Source: Macrostomum lignano
Lineage: Eukaryota
Length of the DNA: 64,000 nt
Assembly (NCBI GenBank): GCA_002269645.1
Contig: NIVC01002246.1
Span: forward strand, 232,745-296,744
Reading direction: 5' to 3'
Every line of letters begins with the position of its first letter. Position 1 is the stretch's first letter. The notes under the pieces are model-generated. The model did no database searches. It was not told the origin of the DNA and saw only the letters and a program-made list of their open reading frames with translations. The translations under genes were made by a program, and so were the position numbers. Positions 1-64,000 of this stretch are shown here, piece by piece.

Positions 1-985
1 CCAGATAGTCCGAGTGTCTTGGAACGCACAGCGGGTTCTGAACCTGCACAAATGGCTGCTGCTGCTGCAGTTGCTGCTTCACACTCTGCTGATAGCGAGC
101 CAGGTGTGCAGCCGTGGCGGCAGCCGCGGCAGCAGCAGCCGAGGTTGCCGGCTCGTTCGACCCAGTAAAGGCCACCTCAGCCCGGACGCCTTTGTCCATG
201 GCCGACTGGCTGAGGTCCAGGCTGACGGGGTTGCTCAGCAGATGGTAGGCCGAGCCGCTGGTCCTGGAGATGTACGCCATCGCGTGAGGCCGGTGCTGCA
301 GCTGGGCTGGCAGAGCGTGAAATCCGCGGCACGTTGAGCATCCGGCTTGATGGTGGCGCCGAAGGTGCTGGGCCACTGTGGAGGCTGTGGTGGCAGCAAC
401 CGACGGTGCTGTGGTCACGGCAGAAGCAAGCACAATGGGAGTGCCGCTAACGAAGTGCACCTGCTGCTGCTGCTGCTGCTGGTGACTGCAGCTGGTGGCG
501 GACAAGTTGTTGCGGATAATTCTAACCGCGGCCACACCAGCTGGCAGGTTGCTGGCCTGCTGCATGCTGGCAGTCACCCAGGCCGTCTGGTTGTTCAGGC
601 GCTGAGCTGCGGTCGACGTTACAGTCGTCGCCGGACTCTGGCTCGCGATGACGTCAGCGCAGTTGAAGTCTGACGATGACCTTCTGACATTGGACTTCGG
701 GTCGGATTGGCTGAACGTCTTCAGGCTGCTCAACAGCACCTCCGCCTTGCGGCGCTTCCGGACAGAGGGCAGGTCCACCGCTCTGCCGCTGCTGCCGCCG
801 TCACCCTCCCCGACAACCGTTTCCGCTGGTGCCGACGACGCGACGGTCGTTGGATCGACATTCTCCACGGCCGAGATCGACAGTCGCTGATTGCTGCTCC
901 ATAGCAACTGGACGCATTCGTCATCTTCCGTAGCTGCTTCCTGCTGTTGCTGGGCCTGCAGCAGCATGCAGTGGCTGTCTTGCAT
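1..985 (-). CDS. 5' coding portion of an unidentified host gene (Q/A-rich low-complexity protein with an NLS-like RKRRK); runs off the window start
   Basis: Stop-free minus frame from ATG 985 to the window edge (MQDSHCMLLQAQQQQ...PSVRKRRKAEV...QQLQQQQPFVQVQNPLCVPRHSDYL). It is absent from the ORF track, presumably because it has no stop in the window. The + ORFs 14-337, 347-673 and 707-904 are its in-register antisense shadows. Confidence 0.65.
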   Translation of the reverse strand, partial: MQDSHCMLLQAQQQQEAATEDDECVQLLWSSNQRLSISAVENVDPTTVASSAPAETVVGEGDGGSSGRAVDLPSVRKRRKAEVLLSSLKTFSQSDPKSNVRRSSSDFNCADVIASQSPATTVTSTAAQRLNNQTAWVTASMQQASNLPAGVAAVRIIRNNLSATSCSHQQQQQQQVHFVSGTPIVLASAVTTAPSVAATTASTVAQHLRRHHQAGCSTCRGFHALPAQLQHRPHAMAYISRTSGSAYHLLSNPVSLDLSQSAMDKGVRAEVAFTGSNEPATSAAAAAAAATAAHLARYQQSVKQQLQQQQPFVQVQNPLCVPRHSDYL

Positions 986-1119
986 TACAATTAGCTCAGT
1001 GTTTAGCGAGATTTTAGTTGCAAGGAAACTGTTGCCAATTTCTAATACGGCCGTCCGGCGATACAGTCGCAAATGCTTAAATACGCGGGCCGAAACAAAC
1101 ACATTCGAGAGCTCACCTG

Positions 1120-1200
1120 ACGCAGTATTGGCTGCCTCATGCTTGAGTCACTGCACCGGTACTCTGCGCTGCTATTGGCTGAGACCCGATCCAATAGCTA
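1120..1200 (-). promoter_or_regulatory. Candidate promoter of the 1-985 gene with three CCAAT boxes
   Basis: ATTGGCTG at ~1127 and ~1174 and CCAAT at ~1191, 140-210 bp upstream of the ATG. Confidence 0.3.
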
Positions 1201-1574
1201 ATTCTCTTGATCCGCAACTCGATCTCTCCTATCGAATCGAGCAGCACGTAAATTGCTATCGTCGAGTTTTGCAGCAATTGTCTCTTTTGTCTGTCTGTCT
1301 CCGTCTCGTTTTAGGTCTCTGTCTCCAGGGGATCGAGTTATTCGAGGCACACTTAGTAGAGCGATGAGGGCTTCAAACAAACCATTTTAACTCTGCTTTC
1401 GGGACAATATAGGTTCCATCAGCTGCAGAACGCAGTGTCTATGGGTTCAACTGAACTGCCAATTTGCTGTGAAAAATCTTAATTTGAGAACAGCTAATTG
1501 AAAACATTGTTTGATACATGTACTTGGAACTGCTAATTCCAATTCCATGGATTGAGCATTCGACTGGATTGGAC

Positions 1575-2290
1575 AGACAGTTCTTGCGACGGTCCTAGGA
1601 TTAGACTACCCGTTCAAGGATAGAACTAACAGTCCATGGCTTGGAAGGACAGCCCATGGATTGGAAAGACAGCCCATGGATTGGAAAGATAGTCCTTGGA
1701 TCGAAAGACAGTCCATAGGTTAGAAAGACAGTCTATGTATTGGAAAGAATCCACACAGATCGGAAATAGTCCATGGATTATAAGGAGTCTATGGATAGGA
1801 AAGATAGTCCTTGGATCGGACATACAGTCCATTTATTAGAAAAAGAGCCATATAATTGGAAAGGTAGTCCATGTATTAGAAAAATTCCTTAGATTGGAAA
1901 GAGTCCTTGGATCGGAAGGACAGTCTATGGGTTAGAAATACAGTCTATGTATTGGAACGTGCCCTTGAGTTGGAAAGAGTCCGCACATAGATCGGAAATA
2001 GTCCATGGATTAAAAGGACAGTCCATAAATTGGAAAGATAGTGCTTGGATCGGAAGGACAGTCCATCTATTAGAAAGAGCCATATGATTAGAAAGGTGGT
2101 CCATGTATTAGAAAGTGCTTGGATCGGAAACACAGTCCATAGGTTAGAAAGACAGTCGATGTATTGGAAAGAGCCCTTGGATTGGAAAGGTAGTCCATGT
2201 TTTCAAGGAAGAAAAATTCCTTGGATTGGAGGGACAGTCCATGCATTGGAAAGAGCTGTTGGATTGGAAGGCCAGTCCTTGGATTTGGGT
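1575..2290. repeat. Degenerate 20-bp minisatellite (TTGGAAAGACAGCCCATGGA-like)
   Basis: Tandem units seen directly. Confidence 0.9.
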
Positions 2291-3038
2291 GGGCGGTTCA
2301 ATCCCAGCGCGATTATGCAGGCCGTGCAGGTGCCTCCAGCTGCCATCTCTCTGTAAGCGAATAGCTTTGCCTACCTCAAAGACGCAATGCTGCAATTCAG
2401 GCGCCACAGACAAAAGACCAGAAAATAAGAAGTCAGAAATTTAGGATTGCGCAATTTTGCCTCAATATTCGTTTTTTTTTTCACGGCAAGGCCATCTGGG
2501 AAGGGGGAGGCCCAGATGCCAAAGCAGCTGCAGCTGCAACACGGAGATAGTCAAATTACTCTCTCGCAATCTGTTGTATTTGCTTTCTGGCTTCATCTTT
2601 TAGACAAAAAAACGGCCAACATCAAGACGCCACCTGCCAGGCCGCTTGGCTTTGACCACTTATGGCGCGAGCAGAAGATTTCTTGCTTTTCCTTTCCTAC
2701 GACAAACAGAGTTGACGCAAGCAGCAGGGAGCTGGACAAATGACGATTAACTTTTTTAAAAATATAACAAACCAGTAACGGAGCGGTAACGCGCGCGCGC
2801 AAAAAGTTGTTGATTCTTTATTTTAATAATAAAAATGCAGCGACAGCGAGGACCGAGAGAGGGGCAGAAGAGAACGAGGCAATGGAGAAAAATGTTTAGC
2901 AACAATAACCGGAGACGCGTAAATGTCGGATGGGGTTGGTTTAGGAAAAATAAATGTTTATTAGTAGAAAAAGAAACACGTGCTCGGGCTTGTCAAGCGA
3001 AGCGCAATCGATGTTACTGGCCAAAAGGTCAGCAATAA

Positions 3039-11274
<8,236 letters not shown>

Positions 11275-11779
11275 TCAGGACTGCAATATTGTCAATAAAT
11301 ATTATATACTCATAGTGCTTTATGCTTTAAGTTTTATATTAATTAATAAATATTATAAATTATAAGTCTGATACTAATATTATAATTATAAATTAATTTA
11401 TAGACTATGATGAGGGTGACAATATTCTAAGGGAATATGATGAGGGTGACAATATTCTACTATTTAAACAAACTACAGCTATATATAGTTGTAGCTTAAT
11501 TGCAACTGATATAATCTAAATATACTAAATCTCTAATATTTGTTTGTATGTTTGAATGTCCATAACGCTCTAGAGACTGCAATTCTTCACCAATTTTGAT
11601 CACATTTTTGCCAAAATAAAGTTTCTAAAATTAGAAGTTTAAAACAAAGCTCTGAAGAAAATAAAATACCTATCAACCCCTTTTGAAGAGCTGAACACTA
11701 TCCTTAATTTGCCTTTGCTTCACCATTTATGAGAGCAAAGGCTATGAAGTCTGCCTCCCAACTTATCATGGAGATAAAA

Positions 11780-12140
11780 TGTTAAACAATGCACCCTCTG
11801 GCTTTATGCCAATGAAAACCTTAATCCCACATATGGACTTTGTCTGCCATGACCTCATCAACATCCACATGGACCTGGACAATGTGGATAGCTACCTCCC
11901 CACTCTCAACATCAGGAGGGGCTTCTAGGCTGCCATCCCTGGCCAAGATAGCATTTTGTTAGATGTTGATATGAACTGGCACAACCAAGGCATTCACTGC
12001 TTCACTAACAGCTTGCTGTTCAATGACCATGCTGGAGTAGGTATTACCATCTTCCATGAGGGTAAGATGCTCTTTTTAGAAAGTCTACACCTTGGTGAAA
12101 ACACCTCAGTTTTCTAAGCTAAAATTTGTGCCATCAAGCA
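11780..12140 (+). pseudogene. Decayed RNase H region of a non-LTR retrotransposon
   Basis: 11998-12140 translates [19 protein letters not shown]...[17 protein letters not shown], a degenerate YTDGS...G.G...LG...VFQAEI.AI RNase H pattern. Confidence 0.6.
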
Positions 12141-12681
12141 CCCAGCACCTACTCCAGGTCTACATTCAGGAAGGTTACATGTAAGCCACAATTTTCTGGC
12201 ATATCATTGAAAAGTTTGGCTATTTTGGCATACCACTTTGGCGTACCACTTTGAACTTGAGAAATTTTTGGCATACCAATTTTGGTGAATAAATTCATGT
12301 CGTGTATAAAAATTGTAATATAAATTAACCCTTTTTAGTTTTTACAAAAAATAAAAGAAAATTAGTATAGTCTAGAAAATAAGTGATAAACTTTTAGCTT
12401 ATTTTAAATTAACAATGAATAAAACTTGTGTAAATTATTGCTAAGAATGTAAATTTTGCATTTTTTTCTCTAGGTTTAATTTAAGTTTGTTTAAAATGAA
12501 AATATTTATAATTATTTGAAAGAATTTTCATACGAAAGCCTTTCTTAGAAAACTCTACTTGTGAAAACCGAATGACCTTTTTTAGGAGGAATTTTTGGCA
12601 TACATTTTAGGGATTTTTTTTGTTTTTGGCGTACACTGACATACATTTAGCTGAGATAGGATTCTTGTTCCGGCATACACT

Positions 12682-12979
12682 CATACATGCGCAACCTCTG
12701 AAATTCGGTCGGCCATGCGACTTAGTTTTAACAAAAATGCGACGTAGTTTTTGGCCAAAAATGCGACTTACATGTAAAAAAACCCTAAAGCAAAATTAAC
12801 GCAACTTTGGGTAAACGGCAGGAGTAACTATGACTGTCTTATTAAGCCAAAATGCCTCGTCAGCTACTTAGTACTACTACTTGATTATTTTTTCGGGTGG
12901 GCATTTTTGCGACTTCCTTGGTTGGCCGCCAAATCGGTCGGCCGGATCGGCCGACTCGGCCGACTGTTGCGCATGTATG
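12682..12979. mobile_element. hAT-type MITE (298 bp)
   Basis: Perfect 14-bp TIR CATACATGCGCAAC / GTTGCGCATGTATG; 8-bp TSD CATACACT at 12674-12681 and 12980-12987. Confidence 0.85.
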
Positions 12980-15900
12980 CATACACTACTACACAATCCG
13001 AACCGTGGCTCTAGGTGAACATTAATAACTTCAACATTCTTTTGAAGGGGTCATTTATACACCAGAATTTTCTGGCATATATACTAATGTAGGGCCTATA
13101 ACCTTCCAAAGTCTGGGTTAAGGAAACCCTTTAAAAAAACCTATCATAATTTTTAATTGTAATAAACAAAATTGCACTAACACAATCACACAATTGTTGT
13201 AGCAACAATTTAAATAATATTTTACTAGACATTAAAATAAAATTTAGCATTGAAAAAAGAAAATAAAGATATATCTATATGGTAGGCCTATAGCAATATC
13301 TCTAAATTACAAAATCACCATTTTGGCCAAAATGCCTAGGGCCTATAGCCAAACTGGTTAATGGGTGAAATGGACTATGGGCAAAATCGTCTGGGGCAAA
13401 ATTTCTATGGCCGAAACGGTTTGGGGGCGAAACAGCTGGTCCTGGAATTCTATCAAAAAAGCTTTGCCCTTGATTGGTGACCCAATTCCTAACAAAGTGG
13501 CTAGATCTTAGCATAGTCGTCTAAACTAGCCTAAGTTGGCTACGTGCAGATAAACTTTACCAATAATGCAACAAATGTTAAAAATATTGAGGAATAGAGG
13601 TTGTTGCAGTAGGGGCCTATATAAAAATCAACCCGACAATACAATATTCAATAATAGGCATAGGGGGCCTAATAATATTATTAATAGTGAAGTGAAACAG
13701 CAACAGTTTAGATAAAGTATCTCTACATTTTAGGGCTGATTCGATTCTCATAGAGCAATGCAGGAATGCAGTCAAGCAGTTACCAACTTCAAGAAATGGT
13801 GTGGAGTGGAACTCAAGTACCAGTTAGTAAAGTATCTAAACTGCGCGTCGCGCCAATTCGCTGTGCACTCCGTTTAAATATTTACACCATTGTTAACAAA
13901 GTAAATTTTTAAGCTCGTAGTTACTTGATTTTTTGATTATCGCTACAGGTTCTAAAATTATAATACTACTTTTTGGTAAATAATTAGTTTTACTTCAGAT
14001 CTTTTAAGTACATCACGTAATTTTCTAAAACAAACTTTTCTTTTTAAGCAAACGGAAGGGTTAATAAAGAAAAAATTTAAACGAAAGAAAAAGGTAGAAA
14101 AGGTTGGCCTTAAGTGAAATAGGAAAGCTAGCTGAGGGCTAACCACAAAAGTCACAAAAAACAATAAACAACCGTTTATTAAGAAAAGCTTGAAAAATCC
14201 ATGAGGTTAGAGAGAAGTCGCCTCTCTCGGTAGGGGCGGTTTTGACTGTTGCTGAGTGTACATGTAAGATCTTTGATGCAGCCTTGCTTATTGGGGTGAC
14301 TTCGCGGTTGATTTGGCTAGAGATCTGCTTGGCAGATGACTTTGGTGGGCCATGCACTTAAAGTCCAATGAAGAATTCCACTTGGCAAATCATAAGTTTG
14401 CTCTTCCCTCTCGCTGTGAGAAGAACAGCATGGATCAGTGTTCTGACAGTGTGCAACGTGATTTAGTTTGCATAATGACTCATTGAATAGTTTTGCTCTG
14501 ACATCTATTTTTGATAAGTGATTGCACAATCAGTGTTCAGTTTAACGTGCCAATTAATGTTAAGCTAACGATTGAGTAATGTACACCGTGCATTGCTTTG
14601 ACTATGAATATATTGAGCGAGACTAAAGTGTCTCCAACTGACTGAATTCAATTCAATTAACTAAAAACACAACAATCAGGCCTTGGAGTCCAAATTCCCA
14701 TTCCAAAGACCACTGTAGTCTATAGTCCTTGACTAATTCCTCTGGACTCCTGGAAGACGCGTTTCACTTTTATTGTTGTTTTCTATTCTGCTGCCAAGTA
14801 CCCTTTACGGGCCATGCAGCCCTCTTATCTCTTGCATGCCAAGGACGACTTACATGTAAGTAAAAGGACGGGAAACCTCGTTTCTTAGAAAATTTTAAAA
14901 GACAGAATTTTCCAAAGGCACAAAAATTGTTATTGCTTTGATAAGGAGGCAGATCGACACGTTCATCTTTTGATATTTTGTGCCTTTCTTATTGCTCTAT
15001 CGATATTTATAAAGCTTTTCGTTCAAAAATAGTTTTAAAGGCACGTTTCACCGGAAAACACACTACGGAAATAGGGAATTTCACGATTTTCAACACTTAA
15101 ACAGTGATTGGGTCTCCTAACAGTGTCAGAGAAAGTTCTAATCACACTATTTTGTGCCTCACATGCTGCTCTAACGACACATTAATCGATTTTTCATGTT
15201 AAATTGGTCTGTCACTTGAAAAAAACGTTTTAAATAATGACAAGACCAACTTAACATTAAAAAGCGATTAATGCGTGATCTCTCTGTCTGCATTAACAAC
15301 TATCGAACGATTGGCAACTTCAGCCATAGACAACTTTGTTGGAACCCAATTCCTTTACCGGCTTGCTTTGGCAGCTTTTGATTTGCAGCCAAAGCTTTGT
15401 GGGTGGGAGAAAAAGACTATAGTCTATGGCCCAAGGTTAGCCTACCAGTGCCAGCCCAGATCTTCAAGGCATTCGCGCTTTACGAAAGAATAGCCAAAAA
15501 GAGTAGAATGCGAGCTTCAACTAAAATAATTATATAGTGTAGTTTAATTTTGCGGGCCTGTGGGCCGTGTCAACCACATGCATACAAAGAACAAGGTAAG
15601 AGCTGCGACTACTTCTGTATTTGCCAATTTTAATGACTATATTTATACAGCTCTTTTCAATTTCTACTCGTATTGCATGTCTAGCAAGAATTAAACTCAA
15701 CAGAAACTTTCTGACTTTCTCGCAAAGTCAGTTGGATTTAGCTAGCTGTAAATATAAAAGAGTATATAGACTAACATAGGATCTGTGGTTTTAAGACGGC
15801 ATTTTGGTATTTCAAAACCAAAACTGAGCTACTTGGCTCTTGCTTAGCGCTTGCTTTATTTTTCCTAAAGTGGGCTCAAAGCATGGATGAATAAAACCAT

Positions 15901-16102
15901 GGATTGCTCGTCTGCCTTAAATTTAGGGGTGCGATTTTGCCCCGCGAAGCCCCCGTTCGCACCGATTGGCTACTGAAGATTTCTTAGTTGTCTATGGTAA
16001 AAACGTTGTAAGCTGCAGTGCTCAGAGTGTGTAGTTATAATCACAGTCAGGTGCTAAGTTTTTACGAGGGGCACCCAAAAAGTTTTTGCAACTGGTCAAC
16101 TA

Positions 16103-17687
16103 TTGGTTTTTGCGAGCTATCTCAGCCAAGGAGCAAGCAAACTCATCCATCCCATAGATTTCAATACGACGAAGGAGGTGGTTTGAACCATAGACTGTCA
16201 CGTTTTTTTCAACCAAACTCATCCAACAGGCGAGCAATCTCAGCCATAGCTTGTCTATTAAGCGAAAAATTTAATTGGTTCGTATATAAGAGACTTTATG
16301 ATAGAGCAGCACATCAGAACACAGGAAATCGACTAACGGAACAAACAAATGACTCACTAAATAAGCACTGGTTGCATCTGATGCACGGTGTCAATTTGTC
16401 AGCTAGTCTCATTAGACAAAGGGCTGCTGCTGGATGCACTGAGCATAATTTCTGCCGCAATGAATTTCCCAGCGAGCCACCTTCAGTGGTGTCACCGTGT
16501 CCAAGGCAATGCGGCCAAGTCGCTCCAACAGAATACAGCGCCACTCGGTACGGTTCATTCCATCCGGAATTCCACCAGCTTCCTCTTCCACCAGGGCAGG
16601 ATTGACCAGCTGCCATCTGATGTCAGCCTTCACCGCGCTATGCGCCATTTCTCATGGGTTTAGGAACGGCGAATAGGCAGGAAGCAGCTGCAGTGAAATC
16701 CTCGGCTGATGATTCTGTGGCACGATGACTCCACGGTGGAAGGTCGGCCCGTCACAGACAATTACAATTCTCGCATTGTTAACCTGGCCTTGGACTTGCT
16801 CCACTAGCTCGTTTACAAACTGTTGAAACCGCGGCCGCGTTTGGCCTCCTCGGAAGATCTCACTCTTGACCAAACCCAGCGCAGAGGAGACGGCAAGGCA
16901 AATGGTCAAATTCGGTCCTCTCTGAGTGGTGCAGATGCGACGCACAGGCTGACCTCTGATTGCTCGGCCTTGTGACCTCCGGCTCCACAAGTTATATCCA
17001 GTCTCATCGATGTACACCACCACGGCATCGTGTGGCAGCGTCGTCATCATCTGGGCATAGTCGCGTCGTCGGGCAAGCACTTCATCCGAGTTGGCTTGCA
17101 GGCGAATGTCCGCGTCCTTAGTCGCAATTTTGAATGTGTACTGAGAGCCCTGCAGTGCTCTGTGCACAGTCGTGGTCGACACCACGGGTTTGTTTGGCAG
17201 TCTTTCGTGCAGCTGCTGACACATGGTCTCGAGTGTTGCAAACGGATTGGCATCCACAATGCGAGTCAACTCTTGGCGCATTTCTGCGTCAATCTTGCTT
17301 GATTCCTCCCTTATTCCGCCACGTTGGAGAGCAGCAATTCTTCCAGTAGCTACGTAAGTCCGGATTATATGTCTGGACGTCTTCAGCTTTATCCCGAGAA
17401 TGCGTGAAGCAGTGCTGAAATTTTGTCCGTCATTCCATGCGTTGATTAGCTTCTCTCTGTCGGAGTTGGATGTTTGTCGCAACTGAGCCATCGGAGGAGG
17501 AGGAAAGAAAGAAGGGAAGAGGAAATGAATGGGCAGACAAGCTATGGCTGAGATTGCTCGCCCGTTGGATGAGTTTGGTTGAAAAAACGTGATAGTCTAT
17601 GGTTCAAACCACCTCCTTCGTCGTATTGAAATCTATGGGATCGATGAGTTTGCTTGCTCCTTGGCTGAGATAGCTCGCAAAAACCTA
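16103..17687 (-). mobile_element. Tc1/IS630-like transposon nested just inside the mariner TIR
   Basis: About 150-bp TIRs (16103-16256 and ~17535-17687); TA TSD at 16101-02 and 17688-89. Confidence 0.9.
16412..17491 (-). pseudogene. IS630/Tc1-family DDE transposase with one premature in-frame stop
   Basis: HTH N-terminus, YIDETG, VCDG and LPAYSPFLNP*E; ORFs 16652-17491 and 16412-16648 are in one frame separated by a single TGA. Confidence 0.88.
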
Positions 17688-17789
17688 TATTAAAAAAACA
17701 GTAACTGCAAAGAACAACTGAACATGTTACAATCCTTCAATGTAGGCTCCCCCTCTATCAATGCACTTTTGGTGCCGCCGAATCCATGC

Positions 17790-18792
17790 TTCGAATGCGC
17801 CGTGGTACTCAGAAGCAGTTATGACCTTCAGCTCTGAATTGATGCACTTAGCTAGGTCCTGACATCGGTTAAGTCAGCTTGGCGAACACCCAGAAGTCGT
17901 AGGGAGCCAAGTCAGGACTGTAGGGTGGGTGGCGGATGGTCTTGATGTTGTTGGCTGCCAGAAAGTTGGTCGTCAGGGCCGCTGTGTCACTGGACGCATT
18001 GTCATGGTGCAGGTGAACTCGCCCAGCCTTAAGCCGTGAGGGCTGAGTTGCGTGAAGTGACGCCATGACTTGTGGCAGAACCGTACCGGAGTAGAAGCTG
18101 GCGTTCACATTCTGTCCATTAGGCACCGTGATGACGGCCACGGGCCCAGATGTGCTGATGAAGATGACGAAAATCTTCCGGGACCGAAAGCTGGACCGCA
18201 GGACAGTCGGCCTCGCGTCTCCAGAGCCCACCCAGGCATTGTTCTGCATCTTCTGGGGCACTTGAAAATAAAAAAACCATTTCTCATAACCTGTAACGAC
18301 GTCAGAAAGTCTCTGGCTGCCTCCTGGACCGAAGTTGCGCAGGAATTCCTGGCTGCACCGCACCCTGTTCCTCTTCTGCTCTTTTGTCAGGAGGTGGGGT
18401 ACCCAGCGGGCGGTGACCTTGCGGAGGCCTAGGTGGCTGTGCAGGATGGTGTGCGCACTGCCATCGGAAATACCGACAGTCTCGCTAATCACAGCGACGG
18501 TAATGTTTGGATCCTCGTCCACCAGAGCCCTGACAGCAGCGATGTTGGCTTCGGTCACAGCTGTGCTGAGTCGTCCAGACCGGGGGTCGTCATTCAAGGA
18601 GGCCCGTCCGGCGTTGATGGACTCTATCCACCTGGCGACCGTACGATAGGAAGGGGCTTGGTCCCCGACTACCTGGACCAGGTCTGCATGGATTTTGACC
18701 GCGCTTTCTCCGAGTCGTGAGCGCATGAAAACGCAGAATCGCCACTGGTCTGGTTGCACTGGCTCCATTTTTTGCAGAGTGTAAAACACCAC
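17790..18792 (-). pseudogene. mariner transposase, inactive
   Basis: WVPHLL, HHDNA and HPPYSPDLAPYDF motifs with D34D spacing; the first catalytic D appears as Y (VVTGYEKW); frameshift or deletion after WVFAKLT. Confidence 0.9.
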
Positions 18793-18957
18793 CTTGCGTT
18801 GGCCACGCGCAAGTATAACACATTCGAGGGAAAAAAGTCATACTCTATGGTTAAAACCAATATATGTCTGCGATTTCGTAAAAAAATTCCGCGCTTTGTG
18901 ATATGTACTTTTGGAGATATTAGGTCAGTTGCCAAAACTTTTTGAATGCCCCTCGTA

Positions 18958-19117
18958 GTTGTAATCACAGTCACATCTGTTGCTAAGAAAGTTTTCTAGT
19001 TGTAATCACAGTCACATATGGTGCTAAGAAAGTTTTCTAGTTGTAATCACAGTCACATCTGTTGCTAAGAAAGTTTTCTAGTTGTAATCACAGTCACATA
19101 TGGTGCTAAGAAAGTTG
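18958..19117. repeat. 41-bp tandem repeat (about 4 copies) within the P-like element
   Basis: Units start at 18958, 18999, 19040 and 19081; a related partial unit lies left of the mariner at ~16030-16064. Confidence 0.9.
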
Positions 19118-19627
19118 CTAAAGCAACCAAAATAGGGAATCATGCATGAAAGAAGAAATGAAGATACAAGAAATATGGGGACGCTCACCGCATTCTTTCC
19201 CCGCCAGGAAGAAACTCCGTTGGACTGTTGATAGTCGATTTCCGACGCGAAGCAGTGGCATAGGCGGCGACAGTGTTCTCGCAGAGATACGGCGTCACAG
19301 ATGGTAATCCAATTGGCTGCCTTTGTTTTGTAGCACTGGTATGCCTGTCCTTCAGAGGCCGGGCGGAAAATTCTGTCTTGCGTTCCATTCAGGAGAAGGT
19401 GTCTCAGGCTGGTGGCTGTTTCTGTAGTGCTGCTAGGTGCCGTTAGGTCTTGCAAAGTGCACTGTTGCAGCATGATGCTCCTGGCAACTTTGCGACCGCG
19501 CCGCAATTCATTAATTATTGTTTCCATCGTCCCATTGGACACTGACACCGCGCAGGGTTTTACTACCCTTCCTGAGAGCTGTCAAATTGTCGAGTCCGTA
19601 TTTACTCAGTCAAGCAGTGGCCTGCAG

Positions 19628-20420
19628 ATGGCTGCAAGGATTAAAAGAAGCTGTTCGGCCAAATCGTGCACATCAAATTCGAAAACTTTAAACAACTTCG
19701 ATGGCCTGTCTTTATTTGCATATCCGGTCAAAGATGCACAGAGGCTGGCTATTTGGCTCGCCAACGTCGAAACAGATCGAGGATTCGCACCGACATCTAA
19801 CAAGTACCTGTGTGAGCTCTATTTCACTGAATCAGGCAGACTGCAGCAAGGCGAGTACTCTACTGAGCTGAGATTCTTTGCTTCGAAGATTTACTTTTGT
19901 TCTCATCGAGCTTACAAGGAGCTACGTCGCTACTTGTGCTTGCCTTCGACATCCAGCATTCGGCGATAGATGCAGAAATTTGACGGAGAGCCAGGAATTG
20001 CTAGAGCTGCCATCGAAAAGGTGAAAACTTTGTGTGCTTCTGACAGTGAGAATTGTAACTGGTTTCTGTGAATCATTACTAATTTTTTTTTCTGAGACAT
20101 CTGACGAGAAGCCGATATTCTCTACTCTTGTAAATGATTGTTGCAGCGCTCCAGCAAAGTTGCTTTCTTATCTTCATGGCGTCCACCAACAAGACCCCGA
20201 AGCTTGCATCTGAGGCACTACTTGTAATGGCATGCGGCCTTAAAGACTAGTGGAAGATCTCTCTCGCGTACATATACTCCGCCGCATCAACCCCAAGCCA
20301 GCAATGTCGACTACTTCGCGAGTGCATTCGAAGCCTAAATGATGTTGGTGCCGTTATCAGAGCAGTTGTGTGTGACGGATGTTCTGTCGATCTCTGCTCT
20401 CTGCGAAATTTTGGTGCTGA
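19628..20420 (+). pseudogene. THAP-domain / P-element (THAP9-like) transposase remnant
   Basis: THAP (CSAKSC...FAYP...W...LCELYF), then ELRFFASKIYFCSHRAYKELRRYLCLPSTSSIRR*, then LASEALLVMACGLKD*WKISLAY...CIRSLNDVGAVIRAVVCDG; stops and deletions present. Confidence 0.8.
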
Positions 20421-21610
20421 GTCGTGAGTGCTGCTCGAAGTACACCAGTGTTTGTATATTCCATCAATGCAAACGGTTGAACATGTGCAGGGCCGTGTCT
20501 GTACGGCAGATTCCCACGAATAAGATATTATTCATGGGTCAGTAACCAAACTACTAAGGAAAACTGCCCTGTGTAACTATTTATTGATTCTTCAAGCTTG
20601 TCATTTAAGTAAGAAATTTCCCTTGTCTATACTTTGCCTTGAATTCCCTTCATGCATCCTTTGCTTCAATTGTATTTACTTTATCTCAATTGCTCATTAC
20701 TTTTTAATAAACTGCAAGAATTCCCTGCTTCAATCGTACTTTTAAATCATTTCATGAATAGTTTCCCTCAATTGTAAATTTCAGCTACGACTTCTTTGCT
20801 CCAATTGAAACATTTTTTTCATGCATGCCTTCAATCTTCATCCCTTTTATCTGGCCGAATTCGAATATTTTAGCTATTCTTACATATTTCTGGTTTCTTG
20901 TAATAAGTTTATCGCTATGGTTTAACTTAAAAATATAATTTAATTCAACAATACTTACAAACAAATACTCATGAATTGTCTCTCACATCATAACACTATA
21001 GAGCAAGTATAAACAAGTAAACAAGTATCCTACACCGTTTTTACCATAGACAACTAAGCAATCTTCAATAGCCAATCGGTGGGTGCGAACGGGGGCTTCG
21101 CGAGGCAAAATTACACCCCTAAATTTAATGCAGACGAGCAATCTATGGTTTATTTTATTCATCCATGGCTCAAAGCCGCTCGAAAATTAATAAGCATATA
21201 CTGTACGGGGCCGGACTCGGGCTCTAGACATATTTCTATCGAACTTTTGCATTAAGTAAAATTGATTGAAAAAACAAAAGTAAAAGTTCCCAACATCGCA
21301 CTTTATTCATTACGAAAGAGTTTTGTTAAATCGCAGCCTCAGTTGTTTTTACTTTAGTCGAGTAGGGTCGTAAAGACCCAAAGGTATTCTCAGTTCGTAA
21401 AGCACGATCGAACTTAAGGAAAAGCCGTAAAGGCTCATGGCAAAGCCATAAAGGCTCAGGGATAAGCTGTAAAAGCTCGAAATAAGCTAGCTGTAATAGC
21501 TCAGGCTAGGAAATTGAAGCTGTAAAACAAGGGAAAGGCATTTTTCAAAACGAAATTAAGGGCAAAATTAATTTGCACAAAATTAAATAATCTACCGAAC
21601 AAACATATAA

Positions 21611-22369
<759 letters not shown>

Positions 22370-22656
22370 AACATATAATGCGATTATAACTTGCACATAA
22401 ACTAAAACATCAGTAACATATCTTTATCAAAAGATAGGAAAGAACAGGTTTTTATAATTTAATAACAGTCATAGTTGGAATCAGAATAGAAATTAAGTGA
22501 TGCATATTGCCAAAAAATTTGCATTCAAACGATGAAAAAATGGAGAAATGAGTTGAGCAGTATTTAAGGAGATGTGAATCTTCCATACAAAGTCAAAAAG
22601 TCACAAAGTGAGTTTTAGTATATAGAAAAGACTTGTAGCAGGTAGACCCACTTTGA

Positions 22657-25330
22657 GTGATAAAAATTGACAGTTCTCGCAATTTTGCGGATGATGCGAA
22701 TAAGGACGTCGGCCTGTTGCGAGATGTCCTTTTGAAGAACCTTCGAATGGCAACCAAGAAGAAGGTTGACGAGAATCGACGACTAGGGAGTGACGGTGGC
22801 ACTGAAAAGCAATTAACGGTTTTGGACTACCTGATCCTGGATATCATTGGGAAAGACAGTGCCGGTGTGACTGGACTGCTTGTCGACGATTCTACCCCAG
22901 GGTCGCCAACAAGGGAGAAGGAAGAGACGCCAACAAGGGAGAAGGAAAGGACGCCGACAAAGGAGAAGGAAGGGACGCCGACAAGGGAGAAGGAAAGGAC
23001 GCCGACAAGGGAGAAGGAAAGGACGCCGACAAAGGAGAAGGAAGGGACGCCGACAAGGGAGAAGGAAAGGACGCCGACAAGGGAGAAGGAAGGGACGCCG
23101 ACAAGGGAGAAGGAAAGGACGCCGACAAAGGAGAAGGAAGAGACGCCGACAAAGGAGAAGGAAGGGACGCCGACAAAGGACAAGGAAGAGACGCCGACAA
23201 AGGAGAAGGAAGAGACGCCGACAAAGGAGAAGGAAAGGACGCCGACAAAGGAGAAGGAAAGGACGCCGACAAAGGAGAAGGAAAGGACGCCGACAAAGGA
23301 GAAGGAAGAGACGCCAACAAGGGAGAAGGAAAGGACGCCGACAAAGGAAAAGGAAGAGACGCCAACAAGGGAGAAGGAAAGGACGCCGACAAAGGAGAAG
23401 GAAGGGACGCCAACAAGGGAGAAGGAAAGGACGCCGACAAAGGAGAAGGAAGAGACGCCGACAAGGGAGAAGGAAAGGACGCCGACAAAGGAGAAGGAAG
23501 GGACGCCGACAAGGGAGAAGGAAAGGACGCCGACAAAGGAGAAGGAAGAGACGCCGACAAGGGAGAAGGAAAGGACGCCGACAAAGGAGAAGGAAGGGAC
23601 GCCGACAAGGGAGAAGGAAAGGACGCCGACAAAGGAGAAGGAAGAGACGCCGACAAAGGAGAAGGAAGGGACGCCGACAAAGGACAAGGAAGAGACGCCG
23701 ACAAAGGAGAAGGAAGAGACGCCGACAAAGGAGAAGGAAGGGACGCCGACAAAGGACAAGGAAGAGACGCCGACAAAGGAGAAGGAAGGGACGCCGACAA
23801 AGGACAAGGAAGAGACGCCGACAAAGGAGAAGGAAGAGACGCCGACAAAGGAGAAGGAAGAGACGCCGACAAAGGAGAAGGAAGGGACGCCGACAAAGGA
23901 GAAGGAAAGGACGCCGACAAAGGAGAAGGAAAGGACGCCGACAAAGGAGAAGGAAAGGACGCCGACAAAGGAGAAGGAAAGGACGCCGACAAAGGAGAAG
24001 GAAGAGACGCCGACAAAGGAGAAGGAAGAGACGCCGACAAAGGAGAAGGAAGAGACGCCGACAAAGGAGAAGGAAGAGACGCCGACAAAGGAGAAGGAAG
24101 AGACGCCGACAAGGGAGAAGGAAAGGACGCCGACAAAGGAGAAGGAAGAGACGCCGACAAAGGAGAAGGAAAGGACGCCGACAAAGGAGAAGGAAGGGAC
24201 GCCGACAAGGGAGAAGGAAAGGACGCCGACAAAGGAGAAGAAAGGGACGCCGACAAGGGAGAAGGAAAGGACGCCGACAAAGGAGAAGGAAGAGACGCCG
24301 ACAAGGGAGAAGGAAAGGACGCCGACAAAGGAGAAGGAAGAGACGCCGACAAGGGAGAAGGAAAGGACGCCGACAAAGGAGAAGGAAGGGACGCCGACAA
24401 GGGAGAAGGAAAGGACGCCGACAAAGGAGAAGGAAGAGACGCCGACAAGGGAGAAGGAAAGGACGCCGACAAAGGAGAAGGAAGGGACGCCGACAAGGGA
24501 GAAGGAAAGGACGCCGACAAAGGAGAAGGAAGAGACGCCGACAAAGGAGAAGGAAGGGACGCCGACAAAGGACAAGGAAGAGACGCCGACAAAGGAGAAG
24601 GAAGGGACGCCGACAAAGGACAAGGAAGAGACGCCGACAAAGGAGAAGGAAGAGACGCCGACAAAGGAGAAGGAAGAGACGCCGACAAAGGAGAAGGAAG
24701 GGACGCCGACAAAGGAGAAGGAAAGGACGCCGACAAAGGAGAAGGAAAGGACGCCGACAAAGGAGAAGGAAAGGACGCCGACAAAGGAGAAGGAAAGGAC
24801 GCCGACAAAGGAGAAGGAAGAGACGCCGACAAAGGAGAAGGAAGGGACGCCGACAAAGGAGAAGGAAGAGACGCCGACAAAGGAGAAGGAAAGGACGCCG
24901 ACAAAGGACAAGGAAGAGACGCCGACAAGGGAGAAGGAAGGGACGCCGACAAAGGAGAAGGAAGGGACGCCGACAAAGGAGAAGGAAGGGACGCCGACAA
25001 AGGAGAAGGAAGAGACGCCGACAAAGGAGAAGGAAGGGACGCCGACAAAGGAGAAGGAAGAGACGCCGACAAAGGAGAAGGAAAGGACGCCGACAAAGGA
25101 CAAGGAAGAGACGCCGACAAGGGAGAAGGAAGGGACGCCGACAAAGGAGAAGGAAGAGACGCCGACAAAGGAGAAGGAAGAGACGCCGACAAAGGAGAAG
25201 GAAGGGATGCCGACAAAGACTCGTGACGGCAGGTTCAGTCTAGAATACCCAATACCAAGTACATCAGTGCAGGTACCATCAATGTACCGATTATTGGAGG
25301 AGTCGGCTACTGCGGTGTCGGCAGAACTGG
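22657..25330 (+). CDS. Myb/SANT-like (Harbinger accessory-type) protein exon with a large TPT(K/R) repeat tract; C-terminus cut by a Gypsy insertion
   Basis: KNLRMATKKKVDENRRLGSDGGTEKQLTVLDYLILDIIGKDS resembles the end of Harbinger-associated Myb/SANT domains; the frame stays open through the repeat. Confidence 0.55.
22905..25218 (+). repeat. 24-bp coding minisatellite, ~96 units, (E/G/R)TPT(K/R)(E/D)KE
   Basis: Unit ACGCCGACAAAGGAGAAGGAAGAG; higher-order block duplications visible. Confidence 0.97.
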
Positions 25331-26600
25331 GAGGCAGCGGAAAGCTGCATCAACAGCCAAAAGAGTTGTTCAGCCAAAATCTTAGGAATGCAGGTCACTG
25401 ATGCTCCAGAGTCCACCATCATAGCAACGTCCTTATCGTTCAGTTTTACATTGATCCAGACGCTTGATCTGTCCCGGTCATCGCATAAGCTAAAAGCTCA
25501 TTGTCTTTGGCTGGTTTATCCTCCTCGATTCCTGCACAATCTCGCCTTGACAGCTTTCCTTTAATGGAGCCGGATGCCATCCTTCCATGTGAGCTAGCTG
25601 GCTTATTAAGCTTACATGCAGCTTCAAAGTGGTTCATTTTCCCACATTTTCGACATTTTGCTCCAAACGCAGGGCATGCCTTTGGCGGGTGCCTCTTCAT
25701 ACAGAAATTGCAAGCCTTGCTGAATGTGCGTCCCTGTGCTTGGGCCCTGTTTTGTTGTCGTACTCTGCCCTTGGTCGCACTGACTGTTTCCACCTTTCCA
25801 TTAACGCTTAAGGCACTCTTGCTTACTTGCTCTTGCGCCGTGGCAGTCTCCACCGCCAGCTCCAGGGCCAGCGGGTCTTTGATAAGCAGCTCTTTCACCA
25901 CCGACTCACTGCGCAATCCTGCCACGAATCTGTCTCGCAAAGCTTCCTGTAGGAAATCTCCGAATTGACATCGGTCTGCTTGAGCACGTAACCTGTTCTC
26001 AAAATCTGCCGCTGATTCGTATTCATCTTGCTTCAGTAAGTTAAACTTGTAGCGCTCAGCTACAACCAGTTTCTTCTGCGGCACGACATGCTTCTCAATT
26101 TCATCCTTCAATTCCTTGAAGGTCTTGTTCTCTGGCTTCGCCGGAGCGACCAGGTTCCGCAGCTTGTCGTAGGCAGTTTCCCCCATGAGGCTTATGAAGA
26201 AGTCGGTCTTGGGCGAAAACCCTTCCTCCTTCTCATCCTTCACGCCGGATCTCCTGCAGACGGCTTCAAACCGCTCGATCCAGGCCTCGAATTTGTCCTC
26301 TGTCCAGGAAAGCTCCCGCAGGTTCTCTCGAGACAGCGACGCCATTGTTATGTTTTCTCAGGTTACTTCAATATACTTAAGGCATTAATTATTAGTGCTG
26401 ATATCCTAGCAGACGTTTCCGCGGCTCCAAGGTTCTTAGTCTTGCTCTTATTCCTCTTTATTTCACATTCTCACAGCGGGCTTTTAACCCAAGCCTGTTT
26501 TGCAGCTTCATTTAGTCCATAGATAAAACAAAACGCGTCAAACTGCATATGCAATTAAAATAATATCAATATTATAGTCACGTCATATCAGATGACACAA
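25330..26600 (-). mobile_element. Truncated Gypsy-type element C: 5' LTR, PBS, gag and start of protease
   Basis: LTR end ...CATAACA followed by PBS-like TGGCGTCGCTG overlapping the gag ATG (26345); gag with CX2CX4HX4C-like knuckles; MVDSGASVT protease motif just after the gag stop. Outer boundaries approximate. Confidence 0.8.
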
Positions 26601-26649
26601 AAATGAGAATTATTAGCTTAGATATGTCATACCTTTAATTTTAATAACT

Positions 26650-28980
26650 CGCTTATAATAAAACTACTGTGGAAGTTTTCAACAAAACTGTAAAAATTGC
26701 TTGTACTAAGTAAGCTTGTTCCCAATGAAGCCGGAATAGTCTAATTAAATGACTTATTAGGGACAATTTCCAAGTAGGAAAAGATGTAAACACTGGAGCA
26801 TCTGTAAGAAACGAGTAAAGCAGGATGGTACAATGAGTAGGTAGGTAGGTAGTTAGGTAGGTGGTTAGGTACATGTGGGTAGGTGATGAAAAGGAACGGC
26901 CAGTTAAGTGATTGTGCCTGAATAGGAGACTCAGAACTGTGGTACATTCACTTGCACGAGACTGCAATAGAGCCGGAAAAAATCATACACGAATAATGCA
27001 ACGCATAACAATTCAGTGAATAACAAACATTAACATAAACAAAAATTTAACGATCAGATTACGTAATAACGGTTTTGATTCATCTAATGGTTTAAAGGTA
27101 ATAAAGCTAATAGCTAATAGTTAGTGCGAGTGCCAGTGTGGAAAACAGGCACCTAGGCAAAGGGCTGGAACTCCCGGGCAGGCTTCGCAAACGAATATTG
27201 TCTTCTTGACCTGGCTAGCTACATAGCACACAAGATATCTTTTGCGTGGTCGGACCTGGTCTCCGATTCTTGGAGCCTTGCTTGGTGAATGGGCGTCAGC
27301 ACCATCTCCTCCGCCAATAGCAAGAGCGCCAGCACCACCAAGTGTCCTCCACAAGACTCTTTATTGCCAGCCTCAGAAACTGCAGAAAGGTCTTTGTGCC
27401 ATCTGACTGTCGGTAGATCACCCACGAGTTCCGCACAAGCATCGCAAGAAGATGAAACCCCAGCTTGTGGAACCAGCGCATGCTCTTTTGGTTCGCGAGA
27501 TACGGGTGCATTGAGGCGTCCAAATGGTCAATCCCGCCCATACTGGAAGACTAGGCAAGCACGCTAGCAGGCTTTTGCACCACCTGCATTGCACCACCGC
27601 GACGGTTGCGTTGAACCTGAATGCATTCTGCCTTGCCCGCCGTGTCCAGCAAATACAGGGTCTTGGTGCCGCTTTGCTTCCTGTCGACAAATTTACACGC
27701 CAAGAGGTCACCTGAACGTGCGAATGCAGATGAAGTTTGGTGGATGTTGACTGCCTGCAAATCAGCGGGAATGCCGCGATCCTTCCGCACCGTCCCAGTC
27801 AGCAGCGTATCGTGTTGCAGCAACCAATCGGCCAGCCGGCGTGATGTAAACCAACTATCAGTGAACACATGATGTCCGAGATGGAGGAGACTGCGGCACA
27901 GCTCTGCCACAACTCTCTCGCTCATACTCAAGCCTTGACAACCGAGTCCTTCACCAAACTGTTAATTAACCTCAGGAGACGTGTGTATGACGAAGTTCCA
28001 TATATATGAACTCTCAGTCTCGCAGAGGCAGTACAGCTTTATGCCATACTTGCTTCGCTTCGACGGGATATATTGCTTGAAAGCAACTCTCCCTTTGTAA
28101 AGCACCAGCGTCTCATCAATTAAAAGTCGCTGTCGGGGCATGTAGTTATTGCTGCAGAGGTGCCTCACACGATCGAGAAAGGGCTCCATCTTTGCCAATG
28201 GACCAGCACCTAAAGCCTCGGAGCAGTCGTAGAAACGGAGTCACGACAGGAGCTGCTTAAATCGGTCTCTTGATAGAGAGAAATGCTTGGAAAGAAACGG
28301 GAAGTGAAAGATCAGGTCGGTTGACCAGTAGCTGGCTATTTCTGGCTTCTTGTCGACTCTCATGAGCAGCACAATGCCCACCAACATTCGAGCTTCATTA
28401 GTGGAGCAATCCCGCCAGTTTAACACCAGCTTCGGTACAGCATCCTGAGTCTCTGCCTCCTGAGTCTTCCAAGCTTTTGCGTTGGTTCATCGGCTAATAT
28501 CTTCAAACAGTTGATCCGTCAGAAATAGCTTCAGGAAAGCTTCTTCGTTTCCATCCGCAGCATGTGGAGAATGCCAATCAGGTCGTGCACCGGGGGTACC
28601 GAGGAGTTCAGGCAAGGCTGATGGTCGATTATCAGTGTCAGCTTGAACCATGTGCCACTCACCAACATGCTCGACTCCTGGGTTCTCTACCTCATCTTCA
28701 AACTCATCAACAGCCTCGTCAGCAGTTGAGTAATAGCTAGACAAATCAGCTGAATCCGAACTTGCACCAGAATCCATGGTTTGTTGATAAACGATTAGTT
28801 TGAATGGATCTTGGAAACTCTATGCTAGAACTCTATGAAATGAATTTGACTTTAACAGCTCCCGACGTCTACGGGTGTGAAAGATAGGATGAGAAAATTT
28901 TTCTAGTTTGTCTATGGCCCGATTTCGGACCAAGCCGTCGGGAACGGGTATGCTAGCAGGCAAAGCCAGTATTGTAGTGG
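26650..28980 (-). mobile_element. piggyBac (PGBD4-like) element, decayed; one terminus at TTAA 28981-28984
   Basis: Pseudo-ORF 28777-27121 with LIDETLV, FTDSWFTS, GGIDHLD and a C-terminal Cys-rich domain, several stops; the TTAA junction interrupts the Harbinger transposase. The second TIR was not found. Confidence 0.85.
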
Positions 28981-28984
28981 TTAA

Positions 28985-29213
28985 CCACCTCTGCAGCAAA
29001 ATTGGGACCGATGACTCTGAGCATGCGCAGACATGGGAATCGGATCTTTAATAATCCTATAATACGCTCCACCAGTGAGCAGGTCACTTTTAAGGATCTG
29101 TTGAAGGCCCTGGAAGCGTCCGGCAAATTGTCACCAAGAACGGGTGGTATTAGCCAATCCATGCACGGGTATATGGAGTCGCCCAGAAGCACGGCACCTG
29201 GGAAAGAGTGGAA
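28985..29213 (-). pseudogene. Harbinger-1 (HARBI1-like) transposase, 3' fragment
   Basis: FHSFPGAVLLGDSIYPCMDWLIPP...FNRSLKVTCSLVERIIGLLKIRFPCL; joins in frame to the 41331-41970 fragment when Gypsy A is removed (...EFENND|FHSF...). Confidence 0.85.
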
Positions 29214-30607
29214 ATCATTGTTGTGTATTGCATTGTGTATCGATTTATCGGGTGATTTGGTTTTACTGAGAGCTCAATCCATCCATTCAATAATGCTAAA
29301 ATGCTTCATTTATGCGCACTGGCTTTGTGTACGTTCTACAATGTACATCGCTCGCTTAGTTAAATATATAAGTCGGGGCTGGGCCAGTTTGAGCCATAAG
29401 AGTTTTTGACTAGCCTTACACACTGACTCTTGTCAACAAACTATTTTCTACTAGCTATTAAAGCAATGGAAGGACTGAGGCCTCCAGAGCCGATGGTTTT
29501 CGACACCAATCGAGCAGACAATTGGAGAAGATGGAGCAAAGCGATGGACTTTTATATGAAGGCTACAAAAAAGACAGAAGAAAGCGAAGAGGTTAAGATC
29601 GCAATACTGCTAACTGCACTTGGACCAGAAGGCCAAGAAGTGTACTCAAAATTTCCCGCAGAGGAGGCGAACTCATACTTACGACGACGTAATCAAGCAA
29701 TTCAAGGTATACATGTACTGCGAGCCGCTTTGCAACGAAACTTTCGATCGCTACCTGTTGAGAACCAGAACTCAGGCTGAGTCGGAGGCCTTCGATCAGT
29801 TCGTAGCCTCCCTTCGACAGCTCGTTACTAGGTGCAATTACGGAACACCGGCCAATGGCGAGACAGTCAGCGATAGCGTCATCCACGACCAGATTGTTAT
29901 AGGAGTCAGCGATCCGGCGCTGAAAGAGAGACTTCTGAGAGAGACGAACCTGACTCTCAACCGCGCTATTCAAATGGGTAGGGCTTCAGAGACGTCGAAG
30001 CGACAGGCGAGTTCTCTGGCCATAGCTCACGGCAGCTGAGCACCCCCTGCTGTGTCTGTTGACGCTCTCCAAGGCCGAACCAAGGCACCAGCTAGATCCT
30101 CGGGTCCAACCTCAAGGCCTAGCTGTGGCTACTGCTCTATGCAACACGAGCGGAGGAAGTGCCCGGCCTACGGAAAGAAGTGCAGCAGCTGTGGACGACT
30201 GAATCACTTTGCGTCAGCGTGCCGGTCTTCCAAGAGGGTCAACGAACTCCAAGACAAAAATCAACAGGACAAGCCAGGCTTTGATCAAGAACCAGACCTA
30301 GCGACAGTAATGACAGTTGAGACACCGGAAGCTGAGCCTCTGCATGGCCACTCAACAATGATGGTGAGTCTGTCAATAGAATATTCGGGTAAAGCCCTTC
30401 AGTTTAAAGTCGACACGGGAGCAGATGTAAATGTAATTCCACTGGGCAGCCTAACCCGTTTTCTTCATCGGCTAAAATCGAGCCCACGACATGGACGCTC
30501 ACTACGTACAACGGACAGCAGCTAGATGTTTTTGGACTGACATACCTGACTGTGTCTTCACCATGCCAGAAAAACAAAAGGCTGCAGTTCGTAGTTGTTG
30601 GAGAAAA

Positions 30608-31622
30608 TTATGTGTTCCTTATTACCAAGACTTTCTCAGTAATCAAGGAACAATCACTTCTAGCTACTTTGCTAGGCAACCCAGTTATCAAATGAAGGTA
30701 CTGCTTACCTTGACTCCGGTTTGAGAGATGTCCTTATAGCTCTAGGACTTCTTGACTCGTTAGACGTCTATGTTTCGTAAACCAGGTCCACGTTCCTTTA
30801 CTTCCACTGAAGTCGTTTCCGGCCGGTATCTGTCGTTTGGACCAATCAGAAGCTTCGTGTTATCAATGGGGATCCCTGCGCCTTAATGCGGTTTCAAATA
30901 AGCCTTCTCCTTCTAGCGGTGTCTTAATGCACCCTAGGTATAGCTCCGGTATTCGCTGATAGTCCTCTAAGATCTATCAGGGTAGTCCTTCTGGAGACTA
31001 CAACCAATGGAGTCTCAATAGACTCGAGAGTCTCAACAGACTCAAACACCTGGCGCAAATGAGTAAGGCTTACCGCAAGAACTCGACCGAGTCTCGATTT
31101 ACTTGGTCGGAAGGAAGACCTTTGGAGGCTTCCTCTCGGAGCTCTTCTTCCTTCTGGAAGGCAAAAATCTTGAGCTCCGGTCCGCTCCGGACCACTTGTA
31201 TTTATAGGCAATCGGACCCCAAATGAGGTCATTGAGTCTATTGTCTTAAATGTCAAAGGTTCACGGATTGGCTGCTGTCAAACATGGCAGGTTAGAAAGT
31301 TACTCCATTGGTTTAGTGTGAGCATGCATGATTGGTTACCGTAGCTGAGTTATTTTTAGATATCTTTGATTGGTTCATCTGAGTGCAGACTGAATGATGT
31401 ATCGCAACTGGGGTGTGAGCTGACAATCGCGGGTAACAGGTGATTGGGTGATTTCTAAAATTAGCATGCTCGAGATTTCTCTCTTCCTATTGGTTGATTT
31501 AAATATATGTATGGTTCAGCGCATATCTTTATACATGCTACTTAGTATACTACTGAAAAAAATGTGTAAGTAGTACATTAACACTTTTTATGTCTTTTTT
31601 ACGGGAGGTGGAACACTCTACA
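30608..31622 (-). mobile_element. Unclassified ~1-kb non-coding insertion (solo-LTR-like) in the Gypsy A protease/RT linker
   Basis: Removal restores GGA GAA AAC TCC ACC CCG (VVGENSTPILG). Subterminal GTGTTCC/GGAACAC; TATA (CCTATAAATAC at ~31200) and several CCAAT boxes on the minus strand. Confidence 0.55.
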
Positions 31623-31923
31623 AAAACTCCACCCCGATACTAGGCTGGAGGTTAGCGCTTCACGAGCTAAAACTCATCAAGAAGCTTTTTGCCATAGACA
31701 AGAGCCAACCTAGCCTGACCAAAGTAGAGAAGTCTCAGATTACTACGAGTCAACTTTTTACCGACTATCCAACCGTTTTTAAGGGTGTTGGGTGTATGAA
31801 ACAGCAGTACAGCATTCGGTTGACTGAAAATGCCGTCCCAAAAGACCAGCCACCACGGAAGTCCCATTTGCTGCCTATCAGCCACTGAAGTGCGAGCTAG
31901 AGCGTCTCGAAAAAGAAGGAACC

Positions 31924-34781
31924 TGTGGTATATGATCCTACGTGTGTCTCTCTTTTCTGCCATAGAATTATTTTGTTATGATTCTGCTCTGATACTTTGT
32001 TTTAAGTACTAAGCTGCGAGCTGCCTTGAGGAAAAAAGAACAATCAACCCCGCCTTGGAAGTGGACATTTACCCAGTGAGCAGGCCTGAGGAGCTGTTTG
32101 CAAAACTAAGCGGAGGAAAGCTATTCAGCAAGCTCGATATATCTCAAGCGTTCCTACAACTCGAACTGCAAGAAGAGTGCCGGAAATATACAACTATCAA
32201 TAACACACCTGGGCTTATTCGAGTACAACAGGCTGGTCATGGGACTAGCGAGTTCATCTGCTCAATTTCAAGAGGCAATGGACAAGATACTTCAGGGTCT
32301 GGACGCCGTTTGCTTTATCGACGACATCGTTTTAAAGGCATCGACAGTCGAAGATCACAATAAACTGCTCAGGGACGTGCTAAAGAGACTGCAAGATTAT
32401 GGCATTCGACTCAATCGGTCGAAGTGCCAGTTTATGATGCCGAGTATCGAATTTCTAGGTCACATCATTGATGCCACAGGAGTTCGCCTGTCTCCCAAAA
32501 TAACTAAAGCCATCATTGATACTCCTGTACCAAGCAACACTGCCGAAGTGCATTAGCTGGTTGGTCTAATAAACTACTATCGGAAATTTATTCGAAATCT
32601 ATCAGATCTACTGGAACCGTTAAATAGGTTGCTTCAGAAAGGCGTCGACTTTCAATGGACTGATGAATGCCAGGAGGCGTTCCAAGCATGCAAAGCTATG
32701 CTGAGCTCTGATGAGGTCCTAACGCATTATGACCCCAGCAAGCCACTCGTAGTACAGACGGACGCATCATGCTATGGAGTAGGTGCTGTTCTGTCACACA
32801 CGCTTAAAGACTCGGAAGAGAAGCCTATATGCTATGGATCTCGAAGTTTGTCCAAAGCGGAGCGGAACTACTCTCAGATTGAGAAGGAAGGTTTAGCCAT
32901 CGTGTTCGCGGTAAAGAAATTTCATCAATATCTCTATGGGCGCCAGTTTATCCTGATAACTGATCATAAGCCTCTGGTCACGATTTTTGGGCCTAAGAAC
33001 AACATACCCAGCATTGCCGCCAGCCGTTTACAAAGATGGGCAGTAATTCTTTCAGCCTACAGCTTTGAAATTCGGTACCGACGAACGGAAGACCACGGGA
33101 ATGCGGATGCCTTATCCAGACTGCACACTTCCGAATTTCAAGGAGCAGATGATGCCGTGTTCCAGAATAGGATAGACGCGCAATCGATCGACTCCAATGA
33201 CTTGAAAAGAGCCACTTCGAATGAACCCTTGCTGTCGCGAGTTCTTCGCTACTGCAGAGCTGGTTGGCCAGAATCAGTGGAGGCAGAGTTAAAGCCATTT
33301 CATAGCCGGCGGCATGAGCTGAGCGTGGAAGATGGAGTTCTATTCTGGAATTCGGACAATAATTCCATCAGTGTTAAAAATTCAGCTTCTGCAGCTGCTG
33401 CATGAAGGACACCCCGGAATTGTGGTCATGAAGTCGCTGGCAAGAATGCACATATGGTACCCAGGCATTGATAATGATATAGAAAATTGCTTGGCTAGAT
33501 GCACAGGATGTCAATCGCAACAAAAGCTGCCTGCACAAGCACCGCTACAGCCTCTCAATTGGCCAGAGAAGCCATGGACTCGACTGCACTTGGACTTTTT
33601 CGGCCCATGCTACGGATATACTTGGCTGTTGCTCGTGGACGCCACAACACAACGGAAATCTTCCTAATGAGATCGGCGACCACACCATCAACAGACTCCA
33701 AGAGACGTTCGCTCGCTACGGATATCCGAAGCAGATCCTTACAGACAACGGATCCCAATTTACTGCAAAGGAGTTCAAGGACTACTTAAGGAGTCGCGGA
33801 ATTGTACAAGTTCTAACATCAATTGGGCATCCACGCTCAAATGGGCAAGCCGAACGGATGGTGCAAACAGCAAAGCGAGCCTTAAGGGCTGAGATGAAGA
33901 GCAGCCATGATGCTATAGAAAGCATTAATGCCTTCTTGGCACGATACCGCATGACGCCCCATTCTACTACTGGGAAGTCTCCTGCTGAAATGATGCTCAA
34001 ATACTCAATACGAACCAAACTCAGCATACTTCATCCAGACACGGACCAGCGAGTCGCCGAGAAGCAGCATCAACAAAAAATTCAGTATGACGCAAGAGCC
34101 AGTCCGAAGATCAGAGAGTTCAAGCAAGGCGACAACGTGCTAACGTTGGACTTTAGAAGACAAGCGGAGGACAAATGGGCTGTGGGAACAATCCTTCGAC
34201 GCCGAGCCCCGCTGTCATATCTAGTGAAGGTGGGCCCCATGGTCTGGAAGCGACATGTGGACCACACACTGCCTGCTAGTGCTGCAGAGCAACCCCAGAC
34301 GATCACGGACGAGGTACTGGAACATTTAATCGGCAAGCCTCAACCCGGAGAAAAGGCAACACAGTTGGACAAATGTCAACCTGTTTCACAAACGGATCAA
34401 GCTACCAAGATCGTCAAGCCGTTAGTGCGTCGACGTCGCTATCAGCATGAGAACGTGCCACTAACTGAAACGCGATTGAGGCCTCGAGGAACCGTGATCT
34501 GAATACTATTTTATTAAGATGCGATCTTGAAAGAAAAAACGTACAGGGAGTTACCAATTTTTTTCAAAGGGGTGACATATGTGGTATATGATCCTACGTG
34601 TGTCTCTCTATTCTACCATAGACTTATTTTGTTATGATTCTGCTCGATACTTTGTTTTAAGTACTAAGCTGCGAGCTGCCTTGAGGAAAAAAGGAAAATG
34701 GAAAAAGGAAGAAATATACTCTCGCGCAAACTCTAAACGAAAGAGCATTCCTGGAATTCATTATGGAAACCAGATGCTACA
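31924..34781 (+). mobile_element. Gypsy-type element B, internally deleted (partial 5' LTR fused to mid-RT)
   Basis: TSD GAACC at 31919-23 and 34782-86; 3' LTR 34580-34781 (TGT...ACA) after PPT AAAGGGG; 5' LTR matches for only ~112 bp; RT FIDDI, RNase H TDASCYGVG and integrase present. Confidence 0.9.
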
Positions 34782-34859
34782 GAACCATTGTCCAGGTTGA
34801 TGAACCAACTCAGTGGGTGTCAAACGTCACCATTGTCACATAGATCAAGCCTACTGGCA

Positions 34860-35605
34860 ACGATTCTGATTGTTGCACGCTAGAGCAGATATTTTGACCA
34901 TAGACTATGGTCTAATATTTATTGGTTCGTATTACGTGTTCAAAGATTGCGTGCAGACAATTTTCGCAGGGTAAAAATATAATATGAGAACAACAAGCAA
35001 AAAGCAAAACAAATACGACTCATGTTAGTACAACAAAAAGTGGTGAACACATATGTTATTGCCCTGTCACGTATTCCTACTACTAATTGATATTGATCGT
35101 ACAATTTGCGAACTGGCAGTTGGAGAACACTGCAGAATTGGTATCCTCCCGAAGAGTTGTTGTCTCGTGGCCGATGATGCTTTTGCTGCTAGTAGAGACG
35201 CAGATACCACTGCTGTCGGCATTCACACCGCGTAGTTCTAACGTAGCACCCACAGTAGTTGCCATGTCTAGAATGGCGCTGTCACGCTTCGGGAGAGATC
35301 CGCCGCACAGTAGACTCCATTTGTTGGCCAGTATTGCTCATGATGTCAGACACAGAATAGCCTGAATCTTTCAGATCAGCAATGCGAGTGACGCGGATGC
35401 AGTGGTTTGTATATCCCTTGCTCAGGCTGCACATCTTGCTGATCCGCTGCATGTACGTACATAGCCAGTTTATGCCTCGGACTTGCTTACTTGAGAAAGC
35501 AAATTGTAAAGCGGAACTGGCCATTGGTCGCGGGAACATAGTGTCATCTTTCGTTTCAGACGGAAGGACGGACATGTACAGACGTAGAAGGTCATCCTGC
35601 TTCCC
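34860..35605 (-). pseudogene. Crypton-type (DUF3504-like) tyrosine recombinase 3' fragment embedded in Gypsy A RT
   Basis: LYMSVLP...FPRP...GINWL..YM..IS..CSLSKGYTNHCIRVTRIADLKDSG...IMSNTG matches the YTNHS.R.T...L...G...I...TGH pattern of Crypton recombinases. Confidence 0.75.
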
Positions 35606-37920
35606 GTACAATATCACCCAATCCCAACAGCTGAGGAGGTCCGCATGGCAACTGCTGGAGCCGCTGTATTTAGCACATTCGACGCAAAGGAGAGCTTTCA
35701 CCAGCTTAAGCTAGATGAGAAGAGTTTGTCTCTTACCACTTTCCACACTCCGTTTGGTCGATACAGGTGGAAGCGTGTGCCGTATGGCCTATCTTCGATC
35801 CCAGAAGTGTTTCAGAAACGCATGTAAGAAAATGTTACCAGCCATGTGGAAAACGCAAAAAACTTCTTCGATGATATTATTTTGTGGGGACGCACGATCG
35901 AGGAGCACAATACGGCGGTGCGCCAGCTAATGGAGCAGTGCAAGCGTGCAAACGTGACGCTGAATCCCAGCAAGGTGAAAGTTGGAGTCCCAGAGCTAAG
36001 CTATTCAGGGGACATTCTCGGACCTGATGGACTGAGGGCTGATCCCCAGAAGGTTAAAGCGATCAAAGAGATGGCAAGACCCGATTCTCTTGAAGGCGTG
36101 ACAGCAAAGAAAGAACAGCTGAGGCGGTTTCTTGGCTGCGTCACGTACTTGGCCAGATTCTGCCCACACTTGTCTGCCACTGCAGAGCCACTGAGACACC
36201 TGCTGAAGAAAGAGGTTATATGGAGCTGGGTGGATCAACACGACCAAGCTTGTGATGAGATCGTCGCGGAACTATGCTCAAGCCGAGTGTTAGCCACGTT
36301 TGACACCAACAAGCCTGTCACAGTCTCAGTTGATGCAAGCAAGAGCGGCATCGGCGCAGTGCTTCTTCGAGAGGATCGCCCCGTCGAATACGCGTCTTCG
36401 GCTATGACAAGTGCTCAGCGCGCGTACGCGCAGATTAAGAAGGAGCTTTTGGCCATCGTCTATGGTTGCAAAAAATTCCATCGTTATATCTGGGGTCGTA
36501 CGGTGCAAGTGCAAAGCGATCACAAGCCACTTGAATCGATCTTAAAAAAGGCTTTGTGCGTCACTACTCCTCGAATTCAGCGACTCCTGCTTCAGTTTCA
36601 GCCTTATGACATCCGCGTGAAGTACACGCCCGGCAAAGACCTTTATGTAGCCGACACTTTAAGTCGAGCTCACGGTGCAGCTGATCTTCTCACTATTCAG
36701 CTTGAGACTGCGCTTGACGGCCAAGTTTTATCGGTGGAACGCTGCTTTAGTGGTAATCGAGAAATCTTGCAGATGATGAAGACTGCGACAGCAGATGTGA
36801 CTAGTGAGCGTTTGCGAACTGTCATCCAGGAGGGTTGGCCAGAGCATCGGTCAAAGTTTTCAGATGATCTGAAGCCTTTTTGGGATATTCGAAATGACTT
36901 GACGTATGCCTCCGGTCTTCTATGCCTGAAGGACCGTATCTATGTCCCAAACGGCCACGCCCGGAAATCAGTGCTCAAAATTCTACATGCGGGGCACCCT
37001 GGCATCGTGAAAATGGACTTGAAGGCCAAGGACTATTTCTACTGGCCAGGAATGCAGAACTGCGTAGAGCAGGTCGTTAGTGAATGCGAGTCGTGCCAGT
37101 CGTGTCGCGCTGATGTCTGTGAATATGCCGGATTTTCCGTTCCAAGTCTGTTCGACTGACCTATTTGAGTTCACTGGTGGATCCTACTTGGTGTACGTTG
37201 ACTCCTACAGCTGCTGGATGAGGGTCACACGGATGAGATCAGCCACAAGCTTGGCTGTCGCGAGTGCGATACGGGATCATTTTCAAAGCTTTGGAGTGCC
37301 AGAGAAGCTAGTCAGTGATGGAGGCCCGCAGTTTTCTGCTCGCGAGTTTCGACAGACAATGGCTGAATTCGGAGCACCGAACCTCGAGTCCAACGTACCC
37401 GTAGTCGAACGGGAGAGCTGAGCGCTACGTACAGACAGCTAAAAACATGTTGAAGAAATGCTCCGAGACAGGCCAAAGTCTGGAGTTGTCACTGCTTCAC
37501 TACCGCAACACTCCGGTCGGCAGCGGCTTTCCAAGCCCGGCGGAGATGGCTTTCGGCCGTAAGCTTCGATGTGACCTGCCAGCGACTGTCAAGGACTTGC
37601 GGCCAAAGAAAATTCATCTTCACTCCTGCATTGAGCCTTTTGAAAAAGAGCGCATTAGAGCAGCGCAACTGTACAATCGCCGAGCTCGACCGTTGCAGAA
37701 GCTAGCAGCTGGTGATCTGGTGTGGTTACAACGCGGTCGTCGCGAGTGGGTGGCAGCTGAGATTGATAGTTCGAACCCAGTACGACCTTGGGGAGTTCTC
37801 GCATTCGCTGAGACTGGACAGTTGCTCAGACGGAACCGCCGCTTCATCAGGCCTCGGAAGATTGGTGTGACAGTCGGTGAATTCCAACAGAGCAGCGAAG
37901 AGGACGAGCAGGGAGATTGT

Positions 37921-38100
37921 CAGCCGGCCTCCGTGCAGCCGACCTCCATGCAGCCAGCCTCCATGCAGCCGGCCTCCATGCAGCTGGCCTCCGTGCAGCC
38001 GGCCTCCATGCAGCCGGCCTCCATGCAGCCGGCCTCCATGCAGCTGGCCTCCGTGCAGCCGGCCTCCATGCAGCCGGCCTCCATGCAGCCAGCCGCCGTG
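37921..38100 (+). repeat. 15-bp in-frame repeat (QPASM/QPASV, ~12 units) in the Gypsy A integrase tail
   Basis: CAGCCGGCCTCCATG units. Confidence 0.95.
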
Positions 38101-38786
38101 CAGCGAGATGGGCCTTATCGGACTATGCGTGGCCGAGCTGTCAAGACTCCTGAGTATTACCAGGCAGCCTAAGTACTGTAAGCTGCTGGTGACTGTCACT
38201 TGATGTAGTACTTATTCTTGAGCTAACTTAAACTTTTTAAGCATCTAAAAAATCAGCTTGCAGCATTCGGCCATAACATTGTAATACTTTCTGTATTCCT
38301 CTAATATCTCGGATTGCATGACTTACTAACCTTATAACAAATATGATTTTTGTTTTTATCCTGCTCATACAGTATCTGTTCAATATTTCGTTTTTCATAC
38401 CTTTCTCAGAGATATAAGTTCGCACCAATGCTATTTTATTTCGATCGTTTTCGAATAAATAACTTTCGTAAGGGAGATGTTGTGCATTGCATTGGGCCGT
38501 ATGAATAAAAAAAAGAAATTTTTTTCTTGCAAGAAATCCAAGAATTTCTTGCGTTTATAAGAATAAAAAACTGCGAGTTTCTTGCAAGATTTTTCGCCAA
38601 GAAAATCTCGAGCTTTCACAAGAAAAGATTTGCTCGGCAAGAAAATCTCACGAGGAAAAGATTTTCTTGCTTTCTGATGAATAAAAGACGTGATTTTCTC
38701 GCCGAGAGAGCCGACACTTGAGTTTTATGCGAGCAACTCTTCTCTGGCTCAAGCGAATCTTCAGCGCCCATAACACGAGACACGAG

Positions 38787-39593
38787 ATGTTCCTTCAGAT
38801 CAGAAAGACCAAGGAGTACCTGCCCCGACAGGCCACTCCAGTGGAGACATATAGACAGCTTCATCGATTCACTGAGGATCACGTGACCTTTCTGACAACG
38901 CGCTTCCTAGGACATACTTCCGAGACAAGGGGCGGTGCGCTGACACCGAAACAGAAGATGGAGATCACGCTGCGGTACCTGAGCAACCCTGGCTTTCAAT
39001 CCGGTGTTGCCAAGGAGACAGATGTTCATCAAAGCACGGTGTCAAATGTTGTTTGGGACGTCCTGCAGAGTATCGCGCGGCTGTCTCACGAATGGATTCA
39101 ATTTCCACAGGAAGGTGCTTCAGCGAACCGTGCTAAGGCACAGTTCACTGAAGCAATGGGCTTCCCGTCGGCCATCGGGGCAATTGACTGCACGCATGTG
39201 AGGATCGAAAAGCCCTCAGGAGCAGCCGGTGACGAGTACATCAACCGGAAGGGGTTTCCCTCCATCAATGTTCAGGCAACGTGCTCCGAGAAGTGCGTGT
39301 TCACTAGTTTGGATGCGAGTTGGCCTGGCTCGGTGCACGACAGTAGAGTGCTCAAGAACTCGGCGCTGTACGCGTGAGTACCTCGTATTCATACTTAGAA
39401 TCTGATTCCAAGTGGGCAAATGGTAAACTTTATATATTTTACGTAGCAAGTTAAACACTTTCCAGTCATCTACTCACGACCAGAGTCAATTCTGGAGTGC
39501 TCCTCGGTGACTCTGGGTACGGAATCGAACCGTTCCTAATGACGCCGTATCCGCAACCCGAAACGGAGCAGCAGTTTGAAAAAACAAGCAGTC
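38787..39593 (+). pseudogene. Harbinger-2 transposase (spliced; exons 38787-39373 and 39484-39593; C-terminus apparently missing)
   Basis: GAIDCTHV, NRKGFPSINVQ and WPGSVHDSRV; a GT-AG intron 39374-39483 joins to VLLGDSGY in frame. Confidence 0.85.
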
Positions 39594-39829
39594 GTAAGTA
39601 TGTGATTTTCAGCCTTATAGCGATCAACAAAGCAACAGACAAATGTCTTCTCTTCGTCACATTTTCTCTGTCTAAATAACAAACAAGAAACAGTACAGTG
39701 GTACATATATGCGACTTTCAGCCTTAGAGCGATCAACAAAACAACAAGTACCTATATGCTGTTCGTCGCATTTTTTCGGTCTGAGTTACTAACAACAATT
39801 ACTAACGTCTGCAGGGCCGTCAATCCTGG

Positions 39830-40457
39830 TACCCGTTTCCGTACGACGGAGGGCGAAGAGCAGGTCTGCTCGCCTGAGACTCCATCACCAGTCGCCTTTT
39901 CAGTCTGACGTAGCGCAGCTGCTCCAGCAGCACCAGTCGTTGCAAATCGGCGTTGCCCAACTTCTCGTCTCCTCTGTCTCGCCAGACATGCGACGCTTCC
40001 TCGCTGGTTCCTTAGGCTGCACGGAGGGTGAACGTCTCTCATCAGCTGGCTGTGGCGAGACGACGGTTGCACTTGCTTGGAATCCAGCCGCACTTGCCCC
40101 TGGAGTTTGCGACATTGTTGGATTCGAATCCGCGTCCATTATGCGGGCCAACCTGGATTCCCATGGAAGAAGTTTTATGGGACGATTCCCTGTCCTATTT
40201 CGATCCACCTTGCCCTTCATACGCGTCTTCATGTTGGCGATCTTCTTCGATGTTTTGCCGGTCTCGAACAGCTTTCCTGTCAGCATTTCTAACTCAGCGC
40301 ACAATGCTGCAATGGCCGCCTCCTCCTTCTTCTTCACGACGGGCGTGCTACTCTTTGATAAGAGAACCGGGTGCTTAGAGAGTACGTTGACAATGTAGTC
40401 GGCTTCCTCCTCGGCTTCCTGTTGACTTTCAGACTCGGCATCCGATGCGGCAGACAT
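39830..40457 (-). pseudogene. Harbinger-2 Myb/SANT-like accessory protein, frameshifted near the C-terminus
   Basis: ...KKIANMKTRMKGKVDRNRTGNRPIKLLPWE...; the C-terminal LQRLVLLEQLRY lies in another frame. Confidence 0.75.
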
Positions 40458-41330
40458 GTTTCTCGAGAGAAGATTGCGCGGTTTCAATGAAATCTGGTAG
40501 CATACTTCACTGGTAGGCTATTTACGTCGCTCAGCTTGCGAACGGTCCAAGGACACAGTTTTGTACACACGGCAGCTCCCATTTCTACCCCCCACGCAGC
40601 GTCTTATAACATGCTCGCAGTTTTTTTTGCATTGTTTCTGGGCTCCTGCAAAGAGTAATCACGATATACATGTAAAAAATTGGCAACCATTCGATGCCAG
40701 GACGCTCAATCTCAGGGTAAAATTTCAAAGCAAAGTGACTTTCCTGTCACCTGATGTTCAGGTAAACTCCACATGGATTTTGCCACTTTCTAGTAGGATT
40801 TTTCTGGATGGATTTTCGGTGTTCACGTGGTTTTAGCCATAGACACAGCATGGGCTGCGCCCAAGCCTGAGGAGACGGCCGTCGATTCCACGTCACCGAC
40901 ATCTTGGTTTGGGCCCTAGACAACTTTCAGCCAAGTGGCAGTCGCCGAGAAAATCTCACGAGCCGAGAAACTTTTATTCATGTCTTTTCTAGAATATCTT
41001 GACTCGTAAGATTTTCTCCAACAGATTTTCTTGCCGGAAAAGAATTTCTTTAAAGAAATTCTTGGCTCGAAAGATAATCTTTAAAGATTTTCTCACGTTT
41101 TATTCATACGGCCCATTGTGTATCGATGTATCGGGTGATTTGATTTTACTGAGAGCTCAATCCATCCATTCAATAATGCTAAAATGCTTCATTTATGCGC
41201 ACTGGCTTTGTGTACGTTCTACAATGTGCATCGCTGGCTTAGTTAAATATATAAGTCGGGGCTAGGCCAGTTTCTAGCCATAAGAGTTTTTAACTAGCCT
41301 TACACACTGACTCTTCTCAAAAAACTAACA

Positions 41331-41970
41331 GTCATTGTTCTCAAATTCCGTGTATAGACTACTACTGTGCAACACTCGAGCATCGTTGACACTTCCAGGC
41401 CATGAAGCATTGCATGCCAAGAACTGGTGCTGTAGGCCAGCAACTCGCATCACGTTCGAAGAGTGGTTCCCCTTACGGTCGACAAACTGCTCCTCGTTAT
41501 TTCTTGGCGACACAAACGGCACGAGAGTCCTATCGATAATGCCACTGACCGACGGCATAGACGCTTTGTGAAAAAACTTCCGGCAGATTGATAATGAAGC
41601 ATCTTGATTCGGCCAGCCGACAACTCTTAAAAGAGTTCCTCATTTACCAACCGCGAGACTTTGCGGACCACTTGACAGACAGTAGCTTCGGGTGGCCCGT
41701 GTGCGTCTCTGAACATGTGGTAGAAGCTGTTTGTGGCATAAACCGAAGTGCTGTTAGAAGCTGCTCCGTTGGAGACAAAGCTTGGTTTTTTTGCGTTGCA
41801 GGTGATAATTGCTCTCCGATTCGTTGCAGCAACTCCTCCGCGGTAGCAGGGTTGACACGAAAGCGTTCTCTGAAGTCTGCATTGACAAGGAAGTTCCTCC
41901 TGTCAAGAAAATACGCGGAGATCGGCGTTGCTTCGCACGCAGCAAATCATGCGAATGCAAAAATTCCATT
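41331..41970 (-). pseudogene. Harbinger-1 transposase, 5' fragment
   Basis: FRERFRV...LSPTEQLLTALRF, then GIIDRTLV...FVDRKGNHSSNV...ASWPGSVNDARVL (DDE_Tnp_4-type motifs), frameshifted. A TIR-like end GGGGTCAATTTTATAAAAC lies at ~42170-42188. Confidence 0.85.
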
Positions 41971-42349
41971 TCTGACTTGGATAAAAGTTAATCAGTTAAA
42001 ATTTTGCTCTAACTATCAGTCTGCTTGTTTTATAAAATCGAATCTTTACTCTGCAGTAGATTTATAAATCTAAAACCATAGACAGTTAACCGTGGTTAGC
42101 TACCAGTGTGTTTATAAAACTCGACCCCAAACTTTAACCATTAACTATAGATAAATATCTGCTATCTGTGTTTTATAAAATTGACCCCTCTGCTGTTAGT
42201 AATAGGTGACTGTGATTTGCTTGTAACCCTTATATTCTACCGTAAATGTCGTTTCTTAGAATCCGACATTCCGACTATAGATAACTGTCCGTTTCTCGGA
42301 TAACCCGGCTAAATTAATAGTTTCTTGTAATCTGACTGAATAAGAGGTA

Positions 42350-42402
42350 GAAGAGGGAGACAGGGAGGAGAGGGAGAGAGGGAAGAGAGAGAGAGAGAGA
42401 GA
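42350..42402. repeat. (GA)n-rich microsatellite
   Basis: Seen directly. Confidence 0.9.
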
Positions 42403-45400
42403 CAAAAATTATACAAAATAACGTGCACTTTCACAAAGTTACTAATAATTTGCGTGAGCTGGTACGGATTATTAACAGGATATATGAGCTACTTCTGCAA
42501 ACCTGCAATTTTCCAAAGTAGTAACGCTTTCTAGAAAATACTCTGTCAAAGCATAACCGTCTCAAATCAACATATAAATGGATTCGTGGTATTGGATAGA
42601 TAGACGAGGATAGATAGGATAACTGTGCATAATACAGTCGTTTGATGTTTAATGCTAAAACGTACAGGATACGTAAAAAGAAACTAAATAGGTGCAAAAT
42701 TTTACGCACTTGGAGATAGGGCGCGGTGAACCAGCTAGTGATTTTCTCTACATTTTATATACAATGTAGTTGTTGGTGCAGCCCTGACGTCAACATCCAT
42801 ATAGCAAATAATGTAACATACGAAACGTCAGCAAATTCATGTACTGGTATGTTCGGTACGACATCAAAAACATTGATTTTGCTTATTTGATAATGTAGTG
42901 TACACAAGTAAGAAATATAACATGTACATGATGGGTTCGGCCTTTTTAAGCCTATAGCTTCAGGCCTCAGAATTCAGAAATGAATCACTTAGAACTCTGG
43001 CCTCTCACTCCTGTCAGATGGTCAGCCCCATGGTAGCTAGATTGTGGGCGAGCAGCAAGGTCCTATAGCTAGGAGAAGACAGCGAGAGACAAGCAGGGAG
43101 AATTTGAAAGGTAGAGATTATATAATCCACAGATTAACTAACCCGCTGCCACCAGTCCGTGCGCCCCGGCTCACCAAACCGGAGCTATCGAAATCGGACT
43201 TCTGACTAGAGGGGCACTGCACTTACCTGCCATCTAGTGTCTTTTAGCTGTCCATCTCGAAGTCATAGCCGAATAGAAGGGACGCTGCTGGGACTAAGAT
43301 CGCATTGGCCATGCAGGGACAGAGAGGACTTCTGCAGGGGGTTCTTGCGCTGGCGAGCCTTCATACACTACTAAATTTACTATTTCATTACCAAATTCCC
43401 AGAAGTACATGTATAAGTACACGTAACTGCACGCTTTTGGCACTAAATGTGTTAACACGGCGACAGATAGCGATGATGTAGATGCATTGTCACTTTCGGA
43501 GATCTTTAGACTAATATTTAACTTACTTTAGCCGCTTAACTGCCTGTGACCGCGCCAAAGCGCCAGTCTGGCTCTTAATTTGTATGCTTAACATAATGAT
43601 TTCTTAGATCGACTGATTGACTGGGAACTGTACCGCTTCCGGTCCACTGTGACCTCTGCCTCTAGATTTAGCCGCTCATCTCAGCTGGCATTGCGAAAAA
43701 GAAAGAAAACGCTAAGTCTTTAACTTCCAGATTTAACTTTCTCACTTAATCCGCAATCCTAAACACTTTAGATTGAGTTAGAGCAAATGACTACTTTTAA
43801 TATTAACTGACACTTCTGCCTCGAGATTGGCACACAAAAGCAAGTAAGCAAAAGTGCAAATCCTATCAGACTACCTAGGGAGGGGTCAGACAAAGGGTGC
43901 ACCCAGTTAAGCAGGTCAAGAGAGCCTCTCAACAAACCAATCAGAGAACCTATCTGCCGGTAGCCAGGGAATCCACAGAGACCGAAACACTCAGATGGTA
44001 TGCTGCTGCTGATCTTAACGGACGCGTGACGCTGTTGCTCTTCACTTGCCGGTTGTCGTTGCTGTTCTTAGATCACTGCCGGGAGATATTGATGATGCTT
44101 CTCAGGGGGAACTTAGCTTTCAAATCTGAAACTGCCGGGGGAAGGAGGATCAGGTCGGCAGGACCGCAGGGGGAAGAGCCTGAAGGCAGTATCAGGCCAA
44201 GTCGAGCGCCCCAGAATGCCTTGGCAAGGACAAAAACCGGGGGGCGTTTTCGAGCGCGGTTCGAGTTGTCGCCTTTTATAGCTCTCACGCAGCCGATTTG
44301 TTATAACGCACGCCGAATTTTCCGATTGGCTGAGAGCTTTTGTTAAAATAGTCGTCCAATTTTCTGATTGGTCAAGCCGGGAGCAGTCAGGTCGACTCTG
44401 ATTGGTTGGGCTCAAGACCCCAAAACCCACCCTACCAGGTGGCCTTCAGACCCCAGGGAAGATGACAGGTGCGGCCATAAATCATGCGTAAAACATAATA
44501 AAAGCCACTTGTCCAGACACCCTGGCGCCAAAAGTGACAGCAAAACACCCATAAATTAAAGGAGAAAGTAACAGAGTGGGGAGAAAGCTGGAAAGACCTC
44601 TTTGACCCAGACAGGCTGGAGCCAAAAGTGACAGCTAGACGGCCATAAATCACTGAAAACAGTGAAAAAGCCGCAAATCTGTGGGTCAGAATGGGGTTGA
44701 AACCATTCCTCCCAGACTTAGTGTCGCCCGTCTAGACTGCTAGAGGTCAATCCGTCTCAAACCCAAACAGTCTGACCTTCAAAGATGCGTAAACAATCCA
44801 AAATTAGAATCCTAAGAGGAGTACATTGAGTATTTATCATAATTAATAGTGAGGGAATAAATTAGTGTAGAACTTAGCCTGGATGAGAGAATGGGGAGAT
44901 ATTCATAAGCTAGCCTACTGACAGTAGGGGAAAAGCGCATCGAAGCGAAATGTGCGGTTTTAAGATTGTAAAAAGATGCGTCCTCATCATACATGTACCA
45001 TTTTAACATGGATTGACATCCCTCTGCATTAAAAACAGATACTTACCCCAGCTGGTCGCTCTAAATATTCAGCAAAAATATTTTTAATTAAGAAAAACGC
45101 ACTTTTCAAATAAAAAATCAGTACATGTGCATATACCGTTTGAAAGCTGCACAGCTTCTACAGGTAGAACCGTTGTCTTATGAAATGACGCAACTTTGAC
45201 CTGTTGGCATGTACTTTTGGCTTAACCGGTTGAGCTTAGCTATTTACATGTATACCCGTACACCCGTATACTTTGCACTTGTTCAGGTACTCGTAAATTG
45301 AGACTCATGTACATTAACTGCATAAGAACCCGTCATGACCGTTATAGCTCTAGGCTGCCCATATTTTGTAGTTTTTATTGTAACAAAGATAAATTACTTT

Positions 45401-46233
45401 AGCAACAACAGCCACAACAACAGCAGATAGAGTAGAGCAGAGTTGCAGAGTTGTTAAATTGAAATATTAATTTTTCTCTTGATAGTTACAGTGATGTGTA
45501 AAACAGTTGCGCACTGAAGATAAAATAGAAATTTAGACGGAGCGCTGAGTCGGAGAAGGCTACGACTATTTTCAGCTGGTAAAGGGGAGCTTTGCAGCAG
45601 TCAATATCGAATTTTGAGGGCTTGCGTGCTTGTGCGCTTGCGACAATGATGACATGATGATGACAATAATGATTTTCATTAACTTGTTCAATGTAAGAAA
45701 ATTTCAGGTGACTATGTAGAAATTTGCGGGCTCTATGTAAGGGATAGGCTGGGTGTTGGAGCCGAGCAGAATGTCGATGGTAGAAGTCTGTCTCTGATTC
45801 GCTGATGGATCAAAAGTTGCGCCATAGACAAAGTTTAGGAAAGAGAGGGACAAGGAAGGTTTTATTTAGTTTTTTTATGAGAGGAACGCAAGAATTTAAT
45901 GTTCTGTTTTGAAAGCCGTCTAATTAGGAGACTAATTAACACTCTATGAGCGATTCGCTTTTTGAGAATGTTGAACTTGGCGAATCTGCCGGATCAAATG
46001 GTATCCAGATTATCAATGGAGGAGCTGCATTTTGTGACGTCCGAATCTGCAACTAGTATAAATATCTGGAGGCTTTGAGTGGCAAGTTTGCTCGAAGACT
46101 GGTGAAGTAGAATTGAACTTTCAATTTAAGCGGTGTTAATGGTAAGCATTAATGTTTCGAAAGTGAACGTCTGTTTAACGGAACGAACTGAACTTTAAAA
46201 CTGATCATTTACGTCATTGTTATTATTAACGTA

Positions 46234-47169
46234 TTGCTTTTGTCGTGCTTTGTGTAACAGTGGGCATGCAAAACGGAACGGCCCATAGAATTCTATAGCC
46301 AAGTGTTTGAATTAACCCGGTGAAAGCAAGCCATAGACAACTCGATTTGTTATGTAATATGGAACGATGACCCGGAATAGAAGGAACGGTTTGAGTTTTA
46401 TTTACAGAAAGAACAGAAACAGACATTAATGAAGCACATTTTAAGTCACAAATTGAAACCATCAAATATAAAAAGGTCAACTCTTCGTTAGCGTATTCGC
46501 TTCTGGCGTCGAGGCTTTCGACTCGGTTGGTGTTTTGGCGCACATCCGTCCTCTTGGTAGCAAGTTTGATCGTAGAGAGCAAACCATTCATTGCTCGATC
46601 AATTGTTTTAAGGCTCATATGCGGCTTGTCAGGAAGGCTTCCAACCAGCTTCTCAACCATTGAATTTAGCGTTAGAAAGGGATTTTGCTCCACCTCTTGT
46701 TGTAAAAAAATGCATCTCTGCGTCAATTTTGCAGCTTTCTTCTTTGCGGCCTCCACGAGGCAAAGCTTCCAATCTGCCGGCTTGTTCGAATGTTGACCAA
46801 ATGCGGTGAACGGAAGTTTCGGATACTTCTAACAAAACTGAAACATCCGTCATCGACAGTCCACGATGCAAGGCGGCTATGATACGCTGTCGATCGCGTA
46901 CAGAAATTTGTGGTGCCATCTATACGAACGTAACTTAGCTCGACGAATCGTTAGAAAATAAAAGCGTCTTGTCTCGCTGTGAAAAGCTCAAATCGTTCCT
47001 TCTATTTTGGCTCACGTTTCCTTCTATTTTGGCTCACCGTTCCATATTGCATGACAAATTAAGTTGTCTATGGCTTGCTGTCTCGTGTTGATTCAAGTGC
47101 TTGACCTTAGAACCCTATAAGCCGTTCCGTTTTGGATGTCCCCAGTTCCACATAGCATGACAAAAGCAA
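46234..47169 (-). mobile_element. Internally deleted Tc1/IS630-like element related to 16103-17687
   Basis: Diverged ~140-bp TIRs starting TTGCTTTTGTC; TA TSD; a frameshifted N-terminal remnant (RGGRKEESCKIDAE...NPFLTL...LPDKP) aligns to the 16412-17491 protein. Confidence 0.8.
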
Positions 47170-47464
47170 TACTATACTATTGTCGCTACTGCCGAGTCGT
47201 TGCTGTTTGAAAAAAAATATACTTGCTTGTTACAGTGCTTGGTGCTGAGCTGACCAAAAATTGGGTGCTACCATAGACTATGGAAACTTTGAAACAAAAT
47301 TTTATTACTTTTCACCCTGAAAAGGGACACTGACACTTAAGCCCAGAAAAGTTCATGACAATGGATAAATAATCAGCGGTCCCAGTGCGTGACAACAATT
47401 GTCTGGCGAGCGCCGGTGCATGACCGCTGGGAGGATCCAACTAGCCATTGAAAGCTGCGATCAG

Positions 47465-49787
47465 GGGTCTGTGCTACCGAATACTCTTTCCCCTAAATCC
47501 TTAACAGTGTCCTAACTCCTAGCTCCTAGATAGTTTTCTGTGCTATAGAATCAAGAGTAAATTTTAAGAGCTAAGAGGCTCCTTAATGACGTAGGAGACT
47601 CCTTGGTGAATTTATGAAACGTCATTAAGGTTTGTCGTGTGCATGCTATAGAATAAAGAGCGGGGAGGATTTGCCGTTAAGGAGTGAGATTCCTAACTCT
47701 TCTAACTCCTAGATAAGATTTCAAGGGCCAAATTTTAATCTTAGGTTCGTAGGAGTTTCCTTTGTTATGTTTTCGGACAGTTACCTGGGCTCGGACGATG
47801 AGGGAGCTAACGATCGGCGACCCAGGCAATTTAAGCAATTAAGAATAAACTTTTTCAAAGAATTTCCTACTGTGTCACGGGTTCGGCTCAATGAAAATCA
47901 ACGTCAATTTAAAAAAACAATGCTGCATCTTAAAACATCACAAATTGTCCTAGATGTCGACACGTATTATTAACATTGTCTGTGCCGAAAACGGGCACTG
48001 TTTTGCTGGGAACAATAAAGACCAATTTTATGGTCTCTAATAGCACCCTTGTTATTCATTTATTATGAATATTAGAGCAAATGAGAGCAATTAATTGCGA
48101 TAGCAGTGAAACCTTTTTCTATTGAATTAGTCTATCAACTTATTAAATGCGCTCTCTTTCTCCAATTAAATCGCAGGCTTGTAGCCTAAAATGGTTTTAT
48201 TGCTTTACGCGCTCGTAGCCGCTTTTCAAGCGGGTAATAAAACTTGCTGTTGAATTACTCCGAGAATTACTCCTTAAAGTGCATACATTTTGGAGTATAA
48301 TATAGGTACCTCTTATTTCGCCGATTCTCGTTTCGCCGACATTCTCGTTTCGCCGAATTTCGTTAGCTTACAAGCATTACGAGCGTAATTTTAACTCCGC
48401 TCGGACCTAACACGAACAGTAAGAAGTCGAATAACAGACCACAGAAGCAGACATTTTAACAATAAACTTTAAAATGTTAATATCACTACGAGTTCAGTTC
48501 AGTTGAAACTTAGACAACCGCGTCGTGCAAAGTGTAGCTGCAAGCATTCCCGTAGTCCCGTAGATTTATTTTGCCGTTGAGAAACTGCCCTCTGAAGGTC
48601 GCTAGAGCATTCGCTAGTTGCCAGGTTCGGAGCCTCGGCTGCGGTGGTACAGTCCCGGCTCGCTGCTCAATGCACGTCTCTGCATTGACAATTTCAACTC
48701 GCAACTTCTTTACGAATTCGTGGACATTGAGTCGGTGGTTGCGACTTATCGAATTTAGCGCATGGTGTCGGCTCTCCGCGGCATTGATAGTTCTGTCTGC
48801 ATCTTCATTAAAATGGTTTCACATTTTTCGGTTATAGAGAGCGTTTGGCTGTGACCAAGTGTTCAGGAAGTAGCCCAACAACGCATGGCAGTTTTTATGA
48901 GCAGCATACCCGGGTTCAGGCATGTCGGTGGGTGAACTGGCCATCGTCCTGATATGGCTGCAATACTGGCAAGCTCAAAATCGGCCAAGAAGTGGTTGCA
49001 CATTGGATAGTGGCCAGTCAGTTGTCTGCAGGCATCATGCAAGTAGTGCCACATTGCCTCGTGGGTGACTTGCTGCTTTTTGGGCATCTCAAATATATTC
49101 GAAACACAGTTGAAGGTACCGTCAATTTGATGGCGATCAGTTTCTGCGAGTTCGCGGATCAGCTGGTTCGATGATAACCCAACGATGCGCTTCGGTGTGC
49201 CTCCATTGATATCGAAAACTCGCAGAGTCTGTTGAGTCTACGGATCAACGATATAATCAGCTCGAGTGGCCGGAAGAGGGAGCAAGTTTTTGTGCCAAAC
49301 ACGGTATGCTGCATCCTTGATACTACCGAATGTCGGCAATGTCGCTGGATTTGCTTAAAAGGCATCCATAGCAATGGCCTGCCGGTATACTTGAGTCATT
49401 TGAGCGTTGTTGTTGGTGCACTCATTCTTGGTATGCTGCAAAAACTGCAGACATCTAAATCACATTTGCATTAGTGTAGTTGTCTATGGTCTAATGTCCA
49501 GATGGTTATGAAATTAATTTCGGCGAAACGAGAATCGGCGAAATGAGAATGTAGGCGAAACGAGAATCGCAAAATTAGATTCAGCCAAACGAGAATCGAC
49601 AAAATGACAAAAATCGACAGATTGACAGACTCCTTAGCGAATCACCTTACACTCCTTAGAACTCCTCACTCCTATCCTTGGAACAACTCCTTGCTCCTAA
49701 CTCTTGATTCTTGAACTCTATAGCACAAAAAATCGATTCACTCCTTGCTAGGAGCCCTCCTGACTCCTAACTTCTCACTCTTTGCTC
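47465..49787. mobile_element. Stack of non-autonomous elements with (C)TGTGCTATAG-type ends and CTCCTA/TAGGAG subterminal repeats (Harbinger-MITE-like)
   Basis: TGTGCTATAGAATCAAGAG at ~47538 versus its inverse at ~49700-49730; a similar end CTATGGCACGGGCC resumes at ~58629. Boundaries uncertain. Confidence 0.4.
48305..49620 (-). mobile_element. MULE (Mutator-like) transposon remnant
   Basis: IDGTF, PKKQQVTH...FLADFELASIAAI...WP and RTINAAESRHHALN motifs; inverted clusters of TTCTCGTTTCGCCGA repeats at both ends. Confidence 0.7.
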
Positions 49788-50962
49788 TTAACAGTAGAAA
49801 GACCACGCTATTTTCTCCATGGGGAAAGACCATGGGGGTGTAGTAGAAATACACACAACCAATTTCACCATAGCTCGCAAACCAAATAACCGATTTTCGT
49901 AAAAGTCCACCATTTAGATCAAAATCCCCCCCCTCTTTAACGAATTAACTTTCAACGTCATCCGACGTCAGCATCATCGAGATATTTAACGATTCTTGTC
50001 GAAGACACTGGTGGCAAGGACAACAAACACTACACTGTATAAACCTTTATGGTGAATCCATATTGGCTCAATAATCTGGCTCCATCTGTCGGAGAGGCCT
50101 TTCTTCTCAGCATCCCAGGAACCAGGGTCCCCTTCATCACCGTCTGGAGCATCGGCGGCGACCGTCTGGACCTTCAACAAAAGCACCCGATCGGCATCGC
50201 AGAGACGGCTGCGTCCCCAAAACTGAAATGGAAGAATCCTCTTCTGCATGCAGCATTCAGTCAGTAGGCATAATCGGTGATTGAAATGGACGATGGCGAC
50301 CCTCTAGGTTGACCTGTAGACATACAAGCGACCTTCGGGACCTTCAACGGAGTGCCACCAGGCGGCCCCGACTAGCTGGCACCCCCAACATCGTGATTTT
50401 TCTGTCAAGGCACCAAACCAGGCATGTCTGCATGTTATACAATGCTTTTGCACCGTGTTAAATTGGAGAGTTACATATTTAACTGGCGACTGAAAAATAT
50501 AAAATATATTTAATTTGTCAAAAATTATATTACAGCATGTCAAAAATGATATTACAGCATGTCAAAAATGATACGCCTGGGTAGAGGCAACTTTGCAACG
50601 GTGAAGTTATCTACTTAAATCAATTATAGCAAATCACCGAGTCATGTTCTTCGAAGCTTCCGAATGACCAGGCGAATGAACTGTTCAGCCGTGATGTTCT
50701 CGTGGACCGCAGGTGGGGCTGAATCCACAACCTCTCCACCGGTAACACTTTGCAAGTAGCGCTTGATTTCTTCTGGGTAGTTAAACTGCAAAGACTGAAG
50801 AACTGAAGATGTGCTGGTTTTTGTAACAGTGCAATCTCTCGCCTCGTTGTGTTCCCCTTTATTCTAGGCGGTTATTCTTTCTTGATTCCCGAGCCTGAGG
50901 GCTTCGCGATGGCTGCTCTGAAAGTTCTGTAATTACTTATATATAGTGCCTACAAAGGTATG

Positions 50963-53900
50963 TGATGTGTATTCGCAAGACGGCTCGTTCCGTCTAATCG
51001 TATATTTGTGTTTACAAAAAGGAGCGGAAATAATTCGTTATCGTAGGAGCCCTTGTCTCGCTCCGCTCGTTCGTTACTTAATTCCATTTTCCCTAGTGCG
51101 CCCAGCTCTTTAGTAACTTTATGGGTCTTCGACAATTATGACCATAGATAGTTCAATCATATGCGTAAAAAGTTCACAGTTAAAATCCATATCAACTTCC
51201 GCCCTCCTTAAATAGTGCACTCTCCACTTGATTGTTCATACTTCCTCAATCAGTCGCTTAGGTGACATTCCTTTGTTTTGTCTTTTAGACCGACACACAT
51301 GCTGTTGATGTTTGCGCGCTCCACTTGACTGTATCTCGACTGGATCTATCGCTTGTTGTCTGAATGGTACCAAGTTGCGCGCAGTCCAAACCTTTCCATT
51401 GTCCAATCGGTATTTGAAGTTGCCAACCACTTTGATGACTTTGAATGGAGAGGTGAAAGGGGACCTGCCCTTTGGCACATGAGGCAAACGAACACGTACC
51501 AGATCACCGACCTTGAAGTGTCGCTTGAATACTTGGTGCGGTTCCTGTTTTAATGTGGTCACTAGCTCGTTCTATGTTTCATTGGCCTTGGTTGTTCTGC
51601 GAGGTTGGAAATTTGCTCTTTTGTCGCGGCCAAATAGCAGTTTTGCGGGTGTCTCCGTTCTCATTCGGCGTTGTTCGGTAGCTGAATATAGTCTGTTGTA
51701 TGCCTTCTTCGAAACTCTTCCGCTCAACCTCGAAGGTTTGTGCCGCATGCTTCAGCGTTCGATTGAAGACTTCCACCTTGCCGTTTCGTCTTGGCTCATA
51801 CAGTGGGACACATTCGTGACGGATATCTCGTGAAGCGAGAAAGTCCTCCATTTCTCTGGAGACAAAGTTGTTTCCGTTGTCAGATACCAGGGTATCAGGA
51901 TTGCCGAAGCAATTGAAAACCTCTGTCAGCCAGTGGATTAGTCTTGGTGATCTCGTGTCTCCAGTGAGAAGGATCTCGGGATATGACGAATAGTAATCGA
52001 TGAGCGCGACAATGAATCGTTGATTTTGTAGAGCGATTGCAAACGGCCCGGTGATGTCAATCGCGAGCTTTGACCAGAGTCGGTCAGGCTTTTCAACCGG
52101 TCCACCGTTTGGCACGATAATTTTGTGCGACTGAGCACTGCACTGGCATGGTAGACAGAACTTGACATAGTTCGTTATGGCGCTATCCATACCTGGCCAT
52201 CAGTATGCCGATCGCAGAAGTCGTTTCATTCGTACGTTCCCGGGTGTCCTTCATGGGCACGCTTCAGGATTGTCCTGACTAGGCTGCTGGGCGGCACGAT
52301 TTGTTCACCACGGATCAGGATTCCGTTTTCTATCGTCAGTTCGTCTTGAATCTGTGCAAAGGACTTGAGCTCTGTCTTCTTTTTATCAATTATTCGGGAG
52401 CTTTTGACAGCCTTCATAACCTCCTGTAGTATGGTATCTGTGCTCGTTAGCTTCTGCAGGTTTCTTGCAGAAGGGGTGTCAATATCGTTTGCAAGCAGAA
52501 TGCTGCGGATAGTAGCATCGTCTTCGTTATCCGCACTGTCCAGTCCATCGACGACTGGTAGTCTGAATAGGGCGTCAGCCACGTAGTTGGTGCTTCCGGG
52601 CTTGTAGACTATGTCGTAGTCAAATTCGGACAGCCGAACCAACCAACGTGTGAATTTTGCTGACTTCGTCTTGTTACTATGGTGTCGTAGGAGGCTCGTT
52701 AGTGCAGAATGATCTGTTTGTAAAGTGAAATGTCGTCCCAGCAAATATTTTTCAAAGTGTTCACATGCCCAGACGCAGGCAAGTGCTTCGCGCTCGTTCA
52801 CAGCGTAGTTTTGTTCCCGCTCGGAAAGTGCATGGGATGCAGATGCTATTGGAACCTCTGTTTCGGCTTGCGTTTGTGAAAAAACAGCACCGATGCCGAC
52901 ATCTAAAGCGTCGGTTGTCAAGATCGTGGGCAGGTTAGGATCGAAAATGGCCAGTTCCAGTCGTTCCTTAAGTATTCGCCTTACGCGGTCAAAGGCCGAT
53001 TGTTGCTCGCTTCCCCAGATAAACTTTTGGTTCTGTCGTGTTACGCGTCTCAGCGGCTCAGTGATCGTCGCTAGGTCTCTCACAAAGTTTGAGTGATAGT
53101 CAATCATGCCTAAGAAAGACCGTAGCTCTGTCTGGTTTTTTGGTGCCGGTGTGTTCTTGATCGCCGAGAGCTTATCGGGGTCTGACTCGATTCGTCCTTT
53201 CTCATTTATAATGTAGCCCAAAAACGGTACGCTCTCGCGGCGAAACATAGACTTCGTGGTGTTGATGCAAAAGTCCTTTTCGTGAAGTAGTTTGAGGTCT
53301 TTGCGGAGCTCATCGTCGTGCTTCTTGATCGTTTGTCCAAACACCAGGATATCGTCGATATATGCTATTGTTTGTTCGCAGTCGCCGAGTGTGCTGCTTA
53401 CACATCGTTGAAAAACAGACGCGGAGTCCACCAGACCCATCGGTAGTCGATTGTAGGCATACAGCCCAATTGGTGTCGTTGTTGTTGTCAATAGTTTGCT
53501 CTCTTCGTCGAGTTTGATGTGAAAGTACGCTCGCTTTAGGTCGATCTTTGATTTGTAACAAGCCCCATTCAACTTCATGAAGAGTTCGCTGATGTTCGGT
53601 ATAGGGTGTCGGTCTGGGATTACGAATTTGTTCAGATACGAAAAGTCCGTTGTTATCCGGATGCCACCGTCTGCTTTCCACACAGTGACGAGTGCATTGG
53701 CCCATGAACTTTTCTCAACAGGACTCCAGATCCTCATTTCCTCCATCTTCTTGATCTCACTGATTGCAGCCTCACGACGAGCCAGCGGAATGGTCCGCGT
53801 GGGAATATACTTTGGGGTAGCGTCCTTTTGAAGAGTTATGTTATGCGTGTAGTCTGGATAGGTACCCAGTGATTCCTCTGATAGTTGAGGGAACTCGTCT

Positions 53901-55435
53901 ACAATGTCACAACTTTGTCCGGCATTGGTTGAAATTTGCATCGAAGCTCCGTCGAACTTCAGTCCCAGAACTTTTATCAGGTCCATTCCGACGATAGACT
54001 CTAGACTGTTCTTCGTGACAAATAGTCTGGCGTTGTTTGTTCGATTTAAAATGCCTATCTCTGCCGTGATGTGGCCAATTATGTCCGATATCGCACTGTT
54101 GTCGTAGTTTCGTAGTGTCAGTGTAGCTGGGTGGATTTCCTTATCTGGCCAGATGCGCTTCAAGTCTGCATGTCGAAGAGTCGAAACTTCAGCAGCCGTG
54201 TCCAGCAATGCCGCGTAAGTTCCGTTCCTGCCGACAGCTGTAACCTCAACCGATGGTGTTTCACTCTGGCCAACTGATCGAACGTGCCTTTTGATTGCGC
54301 GTACTTTCTTTACGGTGTTGGCCCTTCGTTGTGATATTATGCAATGGGAGGCAAAATGGTTTGGGTTGCCGCATCCTTTGCACAGCTTTCCGAGGGCCGG
54401 ACATTTAGCATCTTTGTAGGCATGTGAATTTGAACCGCAGCCCATACATTGCTGTTTCTTGTTCCCCTTGTTCTGGTTGCTGCAGGGATCGCCGAGGCCG
54501 TGCTTTTGCGCTGGTCGGACTTCGCAGATGTGCGCTTGTGTACTTGTTGAATTGGCGCCATTGCATTGCTCCTGATGATTTCGCCAGTAAGTGACGCAGA
54601 ATCATCAGCTCGCATGGTGGTCAGAAAAGACTGCAGGTCAATAGTGTGTTGGGTCAACAGTTTCTCCTGTGTGCTTTTAGACGCACATCCAATCACCAGT
54701 TGCATTGCAAGCTGCCTATCTTCTCCAGCGCCGTACTCACAGTCCGTAATTAGTGTTCGCAGGGCTGTGAAATAGTCACTGATGGACTCACCGTGCTCCT
54801 GCTTTCGCTTGCGGAATTCGTACTCTGCACGGACTGGGTTTTGGCTTTTGCTGAATATTAACTTCAGCTTGCCCATATATTCTTCCAGGCTGCTAGCCTT
54901 ATCGTCCTGGAGGTTGTGCGCGTACAGGATACGTCTTCCTTCTGAGCCCAGGGACGTGCGCAGGAATGCCTTTTTGAAGTCATCTGTTAGTAGTGCCCGG
55001 TCGTAGTCTCAGTGAGGAAAAAGAAGTCGGTGACTTCCTTCTGCCAGATAGTCCACTTGACTGGTGGTTCGCCTGGTAGCTCCAGAAATTTTGATGGTTG
55101 TGGTATCGACACACGAATATTCTGGGCATTTGTAGCTGCTGCCGCTGATGTCGGTTTCGAGGCGATGTTGGTGGGGCCATGGGTTGTTAGTCCTCGTCGT
55201 CAATTGATGTGTATTCGCAAGACGGCTCGTTCCGTCTAATCGTATATTTGTGTTAACAAAAAGGAGCGGAAATAATTCGTTATCGTAGGAGCCCTTGTCC
55301 CGCTCCGCTCGTTCGTTAGTTAATTCCATTTTCCCTAGTGCGCCCAGCTCTTTAGTAACTGTCTGGGTCTTCGAGAATGATGACCATAGATAGTTCAATC
55401 GCATGCGTAAAAGTTCACAGTTAAAATCCATATCA
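50963..55435 (-). mobile_element. Gypsy-type LTR retrotransposon D, structurally complete (4473 bp) with frameshifts
   Basis: LTRs 50963-51194 and 55205-55435 (TG...CA, about 10 substitutions plus one indel); TSD GTATG; PBS-like TTGACGACGAGG; PPT AAGGAGGGCGGAAG; gag 54337-55180, PR LDTAAE, RT YIDDI, RNase H and integrase to 51236. Confidence 0.95.
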
Positions 55436-56075
55436 GTATGTACTGATTTCACCGTGGGACGCACACGCATGCTTTTATGGCGGGATTATATGTATGTTCC
55501 ACCGCTGGTAACGACGAATAATCTATTGAAGCTTGGAAATTTCATCCCTCCTGCTGAGTTTACTGTATCTGGAGCGGGGGGCAACTGTTACTAGGGGTTT
55601 AGCCACAGGCGGACGGTCACTGGAGGGGGTGGGGGGTTACTAAGAATATTAAACTCACGACTCTCAATCCTGATTTGCTAGATTACCCCTGCAGGTATAC
55701 CATCACTTCGTCTTAACTTCCATTCTGTCGCACGTGTCCGCTGGACCCATTAATTTAAATAATTTAATCTTTCTGATACTATTCAGCTTAGCTTTGCTAA
55801 ATCTCTCGCACCTGCCGGAAACTGTTGCTGCTTGGATAAATTTCTTATAAGTTCTGTTTCTCGTCCAAACTCGCAACACATCCATCCAGTAGAATCAAAT
55901 TCTCCTGCTTTTGAATAGCAGAGGCTCTTGCTGACAGCGATTTGGATGAAGAGTTTTCTCCGGATAAGAGTGGTCCAGATGAAATAAAAATCTGTTCGAC
56001 ATTTCTCATGACCCAATCAACTGGTCCCAAGTCCCCCCACATCCAAGACGATGGGCTAGTGACTGTGTTCCTCGG

Positions 56076-57671
56076 TTGACAGACGAACTGAATCCACGCA
56101 TTAATTGGAAGGAGTGCGCTGAAACGGAGAGCGGCACACTGATGGGCTTCTTCGATGACCCCATGCTGGATTTGATCACAGCTGCAACGAATGAGAACAT
56201 CAGCTCAACAAGTGGAGACTCAGCTGAGCTAGCAAGCAGAATGGAGATTGAGGGGCTAATCGGTGCTCTACTGTACAGCGGAGCCAACGATCTGCGCAAT
56301 GTCGCCCTGATAGACTTGTGGAGCACTGATGTGAATTCTGGCTATCATCCACTGCTGCAGTGTGCGTTCAGCCGAAATCGATTTCAACTACTTTGGCGCA
56401 ACCTGTGCTTCGAAACTGCCGAACATCGTCAGCGGACTGCCGCAACAGACAAGCTCTACGGCATCCGACGCTTGTGGGACACCTTTGTCAGTCAGCTTCG
56501 CCATCCTGTCCTTCCCGGGCCGTACCTCTGCGTCGACAAAACTCTGATTGTCTACTGGGGTATGGACTGTGACTTCACGGTCTTTCTGAGGGAGAAGCCC
56601 GGTCGCAATGGTGCCAAGCTGTTCCTGCTGACATCGGCTGGGAATCCAGAGATTCAGGATGACATGGACATCCGCTATGTGTTCAATGCGGAAATCTGCA
56701 CTGGCAAAGGAACACTGCTGTCCACTACTTTTGCATCACAGGAATCCGATGCTCGGCTAGCCAAGGGCTCAGAGGTGTGGAGTGGTGAGCAAGTTGTTTG
56801 CCGCTTGGCTGATACATTCAGAGGACACTGGTACCGCATCACATGTGACAGATTCTTCTCGAGTCCTGCTCTGGCCAATCACTTGTACCGAGAAATGGGA
56901 TTCACGTTTTTTGGAACAGTGATGCGCACCCGTGGTGGCCTGCCAGCCGATCTCAAGATTTCAGCTCAAACCATGGCTCCACACACGAGCGAATTCCGGT
57001 TTTCTGAGGAGCTCACGTGTGTGTCCTACTGCCCCAAAGCGCGCCGAAACGTGATGTTGCTGTCCACCATGCATCACTACAGACAATTGCTTCCCAATGG
57101 CAAGCCTGTAGCAATAGACTCGTACTACAATTCTACCAGGAGTGGCACGGACACCTGCAACAGGTTGTTCCGCACATCCGACTACAAGCGAAAGTCCGAC
57201 ACATGCGAGAAGGCAATCTTATCCGGCGGCACACTCAACATAGCAATTGTGAATGCCGCTGCTATCTGGAGACTGGCGCACCCGGAGCTCTGCGCCTCGC
57301 CGAACTATCGCAACGAGTTCCAGCGCAAGGCAGCTGCGCAACTTCTGCAACCTCTGATCGAGGAGCGCTCGCAATCGGCCGCTCTTCTTCAAAATCTGTC
57401 CAATCATCACAGGCTGATGTTCCAGCTCGCAGGTTGTCGAATCAACGACGAGCAAATGAAGGAACAGGCACGCGAAGCGGCGGCTGTGGTGTCAGTTGGT
57501 GGCAGAAAGTGCTGTGCAACATGTGTGAGACAAAAGTCAAAGGATGAGAAGCGTGCCTTGAGTGCGACAACAAGGAAGTGTTGCATGTGTGACGAAGGAA
57601 TTTGCCGAAGACACACTGCAATGGAAGAGACAGTGAGTCACCATTACTGCCCACGTTGTGCACCAAATTAA
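56076..57671 (+). CDS. piggyBac transposase (531-codon open frame; acidic N-terminus frameshifted upstream)
   Basis: LCVDKTL, ITCDRFFSS and SGTDTCNRL catalytic-D motifs plus a C-terminal Cys-rich domain; candidate own 5' end TTAA|CTTCC...GTCCGCTGGACCC at 55713-55748; no matching 3' TIR found. Confidence 0.85.
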   Translation: MTDELNPRINWKECAETESGTLMGFFDDPMLDLITAATNENISSTSGDSAELASRMEIEGLIGALLYSGANDLRNVALIDLWSTDVNSGYHPLLQCAFSRNRFQLLWRNLCFETAEHRQRTAATDKLYGIRRLWDTFVSQLRHPVLPGPYLCVDKTLIVYWGMDCDFTVFLREKPGRNGAKLFLLTSAGNPEIQDDMDIRYVFNAEICTGKGTLLSTTFASQESDARLAKGSEVWSGEQVVCRLADTFRGHWYRITCDRFFSSPALANHLYREMGFTFFGTVMRTRGGLPADLKISAQTMAPHTSEFRFSEELTCVSYCPKARRNVMLLSTMHHYRQLLPNGKPVAIDSYYNSTRSGTDTCNRLFRTSDYKRKSDTCEKAILSGGTLNIAIVNAAAIWRLAHPELCASPNYRNEFQRKAAAQLLQPLIEERSQSAALLQNLSNHHRLMFQLAGCRINDEQMKEQAREAAAVVSVGGRKCCATCVRQKSKDEKRALSATTRKCCMCDEGICRRHTAMEETVSHHYCPRCAPN

Positions 57672-57734
57672 ATAGTGACAATTGACTCAGCCTTTGTGTC
57701 TATGTGTCAGTGTTCAGATCCTTCTGCTTTGAAT

Positions 57735-57905
57735 TTGCTGTAATATCATTTTTGACATGCCGTAATATCATTTTTGGCATGCTGTAATATCATTTTTGAC
57801 ATGCTGTAGTATCCTTTTTGATATGCTGTAATATCATTTTTGACATGCTGTAATAGCATTTTTGACATGCTGTAATATCATTTTTGACATGCTGTAATAT
57901 AATTT
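57735..57905. repeat. 22-bp minisatellite (GACATGCTGTAATATCATTTTT); 2-3 inverse copies at 50520-50573
   Basis: About 8 tandem units. Confidence 0.93.
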
Positions 57906-60220
57906 TTGACAAATTAAATATATTTTATATTTTTCAGTCGCCAGTTAAATATGTAACTCTCCAATTTAACACGGTGCAAAAGCATTGTATAACATGCAGA
58001 CATGCCTGGTTTGGTGCCTTGACAGAAAAATCACGATGTTGGGGGTGCCAGCTAGTCGGGGCCGCCTGGTGGCACTCCGTTGAAGGTCCCGAAGGTCGCT
58101 TGTATGTCTACAGGTCAACCTAGAGGGTCGCCATCGTCCATTTCATTCACCGATTATGTCTGCTAACTGAATGCTGCATGCAGAAGAGGATTCTTCCATT
58201 TCAGTTTTGGGGACGCAGCCGTCTCTGCGATGCCGATCGGGTGCTTTTGTTGAAGGTCCAGACGGTCGCCGCCGATGCTCCAGACAGTGATGAAGGGGAC
58301 CCTGGTTCCTGGGATGCTGAGAAGAAAGGCCTTTACGACTGATATGCATAGTTTTCTGAGCCGACGTGGTTTCATGATGAGATTTTGTGAACAGAAAAAA
58401 TTTGCCAATGTTGGTAGTTTTTGCCACCGGACACCCCGAGCAGAATCGTTGAATATCTCGACGATGCCGATTTTTCGTGATTCTCGGAGTTGCTTCATCG
58501 AATAGAGCGGAAAATTTTAGCATGTGTTCTGGATTTCGATGGCAATTGGTTGAATATTTTCGGAGATTCAGACAAAAGAAAAATATGTGTATTTGAAATA
58601 CACCCCCATGGTCTTTCTACTGTTAAATCTATGGCACGGGCCCCAGCCCGTTTCACAACATGAGCATGAGATAAGTTTCGGCGCGTCAGAAAAAAACAGC
58701 TTAGCAAAACTCTCGAAGAACGATCACTGTATCACACCGCGCACTCGTGTCATTACAAACTGTGAATTCGGTGCTGGCACTAACAGGCGAATCACCATGT
58801 AGCTGGTTATCGGATCGCAAATTTGCAACAGCTGTCCCTGTGTGGTAGTCAACGGCATAGCAGCAGATTTTCAGCGTCAGATTTGTGCTCTTGGATAGAT
58901 AGATAGATGAATAGATAGATATTAATAAATGCAATTCGACTTGAAGCGACGTACAACCAGTAGGAGTTAGATTTATTCTGAAGAGATGTCGGATATATTT
59001 GACGATAAATGAATGTAACTTTATTTAATGAGTATTTTGCAGACTGAACACGTAACGGCTCCGTAGCCTATTTATGCGACTTAGAAAAATACCAATCATA
59101 GTAACTTCAAACTGAGCTTGCAATACTAGCTACCTAATATTTTATGCAAATTAAAGTAATTATTAGACTCAAACGGATCAAGCCGATGTTACTTAATATT
59201 CAAGACATTAGAATACAACTAGGCGGTATCCCCACCCTCCGGGTGTCCGATCTACCCATCTCCCATCCAGTAGAATTCCTCGCGGAGTACTGTATAGTTA
59301 CAGTAGATTGGAAGCTAAAAAGTTAACATCTTGTATTCACAGATTGAGGCTATTACTTAACAGTTCCGAACCTGTTCAATAGCTAAACTCTAATTGTCTA
59401 TACAAGATGTTAACATACCATACCGATCAATTAACTCAAAGTGGGTGTGGCGGCTCCCTCAGTCAATGGAAGACTATTCATCTATACACAGCCCTCAGAC
59501 GCATTGTGCACTGCACACAGAAAGCTACGACTGTGCCAATGGCTGTAACTCTGGCCGCTTGCTGCAGGCCAGGTGTAATGAGTAAAAAATAATATATAAG
59601 AAAGTTTTTATGAGCGCTGATCTTATGATATGGCGTTTTTATTAGTACGGGAAAGAACGATGGAGGCGAAATGCTATTTATAGGATTTTTATAGCGTTTA
59701 TTAATATATACGTTGATATGGCCGTCGTTGGATTTGTGAGTGGGGAAAGGGGCGATAGAATATAGATGAGCTATATTTATATTATGAGCTTTTTTTATAT
59801 TTTATATTATATTATATTATTATATTATTTATTTATATTATATTATTTTTATATTATTATATTATGAGCTATAGATGAGCTTCTAGTTTTTAGTGAAGTG
59901 ATGATGATGACGGGTAGGTTACTGCAAAATATTGTACTGATTACTTAAGTAATCAGTTCACTAAATGTATGTTGTATGTATTGTGTATATGTCTATATGT
60001 TGATAATGTATTTTAGTAATAGTATTTTAGTTCTCTGCTCTTTTATTTCATCTAAATTTTCAGCACCAGCACCAGCAGAAGCAGCAAAAAATTGAGCCTC
60101 TTCGAACAGACCATGCTAGGCAAATAGTTAAAGATGGATAAACTCAATGGTCAGAGACCAAACCATAGACATAGTCCATTGCCTCCTCGCTGTGGCCGGA
60201 TGCGCCGCGGATGACAGAGG

Positions 60221-60730
60221 CTAGTTTTTCTCGCCGCCGTCGGCCTGTTGGTCTTGGTCAGGTGAATCGTGGCGCCTCTTGGGTGTTTCAGAGATAGAGG
60301 CTTCTGACGACGCCCGCTTGGAAGCACGAGATGACTGCCGTCGTTCCACGTCTTCAATGGCTACATGGAGACTTGGACTTGTCAGAATCGCCAGTTGATC
60401 ACGCTCGGTTGAAACGATCGCCAATTGTTCGAGGGCCTGGTCGCGCTCAGCAGTTACTAATATGATCTGCTGATCTTTCTCCATTAAGCTGCGGCGAAGC
60501 GTTGCAATCTCAGTCTGATTCTCCATCAGAATATCAAAGAAGCTTCATTCTTTCGAGATTCTTGGGTGGAAATCTCGTTGAGGCAGCTTGCCGAGCGCTC
60601 AATCTGGTCAAGCTTGACTTTCATTTGTTGTTCAAGGCAGTGACGGTGTCTGGAAATTTTTCCAAGAGGTTCTCCGGTTTGGCAGTGGAAGAGCTGTGCT
60701 GTTTCGGTGTCGTCGGCTGCGACATTTTAA
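60221..60730 (-). pseudogene. Decayed coiled-coil ORF of unknown origin
   Basis: Heptad-like EIATLRRSLMEKDQQI...ERDQALEQL; the same frame continues upstream through two stops. Confidence 0.3.
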
Positions 60731-61029
60731 TAATGCTTTGGCGGTTGAAGTCAATGAAACAAAATATGCACAACAAAATAAAAGCTTATAAAACGCCAGG
60801 CAGCATGAATTGGTAGGTACGAGAATGGTGGTGGGTTGGCAAATGAATTGAATTGAGGAAAATAGATAGAGGTTCAGAATGCATGAGTATGATGTGCGCA
60901 ATCGTAGTCATAAAAGTAAAGGCAATCTTCTAACACGCATCCGAAATTAGCCCATAGACTAAATACTAATTAAATATTAGGCAAGGTTATAAAACACAGC
61001 TATGTGCACAATTAATTATTGAGGCTGGC

Positions 61030-61815
61030 AGCAAAACTCTAACTTGAACTGTAACCAAAACCTCAGGATAAATAAAATTCGTAGTAACAGGCTCAGTCAG
61101 CCTCACACGGACATTCGCTGCGTCTTTCGCACGGGACAGCGCAGTGTACAGCTGGCCGTGTGTGAAGCAGCCCACCGTCAGATCGAATCCAACGGTTTCT
61201 AGCGTCTGATCCTGCGCCTTGTGAATCGTGAGGCAGAAGCTCGGCTTCACCGGGAACTGCAGCCGTTTAAACGTCACAGGCAGATCCGCGTTGTTTGGCA
61301 CCAGTGGGATCCGAGGCAGAAGCACGATGTCGCCCGGAACTGACCGGCCGTTACTTTGCAGCAGAGCACGTTGTTGACCATGGCGACGACGATGAGGCGC
61401 GTCCCATTGCAGAGTCTCGGAGGGTTGAGATTGCGCAGCAGAACGACAAGAATTCCGATCTTGAACTTCAGGATGTGCTTCGGCAGGTTGGGTGCGTTGA
61501 GTCCATTGAGCACCTCTGGTGGGAAGTGGCAACTGCGTGCTCATCCGCGTCTGGAATACTGTCGATGGACTTGTACTCCTGGTAATCTGGAAACAGCTGC
61601 AGGCATTCCTCGTTGATCTTGTCTACCGTGTCATTGAAAGGCGCCAGGATGGCTCTCGATGCGAAGAAGCCATCTCGCTCCTCTGACTCCAAGAAGGAAG
61701 GTAAACGAAGCGAATCAGTTGCTCCGTGGTGCTGTCCGGCGGCAGAAGGATCTCAGGCGGCAGTGCAACGTTTCCGTTGGAGTCCACGGGGAGTGAACCC
61801 CAGCCGACCTGCGTG
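61030..61815 (-). pseudogene. Helitron PIF1-like helicase C-terminal remnant
   Basis: RAILAPFND..DKIN, LLRNLNPPRLCNGTRL, RLQFPVKPSFCLTIHKAQ and FTHGQLYTALSR; frameshifted. Confidence 0.88.
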
Positions 61816-62379
61816 TAAGCATGAAGTAGATTAGGATTTTATCAGATCAAAGACGTAAGTAACATAACAGGTTGGCATATGCAGTGACAAGCGCTTAATC
61901 CATTTTGACAGATGAGTAACAGAAACTATTTCTTTATGGAATCAGCTGTGCCAACGTGAGATATCATAAACTTTGAGACGAATAGTCAAGCGATCTATTA
62001 GGTGAGAAACTGTTCTTGAAATGCGTAAGCAAATTTTGTCACTGCCTTGCCTCTGAAATACAAACGTTTATATTCTGAAATTACTTTAGGCGAAACTAAG
62101 GTACACAAAGCTCCGTATCACATCATACCAATTATTCGAATAAGAAAAAATAAAACATTGGCGCATCTACTGCAAATTTGCCGCCAGAATTGTATCTTTT
62201 TACCTATATGCAATCATTTAGCTCCTTTAGGTATCTAAGCTTACCTTCGTTAAAAATTCTACGTAACTTAGAAGATATCATTTTTAAGGCGACACTTATT
62301 CCAAAATAGAGGAGGTAAAACGTAGAATAACGCGGATATTGGCCAACGCGCCGTACTTACGATACCAGCATTGCAGAAT

Positions 62380-62692
62380 TTTCAGCCCGGTGTATTTCAC
62401 GCTGCCTCTTGTCCTTAGGCGGGCCTTCCGGTCGGTCGTGGACTCAGTAGCCCGGTGGTCAGCCTTCCTCTGCCTGTCGTCGCGTAGACGGGCCTCCCGG
62501 ACGGCCGCTGACTCAGTGGCCCGACGGTCAGCAATCCGCTGCCTTTTGTCACGAAGGCGGGCCTCCGGACGGCCGCTGAATCTCCATCGCGATTCCTTTT
62601 CACTGCTTCGCGCAAATTACTCAGTCTCTCTCTCTCCTACATTCAGCACTTTCTTTTTGACGTCGCTTTTTCTTATCCCGACTCTTCTTCAT
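62380..62692 (-). pseudogene. Probable Helitron RepHel N-terminal charged-repeat remnant
   Basis: RATESAAVREARLRDDRQRKADHRATES...RKARL repeats typical of RepHel N-termini; same strand as and upstream of the helicase remnant. Confidence 0.55.
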
Positions 62693-62926
62693 TTCACGCA
62701 ATAGCCGTCGTACCATTTTTTCGTTAGAAAATCAGACGAAAGCTCCTAGTCGTTCAAGAATAAAGAATAAAATAAATATTTAAATATCGTTACTAAATGC
62801 TTTACCGAGCTGCTTTGAGTTTGTAGATTGAAATAATTCCCTAGCTTAAAACTAAAATAGATAAATACACATGATGCTGCTTGGCAGAATCTCAATATAC
62901 GCAGTTTGACCCACAGACTATGCTTC

Positions 62927-64000
62927 AAGAACAACAACAACAACAAGGTACTGCTCCCGCCGGCCACGCAGTAGCCAGAAAGGGGGGAGCAGTCAGAAAG
63001 CGCGTCTCTGGGCCATTGCCCTCAGGAAGTCGCATCCCCTGCTTGGTCGGGGCGCCAGCGTCACTCAGAAGTCAGTCAGGGTATCGCACCGTTCGCCCTT
63101 GGCCTCGCCTCCGCGGTCCCTGCAGCTTGAGCAGCAGCACGTCGTGTAGCGGCTCAGGACAGCGGGCCTCCGGATGACATGGCCAGCCAGTCGAAGTCGC
63201 CGCCCGCGCAGCAGGTCAGAAGGCCGCGTCAGGCACGCCCTAGTGTAGAGCGCGGCATTGGTCTCGCTGCCTGGGCCGCTGCGCACTACGAAAGCCGCAC
63301 GCAGCATTGCCGCATGCGCAGCGTCCAGCTGCCTCTCCAAGGCGTATGTCAGGGTCCAAGTCTCGGCGTTGTACAACAGGACAGTCTCGACGACTGTCTG
63401 AAACAGCCGAGCCTTGAGCCCGTCGTCCTGGGCCTCAGATTGGAGCACGGAGCGCACAGATCGAAATGCGGCCCAGGCCAGTCCTCGTCGTCTCTTCAGG
63501 TCGTCGGCAACGTCCGGCACGGAACCGCCGAGGTACACAAAGCGCTCGCAGCGGGTAAGCATAAATGCATTCCCGGCAGCGTCTCGGTAATTGATCTCGA
63601 CCGGCAAGTCGGAGGGCACCGTGAACACCACCGTCTTCCGCGCGTTCAGCTTAAGGCCGACCCGCGACGCTGCCGCCGTCAGGCCATCAAGCAGCCGCTG
63701 GGCACCTTCAGCCGTCGATGAAAGTAGCGCGAGGTCGTCCGCGTAGCCGAGAACGGAGAGCCGCTTCTCCGGGTGCCGCCGACTCGTGCGTCTTCTCAAA
63801 AGGAAGCCGTCATCCAGGTTGGGCAGCCGGTTCTCAGCACCCAGTCCAGTGCCAGCACAAACGAAAAGGCGCCAAAGTGTCACCCTGCAGCACGCCTGAC
63901 GACGTGCTGAATTGGTCTGACAGTCCATCTGGCGTCATCACCGAAGCGGTCGTGTCCTGGTACATCGCCATGATGGCGGAAATCAGTTTCTCCTTCAATG
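62927..64000 (-). mobile_element. Non-LTR retrotransposon (RTE-like) 3' end; continues beyond the window
   Basis: RT YADD motif, VETVLLYNAETWTL and RRLRLAGHVIR; ends in a (TTG)n tail at ~62930-62946. Confidence 0.88.

What the first reader, a model, noticed from the sequence alone, without database searches (positions are those of the whole stretch)
49788..58626. 8.8-kb TTAA-flanked element with ~780-bp inverted arms whose identity increases inward
Seen: both ends read TTAA-CAGTAGAAAGACCA(...)TGGGGGTGTA..AAATACAC; the left end carries a ~27-bp insert or duplication. About 130 bp of unrelated sequence follows, then ~120 bp of loosely similar sequence (49970-50093 vs 58333-58470). Next come ~480 bp (50094-50573 vs ~57850-58332) in which I spotted only about 5 differences, ending in a 22-bp minisatellite. 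Between the arms lie a complete Gypsy and a piggyBac transposase with its own apparent 5' end but no 3' TIR. Removing the unit rejoins ...GCTC-TTAA-ATCTATGGCACGGGCC, a plausible MITE end. Known: TTAA targeting is typical of piggyBac and Kolobok, but a CAGTAG terminus and arms this long fit neither well. Inference: an unclassified foldback-type, cargo-carrying transposon with inner arms homogenised by conversion, or an inverted duplication that replaced the piggyBac 3' end.
Basis: partly seen in the sequence, partly recalled or inferred. Interest (0 to 1): 0.7.

Follow-up and report, generated by a model that had tools for sequence, protein, structure and literature searches.

The report
Long-armed piggyBac-like transposon with nested Gypsy
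The 8.8-kb unit is one degenerate copy of a very divergent piggyBac-family DNA transposon with unusually long inverted end regions and a Gypsy retrotransposon inserted inside it, so it is a known kind of mobile element and not a new class.

Summary
TTAA plus a perfect 14-bp terminus (CAGTAGAAAGACCA) occurs at 49788 and 58626 and nowhere else in the window. The left end has 27 extra bp. About 110 bp do not align, about 130 bp are weakly but significantly similar, and 475 bp differ at only 5 positions. That stretch ends in a 22-bp minisatellite.

The interpretation needs correcting. The termini are of the piggyBac type:
- TTAA duplication and a 14-bp TIR that shares TAGAAAGA at positions 4-11 with T. 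ni piggyBac.
- A 5-7-5 palindrome at element bp 20-36 on one end and 47-63 on the other. piggyBac has its transposase-binding palindrome at LE17-33 and RE45-61.

The only transposase (55912-57671, +) is a piggyBac DDE_Tnp_1_7 protein with the DDD triad and a C-terminal Cys-rich domain. It has no separate 5' end. The "cargo" is that gene plus a nested, coding-degenerate Gypsy (50963-55435, TSD GTATG).

piggyBac-like elements with TIRs of 200-528 bp are already published. The arms stay in register along their whole ~780 bp, so the 99% inner block is best explained by recent homology-guided conversion.

No other copy could be found in any accessible collection. Mobility, family-wide architecture and the empty site remain untested.

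The parts
49788..49791 (.). Left TTAA (target-site duplication)
49792..49805 (+). Left 14-bp TIR, CAGTAGAAAGACCA
   Evidence: It is a perfect inverted match to 58609-58622. It shares TAGAAAGA at positions 4-11 with the T. ni piggyBac tip CCCTAGAAAGATAGTC (PMC5861402).
49806..49832 (+). 27 bp present only at the left end: 12 unique bp (CGCTATTTTCTC) plus a 15-bp duplication (CATGGGG+AAAGACCA)
   Evidence: It makes the two ends asymmetric, as an insertion plus a duplication does in piggyBac RE63 versus LE35 (PMC7351741).
49838..49854 (.). Left subterminal 5-7-5 palindrome GTGTA-N7-TACAC (element bp 47-63); inferred binding site for the Cys-rich domain
   Evidence: There are only two occurrences in the window. 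The binding role is inferred by analogy with piggyBac RE45-61 (PMC5861402).
49856..49965 (.). Left outer arm segment that does not align with the right arm, although its length is conserved (110 versus ~113 bp)
49966..50095 (.). Left arm segment weakly similar (~55-75%) to 58332-58470. It contains the conserved motifs CGAGATATT, AACGATTCT and GGTGGCAA.
50096..50570 (.). Left inner arm: 470/475 identical to the reverse complement of 57857-58331
50516..50573 (.). 22-bp minisatellite, 2.6 copies, at the inner edge of the left arm
50574..50962 (+). Unique 5' non-coding region of the transposon, first part. It ends in the Gypsy TSD copy GTATG (50958-50962).
   Evidence: No repeats in the window and no Pfam hit. 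The TSD is shown.
50963..55435 (-). Nested Ty3/Gypsy LTR retrotransposon. The LTRs are 50963-51194 and 55205-55435 (TG...CA; 9 mismatches plus 1 indel in ~231 bp). RT/RNaseH is at 52226-54445 and the integrase core at 51579-52190. The coding region is in at least 4 pieces.
55436..55911 (+). Gypsy TSD copy GTATG (55436-55440) followed by the second part of the unique 5' non-coding region
55912..57671 (+). piggyBac-type transposase gene. It has ATA where a relative has ATG, and one frameshift at about 55985-55995. The frame is then free of stops from about 55989 to the stop at 57671.
   Evidence: - Pfam DDE_Tnp_1_7, E 2.4e-44.
- PDB 6x67 (T. ni piggyBac), E 2.8e-31, with D268, D346 and D447 aligned to D.
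- C-terminal Cys/His pattern.
- N-terminal lesions.
57736..57911 (.). 22-bp minisatellite, 8 copies, at the inner edge of the right arm, 64 bp after the transposase stop
57857..58331 (.). Right inner arm (99% partner of 50096-50570)
58332..58470 (.). Right arm segment weakly similar to 49966-50095
58587..58603 (.). Right subterminal palindrome GTGTATTTCAAATACAC (element bp 20-36)
58609..58622 (-). Right 14-bp TIR
58623..58626 (.). Right TTAA (target-site duplication)

Best explanation
The unit 49792-58622 is a single copy of a piggyBac-like element (PBLE). It is about 4.35 kb without the nested Gypsy.

Inferred mechanism, by analogy with T. ni piggyBac and not tested here: the element inserted by cut-and-paste at a TTAA. 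Its transposase would recognise the 14-bp TIRs through the catalytic and DNA-binding core. Its C-terminal Cys-rich domain would recognise the GTGTA-N7-TACAC palindromes. These lie 19 bp from one tip and 46 bp from the other, so the 27-bp 'insert' is the family's built-in left/right asymmetry and not damage.

The element belongs to the long-TIR/STIR type of PBLE. Its two end regions are homologous in inverted orientation over about 780 bp.

Later events:
- A Gypsy retrotransposon inserted into the 5' non-coding region (TSD GTATG).
- The transposase lost its ATG and acquired one frameshift.
- The inner 475 bp of one arm were overwritten by the other arm through homology-guided repair (intra-element gene conversion or template switching). 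This left a sharp 99%/~60% boundary.

My confidence is about 0.9 that it is one PBLE and about 0.55 that the 99% block arose by conversion.
For: Shown:
- TTAA plus a perfect 14-bp TIR, unique to the two ends.
- A single transposase, DDE_Tnp_1_7 at E 2.4e-44.
- It matches the T. ni piggyBac structure 6x67 at E 2.8e-31, with all three catalytic Asp conserved.
- A Cys-rich C-terminus.
- The right arm starts 64 bp after the stop codon, and no alternative end exists inside.
- The 5-7-5 palindromes lie at bp 20-36 and 47-63. In piggyBac they lie at LE17-33 and RE45-61 and are bound by the Cys-rich domain (PMC5861402). That asymmetry is needed for activity in cells and is built from an insertion plus a duplication (PMC7351741).
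- The two ends are of different types and their outer ~110 bp do not align, as expected for the left and right ends of one element.
- Three motifs keep a constant 24-bp offset between the arms, and one gapped alignment runs from 49968 to 50573. The arms are therefore collinear throughout.
- The inner arms (5/475 differences) are less diverged than the Gypsy LTRs (9/227 aligned positions plus an indel; Fisher p = 0.017). The homogenisation therefore postdates the Gypsy insertion.

From the literature:
- PBLE TIRs average 14+-2 bp, and imperfect STIRs reach 400 bp (PMC5381638).
- Long TIRs of 200-528 bp and elements up to 9.5 kb are reported (PMC10140906, PMC10813416).
Against: - Only one copy is available, so mobility, an empty site and a family-wide architecture are not shown.
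- TTAA on both sides does not discriminate, because every piggyBac end sits next to TTAA.
- Position 3 of the TIR (G) lies outside the published motif C[C/A/T][C/A/T] (PMC5381638).
- The short-spacer end is 3' of the transposase gene here but 5' in T. ni piggyBac.
- Conversion between arms that are only about 60-70% identical nearby would be inefficient, unless the inner block had been kept similar continuously.
- Binding of the palindrome by the Cys-rich domain is inferred only from geometry.
Confidence: 0.72

Rival explanations
1. Local inverted duplication without pre-existing homology, or an assembly artefact. A replication or repair error (template switch at the minisatellite) copied 475 bp of the 3' region into the 5' region of an otherwise ordinary short-TIR piggyBac-like element. 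Alternatively, the assembler created the inverted copy.
For: - The identity boundaries are very sharp at both edges, and the inner edge lies inside a minisatellite.
- The block is younger than the nested Gypsy.
- Four of the five differences cluster within 20 bp.
Against: - The block lies in register with an older, significantly similar 130-bp stretch. It sits at the same distance from three conserved motifs in both arms (113 versus 124 bp from the first motif; constant 24-bp offset). By my own rough estimate, a homology-independent insertion would land like this about 1% of the time.
- The five real differences argue against a pure assembly duplicate.
Confidence: 0.13
2. Two independent insertions. 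Two related piggyBac-like copies landed tail-to-tail at neighbouring TTAA sites and lost their inner parts. The 8.8-kb unit never moved as one element.
For: - A TTAA flank is obligatory for any piggyBac end, so it does not prove a single event.
- No empty site or second copy could be retrieved.
Against: - Under this model both arms would be the same (3') end type. Instead they differ in palindrome spacing (bp 20-36 versus 47-63), and 110 bp do not align. This matches complementary left and right ends.
- Uniform divergence along the arms would be expected, not ~50%, then ~65%, then 99%.
- There is only one transposase remnant and no deletion scar or second internal end.
Confidence: 0.1
3. One reading: a new, unclassified foldback-type transposon that uses TTAA targets and carries a Gypsy and a piggyBac remnant as cargo.
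For: The arms are long, with a minisatellite at their inner edges. The arms exceed the longest piggyBac TIRs I found in the literature (528 bp; PMC10813416).
Against: - The arms are unique sequence and not tandem sub-repeats.
- The tip, TSD and subterminal palindrome geometry are those of piggyBac.
- The enclosed transposase is the matching enzyme and abuts the right arm.
- The Gypsy has its own 5-bp TSD, so it arrived by itself.
Confidence: 0.03

Closest known systems
Trichoplusia ni piggyBac (IFP2); structures 6x67 and 6x68
   Same: - TTAA duplication.
- A 13-14-bp TIR with TAGAAAGA at positions 4-11.
- A 17-bp 5-7-5 palindrome close to one tip and about 45 bp from the other, with asymmetry built from an insertion plus a duplication.
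- A DDD transposase with a C-terminal Cys-rich domain (PMC5861402, PMC7351741).
   Different: - The tip is CAG, not CCC.
- The palindrome arms are GTGTA/TACAC, not TGCGT/ACGCA.
- The short-spacer end is 3' of the gene.
- The transposase aligns to the T. ni protein over two stretches only (E 2.8e-31), and D450 is N.
- The end regions are about 780 bp long and inverted-homologous, where piggyBac needs 35 and 63 bp.
Long-TIR/STIR piggyBac-like elements: structural group SG2 of Bouallegue et al. 2017; bee PBLEs with 200-493-bp TIRs; the Crassostrea virginica PBLE with a 528-bp TIR
   Same: - TTAA TSD.
- A short conserved tip followed by long imperfect inverted repeats.
- Element sizes up to 8.5-9.5 kb.
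- Non-CCC tips such as CAC/CACTA (PMC5381638, PMC10140906, PMC10813416).
   Different: - The arms here (about 770-780 bp) are longer than the longest I found reported.
- Identity is lowest just inside the tips and 99% in the inner 475 bp.
- G at tip position 3.
P0001 (580-aa transposase on Logan contig SRR31628394_512287), the nearest relative among 1.84 billion representatives
   Same: - 41% identity over nearly the full length.
- The same N at the D450 position.
- A similar Cys-rich C-terminus and an acidic N-terminus beginning MAAALIEDSD, against (I)AEALADSD here.
- Long non-coding flanks (>633 bp 5', >1250 bp 3') with no end within the contig.
   Different: Its ends are not on the contig, so the TIR and arm architecture cannot be compared. 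No long inverted repeat is visible within its 3.6 kb.
Drosophila Foldback elements, and Galileo (a P-superfamily element with TIRs up to ~1.2 kb). This comparison rests on my own knowledge.
   Same: Long inverted arms. Galileo is a precedent for a 'foldback-like' element that turned out to belong to a classical cut-and-paste superfamily.
   Different: Foldback arms are built of tandem sub-repeats and make 9-bp TSDs. Galileo makes 7-bp TSDs and encodes a P-type transposase. Neither fits TTAA plus DDE_Tnp_1_7.

Membership tests
piggyBac superfamily (piggyBac-like element, PBLE) | TTAA target-site duplication at both ends | tested here: met
   TTAA lies at 49788-49791 and 58623-58626, directly abutting the TIRs.
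piggyBac superfamily (PBLE) | Short TIR (about 12-19 bp) starting with C, with first six bases C[C/A/T][C/A/T][T/G/A][T/A/G][T/G/A] (PMC5381638) | tested here: met
   The TIR is a perfect 14 bp. CAGTAG fits 5 of the 6 positions; position 3 (G) is outside the motif. It is one base from the CACTA tip common in bee PBLEs (PMC10140906).
piggyBac superfamily (PBLE) | Encodes a DDE_Tnp_1_7 transposase with the D268/D346/D447 triad | tested here: met
   Pfam PF13843, E 2.4e-44. In the alignment to 6x67, all three Asp align to Asp.
piggyBac superfamily (PBLE) | C-terminal cysteine-rich (cross-brace zinc-finger) domain | tested here: inconclusive
   A Cys/His pattern CC-x2-C ... CC-x-C ... C-x2-H ... 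C-x2-C is present and aligns with the pattern in P0001. No profile or structure match to the domain was obtained.
piggyBac superfamily (PBLE) | Multiple copies, precise empty sites, evidence of transposition | not testable with these tools
   The source genome is not in any searchable collection. Two metagenome scans, one viral scan, five exact-protein look-ups of window ORFs and two protein searches found no other copy.
T. ni piggyBac-type end architecture | Asymmetric ends: a palindromic internal repeat near one tip and about 28 bp further in at the other | tested here: met
   GTGTA-N7-TACAC lies at bp 20-36 (right end) and 47-63 (left end). In piggyBac it lies at LE17-33 and RE45-61 (PMC5861402). 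Protein binding was not tested.
Foldback (FB) elements | Arms composed of tandem sub-repeats up to the termini; 9-bp TSD | tested here: not met
   The arms are unique sequence, apart from a 22-bp minisatellite at the inner edge. The TSD is TTAA.
Kolobok | TTAA TSD together with a Kolobok-type (THAP-containing) transposase | tested here: not met
   The TTAA TSD is present, but the only transposase is DDE_Tnp_1_7. No other Pfam hit occurs in the element outside the Gypsy.
Ty3/Gypsy LTR retrotransposon (the nested insert) | Two LTRs (TG...CA), a short TSD, and pol order RT-RNaseH-integrase | tested here: met
   - LTRs of 232 and 231 bp.
- TSD GTATG.
- RVT_1, RT_RNaseH and rve in that order on the minus strand.
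- The coding region is split into at least 4 ORFs.

The most novel reading that the evidence does not exclude
The long arms might be a family-wide, actively maintained feature: a piggyBac lineage whose ~780-bp inverted end regions evolve in concert through recurrent intra-element gene conversion. Such an arrangement could also flip the central segment by crossover, which would explain why the short-spacer end lies 3' of the gene. If transcribed through, it could yield hairpin RNA that feeds small-RNA silencing of the family. This would be a piggyBac/foldback hybrid architecture from a transposase clade represented by only one other sequence (41% identity) among about 15 billion proteins.
Probability: 0.12. 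Interest if true: 0.5.

Novelty: new member of a known kind. Interest (0 to 1): 0.22.

Why it matters
The main value is as an annotation correction. A structure that looks like a new foldback-type, cargo-carrying transposon is a nested pair of ordinary elements.

Three points have modest specialist interest:
1. The transposase belongs to an almost unsampled piggyBac clade. Its nearest relative is 41% identical.
2. Its ends reproduce the asymmetric palindrome geometry of T. ni piggyBac with a different recognition sequence. This gives a natural second example for testing how the Cys-rich domain and end asymmetry co-evolve.
3. The arms are longer than the longest piggyBac TIRs I found in the literature. 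They also show an identity profile that points to intra-element conversion.

Tried and rejected
- Other copies of the element. I searched for the exact 28-mer terminus and a 52-mer of the inner arm in metagenome contigs, and a 20-mer terminus in viral contigs. I ran exact-product look-ups for two start variants of the transposase, two arm ORFs and a neighbouring Tc1/mariner ORF. All were empty, so the source genome is not in these collections.
- Word-index protein search with the transposase: nothing at E<=1e-20. The same search with its nearest relative P0001 returned only P0001 itself.
- The P0001 contig (L001). I looked for TTAA-flanked TIR pairs, the palindrome and the TAGAAAGA core. None was found, so its ends lie beyond the 3.6-kb contig.
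- An internal 5' end for the transposase. No interior TTAA is followed by 8 or more of 14 matches to the TIR, and no meaningful partner for such a site was found 3' of the gene; the one 9-of-13 pair (55750 with 59151) is A/T-rich and its partner lies outside the element.
- Coding or RNA function for the arms and the unique 5' region. There were no Pfam hits even at E<=10 apart from one chance-level match, no Rfam family and no tRNA.
- A MITE partner for the right flank, or any second copy of either flank, in the window: none.
- A literature search for the terminus sequence returned only unrelated primers. The supplement listing PBLE TIRs is not held.
- The nested Gypsy was handled piecewise, using ORF coordinates, LTR ends and Pfam scans only. 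Its full sequence was never printed or fetched from elsewhere.

Full report
**Observation.**
The pattern TTAA+CAGTAGAAAGACCA is found only at 49788-49805 (+) and 58609-58626 (-) in the 64-kb window, even with three mismatches allowed. The chance expectation is 0.06. The adjacent AAGACCATGGGGGTGTA is likewise found only twice.

I aligned the left arm globally with the reverse complement of the right arm and tested segments against shuffles.
- The tips match, apart from 27 extra bp on the left (49806-49832).
- About 110 bp are no more similar than shuffled sequence (score 18 versus 15.6+-2.4).
- About 130 bp (49966-50095 versus 58332-58470) are weakly but significantly similar (score 49 versus 15.4+-2.2; 0 of 500 shuffles).
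- At 50096/58331 identity jumps abruptly to 470/475. The differences are at 50141, 50262, 50265, 50268 and 50281.
- The identical block ends inside a 22-bp minisatellite with 2.6 copies on the left and 8 on the right.
- No further copy of the arms, the flanks or the unique interior exists in the window.

**What lies between the arms.**
On the minus strand there is an LTR retrotransposon at 50963-55435.
- Its LTRs are 232 and 231 bp, run TG...CA, and differ by 9 mismatches and one indel.
- It is flanked by a 5-bp duplication, GTATG.
- It encodes RT, RNase H and an integrase core in Gypsy order, but in at least four separate ORFs.
- It is therefore a self-inserted, coding-degenerate Gypsy and not cargo.

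On the plus strand, 56076-57671 is a 531-codon ORF.
- It matches Pfam DDE_Tnp_1_7 at E 2.4e-44 and the T. ni piggyBac transposase structure 6x67 at E 2.8e-31.
- The catalytic D268, D346 and D447 all align to Asp. D450 is Asn.
- The C-terminus carries a Cys/His pattern typical of the piggyBac Cys-rich domain.
- Comparison with the nearest relative shows that the stop-free frame extends back to about 55989.
- The acidic N-terminus continues in another frame back to about 55912. There ATA stands in place of the relative's ATG (MAAALIEDSD versus IAEALADSD).
- The gene is therefore nearly intact, with two N-terminal lesions.

No interior TTAA is followed by anything resembling the TIR or pairing with a 3' partner. 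The right arm begins 64 bp after the stop codon.

**The termini are of the piggyBac type.**
- The 14-bp TIR has the average PBLE length (14+-2 bp). It fits five of the six positions of the published tip motif (PMC5381638).
- It shares TAGAAAGA at positions 4-11 with the T. ni tip CCCTAGAAAGATAGTC (the sequence is quoted in PMC5861402).
- It is one base from the CACTA tip reported as the commonest in bee elements (PMC10140906).
- Each end carries a 17-bp palindrome, GTGTA-N7-TACAC, which occurs nowhere else in the window. It lies at element bp 20-36 on the right end and 47-63 on the left.
- In T. ni piggyBac the corresponding 5-7-5 palindrome (TGCGT-N7-ACGCA) is the binding site of the Cys-rich domain and lies at LE17-33 and RE45-61 (PMC5861402).
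- In piggyBac the longer end differs from the shorter by an insertion plus a sequence duplication, and this asymmetry is required for transposition in cells (PMC7351741).
- Here the 27 extra bp consist of 12 unique bp plus a 15-bp duplication of tip sequence.

I therefore read the 'insert' as the family's normal left/right asymmetry. This is an inference from geometry, and binding was not tested. One difference stands: the short-spacer end is 3' of the gene here and 5' in T. ni.

**The arms.**
Three conserved motifs (CGAGATATT, AACGATTCT, GGTGGCAA) lie at bp 187, 197 and 219 of the left arm and bp 163, 173 and 195 of the right arm. The offset is a constant 24 bp, close to the 27-bp tip difference. 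A single gapped alignment runs from 49968 to 50573.

The two end regions are therefore collinear over their whole ~780 bp, including across the stretch that no longer aligns. That makes them old, long, imperfect inverted repeats. This is the architecture called TIR+STIR (group SG2, up to 400 bp) by Bouallegue et al. (PMC5381638). It has been reported as 'long TIRs' of 200-493 bp in bees (PMC10140906) and 528 bp in an oyster element (PMC10813416). The same papers report element sizes up to 8.5-9.5 kb. The arms here are longer than those figures but of the same kind.

**The 99% block.**
- It abuts the old diverged homology in register. A homology-independent duplication would land this way only about 1% of the time, by my own rough estimate from a ~1.5-kb target and two orientations. 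A homology-guided event (gene conversion or template switching during repair) is therefore the better explanation.
- The block is significantly less diverged than the LTRs of the Gypsy that sits between the arms (1.05% versus 3.9%; Fisher p = 0.017). The event therefore postdates the Gypsy insertion, or conversion is recurrent.
- Four of the five differences cluster within 20 bp, which would suit a patchy conversion tract.
- I cannot tell from one copy whether this is local or family-wide.

**Rivals.**
- *Homology-independent inverted duplication or assembly artefact.* It fits the sharp edges and the minisatellite junction. It does not fit the collinearity, and the artefact version does not fit the five differences.
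- *Two independent tail-to-tail insertions.* This cannot be excluded by the TTAA flanks, because every piggyBac end has one. It predicts two ends of the same type and uniform divergence. Instead the ends are complementary types and identity runs ~50%, ~65%, 99%.
- *A new foldback-type cargo carrier.* This is contradicted by the piggyBac tip, TSD, palindrome geometry and cognate transposase, by the Gypsy's own TSD, and by arms that are not tandem sub-repeats.

**Relatives and limits.**
- A full HMMER scan of 1.84 billion representatives found 3088 piggyBac-type proteins, but only one close relative. P0001 is 41% identical at E 3e-93, and the next best are at most 34% identical.
- P0001 sits alone in its cluster, on a 3.6-kb Logan contig whose ends lie outside the contig.
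- No DNA or exact-protein search found another copy of the element.
- Copy number, empty site, family-wide architecture, long-read support and small RNAs are therefore all untested.
- The arms and the unique 5' region gave no Pfam, Rfam or tRNA signal.

**Verdict.**
The element is a new, very divergent member of the known long-TIR class of piggyBac-like elements. It carries a nested Gypsy, and the inner arms were probably recently converted. Interest is low to moderate.

Noticed in passing
window 22780-25400: A 24-bp-period satellite array of roughly 100 or more copies at about 90-96% identity. It generates long spurious ORFs on both strands (22657-25401 and others).
   Followed up: no
window 16101-17689: A Tc1/mariner-type element. 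It has 108-nt inverted repeats (97% complementary) at 16101-16208 and 17582-17689. They flank a 279-aa ORF with HTH and DDE_3 domains (16652-17491, minus). A second related ORF lies at 17869-18792. A wider inverted pair lies at 15883-15963 and 21082-21162.
   Followed up: partly
window 46224-47179: A foldback/MITE-like structure. Its two arms of about 160 nt (77-86% complementary) are separated by about 630 bp and overlap a 176-aa ORF.
   Followed up: no
window 49511-49610 and 48311-48364: Just left of the insertion site there is a 15/32-bp tandem motif (GGCGAAACGAGAATC...). An inverted copy lies about 1.15 kb upstream, possibly the subterminal repeats of an older DNA transposon. The 200 bp next to the TTAA are a low-complexity ACTCCTT-rich stretch.
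   Followed up: partly
window 32629-39377 and 25446-26345, 63065-63928: Further retrotransposon fragments are present: RT_RNaseH, Integrase_H2C2, gag and RVT_1. There is also a PIF/Harbinger-type DDE_Tnp_4 fragment (38718-39377). The whole window is a dense nest of transposons with no evident host gene.
   Followed up: partly
window 50158-50178 / 50328-50348 (and mirror 58079-58099 / 58249-58269): Each inner arm contains a 21-bp direct repeat (GCGACCNTCNGGACCTTCAAC, 90% identical) spaced 170 bp apart. Its significance is unknown.
   Followed up: no
L001 (Logan SRR31628394 contig, 3624 bp): This is the only close relative of the transposase. It has an intact 580-aa ORF with more than 633 bp of non-coding DNA upstream and more than 1250 bp downstream. 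This suggests an intact, possibly active member of the same unsampled piggyBac clade in another organism.
   Followed up: partly
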